A DNA stretch of 64,000 bases from Chrysomallon squamiferum (taxonomy: Eukaryota; Animalia; Mollusca), in contig CM022670.1 of the NCBI GenBank assembly GCA_012295275.1, positions 2,790,001 to 2,854,000 of the forward strand, read 5' to 3'. This document shows positions 1 to 64,000 of the stretch, in pieces (position 1 is the stretch's first letter; each line of letters begins with the position of its first letter). The notes under the pieces are model-generated. The model ran no database searches. It was given only the letters and a program-made list of their open reading frames with translations, and had not been told where the DNA came from. The position numbers were made by a program, and so were the translations under genes.

Positions 1-20
1 TTCTGTTGTTTTTTCTGCAG

Positions 21-276
21 GTTTCCTTGCAGGAGTCGACTCCTCCTGAGCATTCAGTGATACGCCTGAGAGCGACAGACAGAGATGCGGGGAGGAACGC
101 TGAAATCACCTACCACATGGCCCACAGCCCATCCGGCAGCTTCTACATTGACTCGAAAACTGGTGAGTGACACGCTGTGACAAGTAAAATTCAAACTGAT
201 GTAGTATCTGCTTTTTTTTCACCTGACTTATTTGCTATCTCAGTGCTTGTAATTATTGTTTATTGAAGGCATGTAA

Positions 277-325
<49 letters not shown>

Positions 326-3300
326 TGTTTATAAGTGTGAGTATGCTAACTAGTAAACCTTTGGAGAAAGATAATATTTTATTCCATTTCATCAGTGCAG
401 TTAGAAAAATAATTATTAAGAATTTGAATACATAATGCACTTATGAACTGATCTTTAAATTTCAAAATATTTGCATATTTATATGTGTTTATAATACTTC
501 TGTAGCTTATTCATACACACTGTAAATAATTAAACTGAATGCTGTTTGTTTCTTACAGGAACTATTTACACCAACAAGACGCTGTCCCACCAAACAGGTG
601 ACTCTGTCATTCAGCTAGTTGTCACTGCGCAGGACGGTGGCACGCCGATGTTGTCATCAATGGTTGCTGTTCACGTGCAGATCACAAGAATTAACAAATA
701 CGACCCTGAGTTTGAAAAGTCCAACTATGTGTGAGTAACCACAGAGTTAAATAAACCATTTATCTAAAATTTTAAACTGAGGAGGATATCTGATGAAAGG
801 TTGTTAGTGGAATCAGGCTTTCATTACCTGTCCCTGCCATATCACAGGCCATACCTGTATTGTTCTATCTTAGAAAAGTAAATTATTTATCTTATCATTG
901 GTTTTTCTCTCAAAGTATCATTGAAGAAAAAAGGTTTCATGATTTTAACCCAGTGAAAAAAACAGGGGTTTCTTTAAATATTCCATTTTATGTCAGTAGA
1001 TAAAAATAAGGTTTAATTACTTAAATATTCTAAGATTTTTTATTATTTACTTACAATTTTCTCCTTATATGTTATAGCATTAAAAACCAATTAAAATAAT
1101 ATCCATCTATCTATCTGTCTATCTGTTTTTCTGTCTGTCTATCTGTTTTTCTATCTGTCTATCAGTCCATCTTCTTATATATATTCATCCTAAAATTACT
1201 GTATTTGATATTCAGAGTTAAATATATTTTTCGTCACTTTCTTATAAACTGATTTTTTTGTGTTTAATCCAGTGCTAAGATCAGTGAAGCTTCAATGACT
1301 GGAGATCTGGTTCTGAAGGTGAAGGCCACTGATGCAGACTACAGCACACGAGAAAGCAATGTTGAGTACCGGCTGGAGAACGGTCGTGGTGTTTTCCAGA
1401 TCCGACGTAAGACTGGAGAGATTTTCCTAGCAAGCCAGGTGGACAGAGAAAACATCGCCCGCTACGACCTGACTGTGGTTGCCAAGGACCGAGGAAATCC
1501 TGTCAAAAGTTCTGCTGTTCCGCTCACAGTTTTCATCACTGATGTCAATGACAACCCACCACATTTCCACCAGCCCGACAGCATCTACCACGTCACCCTG
1601 CCGGAAGGTTACCCTTCGGAACGAGTCTTCCTCAACGTCACTGCCGAGGACGCTGATGAAGGCGTGCATGCTCAGATTCTTTACACCATCACCTCAGGCA
1701 ACAACGAGGGAATATTTTTCATTCACGGAGAAACTGGTGGAGCTTTCATCATGCCCAAGGCTGAGCTGGACTACGAGAGTGCCACTTCACACAGGCTGAT
1801 AGTCAGAGCCGTGGACTGCACAAACTGTTCATCCAGCACCCCAAAACTTTCAGCCTTTGTGACAGTGGACATCAATGTCACAGACCTGAATGAGTTCCCT
1901 CCAGTCTTTCCTCTTTCTCCGTTTGAAGTCAGCGTGTATGAAAACCGTGAGGTTGGGTCTACTGTGTTCCAGGCTCAGGCCAATGATGGTGATGCAGGAC
2001 CTCAAGGTGTACTTACTTACAGCATTGTCAATGATAACCGTGACTCAAAGTTCTTTGCTGTTGATTCAAAAAGTGGATATGTTTTGACGCAAAATGTGTT
2101 TGACTTTGAGAAAAGGAATGAATACAGCTTCCAGATCAAAGCAGAAGACATTGGAGGACTCACTGATGAGGTTAAAGTGCTTGTTAAAATTCTTGATGAC
2201 GATGAATATACTCCCACATTTGCTAGAAGTGATTACAGTTTCTCTGTTAAAGGCAGTGCCAAAGCTGGAGACTTTGTAGGCCGAGTTTCAGCTAGTGACA
2301 GAGACGGAGGCACTGCGGGGAGAGTTGTGTATCGCTTGAAATCAGAGGAGGATTATTTCCACATTGACTCGAATACTGGGAACATAACTGTCAAACTTGC
2401 CTTCCATGATGATCCTCCAAGACACAGGAAGAAGAGAGCTTTGACTGGGGAAGAGAAGGAACTCACTATAGAAGCCTGGTCAGGCATGCAAAATTCACGT
2501 GTGTCTTCTACCCGTGTGACAGTAAACATTGACCGCACTTGTGAAGGTTGTGTGTATGTGCCAAAGACACAAACAGGAGGTGTTGAACCCGTTGTTCTTG
2601 CTGTAATAATTGTTGTCATCATCATCGTGCTCTTAGTAGCTATCAGTATATTTGTGTTCTGTCTTATTCGTAAACGACGTCAGAAACAACCACCACCAGA
2701 CAGCAATGGCTACAGCGAGGGTCCTTTCAGTGCACCCGACATCGCGCCTCCTCCAATCACTCACCAGCGTAATGGCGACGTCTTCAAGAACAAGTTTTTG
2801 CACATCAACCACAACGTGTCTAACATCACCAGTTCTGACATCTCTGAACATTCACACAACTCGGCATCGAGTGGCCGAGGTTCTGCCGAGGAGGACGTGG
2901 ATGAGGAAGTTCAGATGATCACTGAGAGCAGCTTCCTCAACAGTTCTCAAGGATTCCGCAGGAAGACAATGCCTGATTCCGGAATCCAGCAAGATGACGA
3001 CACTTTGTCAGAACCTTCTGTACAGACTCATCAAGAATACTTAGCCAAACTGGGCATAGACTCTACAAAAATAGGCAAGCCAAAACCAGTGAAACAAGTG
3101 ATAAATCATTCAGTGGAAAGCATGCATCAGTTTTCTGACGAAGGTGGTGGAGAGGGAAACCTGGAAGGTCAGAGTGACTACGACAAGATGACTGATGTAG
3201 AAACGGATGAGGAAGTTGCAATGATAGACAGAAACAAAGACATGGGCTTCCACGAGCCAGACGGCCAGCATCCAGGCTCCTTGTCCAGTGTTATAAACAG

Positions 3301-3865
3301 TGAGGAGGAATTCAGTGGCTCCTACAACTGGGACTACCTGCTGAACTGGGGGCCGCAGTATCAGCCCCTAGCTCACGTTTTCTCTGAAATCGCCAAACTA
3401 AAGGACGATTCCGTTCAGCCAAAAACACAACCAGTGAGAACTGTGCCGCAGCAGAGAACCAACACGTCACTTTATTTTAAAACAAAAACTGTCCCTCCAC
3501 CCATGATAACAAACACTCCACCCAAGGCTGTTGCTCCTCAGGTGATGGGTAGGCCGAACCTCACCTCCACCAGCAGCAGCTCCCACCCCCACTCGGGCTG
3601 GGCGAGTACAATGAACACCTCCATGCCCAGTCTGCCGCGTTCCCCCATCAGCTACGAGTCTAGTTTCACCTCGCCAGCACTAACCCCGTCCTTCGCTCCT
3701 TCCCTGTCTCCTCTAGGAGCAGGTTCTCCTTCTCCTCTTGTTAGTGCTCATGCTAATGGCTCACCTAACAGTTCGGGACAAAATACTCCAGGCAGACGAG
3801 TCTCAAAACAAAATGGACATTTAGCTCTTAGCAGTTCAGGGTCAGAACGGGAATTTAGAATATGA
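21..3865 (+). CDS. ds: Dachsous-family protocadherin, 3' part (exons 21-162, 559-730, 1273-3865; gene begins upstream of the window)
   Basis: The exons have AG/GT boundaries and join in frame (phase 1, then phase 2). They encode cadherin repeats (DRE, DxNDNxPxF, AxDxD motifs) and a TM helix (VVLAVIIVVIIIVLLVAISIFVFCLI). The cytoplasmic motifs SSGRGS and GSYNWDYLLNWGPQYQPLAHVFSEIAKLKD are typical of Dachsous/DCHS. The C-terminus is EFRI. Confidence 0.92.
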
Positions 3866-5120
3866 AGATTTTTCCGAAGTTATTTTGTAAATGTTTTTGT
3901 TTCATAGTTGTAAATAGTAAGCATTGTCGTTTTTATTTTTATATTTTATATTTATTATTATTATTATTAAAACAGATAATAAATTAAGTTGAAAATACAA
4001 ATTTAAATTGGTAAATAAAAAGAACAACAGATTTCAGTTTTATTTTGATACCCCAGATTTTATACAGTTATATAGCTGTTTTATTTTATTTTACTTTTCC
4101 TCTACATTTTTTTACCATTTGTTTTGTCCTGTTCTTTTTATTATTATTATTTTTTAAACATATACATCATTACTGTTAAAATGTTTTATTTATGACATCT
4201 CTTACAATCTGCATTGTTTTTTTATTTACACCTATCAGTACATATTTGTACTTTGTCATCTCTGTACAGAAATACTGAAAGTTTCTGACCACATCAGTGG
4301 TTTTATAACAACTGCTGACATTTCATTTATGCTTTGTTATTGTTATTCAGTTCATTTTAATATCCTCTTTTTATAATTTTAAATTTGTTTATGCTTATTA
4401 TTATTTAATTATTCATTGAAATTTTAAGGCTTTTTAATTTTATTAAATTCACATAGTTATTTATTATTATTTTTATGACTCCTGTTAATAATTATCATCA
4501 TCATCATCATCATCATCATCACTATCATCGTTTTCGTCATCGTTGTGATTTTAAATCAGAATGTTAGTGTAAGGCAATATCTGTCAATACAGCTGAGATA
4601 GGACAAAGCCTAAAAAGGATTTTTGTAATTAATACCCATTTCTGATATATAAAATTACATTACTAACCACATCATAAGAAAACCATTTGTAAAAGTGTCA
4701 CATGTATATTTACATGTGTTGTAAATAATCTTTTAAAATGATGATGTATATTTCTGTTTTTTTAGACATTCATTTTTTTTTTTCACTCTTCTTTTCATCT
4801 TTTCCATGGCTTTATTCTGGTTTACATTTCAATTAGGTTTCCTTTTCAAATTTATAAAAACCATAGTGATTGTGATAAACAATATTTGTTATTCTTATAT
4901 TGTAAACAAAAACAAACATACAGAAGCATTGTATATTTTGACTTATTACAAAGTGAGTACTTAAAATTATACTCTTTAATTCAGGTGGCCAGTTGTGTGG
5001 ATTTGTGTAATATTACAAAATCTTGCTCCAGATTTGAAATATTACAATATATTTGACAAATAGTCATGAAAGACTGAGTATCTAGATGTCTCATTAAAGA
5101 CTGACTAACATTGTAATTAC

Positions 5121-5151
<31 letters not shown>

Positions 5152-5853
5152 TCAGTCTAGTCCAGATATGAAATTTCTAAACTTAATAAATTTGAAAGGT
5201 TTAAGTTAAAGATGTTTTATTACATGTGTATAAAAGTTTTTCTCAGTTTTTTAAGACATTTTGATAATAACATTATTGTGTTATGAACTATGCAACTTCA
5301 TAAGAAATCATATATTTATTATCTTACATTAATGATCTGAATTAATTTTATATACACTGACAATTGTCATTTAATATTGCTATTTATTTTTAATTTTGTA
5401 TTTCATTAGCATTTTCATCTTTTTTTTATTTAAAAAAAAACTTTAAAAAAATAAAATAATGTTTTCTTGTACTTTCTAATTTATTTTAATTTATTTTAAG
5501 AAACATTCTGTTTATTTTATTTATATTATGATTATTATTATTTTAAAGTATAATCTACACCATTATTTACATCATCAAAAGGAAAGGTATGATCAGTATA
5601 CATGTATTATTTGATACAGCAGTTACAGTTGTGATGTTGGTTTAAAAAGACAATACTTGTAGAGAATATTAGTATTCTTGATTGTTTGCTGATGTTGTTT
5701 GTAAATCTATTTTTTTTTTATGAGTATCAAAACAGTGGTGTTCAATTATGCAAATTGTAGATACAATTGCTAGTTCAACTAATAAATTATCACAAAACTT
5801 TAATTTCAATAATGTAGATCAGTACATGGAGTGTGGAATGACAGATGGAAAAA

Positions 5854-5889
<36 letters not shown>

Positions 5890-6430
5890 AACAATACCAT
5901 TTATCATTTGATGACATTGCTAGGCTTTGAAACCAAAATTAAAAATTTAGTTATATGGAAACACCTGCTAAGTTATTTATATATTTTAAAAAAAGATGAT
6001 ATTATTTTTTTTATTTTTTTATTTATTGATTTATTATTATTATTATTATTTAATAGTTATTATTATTGTTTTTTAAAATAATGTTAAACGTTTATGATAT
6101 TATGTCACTTTGTAATGAAGTTAAACAGCTTCACAAAAGCGACACACTGAACAAATTGTAAAGTGATAGAGATGAAAGTATATTATTTTTACTTTATTTA
6201 TTATTTTAAATTTATCTTAAACATTGTATAACTTTCATCTACAATGACAATACACAGTGAACTGTTGTACACGAGAATTTGTATGAAAGACATGAATGGT
6301 TTCATTTTCATCATATTTAATAACCACTGTACACATGTAAATATTTATACAGTCTTTTGTAAGTTATCTTTTGGTAACTGAAGGCAATCAAAATAAGAAA
6401 CTTTAGTATAGATAAATATATATTAAATGC

Positions 6431-6436
6431 AATAAA
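6431..6436 (+). terminator. Candidate polyadenylation signal of dachsous (implies ~2.6 kb 3'UTR)
   Basis: AATAAA followed by a T/GT-rich downstream element (ttctgtgtttttttcagttgtttttcttgttg). Other AATAAA hexamers occur nearer the stop. Confidence 0.35.
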
Positions 6437-7887
6437 ACTCGATGAAATATTTTATTTGTTCTGTGTTTTTTTCAGTTGTTTTTCTTGTTGCTGTTTTTTA
6501 TTTATTTATTTATTTGAACTATAGTTTTAATTTTTGTTAGCTTTTTAAAAAGATTTTAAAACATTATTATTATTATTATTATAAAAAAAAAGTTGGACAG
6601 TAATAAAATGCATACAAGGAGCTAAGTTACTATTAATAATTCACTTCAGAAAAAACTGACATTTTTCTTAACTAAGACATATGCTTGCATGGATGCATAC
6701 ATAAATAATTTAACAGATACATACATAGATATATATATTATTATATTATCAACACACATTACATAAGAGTATATATTGAAAGGTTTGTGATATAATGTTA
6801 CATAAACACATCCCTGTATAAATTCCCTTCAGTTCAACATGCATAGTCAAATGGCAAAGCATTAACTATAGAGGTGATCACATTTTTGACAATACGGAAA
6901 CATTATTTTTATAAAAAGCTACAGGTCCCTAACATAATGAACAAATGAAGAAATACTTTTTATTCGAAGCATCCAAAACATTTGTATCTATATTTATAGT
7001 GCATCTTAAAATAAGAGAAAATCTTTTGCAGCCATATGACTTTTGACCTAATCATGGTTCATGAATAAAGGAAACACTTCATTGTCCAGAAAGAGAAAGC
7101 TGAATTCGTAAAAAAAAAAAAAAAAAAAACTTGACTGATATTTCAAAGGTAGGATGAGGTGATGAATTGTTTGATTAAACCTATTTTCAGATCTTCCCGC
7201 TAGGTTACCTGGTAAAATAACTAATTAGTAACTGAAACAGACTGATGTAAGATGCTGCCATTGTTACAGAGCCTACCATTGACACACAGCCTACCTCATA
7301 CAAAACAAAAACAAAATAAAATAACAGAGCTAAAGTTAATTAGTTCTCATTTCAGCAGTGTTTCCGTAATTAAAAATTAATAAAATAAAAAATAAAAAAA
7401 CATTAAAAAAAAATAATAAAAATAAAACATAATAAAAAATAAATAAATAAACAGCATAAAATGTGTTTTTCTATTTTTTTCATATATTAATTGTGGATAT
7501 CAGAAAACAAAGCACCATCAATTTGTGAGAATAACTTTGAAGAAGAAATTTATTTCTTTTATTTATTTATTTATTTGTTTATTTTTTGTTTTGTTTATTT
7601 TATTTCACTGTTCATTATTATTTTCATTATTAACTAATTAATTAAGTTTATTTTATTATCATTTTTATTTCTGTTAATCTAATTGACACATCAGTCACTA
7701 ATATGACCATGACCTTGACCTTCTAGAAAGGCAACACAGGTATGCTGTTGATAAGGGTGGCTGGTTGTCACATAGCTTTGCCAGAAAGAAAAAAAAGATT
7801 AAAAAGAACTTGCTGAAGGTGAAGGTCACTCGTTTACTGTTGGTTTGTTACAAACGGACAGCTGACGTTAGTTGTGGGTGTTTCAAA

Positions 7888-8305
7888 ATGCTGCAGTCTT
7901 CAGATCAGCTAGTTGTCACGGATGAAGAAAAAGGTAAGAAGAATCGGTTTATGTAAGTCTGACAGCGCGCGTGTGTAATTAGTGTGACCACAGTTTTACT
8001 GTAAAGCCTGTATTTACAGGCGAGAACAGCAACAACTCAGCGAAATTTAAAAGTGCTAAAAATAGCTACAGTGGCGATTTGGGTATATTTTGTGGATGTG
8101 AGCGGGTGCGCGCGCATTTGTGTGTATATACCTGATAATCTGTATGCGTACGGGCATATGAATGTGACATTAAGTGTTCCTAATGTTAACTGCAGTTTAA
8201 AACAGTTCTTGATTAGACTAAATACACAGTTTTCTACTTCCGACCAGATCATTTGAACGATTCTCGATTCAGCCAAAAAAAAAAAAAAAAAAAAAAAAAA
8301 AATAG

Positions 8306-8337
<32 letters not shown>

Positions 8338-8354
8338 AATAAATAAATAAAAAA

Positions 8355-8393
<39 letters not shown>

Positions 8394-8666
8394 ACAAAAA
8401 AACAACAACAAAAAACAAAAACAAATAAAAAATAAAAAATAAGAAAATAAAAGATTTAAAATATATAAATATAAATAAATAAATAAATAATACGAAATAA
8501 ACAAGCATATATGCGATCTTACAATAGAAAAGGTTTTTTACATTTTCAGTTTTTACAGACAAAACAATTTCTGCATGTGTTTGTTAGTTTACTACCATGA
8601 CCTGGTTTTTGTTCATAAACGTAAAACTAAAAGGATAAAGTAGATTCTAAAACTATTTTATTATGT

Positions 8667-8711
<45 letters not shown>

Positions 8712-10610
8712 ATTGATTGATTATAATATGTTCGAAAACATTTATTTATTTATGTTGTATTATTAATTTATTCAACATTTGGTTTGGTCTCAAATGGTTA
8801 TTTAAGATTATATATTAAATAATATTTAGATTAGTATTTTTCTTCTTCTTTTTTTTTTTCCCCTCGTACAGCGCAGATGAAAATAAAAAGATCACGTGGT
8901 TTGCAGAATCTACGAAAGCTAGCTGTCGTTCAGCTATTTTTTGGATTTGTTGCCTGTACTGTTGGAGTTGTTTCCCTTGTTTATGGTATTAAAGATAACC
9001 CGCAGTGGCCGTTTATCGGCGGATTTGGACTGTGGATTGGAGTTCTGGTAAACATTTTATTTTTCTTCTTTAATATTTGCACAATAATTATGTTTACTTT
9101 GCAAAATACAGTATGTAACACAATATATGACTGCATAAGAATAGGTGGTGTTTTTATTCTGTAAAAATAAATAAACAAAATAAATAAATAAATAAATAAA
9201 TAAATAAATTAATAAACATCTTTATTAAACATCTTTCATTTTCAGGAATTTCTTATTGCAACGTTTGGCATTCTGGCAGCAGATGAGGGCATCGGCAACG
9301 ACGATGTCAGCTACAAACTGAAAACATTTGTAAGTTTTATTACTTAATACCGTCACGATAAATCTAATGTTTGTGGTCATTTGAGTTATAAATACAACTT
9401 AAACCTTTTTAACAACGTAACTGTTAGCATCTGACATTTATTCTGGTGTGCATATTCCTTATTTTGCATTATAAAATATAAACTTATAAAAATATAAGAT
9501 AATACAGTGCAATACAATAAAATTAAATATACTATAATGTAACATAACTCAGTACAATATAAAATAGTTATAAATTATGACACAATATGATAAGATACTT
9601 AGAAACTAAAATAATGTTTTATGTTTGTATAGTAATACACAGTATAATACAGTAATAGAAATGTGATACTATTCTGTACTGTAATGTTATGTAATATAAA
9701 ATAATATAACATGCAATGCTACACTATATTATACTGTACTATGATATGTTATACTAAACTATACTATATTATACCAATATTTTACTATACTATACTTTAA
9801 TTAATAAACTATTCTATACTATACTGTAATAATAAACTACTAGTATAATACTATTAATACTATACTGTTCTGTACTGTAGTATAGTACACTACATTACAC
9901 TATACTATACTTTAATATACTATACATTAGTACAGTATAGTCTACTATAATAATAAACTACTAATACTAATACTATACTATACTACACTACACTACACTA
10001 CCATACTAGACTAGATTAGACTATACTATACTATACTATACTATATTATACTATATTATACTATACTTTAATATACTATACTATACTGTACTGTATTATA
10101 CTATACTACACTATACTATACTTTAATATACTATACTATACTATAATGTACTATACTATACTACATGTAATGTAAAGCAGTGTAATGTGTTTTGTTTAGA
10201 TAATGATGAACTACGTGTTCAGTGTTGTCAGCTTTTCACCGTGTATTCTCATCCTGATCTGGAGCTCTACAGGAATTCGCTACTGCGTCGACGAAGTCAA
10301 TGTCACGAACCACTTCAAATGTTTGCCTGACAAAGATGCCAAGATGGCCACAAGCATCGTCACACTGCTGTTAGCCATCATCATTGCAGTTTTCAGCCTG
10401 ATTTCTTCAATATTCTTCTGTTACTACAAAAGAACATTTGGATTTAAATCGAGAAGGGAATGTCGATTACAGAGGACATCGTGTCAGATGCAAGTGGCAC
10501 AACAACAGCAACAACAACAGCAACAGCAGCAGCAGCAGGGTTTTGGTGTCATAAATTCGACACAGCCCTTGCAGAATAGTTCATATTACCAGTGGGATCA
10601 AAAATATTAA
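7888..10610 (+). CDS. Four-transmembrane MS4A/CD20-like membrane protein, ~238 aa (exons 7888-7933, 8872-9047, 9246-9329, 10200-10610)
   Basis: All junctions are GT-AG and in frame (717 nt). There are four hydrophobic helices: LAVVQLFFGFVACTVGVVSLVYG, GFGLWIGVLEFLIATFGILA, YVFSVVSFSPCILILIW and TSIVTLLLAIIIAVFSLISSIFFC. A GxGxWxG motif starts TM2, the TM3-TM4 loop has two Cys, and the tail is poly-Q. Confidence 0.75.
9700..10165. repeat. Degenerate (CTATA/TACTA)n pentanucleotide satellite in intron 3 of the tetraspan gene
   Basis: Visible tandem actat/atact units. Confidence 0.85.
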
Positions 10611-11901
10611 ACAGCCGAAGTTTAACTGGAATAATAATATTATTTATTATTTGTATGTTCTACGTGGATATCAAAACACATGGCATGCTTGATATCAAGA
10701 AATAAAGATATGATTCTAGAAACTTAAGTATAGACAGATACACATACACCACACTGTATATACATGTATTAAGACAAAAATACCATAAACGTACATATGC
10801 ATTTACAATTGTTGTATTAGAGCATAAAGCATATTGGTAAAATTTAGCTTTAAAGTGAATAACAAGAAAGAATGGTTGTGAATGGGAGTTAGTATATATG
10901 TTAATTAAATTTTTAAAACTTTGTTTGCAATAAACAGTGTACATTGTATTTTTATTTTGTATGTATTTTTAATGTAATTTTTGGAGTTTTAAAATTATTA
11001 TCCAAAGATTAACCAGGTTTGAATATATTATTACATTTTTAAAGCACTATTTGTTGGAATATAAAGTATATAGATTTATATTATATATTTTATTCTTTTT
11101 TTAATCTTTTTTTCTTTGAATTAGTTTCCACAAATTAACATAATTTGTAAAATTTTATATGACAAATATTAGATTATAACCATGATATATTTTACTGTAT
11201 TTCAGAGGTATCATTTGTGTATATATAAAGGGTACAAATTTATTAAATATAATTGTTATTTATGTATATGAAATATTGTTTCTATTTTTACAGATTTATA
11301 CTGACAAATAAAATATTTATTTTTAACTTCATATTTTGTTCATTGTGAATTTTAATTGTTTTCAAAACAGAAATTACGATTCACTAAGCAATTTTTAATA
11401 CAAGAAAGGAAACTCATTCTAAATTACATCTGACTTTTTATTAGTTCTGTTTGAGACACAAAGGTAATAAATAAATATTCATAAATACAAAGAAATTAAT
11501 GAAGATTTAATCAAATTAAAAAAAGAGAAACAGTTCCCCCCCCCAACAAAACAATAACTAATGAAATAAAACAAGAAAATAAAAATAAATGGATGGACAA
11601 AGAAACATAATGTAATCAACTTAATACACAATAAATAAAAAAAATAAAAACAAAAAAAAAAGTTTTTAGATAAATAAATAAATAATGCAAGAAAATACAA
11701 TCATCTGTTTTAATTTTTCCGGTTCCTAGATTAACATTATAAATATTTTCTTCAAGCTTTAACATCATTTATACGTTCACATCCTTCATAACAGGGTTTC
11801 TAATCTCATACACAAATCTTCACATTTCAAAACACATACATCTCTACACCACAGACACCTCTGTCCAATTCTTTACATAAACAGTTCATCTATTACAGTC
11901 A

Positions 11902-18685
<6,784 letters not shown>

Positions 18686-20020
18686 TGCTACTGTTATAGT
18701 TTCTTTCTACGTCATCATGTCGAAATTTACAAATTGTATGTTAAATAGATGGTGTATAGGTATATATATGTGTGTGTGAACTACTTATAATGTAAATAGC
18801 AGAATAAATATGATATCCCTGTATGTTACAAAGTTAAGGATAACCAGTCATCCATTGCATTTATATACACACATACTGTAACTCTATGCTTCAGATGTTT
18901 TAAATAACCTGTTCCAAAGTTTTTTTAATCAGGCAGTTCTACATTGTCAACTGCTCTAGAAATGATTAGTGTTTTACGTCCAGTATTCTTGTCAATTACA
19001 CCGAGTGTAACGTATACACTTTACTGTCTATTCTGTGTTTCAAAGACATACGAGAAAAAGTCACGCTTCAGTGAATCTTGTTTGATTACACTGAAGAATT
19101 GCTAATAACAGTCTTTTTAACCTTGTATATCAAATCACAACAAAGAAATACCTTGAAATACCTTATGACACCATCTTGGACATGCAGAATAATAATGTAT
19201 GGAGGAAAAAAAAATTGAACTATCAAATTTCTTACCGTTAGCTGAACTCTTGCTAAAGAAACAAAAGATTGTTAAACAAAACAAAAAGAACCTTAACATT
19301 TGACCAAGGCAGGCAACAATACGCACGCCATGTTTTTGATAATGTTAACTACATTCCAAACAGACTATGTACAATTGTTACATATCCTTTTCTCTATGTT
19401 GTTTTCTCTGCACAGGAGATTGCATCTTTCCAACACGCATCGAAGAAAAAAATCAGTCCACCCGACAATTAGATACGATGATAACTTCCAAGGAAGTTAT
19501 ACAGAAAGTATTCCACTGGTTAAAATTAACCTAGTCAATACTGCACTTGAACTGAACACCGTATTCCACCTCTTCGCGAATCAAAATAAATCTCCAACTC
19601 TTTCTTCACCTTATTTCCTAGTGTTCTTTTTTCTTTTGTCTCGAAAGCAAACTGCACGCAGACCACATAACTAATCAGGACTCCAAAACTGGTTGACCAT
19701 TACGTAAATGAAAAAAAAAAAATAAAGGAAAAAAAAAGTCTTGTCGCGAAGCTCGTTAAGGCTTAACCTGTGTACAAAGTCTTATTCTGCCTGGTTTAGG
19801 CGATAAACACTTAACCGGCTTTTTTTGAACAGAGATCCTTTCTTCTGTTACCTCTGGTAATTACTCTGTTTTTACACCCCTCAGCGGATCTGTAAGTTGT
19901 AACTGGCCATTTAAGTGTACTGGTACTTTATGTTACGAACTCGTGTTAATTGCTGTTCTCGTTGTAATATGTTGTAGTACGTGTTGTCTTGTCGGGGGAG
20001 AGAAAAAAAAAGTGTGTTTC

Positions 20021-20057
<37 letters not shown>

Positions 20058-20385
20058 TGTGATTAATAATTAGAATTCTATGAAAATATATTCTTGCTAA
20101 TTATTCATATATTATTTATATCAGATTTTGAGATAATAATGATATAATGTATCATAGCAACACAAAATAGTAATAACAATAACAAAAATAACAATACTAC
20201 TACTACTACTACTACTATTATTACTACTAAAATAATAATAATAACATTAATAACAATAATTATTATAGCAAAAACAATAAATATAAACAAATAAGTAAAC
20301 AAATAAATAAATAAATAAATTTAAAAAAACTAAAACAAGCGAAACATAAGCAAAAACAACAACAAACAAATTATACACGATCTTT

Positions 20386-20391
20386 TTTATT
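20386..20391 (-). terminator. Polyadenylation signal of the Cys-rich peptide gene
   Basis: AATAAA on the minus strand ~37 nt after the stop, followed by GT-rich tgtttgttgttgtttttg. Confidence 0.6.
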
Positions 20392-20427
20392 CACGTCAAG
20401 AGCACGTTTTCTCTTTCTATTAACGAA

Positions 20428-34932: not shown

Positions 34933-36849
34933 TATATATATTTTTTTTCAATGGTTTTTTTTTTTTGCTATTTCAGTGTACTAAGACCAGGGTTAAAACA
35001 GATTTAAGTGAAACACATGTTTACATAAATAAATCTCTCTTACAGTGATATATGTATTTGACTGAAATCTGACATGTGATTCGCTATTTAACAAAAGTAA
35101 TAAAACGTCGTAATCTGGACTATCATTTTACACCAACGTTAGACAAATTTAATAAATCGCTGCCGTTAAAACGAAGGGTAAAAAAATCCCTTACGTTGTA
35201 TTTGCCGCAGAATATTTGAGATGAAACACCTGCAAGATAAAACACACACACACACCAAAAACATACCGATACAGGTGTTCACAATTTCTTGGTCAAATTC
35301 AGTTGCACAATCTTTATCTGTTAAGCAAACCGTTACCCAAACAATCTGTTATCGTAACGTTCTTCCAAAATGTCCAAGTTGAGTGTGAGGAAAAGACATT
35401 AAAGTCGAAAGGAAGATACGAGAAGAATATACAAACCCGAGGAATAAGAATAATAATAATAAAAAAAAAATCGCTCCGTTTCTTAATTGGTGCCAAATGA
35501 AGGTGCGGAAACGGCAGAGAACGTTTCAATTCTGCAGGTGACAAATTGATGTGACGAGTTTTAAAGTTTCCTATCGTGTTTTATCAGTGACAAGGTTGGC
35601 AAGAAGTTTCGAGATACGCCGAGAGAAAAAACTTGATGAGATCCACGTACTCACGTGTTCTCTGCGAACTCGGAATGTTTCTCTCTCTCTGATGTCATCA
35701 GATTAGAACAGTTTAAACCTTCGTTCTTGGCGAAGCTAGCGACTGTTACAGAGATATTTGTGTTTGATGATTACATTAATTTATTTAATTTGTTGTTTGA
35801 AAATGGATCTTGATATGGTATTAAGGCTGGATGTTTTTATATACATGTTGTTGTTGTTATTATTATTAGTATTATTTTGATATTATTATTATTATTGTTG
35901 TTGTTATTATTATTATTCGTTTTATTATTATTGCTATTGTTGTTGTTGTTATTGTTGTTCTTGTTGTTGTTGCTGATGCTATTACTGTTATTGTTATTTT
36001 TCTTGTTGTTTTTAAATTTATGAAGCCTGATATTGTTCCCTACATAATAATTAGAGCGGTTAAAATTTTAATATAAAAATACAAATAAATTACATACAGA
36101 CAGACACATACACAAATATACATACGTGCACATATAGATGATTACAAAAACACGAACAGATGATTACAGATGTACTCATTAAAGTTTTTATGATTTGATA
36201 GAACATTTAATATCCAACACAAAATATTTGTATAACACATCCAATGAAACGCCCACACCAACGTTTATAAAATTAAAAACAACAACAACAGCAATGATGA
36301 TGATGATGATGATGACAATTAAATATAAAATAAAAAAATAAAAAAATAAAAAAATAAAAAAATATAAAATATAAAAAAAAATATTAAAAAATATAAAAAC
36401 AGAAGAAAGGAGAACAGGAAGAAGAAGAAGAAGAAGAAGAAGAAGAAGAAAAAAGTAATCGTTTGTGTGGTGGCAACACTTGCGTTTTGTTTAGAAATCC
36501 ATTCACCATGATGGCATGCGAGCGAAAGCACGTTAGAGTTTGACAGATTGATATAGCGTGGCCTCCTGTATCAGTCATCTGTGTTGTGACGTACAGTGTG
36601 CCGCGGCGAAACTCCGCCCATTCCACGATAACGGTAAATGTTTACCGTTACAGCGTTTTACATCACCAATAAAGACGCGGAGATTACGCAGATTCTCGCG
36701 ATATTTACATTATTGTGATTTCTCCAATCTAAAGAGTTCTTTATGGTAGCCTGAAGAACATGACTTTGTCAGGAGAGCTAGTCACATGAAAGCGGACCGA
36801 TTTATACAACGCATTTTTCCCCTTTTTTTTTTTTATTCTTTGTATACGT

Positions 36850-36978
36850 TCAGTCTCGTGTGTTTGTGTTTACTGCGAAATGTATATACGTGAGGGTGTG
36901 TGAATGTGTGAAAGCGAGTGTTTGTGTACGTAAAACAGAAGAACGTCTAAATCAATGAGCTTCTTTGTGCATATTCCG
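36850..36978 (+). other. Candidate 5'UTR exon of the bHLH gene
   Basis: GC-richer island ending in donor CCG|GTGAGT at 36978/36979. The bHLH coding exon has an acceptor (ttgcttttcAG, 39701) that needs an upstream exon. The start coordinate is approximate. Confidence 0.35.
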
Positions 36979-37153
36979 GTGAGTGGTAAGACTTTTTTTC
37001 TTTTTTTTTAGCATGTCTATTTGTGTGTATCTATAATTTATCATTTAAATGTATAATGTAACTCTTTCTCTCTGAATGTCTGTCTGTCTGGTTTGTTATT
37101 CTCTCTCTCCCTTTTACGTTTCTTTCCTTCTATTTAACTCATTCATTTTTACA

Positions 37154-37480
<327 letters not shown>

Positions 37481-37742
37481 ATCGTTCCACTTAGTAAACA
37501 GATATAAAGTAAAGATTTCAGAGCTTATGAATAACTGTTGGATGTTAATGTTTATTATTTTACTTTAAAAATATCTTAATAATATTTATTTTTCATAATT
37601 CTTCATCTTAATAATATATATATATATATTTATATATATATATATATATATATACATATATACATATATATATTTATATATGCACACACACACACATCTA
37701 TACATATACATACATAATTATTCAATTTTAACAGGCAGAGAA

Positions 37743-37793
<51 letters not shown>

Positions 37794-38204
37794 GAAAAGC
37801 TTAAAATTTATCAGTGCCTAAGCAGAAATATAAATATCGATTATTTAGAAGCCAATCGGTCACTTTAATGAAAATGACAAAGGTTATGACCTGCGCACGC
37901 GTATTCTGTTTCCTATCGTTTCGTTAAACATCGCTAAATCTCGTTAATGATCGGCATTATTTTTCTTTTTATCTCTGTGAACGGCTGGGTTAGACTAATA
38001 AAACATATTACATCCTGACTTCAGTGTGCAATGAAGACTGTTGTGAAAAGAGACTTAAACATTAATTTTTCTAATGAAGTTAATGGTGGCGAACTTCCGT
38101 CTGTTTCTGATTTCCTAACGACAAGCATTCTGGGATTGCTCTTCTTTAGCCAGTTTATTTACTTGTTTAATCTTCTTCTTCTGATTCTGATTATTTTTCT
38201 TCTT

Positions 38205-38235
<31 letters not shown>

Positions 38236-38645
38236 TTATTATTATTATTAATAGTAGTAGTAGTAGTAGTAATAGTAGTAGTAGGAGTAATAGTGTTGGT
38301 AATAGTAGTAGTAATAGTAGTATAATTATAAATTTTCTTTCATATATAGCACGAAATACTTGAGACACATGCTTAGAAAATTTATAAATTTGTATTAGAA
38401 GTGGATTTTGTATTTATAGTTTACAATAATAATGATTACGTTAATTACATGCATTTAAGAAAGATATATTTTGTTTATTTTCGTTTCCTGCCGCTAATGT
38501 AAAAATCATTGGAAAATTAAATTAGAGTTTGTACAGTTTAATTAATTTTTGTGTTTTGGATTAACAAGGAAATTGACAGTTCATTTCCTGAAATTAAAGG
38601 TGTAATGCTTATAGAAACACAAATGCAGATGCACATCAGTCACAT

Positions 38646-38753
<108 letters not shown>

Positions 38754-39716
38754 TAATAAAATACATTCCTTCATAAACAAACGTAACAAATACATCTTCG
38801 GATTTTCATTTTAAAAGGACTGCAGTGGAAACAGATGTAGATAATATTGTTTCATTTTATGTGGTTTTATTAAGTACTGGGTTTCACTCGGTGTCTCTCC
38901 TGCAATTAATCAGCTCGTCTTAAAAATACGGAAGCACCAGCAATTTAATTTGTAACTTGTTAAAGTTAAAATGTTAACGTATTATAATTGTATGGAAGCC
39001 AGCAGCGACAAGACAGAATTACTTCGTGTTATAACAGCCATTAATTTATGTCAGTTAGTTGGTTACAACAGCCACAAAAATAAAATAATAATAATTATTA
39101 TTATAAAATAGAAATCTTTTTATCTTCCATTCCTTTTATCTACTGCCGTTATTTATTTATTTGTTTGTTTGTTTATATATTTATTTATTTATTATTTTAA
39201 TTTTTAAAAATTGTTTTACTATTTATTCTTTAAAGTGTTCTAATGGTTGGATGAATTATTTTTGTTATTGTAATCTCGTCTTTGTTAATTAAATAATAAG
39301 AACATATTAATATGAATTAATGAATTAATCGTGCTTTTCTTTTCACTTATAGAGGACATGAAATATGGTAATACACAACAGCAGCAACAACAACAATAAC
39401 AACATCACCAATATTATCATCATTATTATTATTATTATTATTATTATCATCATCATCATCATCATCTTCAAATAAATTATATAACATGCTCTTATGAGTG
39501 ATGAAAGTAAAGTAAAATATGAAAACGTACAAGAACTATACTTTAATTACCTATGTCTTCAGCACTGCTATTATTTTATTAATATTACAAATTAAGATAA
39601 TTATTTCCGAAATAGAGTTTTGCATTCCTTTCATTTATTTATTTATTTATTTATTACGGCGATGGTTACGCAGTGATATAACAACTGTGTTTGCTTTTCA
39701 GTGTAAAAAAACAAGG

Positions 39717-40508
39717 ATGAAACGTGACGTGACCATCGACTACAGCACACAACAGTCACGACAACGACTTTGCAGCAAGAAGCGATCCGAAAACAACGAC
39801 AACGACATTCACTGCAGCGACGACAGCAGTGACTACCACATGTCGTACACGGCTTCGGAGGCCAGCGAGCAGTGCGACCTCTCCGACCACGAAATGCACG
39901 ACGAAGACGACGACGACGACAACGTCTTCTGCTCCGAAATACCTTCCCCCGACGGCATGAAGAATGCGGGCTACATCTGTCTTCAGAGCGTACCGCGCCA
40001 GCTACTTCCAACGCGTCAGCTTTTCCATTCGAGTCCGGCGGTCGTTTCCATGGAATCGCCCCTCGATCTGAGTCACAAGCACATGCGCAGACGGTTCAGC
40101 GAGGTTCAGCTCTCGCAGCCTTTCCGCAAGGTCGCGCGGCGGATGTTTACGAACAGCAGGGAAAGATGGCGGCAGCAGAACGTCAATGGGGCCTTCGCGG
40201 ACCTGCGGAAACTCGTACCAACGTATCCACCAGACAAGAAACTGAGCAAGAACGAAATTCTCAGACTCGCCATACGATACATCAAGCTGCTCGGTGAAGT
40301 CCTCGAGTACCGAAAAGAGCAGGAACTCGGCTCTCAGCAGACGAGTAGCGCGAGCGATCAAAAGACAGACGACAGCGCTGGCTGCGACCTTGAACCCGAA
40401 ACGAGCCGACGTCTGCCGAAACCGTCAGACAGCGCCACTTCGCCGTCTCCACCCTCGGTTAGTGTACCAGCGACAACAGGTTCAGAGAGTTCAACGCACT
40501 TGTCATGA
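39717..40508 (+). CDS. tal1: SCL/TAL1/LYL1-family bHLH transcription factor, ~263 aa, single coding exon
   Basis: The b[55 protein letters not shown] is nearly identical to the TAL1/SCL domain. There is a splice acceptor at 39701 and the first ATG after it is at 39717. The ORF-track start at 39519 is intronic. A PLDLS motif lies upstream of the bHLH. Confidence 0.92.
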
Positions 40509-40569
40509 CTGAAAGAACACCAGACTGACTGAATTCGTAGTGAAGCATTATTATTATCATTATCATTTG

Positions 40570-40732
<163 letters not shown>

Positions 40733-41054
40733 TGATCTTGTTGTTGTTGTTGTTGTTTAAACGACTTACCTTGATATATAATTTCAGTCTATTTTGTTTT
40801 ATTTTAAAGACAAAAAAAAAACTGACAGATATCAGTTATTTATGGAATATTTCTATTTCGATCTTACCGTTTGTACCAATGTTACAGATGTTGTGTTATT
40901 GTCAAAGATGATATCATTTTGATCATTTTCTTCACTCCTTCCTGGTATGTGAATTTTAATATAAAAAATAACTTATTACGTGATATTATAAACATTATGC
41001 TCTTCTTCTTCTTCTTCTTATCATGGTCATCATCAACATCATCATCATCATCAT

Positions 41055-41087
<33 letters not shown>

Positions 41088-41628
41088 ATGCACTACTCCT
41101 TGTATTACTGTTACTAATATTACACCTACTACTGTTACTGCAACTCCTACCATTATTATTTCTTCATGTTCTTCATATCATCAACATCATCATCATTATC
41201 ATTATTATTATTAAACATTAATCCACAGAAAGTATTAATTATTTTTTTCATTAATATCACAGAATATATATTTTTTTCTCTTGAAGATGGTATTTCTGAA
41301 GGCAAAATAAGAAACACAAAGAAAAAGGATGTATATATTTGTCTTAAAGTAATGTATTTGTGCAAAATTACAGGACGTTCATACAAAAACAAAAAACAAA
41401 TATTCTTAAAGTTGCAGTTTGTGAATCCAGCTATCAGAAGATTTAATTTTGTTTCTGACATTTTTATTAATGTTATTTTTAAATGCATCAGTGTGTATGT
41501 TTGTATATATTATTTGGTCTATAAATACTGTCTTCTCAATTACCAGCTATGTTAAACGCGAAAACAGTTTGTGAAATTGTAAAGTTTAACACTAAAATGA
41601 TTCGTTTATACAACGAGTTTAAAAGTGT

Positions 41629-41634
41629 AATAAA
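41629..41634 (+). terminator. Candidate polyadenylation signal of the bHLH gene
   Basis: AATAAA followed by T/GT-rich sequence. Confidence 0.4.
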
Positions 41635-41722
41635 GATATAAGTATATACGATGCTACGTTTTGTGTTAAAAATATTTTTGTTTCAGTACTGTTATTATTA
41701 AGTTTATTCCTAAATACATGTA

Positions 41723-41762
<40 letters not shown>

Positions 41763-42751
41763 AACATACATTTAAAAATACATACATACAGACATTCAGT
41801 CATATGCACATTCAGACGGAAACACACACACACAGTACATTCATATATACACGAATGCATACGTTCATTCATACATATATTCAAACATACATAATAACAT
41901 GCATACGTATACACACCATATATACACACATACATACACACATAACATTCATCCTCCTGCATTACCGAATATTGTCTGTGTGCAGTCTAATCAGACGTAC
42001 ATAAGACAGAGAGTATTCAAAATCCTGAAATACATAACATACACATTCACACATAATATCATTCATTTCCACGTGTTTCCGAATCTAAAATAACTTAAGT
42101 GTACCGCTTGATCTGACGAAGAAAAAAAAAAAAAAAAAAAAAAAGAAAAGAAATAAAATTTTAAAAGCCAAATTGCCACCAGACAAGAACTACAGATTAG
42201 CAATTTCCCTTAGGTCGAGATATGACTTGGCTTTTGATATACTAACTTATTTTTTCCCATGGACGTCACTGGGTACACACTACATAGTCACAAGGTCAGC
42301 AGATGCAAATCATAGCTAATCATAAATGAGCTCATTATTTACATAAAGAAGTGTCGGAAATGCCATAATTGTAGGAGAAAAAAATTATACATTTTCATTT
42401 TTTTTATATCTCTCACGAAGATAACGTTTATGTTCAACTATGTGAAGATAGATGTAGTTAAAGTATTCTTAACACTTGCCTCAAACGTGCCAGATCACGT
42501 GATCAGTCGTCTAGAGTTATGCTGTTTCCATTTCCAGTGTTTGATACCTGTTGTTCTGTAAGCTATCTTGAAACTAATCTGTGTTTGTTTAAATGTACTT
42601 ATTTGTTTATATTTATGACACCGCAAAACAAAAAAAAATAAATAAATAAATAAATAAAAAAAAAATAAATAAAAAAAAAATTAAAAATAAATAAATAAAA
42701 ATAATAATAATTAATAATAATAGTAATAAAATAAATAAATAAATAAAATAA

Positions 42752-42788
<37 letters not shown>

Positions 42789-44246
42789 ATAAAAAAAAGG
42801 AAAAACGAATTTTTTCTTACATATATATATATATATATATATATGTAAGAAAAAAGAAAATAAAGAAAAGAAATTTATTGTTAAAAAAACCCTGTATTAT
42901 GTATCACTGACAGCAATATTAAAAGCACCGAGAAAATAAAATACACGTTGTTAGCAGTCTGTCACTATCTCGAATGACTTGTTAAAGATATTTATTTGTG
43001 AAATAACTTCTCTATCTAAAATTGCACATTAAATAATCATATAATTTCAGTACTAGATCACCTTTTCGTGTCGTTTTATTTTTATTTTTATCTTCTTCTT
43101 CTTCTTCTTCTTCTTATTATTATTTTCATTTCGTATTTGTCTTTTTTTTCTTCTTCTTCTTATTATTTTCATTTCGTATTTGTCTTTTTTTTAATTCTTT
43201 TTATTTCATTTCTTTTATTTCTTTATTTATTTTTATAATTATAATTTTATTTTCGCTTCTTACATTTTTCCCTAATCGTAACTTAACCTTTTCGCGTCAT
43301 TTTTTTCAGCAGCAGTTAATTTTTCTCATGTTTTATTGCACTTAGTCACGTCAGCGGTGGGCAGGATGGATTTTTCTCCGACAAACAAAAGTAATGGCTC
43401 ACCGACTGATAGAGCACACATGTTATGACGAAATAAGAAGCCCATTCTCCTTATTTTCGCATTTGAACGCAATCAATCATGAGCCGGCGATATGTATCGC
43501 TTGATCCTCGGTCGTATATTAAGCGGCACGTTTCAATTTTCCACGTGGATTTCCGTAACGCTCATTGCCATCGTCCGAATCGACGAAAACTGCCGATTTC
43601 TCGACAAATTCTCCGAACAGTCAATTGTGTATTCTTCCGCACTTCAAGGTGTTGACAGCTGATAAAAGGATTAGCGCCGCACGCCGACTGTATAAGGAAA
43701 TAAAAACGGCAATAGCTCAGGAGCTTTATGAATCGATTAACAAATAAAAACGGACATCTTCGATATCATGCGTCGTTAGCTTCTGAGTAGGCGCACTTGT
43801 GCGTTTTTTCCCGAGATAGTAAAGCTTTCTTGGTGAAAAAAAAAAGCGCCCAATAAAGAGTGATTGAGGAAATTCAAGGACTTAACCGACTCTTAAGTGT
43901 AATAATTAAAATGTTATTTCACTGAGAGTAGTCGCAAGGAAGAGCACTGTTTGATAAAGGTGTCTTTGTAATTGTCAGGCAGGATTCATTTAAATGTAAT
44001 TTGGTGATTGCGTATTGATAACGTCACAGAATACGTCCGGCGCGCTTAATTACATATTCATAGCGCAGCATTTAATTACGTACACACCGTGTTACTACTA
44101 CCTCGTCTTTTCTTTTCGTTTTTCTTTCGGTTTTTTTTTTAAGAAAGAATGAAGATAAAATTATAAATATCAGTCTTTATTCAAGTCTGAGATTTTAATA
44201 GATTTTCTTTTTCCTTTTCTTATTTTTTTTTCTCTCTTTCTCTATT

Positions 44247-44288
<42 letters not shown>

Positions 44289-44526
44289 TATTATTAATTA
44301 TTATTTATTATTATTGATTTAATTAAAATATTCTTTGTTAGAAAATATGAATTAGATTAGAATTAATATATTAAAATCTTGAGGCTGTATGAATTTTAGA
44401 AAAAAAAAAAATTAAAAGCTTTTTGTTTTTATAATTTTATTTTCAAAAAGTAATAAAACAAAGAATAGCCGGTATTCGTACAAAGGACCGTACAACAGCC
44501 TTTTCAAACAATGAACATTCGTTATT

Positions 44527-45100
44527 TCAGCCGTGGTGTCCGTGTCCATGCCCTTGACCATGACAGTGTCCATGTCCATGCCCGTGACCATGACCGTGAC
44601 CATGACCGTGTCCATGTCCATGCCAGTGACCATGACCGTGTCCGTGTCCGTGTCCGTGTCCGTGTCCATGTCCATGCCCGTGACCATGACCGTGTCCGTG
44701 TCCGTGCCAGTGACCATGACCGTGACCGTGTCCGTGTCCATGTCCATGTCCATGGCCGTGACCATGACCGTGTCCGTGTCCATGCCCGTGACCATGACCA
44801 TGACCGTGTCCGTGTCCATGTCCGTGTCCATGGTGACAAGACAGTGCTACTGTTATCAAAAATACTGAAATAACAATAGCAGTTTATTTATTTATTTATT
44901 TATTTACTAACTTATTTACTTATTTATTTGTTTTGAATTTCGTCTTACTATTACCACATCTACAGTAAATAATAATAACAACAATGACAATAATGATGAT
45001 GATGACGATGATGATGATAATAATAATAATAATAACAACAACAAAAATAACAATAGCTCATAAATGAAAGAAAGAATAAATGAATAAATAAATGAATGAA

Positions 45101-45131
<31 letters not shown>

Positions 45132-45178
45132 GACATACCTATTAAAACAAGTAGAAAAAGGATGCTGGATAGCTTCAT
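44527..45178 (-). CDS. HG1: secreted (His-Gly)n protein, 125 aa (exons 45178-45139, 44864-44527)
   Basis: MKLSSILFLLVLI|VFLITVALS-CHH(GH)n with two HW and one HC, ending HHG*. Exon 1 is 40 nt, with donor G|GTATGT and acceptor tttcAG. TATA-like box at ~45248-45255. Confidence 0.88.
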
Positions 45179-45247
45179 TGTGTAATTATTGTGAATCACA
45201 AAAATGAAAGAAATCACTTGTTTTGAAATACACAAAATTTCGAACTG

Positions 45248-45377
45248 AATTTATAATAAGAGAAATGCTGACCACAGCTGGACATTGCATGGTAACCATG
45301 ACAAACCTGACCATAGGCAGGGATTACTGTATACTTTTTACAAATGATTTAACAAAAATCTCCGGTGAAGTAATAAT

Positions 45378-45476
<99 letters not shown>

Positions 45477-45779
45477 CATATGCATTTATCATATGCTCCT
45501 ATTTCATTCAAAACAAGATTTTTTTATTATTTATGTACATCGACATTAAAATGAAACTGAAATATGATCAATTCAATTTATTTATTATTCATTCATTCAT
45601 TCATTCAGTAATTCAAGTTACTCTCATCACAGTCAAACATGACCAAATGTAATAAATGTCTTATCATAATTGTGTTGTACATTTTTTCTGCCATCAAAAT
45701 TATTTGTGACGATTACGCAGCAAGGCTCACCTGTGGTCAGTCATGTCCTGCTGTGGTCAGTGAAATGTTTTCTATAAAA
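45248..45779. promoter_or_regulatory. Divergent promoter region of HG1/HG2 with mirrored TATA boxes and CTGTGGTCAG motifs
   Basis: TATAAA on minus (~45250) and TATAAAA on plus (45773-45779). CTGTGGTCAG occurs at 45268-45277(-), 45731-45740(+) and 45751-45760(+). Variant CTATGGTCAG at 45307-45316(-). Confidence 0.65.
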
Positions 45780-45859
45780 GCCGCACTGTGTCTCGATGAA
45801 ATCAAAACCTGAAATTTAACTTCATTTATACAAACAGACAACAGACAGAAAGAACAAAA

Positions 45860-45904
45860 ATGAAGTTTTCCCATGTTTTATGCATAGCGATATTAATTGG
45901 TATG

Positions 45905-45940
<36 letters not shown>

Positions 45941-46565
45941 TTAATTACTTATTTATTTATTTATTTGTCTGTTAATTAATAAGTTTTTAGCTTTATTTTT
46001 AATTATTTTAATTTATTTTATTTTATTTTATTTATTTTTTTTTGCTTTATTTTAAATTTTTTTCATTTTACTTTTACTTTTATGAATTATTTATTATTAT
46101 TATTATTTTTTTTTTTAGTTATTTATTGGAAAGAAAAATGATAAATTATTCAAAAGCACATTATTTTATATATTAATATATTATTATTGGGGTTGATGTT
46201 GTTGTTGCTGCTGTTGTTGTTGTAATTATAATTATTATTATTAAATTTTTTCTTCAGTGTTACTAGTTTCAGTAGTTCTGTCATGTCATCATGGACATGG
46301 ACACGGACACGGCCACGGCCACGGACACGGACACGGACACGGTCACGGACATGGCCACGGACACTGGCATGGACACGGCCACGGTCACGGACATGGACAC
46401 GGCCACGGCCACGGCCACGGCCACGGTCACGGTCACGGTCACGGTCACGGACATGGCCACGGACACTGGCATGGACACGGTCACGGACACGGACATGGAC
46501 ATGGACATGGACACGGACACGGTCACGGTCACGGACACGGACACGGACACGGACATCACGGTTAA
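45860..46565 (+). CDS. HG2: secreted (His-Gly)n protein, 115 aa (exons 45860-45899, 46258-46565)
   Basis: MKFSHVLCIAILI|VLLVSVVLS-CHH(GH)n with two HW, ending HHG*. Exon 1 is 40 nt, with donor G|GTATGT and acceptor tcttcAG. Confidence 0.88.
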
Positions 46566-46871
46566 TCCGATTTTTTTTCGTTACAAAAGGCTGTTGAACG
46601 GCTTTTATATAAATATTTCATATTGTGTAATAAAATCTTTGAAAACTGAATACTTGAATTTTAAATTTTATTATTTAAAACTTCAGTATTTACTTTATAA
46701 ACGCTAACAGTAACCAGTAATTTATATTGCCATGGTTACACATTTAATTGTCACAGAATGTATTTTGAAATAAAAAGTAAATTTTTTAGTACTAGTAGTA
46801 GCAGGAGTAATAGTAGTAGTAATAACAGCATTAATGGTAGTTGCAGTAGCAGTAGCAGTAGTACTAGTAGT

Positions 46872-46904
<33 letters not shown>

Positions 46905-47094
46905 ATAAACAAAACTAATGAAGTTTAAATTAATAAGTGCAAAATATACAGTTTACTTTTTACTTTTATATTTTTAATATTAATTATTTTTTTTAATAAT
47001 TTTTATTAATTTTTGCTTTATAATCTTTATATGTTATTAATACTTATATTATTATTATTATTATAATTATAATTATTATTATTATTATTATTAC

Positions 47095-47125
<31 letters not shown>

Positions 47126-47605
47126 TTGTGTGGTCAAAATTATTAAAATAAATAAATAATAAATAAATAAATAAATAAAGAAAAATAAATAAATAAATAA
47201 ATAAACTAAATAAATAAATAAATAAAATAAAATAAAATAAAATAAAATAAAATAAAATAAGATAAAATAAACAAATAAATAAACAACACACTATTCTAAT
47301 AACGCGTAGACCACTGTTTCATTGCCCTCTCTTGCTCATCGCTAGAACACGCAGATTTTATTGTGTAATGCAATACGTGTATGACTAACAACGTTCATGC
47401 TTTTCTAAATTTTACTTCATTTTTATTTTTTATTCATTGCTCGTAAGAATTTTATGGATCGTTTCTTAATCTCTTTCACTAGATTAACGAAGCAGGTGTT
47501 GCGAAAAAGCGAAAAAAAGACACAAAAAGAAAAGAAAAGAAAAACAACATATTCGGTGTGAAACATGCATATCGATTTAAGTGCATTTTATGTGAAAAAT
47601 ATGCT

Positions 47606-47688
<83 letters not shown>

Positions 47689-48705
47689 GACGTACGCACG
47701 TGTATGTATGTGTGCAATAATATTTATAATTCTTATCTAGCTATTATTAATTGTTAATTTTGACACAAAACGATATTATGAAAATAAACTCTTTTTAGAG
47801 TAAACTGTTTGAATTTTGGCTAATATTAAAATTAACATCAAACAGAAATATAAAGTAATAGGCCTAGTGATAGCGATTGAAATGCACGATATTGAAGGAA
47901 ATCGTTTTAGTGTATTAACGTACAAAAAACCCCAACATAAAACCTTAACAACAGTTAGTAACCTGTTATGTTATTACAGTGTGAGATAAGCTGCAATCTC
48001 AGTTAATCATAAATAAAATTAATTTCTTTATGAAAATATACATATTTATTTAATTGCTTATTTATTGCTTGCATTTATTTATTTATTTATTTATTTAACC
48101 ATTTATTTTTTAATTTATTAATTAACTTTTTTCATTTATCTATTTAATTTTTTTAAATCTATTTAACTGTTTATTTATTTATTATATATGATTTTCAATA
48201 CAATTTATTTGTTTATGCAACTGAGTGTATTATTCCATCTTTAATATTTTTATTATATTTTTTTTTTTTTCTTTCGTTGTTTATTTATTTTCTTTTACTT
48301 ATTCACTTTAGTTATTTATTTAATGATTTATCGATTTCTTTTATTTCTATTTCCTTTTTTCTTTATTCATTCATTTATTAATTTATTTATCCATTCATTC
48401 TCTTCTTCATACATTCATTTATTCATGCATTACATTATTCATTCATTTATTCTTTATTCCTTTATTTACTTATTCATTTATTTTAATTTAATTTGTTTGG
48501 TTTTGTTTATTTTATTTTATTTTATTTTATTTTTTTTTTTTTGCTTAATTTTATTATATTTTATTTTATTTAACTTTTTAAATTTATTTATTTATTTGTG
48601 TATTCACTAAATCGTTGAAGTATTGTTTGTTTTGTATACTACACACGGACCACATTTCGAAAAAAGCTTCTCATTAAAGCTCAAATTAAACTCTAATAGT
48701 ATTTC

Positions 48706-48760
<55 letters not shown>

Positions 48761-48851
48761 TGTAGTAGTTTTTATTTTATGAATTTCACTACCAATCTAT
48801 CCTTTGTTGAAATAAGACCGTTCAACAGTCTTCATTAAAATAAATTATATT

Positions 48852-49035
48852 TTATCCATGATGATATCCGTGATGTCCGTGATGACCACTGTGTCCGTGA
48901 TATCCGTGATGACCGTGGTGTCGATAATGTCCGTGGTGACCGTGATGTCTACGATGACCGTGGTAACCATGACGATGCCCGTGTCCGTGATGATAGGCAT
49001 CGGACAGTGACAAAATAGCCAATGAAACTGTAAAG

Positions 49036-49066
<31 letters not shown>

Positions 49067-49086
49067 TAATAATTACTACTAAACTA

Positions 49087-49160
<74 letters not shown>

Positions 49161-49218
49161 CTAATCACAATAATAATAATAATAAATAAATAAATACAAT
49201 AATAAATAAATAAAATAA

Positions 49219-49258
<40 letters not shown>

Positions 49259-49845
49259 AATAAATAAGTAATTAACAGTAATAATAATAAGAACAGAAGT
49301 TGGTGTAGAAACTACGGTTGTAATAATTATAGAATAGAAGTAGTAGTTCGATAGCAGAAGTATTAGTAATAATAATAGTAACACTAGTAATGATAATAGT
49401 AGTAGTAGTAACAGCAAAACAAATAGCAGTGTTTGTTCCTGCAGTAATAGGAAAACAAATAGTATGTGTGTTGTATTATATATACAGTAGAATGAAGATT
49501 TTTATTTAGATACATATAAATTAGAAAGAAAAACAGAGTTTTTTAAAAAGAATTGAAGTGTATTTGCAGTATATTTGATATATATATATATATATATAAA
49601 TATATTCATATATATATATATAAAAATATATATATATATATATACTGAAATACACCCAGAAATAAATACAGACAAAGCCACAGAGAGAAATATTTACACT
49701 GTAAAAGCAAAATAATCATCTGATGTCTGCCTCTTTCTTACCTTTTGTTCTTTATAACAACATATCAGAAATTATTTTAAAACAAAAATTATTAAAAATA
49801 CTTACGAATCAAGACGATCAAAACGTTAACACTTAAGAACTTCAT
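48852..49845 (-). CDS. HG3: secreted His/Gly/Tyr/Arg-rich peptide, 71 aa (exons 49845-49806, 49027-48852)
   Basis: MKFLSVNVLIVLI|LSLAILSLSDA-YHHGHGHRHGYHGHRRHHGHHGHYRHHGHHGYHGHSGHHGHHGYHHG*. Donor C|GTAAGT, acceptor tttacAG, TATA at ~49943-49950. Confidence 0.87.
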
Positions 49846-50985
49846 TTTTCTTCCTTTTCGATTTAGATATAAATATATATATATATATATTTTTTACAAA
49901 CAGAAAGCTCGCTCTGAATGATTTTCAAAAACTGAAACTTTTTTTATATAGAGAAATATTTTACCTGAAACTGTTACCCACGGTTTTCACCTGTGAAGTT
50001 AAGTATATCACGTAGGTAAGTTCGCTGTGTGAAGTTCGGGGAAAAAAAATGTCATATAACGCGATGATGATTTAAAATTGTAAGAGACACACCTATATTT
50101 TTTTCTTCTCTATATGTTATTATGTGTATATATATATATATGTATATATAAATATAATTTTTTCTTATTATTATTAATTTGTCTTCTTTTAACAAAATAA
50201 TTATATAATAATATATAATTTATATTATTATTTACTAATTTTTTATTTTTTTTTTTTTTTTATTATTATTTTATTTTACTGTTGTCATTATTATTATTTA
50301 TATAAAATTAGGTGTGTTCATGTGAAATGTCGGATCATCGTTGTATTTGCGTTGTTAATTTTTTGTTATTAATTTTTCATTAATGTGGGGAATTAGCCAA
50401 TGAAAAAACCGTGGGTAAAAAAAACAAATCTAAAGCAACAGTTATTCTAAAAAGTTTTTGAAAACTGTCTGTTCTGATAATAAATTATTATTAAGTTAAT
50501 AAATTAGAGAAAGCGAAAATAAAATACCAGTTATATAAAGTGATTTCTCCGAGTGTTTGAATACAGTTATTTGTCTTTTTAGCGGCTTTGGCCATTTATA
50601 AAGCACAGGTTATGTTTGAATTTTATATTATTTTTCTTTTTTTTTTTTGTTTCTTTCTTTTATTTTATTTTATTTATTTTTAAAAGACTTTCTTGGTGGC
50701 AGTGTTGTTTTGTTGCGGGTTGTTTGTTTGTTTTCGTTTCGTTTTGTTTTGTTTTGTTCGTGTTTTGTTAAACGAAATTATATAGAAATTAATATTATAT
50801 CTATAATTATCAACTGCGTCCATATATTTTATTTCACTAAGAACTTAATCATTTGGAAACCTTTTTTTTTTTCTAATATATTTATAAGATAAATAAAAAC
50901 AAAAATAATTTTTATTTATTTTTATTTTTTATTTAAAAAAATAAAGAAAAAGAAAGTTAAAAAAGAAAAAGAAAAATTACATGAT

Positions 50986-51465
50986 AAGACTGTACAACAG
51001 TCTTTTTCAAAAAGTGAACTTTAACTTCAGTTTATACATGTTGGTGTTCATGTTCATGGTGATTGTGATGTCTATGATATCCGTAGACAGAATGATAAGA
51101 ATGAAAACAACTAAAAACAACAACAACAAACATTCAAAATAAAAAGTATATGCTGAAACTGTTCCACCTCGTTTTACTACTACTTCTGCTACTACTACTA
51201 CTACTACTACTACCGCAACCAATACTGTTGCTGATGTTGCTGCTATTACTTCTAAAGCTCCTACTAAAACTACCATTTTTATTTCATTAAATTTTAATTT
51301 TTGTAAACGAATAAAGTGAATTTGTGAACACAAAATATTTTACATGATTTAACTGTTCACATTGTGAATCTGTTGTGAAGATTTGTCTAATCTGCTTTTC
51401 TCACTGCAGGGTTTCCAAAACCACGTTGAAATGATAATGTAAAGTGTTTAATGAAAAATGTACAA
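50986..51465 (-). pseudogene. HG4: decayed His-Gly peptide gene copy
   Basis: Retains the 3' hairpin (50986-51004), the acceptor at 51111 and the upstream promoter blocks. The His-rich remnant (GYHRHHNHHEHEHQHV*) is out of frame with the signal-peptide part. No recognisable exon 1. The TATA position reads TGTAAAA. Confidence 0.7.
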
Positions 51466-51617
51466 TACAGCAAAAAAAATAACTTTAGTGGTATGGCTTT
51501 GAGAATTAGAGTTAAGTTTAGAGCTGGTAGAGTTGTTGTTGTTGTTGTTGTCCTTCTTCTTCTTCATTATTATTATTATTATTATTGTTGTTGTAGCTGT
51601 TGTTGTTGTTGTTGTTG

Positions 51618-51658
<41 letters not shown>

Positions 51659-51759
51659 GTATATATTTCATATGTGGTTTAAAAAATTTAATATCTTATT
51701 AATATTAATCTCCATGATTTAATTGGTCGATACATTTATTTTGTTCTTTTCAGAAATTT

Positions 51760-51814
<55 letters not shown>

Positions 51815-52274
51815 GGTCAAATAGATTTCAGTAATAACAAGAACGAGTATCTATTAATCTAATTATCAAAATGGATTAAAATAATAGCTTTCATTAATTA
51901 CTAAATAGAGAATAGCTTAAAATAGTCAAGATATTTTGGGCGTAAAAGCGTGTATTTAATAATGCAGTTACAGAATTGTCTTTTTGTTTGTTTACACAAT
52001 ATACTATTAATGTTTGGTTTTTAATGTCATATATGCTATAATATATAACAAAATGACGTCCATCAGTTTGCAATCGCTAAATAACATTTAAGAGAGATGG
52101 ATATTTTGAGTTTTATCTCTTAATTAAAAGATGCAGGTGCACGGAAACAAATACAAAAATTATATATTCATTTTTATTTTTGTTTTAAAAATCATAATAA
52201 CAATAATTTATAATGTAAATGTTTATATCAAGACCGTACAACAGTCTTTCAAGAAAACCAGCGTTAGCTTTAAA

Positions 52275-52669
52275 TTAGCCGTGATGGTGTCCGTGATGTC
52301 CGTGGTGACCGTGTCCGTGATGTCCGTGATGTCCATGTCCATGGTGACCGTGGTGTCCGTGGTGACTGTGTCCGTGATGTCCGTGATGTCCATGTCCATG
52401 ATGTCCGTGGTGACCGTGATGTCCGTGGGCCAGAGACAGAGAAGCTAGAATAAGAGTAACTGAAAAAAAATAAATAAATAAAATAATAATAATATAAATA
52501 ATAATAAAATAAATAATAATATAAATAAAAATATAATAATAATAAGAAGAAGAAGAAGAAGAAGAAGAAGAATGAAATACAGTATAATTTTCGATATATT
52601 TAATAATGAATTATTAATAATTAACTTACCAACAAAGATGGTGAAAATGTTTAGGTTGGTAAACTTCAT
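52275..52669 (-). CDS. HG5: secreted (His-His-Gly)n peptide, 74 aa (exons 52669-52630, 52459-52275)
   Basis: MKFTNLNIFTIFV|VTLILASLSLA-HGHHGHHG...HHHG*. Donor G|GTAAGT, TATA at ~52744-52751. Confidence 0.88.
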
Positions 52670-52912
52670 TTTCTTATACTTTTCCTTTCCTTATTTTTTC
52701 TTCTGCAGGGAACAAGTGAATAATTTGTGAATGAGAAAGTTTATTTTATAGTAAATTAATAAACTTCATTAATACAATCACAGTGAGGTTCTGTGGTGAA
52801 AGGTTTGATAATCTTGTTGATTCACTGCAAGGTTTCTTTGTAAAAAATCCCAACTAAATGATGATCTAACGTTTTCTTCTGAGAAAAATGCACATCAGAT
52901 GCTAACAATGCA

Positions 52913-52961
<49 letters not shown>

Positions 52962-52978
52962 TTAATAATAATAAAAAT

Positions 52979-53071
<93 letters not shown>

Positions 53072-53888
53072 AAACAAAATAAAATAAAAATAATTTAACT
53101 TTAATCATTGACATTTCTGTGATATATTTGAGAAATGTTTACAACTTACTTGTAAATTGTATTATTTATAGTATTTTTATTAATTGTTCTGATATTTGTT
53201 GTTATAGTAGCATCATAATCATCGTTATCGTTACAATAATAATATTATTTATTTATTATTATTCTTTTCTATGTTGTTATATATATTTTACAAGGAAAAA
53301 ATTAAATTATACAGTTCAGTCATGCAAATTGATATTAAAAAAAGAAATTATTTAGCTCTTGGACTATTTTCTAGTATTATAAACATATCTAAAAGCTATT
53401 TCAGTCAACCATAGGAATGAACTGAAGATTACTTATTTTATTTTAACTTGTCTTATTAGCAATATTAGTTATACACATAGGGTGTTTTTCCAGATAAAGT
53501 ATTATGTATCTAATACACATATAGCGATCATTTTATTTTATTTTATTTTATTTTATATATATAATTTTTTTATTTTTTTATTTTGTTCTGGGTATCGTTA
53601 ATTATCTGTTCATTTCTACATAATATACTGAAATGTTGAAATACTTTCTCAACATTGGAAAAAAGAATAAACAAGTTAGAAAATAAAACTAACGTAAGTC
53701 TTTGTCACTGATTTTACGATTCAAAATGTCATTTTCTGAGGAAACAAATAATAATTTTCTTTTAATAACATGAAATCTTTTATAAATTCATATCTTTGTT
53801 AAAACAACCTTTTAACTAGATTCACGTTACGAAATCATGGAAATATTTCTATTAAACCAAAAACACATTCGATGATGCAGAAAACTGA

Positions 53889-53936
<48 letters not shown>

Positions 53937-54560
53937 TTCAAACACACACACGCAGGCACATACACCCCCAAAATTCCAACAAAACAGTGTAAGACAAAAA
54001 TATTCTCTATATGCCAGACAAATTATGAAAAGTAAAGAACGAAATAGTATGTAACCTTAATATTAATAAAACAACAATATGTATTAGTATAAATATTGCT
54101 TAGTTACGGCAAAAATGTTTTACCGTTCGAGTTCAAACGATTAACAGATAAAAAAAAAAAAAACATCTAAACACCGTTTTCTGGAAGCATGATAAATAGT
54201 CTGGTATTTGTCTTAAGTGTTAAATATTTTATATGATAAAAAACTACATAATTTGATGTTTTATACTTATATAAAAGATATCTTTACGTTCACTTTATGT
54301 TTTTATGCTCTTTTCTTCTTCTTTTTTTTTTTTATATTTTCTTTTCTTTTCATTATTTTGTGTGTGCGTTATTTTATTTTTTACTTTTTTATTGTTATTA
54401 TTTTGTTGTTGTTGTTTGTTTGTTTGTTTGTTTGTTTTATTGTTTTATTATTGTTGATGATAAAAATATTCTGACAGTTTTTCTATACAACGATGCGCTG
54501 CTTCATTATCTTTTTATTTATTTGAACAAACAATAAAAAATAAATAAAAAAAAAAAAAAA

Positions 54561-54594
<34 letters not shown>

Positions 54595-54899
54595 TATTAC
54601 AGTATAATATTAATGTTCATGTTTTAATATTGTACATCCTAACGCAAAGAAAATTGTCAAGTAAATACGCATTTAAGGCATATGGCTTATTTAAGTATTG
54701 AACATTTAATTTACTGAGTTCTTTGTTTCATCCAGTTAATAAATAATATTTTCGATTTCGTCTCTTAATTAAAGCATACAGAAACAAAACAAAAGTATTT
54801 TTATTGGTTTTTAATTTTTTTTTAAAAACAAATGTTATTACAACTTTTTATGTCAAGACCGTACAACAGTCTTTCAAGAAAACCAGCGTTAGATTTAAA

Positions 54900-55441
54900 T
54901 TAGCCGTGATGGTGTCCGTGATGTCCGTGACCATGGTGACCATGGTGTCCGTGATGTCCGTGACCATGGTGACCGTGATGTCCATGGTGGCCGTGGTGAC
55001 CATGTCCATGATGCCCGTGGTGTCCGTGATGTCCGTGGTGTCCGTGATGTCCGTGATGACCGTGATGTCCGCGGTGACCGTGATAGGCCAGAGACAGAGA
55101 AGCAAAAATAAGAAAGACTGGGAGAAAAAAAAAATAAAGTAAAAATATTATAAAAATAAAGCCTAGTATCGGTTAAGAAATACGAAGTTAAAAATTTTTC
55201 TTTTTTCTTTAGAAAAATTGTAATCAGGTCTTAAAACATAACGAAATACTATTTTTATCAATAATAATAATAATAATAAATCATAATTTATGTTTAGATA
55301 TAATTTATTATAAATCTTAATTAATTTTCTTTTTATGTTTTGATGCCATTAAATACAACTGTTAACTTAATTATTAATAATTAAAAAATTTGTTAACTTA
55401 CCAACGAAGATAGTAAAACAGTTTAGACTGGTAAACTTCAT
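54900..55441 (-). CDS. HG6: secreted (His-His-Gly)n peptide, 85 aa (exons 55441-55402, 55117-54900)
   Basis: MKFTSLNCFTIFV|VFLIFASLSLA-YHGHRGHHG...HHHG*. Canonical splice sites, TATA at ~55521-55527. Confidence 0.88.
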
Positions 55442-56187
55442 GCTTTAAAAATATTTTCCTTTCTTTCTTTAATCTTCTGTTGTAAACAAGTTAGTGATTT
55501 TGTGAATGGAGATAAGTTTATTTTATATTAAAATAATTTACATCATTAATACGTTCACAGTGAGAAGCTTGTCTAATCTGCTTAATTCACTGCAGGATTT
55601 TTCTTGTCAAAAACCGCATTGCAATGATGATCTAATGTTTTTAATGAAACGATGGTAACAAATGTTGACAAAGCAAAATATTAGTTAACTGTCAAATTGT
55701 GATGTTTCAAGAAAACTGCTAATTTCAGGTTAGTTTGTAACTAACTGGCTAAATATTAGCACGAGTATCCTTAATGAAGAAGTTTCTCGAGAAAAAAACA
55801 GTTGATTTTGGTAAACGGTGTCAGTAATTAAAAATTGTTTAAAATAAGTAAAAAATAATAATAATAAAAACAAACAAAAAAAAACAACAAAAAAACAGAA
55901 AGAAAGAAAATAGTTGATTTTCGTAAACAGTGCCATTAATTAAAAATTGTTTATAATAAGTAAAAAAAAAAAAAAAAAAAAAAAACCTGAAGGAAAGAAA
56001 TAAACAAATGTTGACAGTGCAAAATATTAACTAAATGACTGCATTAGAAGACAGCTTCTGTTAATTTCAGTGTAGTTTATAACTGAGAGATTAGCACGAT
56101 TATCTCTAATGAAGCAGTTTCTGAAGATAACAGTTTATTTTAGTAAATAGTCTGAGTAATAAATGATTATTTATGATATGTAAAAAG

Positions 56188-56231
<44 letters not shown>

Positions 56232-56764
56232 ATTTCTCGCCGAAATTACGAAACAATTACTGGTTTGTATTGATATAATTATGTTGACAGAAAATACGTA
56301 TTATTATCGATTTATCGTCAGTTGTGTTGAATCTACATGGAAATTATGATAGATAACATTATATATTCACAAACAATTAATGTACATAATTTACAATATT
56401 TCGTAAGAAAATGCCCAGAACGTGAACCAAAATTAAGGGCGATAACTCTTTTGAAAACTTCAACTGGAAATAGATGAATTGTCGAACACCTGTCTGATAA
56501 ATTTAGTTTTCTGGTTTATATTGACCGGATGAAAAATATTTCTGAAATTCACTTCTGTATAAATTTATTTAAATTATTTCCAACAATTTTGCAGTTACAG
56601 TTTTATTTACATATTTTTATTACTAGTATGTGGCACCTTCGGAATATAGAGTCAAATATTTCGTAAAGTTTTATCACATTAATATTAATTTATATTTATT
56701 AATAGTTCTAAAATATGCAATATATTTCAGTAATTTTGTCGTGGTAGTATCTGTTTTTCATAAT

Positions 56765-56835
56765 GAATTGAACAAAAAGTCCATGGTGATGTCCATAATG
56801 GCCATGACGTGCCATACTTAGCACCGCGAGTTAAA
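56765..56835 (-). pseudogene. Remnant of a type-B His-Gly exon 2
   Basis: Reads ARHGHYGHHHG and lies in flanks homologous to those of HG9. The stop codon and acceptor are lost. Confidence 0.55.
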
Positions 56836-57273
56836 AATCACTACGTGTTTGTTAAATCTAAAATATTTTTACTAATGTATATTATAAGATATTATTAACT
56901 ATCTCCAAAGAATATATTCAGTAATTATTTCCCAACATTTATTATATCAAACGATGTAGTAAAAGGAATGTATTTGTAATGTCGAATACTTTTTTAATAT
57001 TTTGAATGAATAAATTCCTTTAACAACGACAACAACAACAATAATAATAATTGTAGTAGTAGTAGTAGTAGTGGTGGTAGCAACAGTAGTAATAGTTATA
57101 GTAATAATAGTAGGAGCAGTGTCAGTGGTAGTAGCAATGGTAAAAGTTGTAGTAGCGGCAATGATGAAGATATGAAAAATGTCCTCGTACATGACATCAA
57201 ATACATTTTTAACACCGAATCAGTTAAGATAATTACTGAATTCATATAAAAAAATAGTATGAATACGTTTAAG

Positions 57274-57335
<62 letters not shown>

Positions 57336-57733
57336 ATTATAATAAAAATAGAACCTAAAATATTCAACATATTTTGTGCGCAGTAATGTGACTTTAATTA
57401 TGCAATTATAGCTTTGTTTTTATATTGATAAAAAAAAATATATATTAGTGTTTGTAATCAGTGTTTTATATGTTGTAACTTAATGAAGATATGATTTAAA
57501 ATATGTTTTCAGTCAGAATTTACTGAATCCTTTCTTCCATCACATAACTTGATAAAATTTGAAAAGTTTTAGATATTTTCAGTTTAATCTGCAAAAAACA
57601 TAAAAGCATACAGAAACAAAAACAAAAATTGTTCTTCTTATTATTTTTATTTCTTTAAAAAACAAATGTTTTTACAAATTTTTATGTCAAGACCGTACAA
57701 CAGTCTTTAAAAAAACCCAGCGTTAGCTTTAAA

Positions 57734-58149
57734 TTAGCCGTGATGATGTCCATGATGTCCGTGACCATGGTGGCCGTGGTGACCGTGATGTCCATGACGT
57801 CCATGGTGTCCATGATGACCGTGATGTCCGTGATGACCATGATGTCCGTGATGACCGTGATGTCCGTGATGGGCCAAAGACAGAGAGACAAGAATCACTG
57901 TAACTGAAAAACAAAATTAAAGAAAGTATAAGTATTGTACAAGTAAGATTTGTATGAATTAACAAATCAAAACTAATAATCACTATATACTGGTTTTTAA
58001 GTTATCATTAATAATAATAATAATAATGAAGTATAATTTATGTATCGATATAGTTGATAATGAATCTTAATTGATTAGTTATTAATAATTAAAAAGTTTA
58101 CTAACTTACCAACAAGGACGGGGAAAATGTTTAAGCTGGTGAATTTCAT
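57734..58149 (-). CDS. HG7: secreted (His-His-Gly)n peptide, 69 aa (exons 58149-58110, 57903-57734)
   Basis: MKFTSLNIFPVLV|VTVILVSLSLA-HHGHHG...HHHG*. Canonical splice sites, TATA at ~58228-58234. Confidence 0.88.
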
Positions 58150-59194
58150 TTTCTTATATTTTTCTCTTTCTTTTAGTTATTCTTCTGTTGTAAACAAGTG
58201 AATGATTTTGTGAATGGAAAACGATTCTTTTATAGTAAATTAACTTTAGCCTTTTAACTGGTCACAGTGTGAAACTGCAGAGAAGAGAAGAGTAATCCTG
58301 TTTATTCACTGCAGAGTTTCCTTGTCAAAAACCACACTGAAACGATTATCTAACGTTTTTGAATGAAAAGTACACGACAAATGTTGACAGTGCGAAATAG
58401 TAATCAGCTTTCGAGATCTGAAACTTCGAAATGAGTAGTATTTGAAGATAGCTTCTGTTAATTTGTAACTGAAAAATTATCAACACACGTCAAGTGCATG
58501 AGATAACTGGATTAATATTAGCACGATTATCCCTAAAGAAGCAGTTTCTGAAGATAACAGATTATTTTCGTAAATGGTGTGAGTAAGAAATGATTATTTG
58601 TGATATGTAAATATAAAATAGTAGAAAAAAATAAAAATAAAAAAAATAAAAAATAAAATAAAATTCTTTCTCGAAGAAATTATGAAAAAATTAATGGTTT
58701 GCATTGATACAATTACTTGGACACAGTATTCGTATTATTATCCATTTATCGTCATTTGTGTTGAATCTACATGGATATTACGATGTACAGAATTATATAT
58801 TTACATACAACATGTATACATAATTTTCAATATGTATTACACGAGAAAACGTCCCATAAAGTGAATTAAAACAGAAGGGCGATAATTCTGTTGAAACATT
58901 TAACTATGAAAACTGATGAATTGTCGAACGCCTTTATAATAAATTCTGTTTTCTGTTTTATAATATCCTGATAAAAAATATTACTTAAATTCACTATTTA
59001 GATAAATAAAATTACATTTTCCAACAATTTCGGAATCAGAATCGTTTTAACATATTTATTAACAGAATATGTTACTTCCGGAATATAAAGTCCAGTATTT
59101 TCTCACATTAATATTTATTGAAATTTACTGGTATGTGCCATTTCTAAAATAAATGATATTTTCCTGTAATGTGATAAAATAATATTTGTTTTTC

Positions 59195-59305
59195 ATACTG
59201 AACTGAACAGTATCAGTAATGCTGGTGTCCACGATGACCACGTCAACAATGTGAATAACAGCCTTGACGTACTGCTGTTCACGCCATCAGCCTAAAAATA
59301 CTGAA
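59195..59305 (-). pseudogene. Remnant of a type-B His-Gly exon 2
   Basis: Aligns by eye to HG9 exon 2 (ctgatggcgtgaacagcagtacgtca vs ctgacggcgcgaacaacaacagcacgtca). It carries a CGA>TGA stop and degraded His codons. Confidence 0.6.
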
Positions 59306-60215
59306 TTAATAATTTAAAATATTATTAAATACATGTCAGATATGAATATTTTTAAATTATTACTAAAATATTATTAAGTATCTCCATAGAATGAATTCAG
59401 TAATTATTTCACTACATTTAAAAAGATATAATAAAAGAATGTATTTATTTCAGTAGGTCTACAGTTCATGTTTGCAATGTTTAATACTTACAGATCATAA
59501 TCCTTAACAAATGGTTTGAGGATTCTATTTATTAAAATAATAACAGTAATGATGATGATGATGATGATATAATACAGGTCTGTACTAATAGCAGCAGTAA
59601 CAGTAGTAGCAATAGTAGTAGTAGCAGTAGTAGTACTAATGATGATGATGGTGTGAAAAATGTCCACATCCACTTCGTTACACGAGGAAGAGGCCGGTAC
59701 AAAAAAAAAAAAAAAAAAAAAAATGTCAATCCTTTTCTATTTTCATAACGCCAAATAAATTTTCAATTATAATATGTTATCAATTAAGATAACTATTACA
59801 TTGTATATAATAATAGTACGAATATGTTTCAAAGAAATATTAAAAAAATATTCAACATATTTTGTGACTTCAAGTTTGCAGTTATGGAACTGTTTTTATT
59901 TTGATAAAAAAAATAAATAAATAAATAAATAATAATATTAGTATCTGTAAATCAGTGTTTTAACACAAAAAACATATGATTTAGTCCTTTGTTTGATTCC
60001 ATAAAGTGATAGATATTTTCAATTTAATCTGTAAAAACACACACGTATACAGAAACAAAAACAAAAATTTTTTTTTTTATTATTTTTTTTTTTCGTCTCT
60101 TAATTAAAGCATTTTTTTATTGGTTTTTAAATTTTTTTTAAAAACAAATGTTATTACAAATTTTTATATCAAGACCGTACAACAGTCTTTCTAGAAAACG
60201 CGCGTTAGCTTTAAA

Positions 60216-60514
60216 TTAGCCGTGATGGTGTCCGTGATGTCCGTGGTGACCGTGATGTCCGTGATGTCCATGGTGGCCGTGGTGACCGTGATGTCCGTGA
60301 TGACCGTGATGTCCGTGATGACCGTGATGGGCCAGAGACAGAGAAGCAAAAATAAGAATAACTGAAAAAAAAAAAAAAAAAATTAAATAAAGTAAAAATA
60401 TTATAGAAGTAAAGATATTTGTATGAATTAAGAAATCAAAAATTATAATCACTTTATTCTGGTTTCAAGTTGTATATGACATTAAAACATAAGGAAATGT
60501 TTTTATTTATCAAT

Positions 60515-60545
<31 letters not shown>

Positions 60546-60665
60546 AAGTATAATTTATGTATCGATATAGTTAATAATAATCTTAATTAATTAGTTATTA
60601 ATATTTAAAAACAGAACTAACTTACCAACGAAGATGGTGAAAGTATTTAGGCTGATAAACTTCAT
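60216..60665 (-). CDS. HG8: secreted (His-His-Gly)n peptide, 61 aa (exons 60665-60626, 60361-60216)
   Basis: MKFISLNTFTIFV|VILIFASLSLA-(HHG)n-HHHG*. Canonical splice sites, TATA at ~60742-60748. Confidence 0.88.
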
Positions 60666-61864
60666 TTTCCTATATTATTCCTTTCCTTCTTTATTCTTCT
60701 GTTGTAAACAAGTGGATGATTTTGTGAATGGAAAACGATTCTTTTATAGTAAATTAATTGTTATGATTTCACTGTTCACAGTGTGAAACTGCAGTAGAGA
60801 GTTGTCTACTCTGGTTTATTCTCTGCAGGCTTTCCGTGTAAAAACCACACTGAAACGATGATCTAAAGTTTTTAATGAAAAGTGCATAACAAATGTTGAC
60901 AATGCAAAATATGGATTAACTTTTGAGTGCTCTGGTTTCTAAATGAGCAGTATTTGAAGACAACTTCTGCATTTTAGTTTTGTTATTTTGTATCTGTAAT
61001 ACATTCTTCTCTGTACAGTAATCCTGCAGTTTATGAGAATAACATCATTGTTATTCCAGTTTAATTTGTAACTGAAACATTATATGAGATAATGGGATTA
61101 TTATTAGCACGATTATTTCCAATGAAGCAGTTTCTAAAGAAAACAATGTATTCACTGAACAGTGTAAGTAATAAATTATTATTTGTGATATATAAAGCCA
61201 AAAAAAGAAAAATTAATAATCATAAAAAAAATAGAAATAAATAATAATAATAAGATACTTACTCGTAGAAAAAAGGAAAACATTATTTTATTTTTATAAC
61301 AAAATACAACTTTTCCTTTAGTCTTTTTTATTCAATATATTTACATATATTATATGTGTTACTTATTTATTATTATGCATTATATCTACATTGATATTAT
61401 GGAGATGTAGCATTAAATATATGTAATATATTCTGTTTACGTTCAATAAATTAGTATACTTTTCAACACGCTTTTAATATGAAAAACCATCCACGGTGTA
61501 AACAAAATCTGTTTCTGATAACTCTTCTTAAGAGTTTATGAAAACTGATGAATTGTCGAATAAGTTAATTATTTATCGTAATTAAGAGAAATTCAGTTTT
61601 CAGATTCATTTTATCCAAATGAAGAGTGTTTCCGAAATTCTTCATTTACACAAATAAAATAACATTTTCCAACAATTTCGGAATAACAGTTTTTCACACA
61701 TTATATTACCGGTATATGGTACTTCCGTATGTACAGTTTTCTAAAGTTTTATCACATTAATATTCAATAAGATTTAACTGTATATTATATTTGTAAAATA
61801 CGCGATATAGTCCAGTAATTTTGTCACATTAATATTTTGTTCTTGCACAACGAACTGAACAAAA

Positions 61865-62512
61865 TTAGCCGTGGTGGTGTCCATGATGTCCATGTCCATG
61901 TCCATGTCCATGATGACCATGACGTGCTGTTGTTGTTCGCGCCGTCAGCATAAAGATAACTGAAATTTTTATTTAGTAATATTAAACATGTATTTATATA
62001 TCTATACATAAAGATCATTGAAAAAAGTATTTAGAAATATTAACTATTCATTTATATATTTAATAATTTGGGTATTGAAATATTATAAAGTATCACGACA
62101 GAATATATTCATTTATTCCATTTAACAATTTTTAAACTTATACAATAAGAATAATATATTTATTTCAGTCAGGTTCTATTTTGTAAAGCACAGACCATGT
62201 TAATGCAAGGTTTACATAAATTCCAATCAATCGATGAAAAAAAAAAAAAAAAGATTAAAAGAAAATTAAAAATTCAAAAGGATTCATTTTATACGACTTT
62301 TGTTTCTACACAAATATCCGCTAAACCAGCATAAAGCCTAATAGAATCTGGTTTTGTTTATTTATTTATTTTATATTTTTTTCCTTCTATTTTACACTAT
62401 TACTACTAGTACTACACTACTACTACTACTGCTACTACTGCTACTACTGCGAGTGCAACAGCTATTACTACTATTTCTACTACTAACAACTACTACTAAT
62501 AGTAATTATAGC

Positions 62513-62577
<65 letters not shown>

Positions 62578-62657
62578 CAATAATAATAATAATATTTTTT
62601 GATAAAATATAACTACATACCTGCTACTATCACGAAAAACAAACTGTTCATCTTCAT
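61865..62657 (-). CDS. HG9: type-B short secreted His-Gly peptide, 43 aa (exons 62657-62621, 61959-61865)
   Basis: MKMNSLFFVIVA|VIFMLTARTTTA-RHGHHGHGHGHGHHGHHHG*. Exon 1 is 37 nt, with donor AG|GTATGT and acceptor tttcAG, in frame. Confidence 0.75.
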
Positions 62658-64000
62658 ATTTAATTTTTTTCTTCTTCTTCAACTTCGTGTGTACTTGCTA
62701 TCAAATGAAGAAATCAAGCTGCTGAACACTTACAAAAACTCATCTATTTAACGTGTTTTTAAATCAGGCGTATTTTCATTGTTCTCGGCTCGTTTTCCTG
62801 ATTCTAACTGTTCATTTAGACTCCATGAACCATGATCTTTCCTGGTTCAGACAATACGTTTACCACTACATTAACCCTTTTCACAAAGCTTGTGTGAAAT
62901 TTAAAAGATAAAATGGGAAAAAAAAGGTTTCAAATGATACTGTTATGGTGTGTCGTGTAAAGACGAATTGATGTGTAACGTACTATCAAAGTCACGCCTG
63001 TAGTTTGGGCGTGATAATGTTGTTTTATGATGAGATAAGTGTTTTCGTTATGTTTACATTGTAATATAATTGTGATAACGCACCCAGTAAAACTGATAGC
63101 GATTATTGGATGTTAACGAATTTTGTTGTATATATGTAATGAGACAAATTTTTATTGTTCTTCGTTTAGGCTTTTTTTATTCTTTTAGCCTGTTGGTATT
63201 TTTTTTTCTTTTTGTTTCTTTTGTGCATAGTATGTCGTTGTTGTTGTTGCTGTTATTTTTTGGTTTATTTATATATTTACTTATTTTTATGGTGTTGAAT
63301 TTTTTTTAATTTTATTAATTTTTTGTCTGTTACATACTACTAGTGCTATTGGGTTCACGGTTATATATATATATATATATTTTTTGATCAGGGACAAAAA
63401 TTTATATTATTATTTACCCTTTTTGGTAGAGATCAAATTAAATTTAAAAAAATAATAATAATCCCCCAAAATGAGTTGCATTCTGAAATAATTTATTGAA
63501 GTCTAAGAAAACGTGTTTAATTAATTGGTATTTTTTTACACCAGAAGAAAGACACTTTATTTTTTTCCCAATTAGTAGAAGGAATCATTTATAACAAAAA
63601 CACACAAAAAAAAACAAAAACACACACTCACACGAGGCTAAAGGAACTTTCAGCAGGCGAACTGTTTAGAAAATCTGAAACCCACGAGAGAACACTGTCT
63701 TAGTTCACGTGTCCTAGCGGACGAAAAGAATAAATAAAATAAATAAATAACTTTGTGGTCTAAAGGGAAAAAGCAGCTTCAGATACAACCAACCCACTGA
63801 CCTGATACGCACGGTACACTGTTTTTTTATGGTTCAGTGACGAGTTGAAAACATTTAATATTAAAGACTGTTAAGTACATGTTTTTTTTTGTTGTTTTTT
63901 TAATAATAATTATCACACGAAACTGGGTGTACTGCATAACGATGAAATTTGTAAACCAAGAATAACAAAATTTTATCTTTAAAAAATATTTAACGAATGT

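Follow-up and report, generated by a model that had tools for sequence, protein, structure and literature searches.

Our question was what a run of histidine- and glycine-rich repeats in a marine snail genome encodes and, if the repeats belong to genes, what the products are for. The host is a gastropod and groups with Haliotis. The window, by which we mean the whole 64 kb stretch of DNA that was analysed, holds at 44.5-62.7 kb a cluster of eight open two-exon genes (a to h) and three broken copies (r1 to r3), laid out as follows.

Gene a exon 1: 45139..45178, minus strand; 40 nt, first half of the predicted signal peptide
Gene a exon 2: 44527..44864, minus strand; remaining predicted signal peptide and 103-aa (HG)n peptide; 2 Cys, 2 Trp, 1 Gln
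Gene a exon 2, alternative acceptors: 44849 and 44846, minus strand
Gene b exon 1: 45860..45899, plus strand; 40 nt
Gene b exon 2: 46258..46565, plus strand; 93-aa (HG)n peptide; 1 Cys, 2 Trp; alternative acceptors 46267-46276
Gene c exon 1: 49806..49845, minus strand; 40 nt
Gene c exon 2: 48852..49027, minus strand; 47-aa HHG-type peptide with 5 Tyr, 4 Arg and 1 Ser; the most cationic of the family
Remnant r1: 51032..51110, minus strand; exon-2 relic, out of frame with its own acceptor; no exon 1 found
Gene d exon 1: 52630..52669, minus strand; 40 nt
Gene d exon 2: 52275..52459, minus strand; 50-aa (HHG)n peptide
Gene e exon 1: 55402..55441, minus strand; 40 nt
Gene e exon 2: 54900..55117, minus strand; 61-aa (HHG)n peptide; run X1 has an in-frame deletion of 9 nt
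Remnant r2: 56778..56830 (approximate), minus strand; short exon-2 relic of h type that has lost its stop; exon 1 not found
Gene f exon 1: 58110..58149, minus strand; 40 nt
Gene f exon 2: 57734..57903, minus strand; 45-aa (HHG)n peptide
Remnant r3: 59221..59300 (approximate), minus strand; exon-2 relic of h type containing stops; part of it is replaced in run X1
Gene g exon 1: 60626..60665, minus strand; 40 nt
Gene g exon 2: 60216..60361, minus strand; 37-aa peptide made up entirely of His and Gly; run X1 has an in-frame deletion of 3 nt
Gene h exon 1: 62621..62657, minus strand; 37 nt; no TATA match upstream
Gene h exon 2: 61865..61959, minus strand; 19-aa peptide; hairpin absent, as is a poly(A) signal within 350 nt; doubtful as a gene

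Upstream of each of the eight His/Gly frames ending in His-His-Gly-stop, at a distance of 170-778 nt and on the same strand, lies a hydrophobic ATG exon with a GT donor. The GT-AG intron lies inside the predicted signal peptide and the splice phase is 1 in all eight genes; exon 1 measures 40 nt in seven of them and 37 nt in gene h, and the open precursors are 43-125 aa long. A preliminary description of this locus had given the same exon lengths and intron phase as well as eight intact and three decayed genes, and these points were confirmed, with the broken copies near 51.0, 56.8 and 59.2 kb. When both strands of the 64 kb were scanned for hydrophobic ATG exons with a GT donor, 13 candidates were found, of which eight are genes a-h. 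Alternative in-frame acceptors are present in several genes. TATA matches lie at -77 to -105 in seven of the eight, gene h being the exception, and genes a and b stand head-to-head with their start codons about 680 nt apart. The count of eight intact genes holds for open frames but is too generous for gene h, which lacks a TATA match in the last 200 nt upstream, a 3' hairpin and any AATAAA or ATTAAA within 350 nt; it is therefore intact as a frame only and doubtful as a gene. Across the cluster, copies have been gained and lost in tandem.

It could be argued that these are not genes at all, and that GC-rich minisatellites happen to lie beside chance hydrophobic frames or that the whole family is dead. 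The window is indeed full of microsatellites, no homologue was found, three copies are broken and gene h is doubtful, but we consider this reading very improbable given the matched splice phase, the placement of the TATA matches and the pattern of variation. Of 204 departures from the modal codon 187 fall at position 3, and His codons are CAY in 257 cases and CAR in one, both counts being inflated by repeat expansion. When each variant is counted once per gene, 26 of the 32 silent types that are possible occur, compared with 13 of the 112 replacement types (Fisher p ~1e-13). CpG decay at His-Gly junctions is similarly asymmetric in its two outcomes, at 57 silent versus 2 replacement. Among the 12 of 21 rows listed for indels in run X1, both coding ones keep the frame (the deletions in genes e and g), whereas one of the ten non-coding ones is a multiple of three. 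The conclusion that the genes are protein-coding and selected at the protein level, argued earlier from third-position variation and frame-preserving indels, is supported. In remnant r1 every His is retained and every Gly replaced, and since Gly is substituted more freely than His in both gene c and this remnant, His appears to be the working residue.

From their predicted products, genes a-h very probably encode secreted multi-His metal-binding peptides. The mature parts of the eight genes are 19-103 residues long, with 432 of 455 residues being His or Gly. The view of the mature region as almost purely His/Gly fits seven genes, where the share is 95-100%, and fails for gene c, where Tyr, Arg and Ser lower it to 79%. 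His makes up 50-68% and Gly 28-46% of the mature peptides, which have computed masses of 2-10 kDa. In all mature parts Gly stands singly (never GG) and internal His runs do not exceed two; triple His is confined to the C-terminus in genes d-h, and HG inserts break the repeat register in genes d, e and f. None of the eight mature parts contains Asp, Glu, Lys or Pro, and the only dibasic site is one Arg-Arg in gene c. Residues able to cross-link are nearly absent from genes d-g; genes a and b have Cys and Trp, and gene c has Tyr. The computed charge is +11 to +46 at pH 5 and -0.5 to +3.4 at pH 8. Signal peptides were judged by the best 11-residue Kyte-Doolittle mean (3.1-3.8) and by small residues at -3/-1; a hydrophobic core and such residues are present in all eight, with gene h the weakest. 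All eight genes, as had been described, end in His-His-Gly-stop, including a and b despite their HG repeat. A C-terminal Gly on a secretory-pathway precursor is the signal for amidation by PAM, as is the rule for Gly-extended peptides, and the fixed terminal Gly of all eight precursors is likely to be such a signal.

The second constant feature is an 8-bp 3'UTR hairpin with a UGU or UGA loop, common to seven of the eight genes and remnant r1.

Gene a hairpin: 44484..44502, minus strand; UGU loop, stem interrupted by one A-C pair
Gene b hairpin: 46587..46605, plus strand; UGA loop, with the sole compensatory pair change (A-U to G-C)
Gene c hairpin: 48814..48832, minus strand; UGA loop
Remnant r1 hairpin: 50986..51004, minus strand; intact, UGU loop
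Gene d CDE-like hairpin: 52230..52248, minus strand; 3'UTR
Gene e CDE-like hairpin: 54855..54873, minus strand; 3'UTR
Gene f CDE-like hairpin: 57689..57707, minus strand; 3'UTR
Gene g CDE-like hairpin: 60171..60189, minus strand; 3'UTR

The preliminary description overlooked both the hairpin and the invariant terminal Gly as a likely amidation signal, two features that help in choosing among functions. Of the 19 columns of the hairpin 13 do not vary, compared with 1 of 40 columns in the UTR around it, and 63 of its 64 cells pair, the changes being G-U, U-A and one A-U to G-C swap; the G-U pairs function on the mRNA strand only. The stem is 8 bp in seven of the eight copies and 6 bp in gene a, and the whole element lies 19-27 nt 3' of the stop, ahead of the first poly(A) signal. 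The CDE bound by Roquin is likewise a 3'UTR triloop hairpin, with a YRU loop, a 6-8 bp stem and a Y-R closing pair with a middle G (PMC11609897, in part). Here the closing pair is U-A with a middle G in every copy and the loop is UGU in six of eight; the UGA of genes b and c goes against the YRU rule. The snail element resembles the Roquin CDE and would likely make the mRNAs of seven genes short-lived. Strict CDE-like hairpins arise at ~0.007 per kb in Markov-resampled sequence, a post hoc estimate which applies only once because the eight copies descend from one ancestor. Covariation amounts to one compensatory pair, a level matched in 115 of 500 shuffles and so not significant. Single-copy folding z-scores are only -0.7 to -2.0, and gene a prefers a different fold.

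Other identities for the hairpin were considered. Rfam has no family for it, the sole match being a sub-threshold mir-297 over a microsatellite, and it does not fit the consensus of the iron-responsive element, the histone stem-loop or the Pumilio site. Going by sequence, the hairpin could also be read as a hexaloop (ADE), because GUUGUA, the loop of C. elegans ets-4 (PMC11609897, in part), is present in six of eight copies, but the closing bases are unpaired in that register. A metagenome scan for the stop plus hairpin returned five loci, none with a His/Gly repeat upstream, which we take as chance. Among the papers listed for Roquin or Regnase in molluscs none contained either word, and our searches found no mollusc effector family described as being under CDE control.

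The family is apparently lineage-restricted, as had been suggested: no homologue was found at E<=0.001, though such searches are nearly blind to this composition. Exon 2 of gene d gave 0 of 7741 candidates at that threshold in a search of short proteins. A profile of the eight exon-2 products gave 7 of 7990 short-protein candidates at E<=10, none with the same layout or with a name suggesting an animal, and no match among 1.84 billion representatives; the ESM Atlas gave no usable match for gene d or b. These negatives do not amount to absence, because composition correction nearly blinds such searches to His/Gly sequence. Two Pfam matches were set aside as compositional: TrAA12, and Collagen in four of the eight members (best E 2.8e-06), which reflects Gly periodicity only. 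Unlike collagen (Gly-X-Y)n, the snail mature parts have no Pro, and their register is broken in d, e and f.

The literature searches listed no paper that describes a cluster of His/Gly-only peptides in a gastropod. In two vent-snail genome papers, 'histidine' is absent by keyword from PMC7142155 and appears twice in PMC7895826, both times for amino-acid biosynthesis; the genes may still figure among unannotated models in the supplements of these papers. Contigs of three RNA runs over 53950-62390, an interval that leaves genes a-d and r1 outside, have no joint at the predicted introns, which counts neither for nor against expression. Run X2 has one 84-nt piece in the gene g repeat and one 159-nt piece over gene f exon 1, the latter possibly DNA because it extends ~50 nt beyond the TATA box. 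Crude regular expressions found neither a metal-response element (TGCRCNC) nor a kB-like site in the 800 nt upstream of the eight genes, so classical metal and NF-kB induction are both unsupported.

The family had been called far simpler in composition than known His/Gly examples, which is overstated, since Glycera MTP is 89% Gly+His and 27 of the 28 residues of shepherin I, a peptide that the preliminary description did not name, are Gly or His. Glycera MTP, with 49% Gly and 40% His, consists of GGH/GHG and HHG/GHH repeats in which runs never exceed two; it binds many Cu ions and undergoes phase separation (PMC9999432, in part). It shares with the snail family a signal peptide (predicted here), HHG/GHH and GHG repeats and the lack of long runs, and differs in its 30 kDa size, its Asp/Glu/Lys spacers and its excess of Gly over His (same source, in part). 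The snail peptides, in contrast, are 2-10 kDa with charged spacers near-absent, and have a multigene cluster, a fixed terminal Gly and a 3' hairpin; MTP comes from an annelid rather than a gastropod, and no homology is detectable by the nearly blind searches. Nereis Nvjp-1 is beta-rich at seawater pH and forms Zn fibrils, and worm jaw proteins are 30-40 kDa (Nvjp 32-40 kDa). Nvjp-1 and the squid beak HBPs are likewise His/Gly-rich and secreted, with pH- and Zn-driven assembly on their side (both points from PMC9999432, in part); in the excerpts they differ in having much Asp, Glu, Tyr, Ala and Phe, and the GHGXY pentapeptides of HBPs are absent here. The snail peptides thus have the jaw-protein repeat grammar (GHG/HHG, no long homopolymer runs) and lack the 30-40 kDa size and charged spacers.

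Shepherin I of Capsella bursa-pastoris (composition from PMC10698721, in part) is a GGH-repeat peptide that binds Zn and Cu and is antifungal as Zn fibrils, and its amidated analogues are also potentiated by Zn (PMC10698721 and PMC10004757, in part). Shepherins I and II are, like the snail peptides, short and near-pure Gly/His triplet repeats (same sources). They are plant peptides built on GGH (29% His) rather than HHG or HG, so that the likeness is convergent and of composition only; the GGH repeats and Gly >60% that mark shepherins are not seen in the snail. Short His/Gly peptides of snake venom are thought to inhibit metalloproteinases by chelation (PMC9472272 and PMC12108757, in part), and in these excerpts have a His block followed by a Gly block where ours alternate. 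What is new here is the CDE-like hairpin and the reading of the fixed terminal Gly as a likely amidation signal.

The preliminary description proposed a metal-chelating, sclerotising or immune family. Secretion is predicted and metal binding is most likely the shared chemistry, but the three functions had been left unranked. We tentatively favor soluble, pulse-expressed, amidated Zn/Cu-binding defence or metal-scavenging peptides, at a confidence just short of even. The signal peptide would be cut after about residue 22-24, and PAM would turn the terminal Gly into an amide, giving His-His-NH2. The 11-51 imidazoles on a flexible Gly chain would chelate Zn, Cu or Ni, and they would give the peptide a strong positive charge at pH 5-6 and next to none at seawater pH. 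Once loaded with metal, the peptide may assemble into fibrils or droplets in the manner of shepherin I and Glycera MTP. Roquin or Regnase would bind the hairpin and shorten mRNA life, so that, we propose, output would follow a stimulus, and the peptides, made in short bursts, would act on the snail surface, in the gut or in blood cells.

The small size relative to worm jaw proteins argues for such a soluble effector; against it stand the closeness of the repeat grammar to a structural protein, Glycera MTP, and the lack of the Lys/Arg and hydrophobic residues that membrane-active antimicrobials usually have. The main rival, which we find possible but distinctly less probable, is a structural matrix like MTP or Nvjp-1, soluble in acidic granules and condensing at seawater pH or on binding Cu/Zn, which would harden the jaw, radula, operculum, shell coat or scale. 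The MTP composition and run limits, the pH and Zn behavior of Nvjp-1 and the computed charge collapse between pH 5 and 8 all agree with it; the Cys and Trp of a and b and the Tyr of c could cross-link, and free length variation is typical of structural repeats. However, MTP exceeds the peptides 3-15 times in size and has charged spacers that they lack, genes d-g have almost no cross-linkable residue, and one would expect neither a fixed terminal Gly nor a decay-type hairpin in a bulk material protein.

Two further readings seem to us quite unlikely, and equally so. Metal-independent, acid-activated antimicrobials, polycationic in phagolysosomes or acidic mucus and binding microbial surfaces, would suit the computed charge at pH 5, the four Arg gained by gene c and the precedent of clavanin A, a tunicate peptide rich in His that is active both at pH 5.5 and at pH 7.4. 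The charge is near zero at pH 7.4-8, there is no hydrophobic face, and the strong antifungal action of shepherin I needed Zn. A signal peptide with a terminal Gly is also the usual layout of amidated neuropeptides or hormone-like peptides, but the lack of dibasic sites other than that of gene c and the free variation in length and register are ill-suited to a receptor ligand. The same reading includes a secreted histidine store, which would fit two studied gastropod hosts that cannot make histidine (PMC7895826, in part) and which needs neither a fixed end nor a hairpin.

Standard annotation would mask this gene family as simple repeat, and HMMER-type searches are blind to it. Its members are natural His/Gly peptides of graded length in two registers (HG and HHG), short enough for synthesis, and suit tests of His spacing against metal capacity, fibril formation and pH switching. 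Roquin-type decay has been studied mostly in vertebrate immunity and C. elegans. If the hairpin is a working CDE, it would link this pathway to a mollusc effector family, and its 19 nt would offer a way of tracing relatives in other snail genomes when searching by protein fails. A more novel and rather unlikely reading is a Roquin-controlled cluster of amidated two-letter peptides that serves as an inducible metal sponge or a metal-triggered fibril net. Were it true, a microbe-associated gastropod would ration Zn/Cu to its bacteria or clear toxic metal, using a gene class hidden from both repeat masking and homology search.

Two scans of the window, a six-frame search for His/Gly stretches and a separate search for hydrophobic ATG exons that were required to end in a GT donor, recovered the cluster of His/Gly micro-genes reported in the preliminary description, with eight open frames (genes a-h) and three broken copies (r1-r3, at about 51.0, 56.8 and 59.2 kb). 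Each of the eight frames is closed by His-His-Gly-stop, and in 8/8 a hydrophobic ATG exon lies 170-778 nt upstream on the same strand. Joined in phase 1 at an AG acceptor, the two exons encode uninterrupted precursors of 125, 115, 71, 74, 85, 69, 61 and 43 aa (a-h), the first exon being 40 nt long in a-g and 37 nt in h, which is the structure originally proposed. Gene b alone is encoded on the plus strand and faces a head-to-head, all remaining genes being on the minus strand; a and b diverge from a 680 nt interval (45178-45860) that is split by an (AAC)/(AAT) microsatellite. Self-comparison of the window showed tandem duplication, with 66-80% identity reaching into the flanks. The last three units of the cluster consist of one long gene and one short h-type copy each, and two of these short copies have decayed.

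Since microsatellites are abundant across the window, the coding constraint was tested three ways. Departures from a gene's modal His or Gly codon fall at position 3 in 187 of 204 cases and genes a-h hold 257 His codons versus a single Gln codon, although both counts are inflated by repeat expansion. When every gene contributes a given variant type no more than once, the silent types seen number 26 out of 32 possible and the replacement types 13 out of 112 (p about 1e-13), and CpG decay at His-Gly junctions, for which equal numbers are expected, is silent in 57 instances and a replacement in 2. These counts bear out the claim that third codon positions vary while His and Gly are kept. We also compared the window to contigs of the DNA run X1, which may sit on paralogues; the longest pieces of X1 are about 1-5% different from the window. 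Among the 12 of 21 indels listed, both coding ones are in frame (gene e, 9 nt; gene g, 3 nt), as the claim of frame-preserving indels had it, and of the 10 non-coding ones 1 has a length divisible by three; part of remnant r3 is replaced in X1. We conclude that the micro-genes are real and under selection, gene h being doubtful. Remnant r1 (51032-51076, minus strand) keeps 8/8 His codons and an intact 3'UTR hairpin, while Arg, Asn, Glu, Glu, Gln and Val stand in place of 6/6 intervening Gly; selection on His may have acted during its divergence, before the copy broke.

In genes a-g a TATA match lies between -77 and -105, and a poly(A) signal follows 63-96 nt past the stop. The earlier count of eight intact genes holds for the frames, open in 8/8, but gene h lacks a TATA match and a hairpin as well as any poly(A) signal within 350 nt, and its place among the real, selected genes is in doubt. 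A short element, CACTGTGA or CTGTGGTCA, is common to a, b, d, e, f and g at about -99 to -129 from the ATG, some 20-40 nt upstream of the TATA box. TGTGGT upstream of a, b, d, f and g is a Runx-like candidate site, and the 5' leaders of e, f and g contain TGTTTAC, a forkhead-like candidate. Upstream of the genes, neither metal-response nor kB-like sites were detected, which weakens both classical induction routes.

The preliminary description missed a 19-nt element located 19-27 nt past the stop in genes a-g and in r1. A motif search of the window found it at these 8 places only, versus 0.09 expected (10 matches, of which 2 arise from reading these hairpins on the opposite strand). No other part of the 3'UTR is conserved: 13/19 columns are invariant in the element versus 1/40 elsewhere, in an alignment anchored on it, so that the p-value is optimistic. 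The element folds into an 8-bp stem with a three-base loop, and 63/64 cells are paired; the exchanges seen are G-U, U-A and one from A-U to G-C. Because the G-U pairs hold on the mRNA strand only, an RNA element is favoured over a DNA palindrome. All copies share one ancestor, covariation is not significant (115/500 shuffles reach it), folding z-scores are modest, gene a prefers another fold and Rfam gave no match; still, we have high confidence that the element is a conserved RNA hairpin. The loop is UGU in 6/8 copies and UGA in b and c, and the closing pair is U-A in 8/8. The Roquin constitutive decay element (CDE), as described in PMC11609897, is a stem of 6-8 bp capped by a YRU triloop, and in loops with G in the middle a Y-R closing pair is preferred. 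Resampled sequence yields about 0.007 strict CDE-like hairpins per kb; the window has 7, and 5 of these belong to the family. The UGA loops of b and c speak against a CDE, and the chances that this candidate is a Roquin/Regnase site are about evenly balanced.

The predicted signal peptides are 22-24 aa long with a strongly hydrophobic core, the cleavage sites being estimated, and leave mature peptides of 19-103 aa (2-10 kDa, 11-51 His each). His and Gly alternate in a and b, while c-h carry His-His-Gly triplets; Gly is never doubled, and His runs do not exceed two except at the end of d-h, where there are three His. The a and b peptides start with Cys and hold two Trp each, and disulfide-linked dimers of them are possible; the c peptide has acquired Tyr and Arg. 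At pH 5 the computed charges lie between +11 and +46; by pH 8 they drop to about zero, except in c, which remains at +3. The His-His-Gly end is common to all eight, even to a and b, whose repeat does not lead to such an end. Secreted peptides with a C-terminal Gly are what PAM usually amidates, and His-His-NH2 ends are therefore predicted on all eight.

The rest of the window gives the setting of the cluster:

1-3865, plus strand: 3' exons of a dachsous cadherin gene, best match Haliotis
8835-9164 and 10200-10610, plus strand: exons of a small multi-pass membrane protein with a poly-Gln tail, tetraspan/CD20-like by eye
11902-13455 and 18158-18706, minus strand: long exons of a gene or genes, with 517- and 182-aa open frames

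In the region searched, dachsous matches Haliotis at 67% and Lottia at 60%. A tree of the window protein and 20 of the 120 listed matches, with no neomphalid or trochid, joins it to Haliotis with 100/99 support on a long branch. On this protein, matches and tree place the animal as a gastropod near the vetigastropods, not as Haliotis. RNA runs of the same organism are labelled metatranscriptomic, a weak hint of an animal studied with its microbes. Between g and h, 60960-61260 shows very high X1 contig depth and many short RNA pieces, and is probably a dispersed repeat or low-complexity sink.

Protein searches, which composition correction makes nearly blind here, found no sequence homologue. 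In the portions of the literature consulted, the nearest by composition are the Glycera multi-tasking protein (MTP), shepherin I, Nereis jaw Nvjp-1, squid beak HBPs and viper pHpG peptides. MTP is a 30 kDa, Cu-binding, phase-separating protein of 49% Gly and 40% His (PMC9999432), and shepherin I, with 19 Gly and 8 His plus a single Tyr (PMC10698721), forms Zn-induced antifungal fibrils (PMC10698721, PMC10004757). The assertion that the family is far simpler than known examples was therefore too strong, two-letter His/Gly metal binders being already known in worms and plants. The family falls outside the MTP class by size and spacers and outside the shepherin class by repeat type, but would resemble both in mode, namely multi-His chelation on a Gly chain. 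What is unusual is its His share (50-68%), small size, clustering and hairpin. We found no published account of such a gastropod family in a search whose coverage stopped short of subscription journals and supplements, and it is apparently undescribed.

Given the gene structure, the constraint, the terminal Gly and the hairpin that we observe, a mechanism can be sketched whose biochemical steps are drawn by analogy. The TATA promoter would drive the gene and the short message would be spliced once; the peptide would enter the secretory pathway, lose its signal, be amidated and be kept in acidic vesicles in protonated form. Once it is released into fluid near neutrality, its imidazoles would be discharged and take up Zn or Cu at many sites; chains may thereby become cross-linked into fibrils or droplets. 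The decay hairpin would limit output to pulses.

The best fit, which we hold tentatively at somewhat under an even chance, is a soluble defence or metal-scavenging effector, given the combination of small peptides, an amidation signal, a decay-type element, and copies gained and lost in tandem. A hard-tissue protein follows closely, at a somewhat lower chance, since the repeats obey the same grammar as those of Glycera MTP. A bHLH open frame (39516-40508, plus strand) that we take to be TAL1/SCL/Lyl-like lies about 4 kb from the cluster; TAL1 is a blood-cell factor, and regulation shared between this gene and the cluster is possible. The family is open to easy direct tests, and the conserved decay-type hairpin adds to its value.
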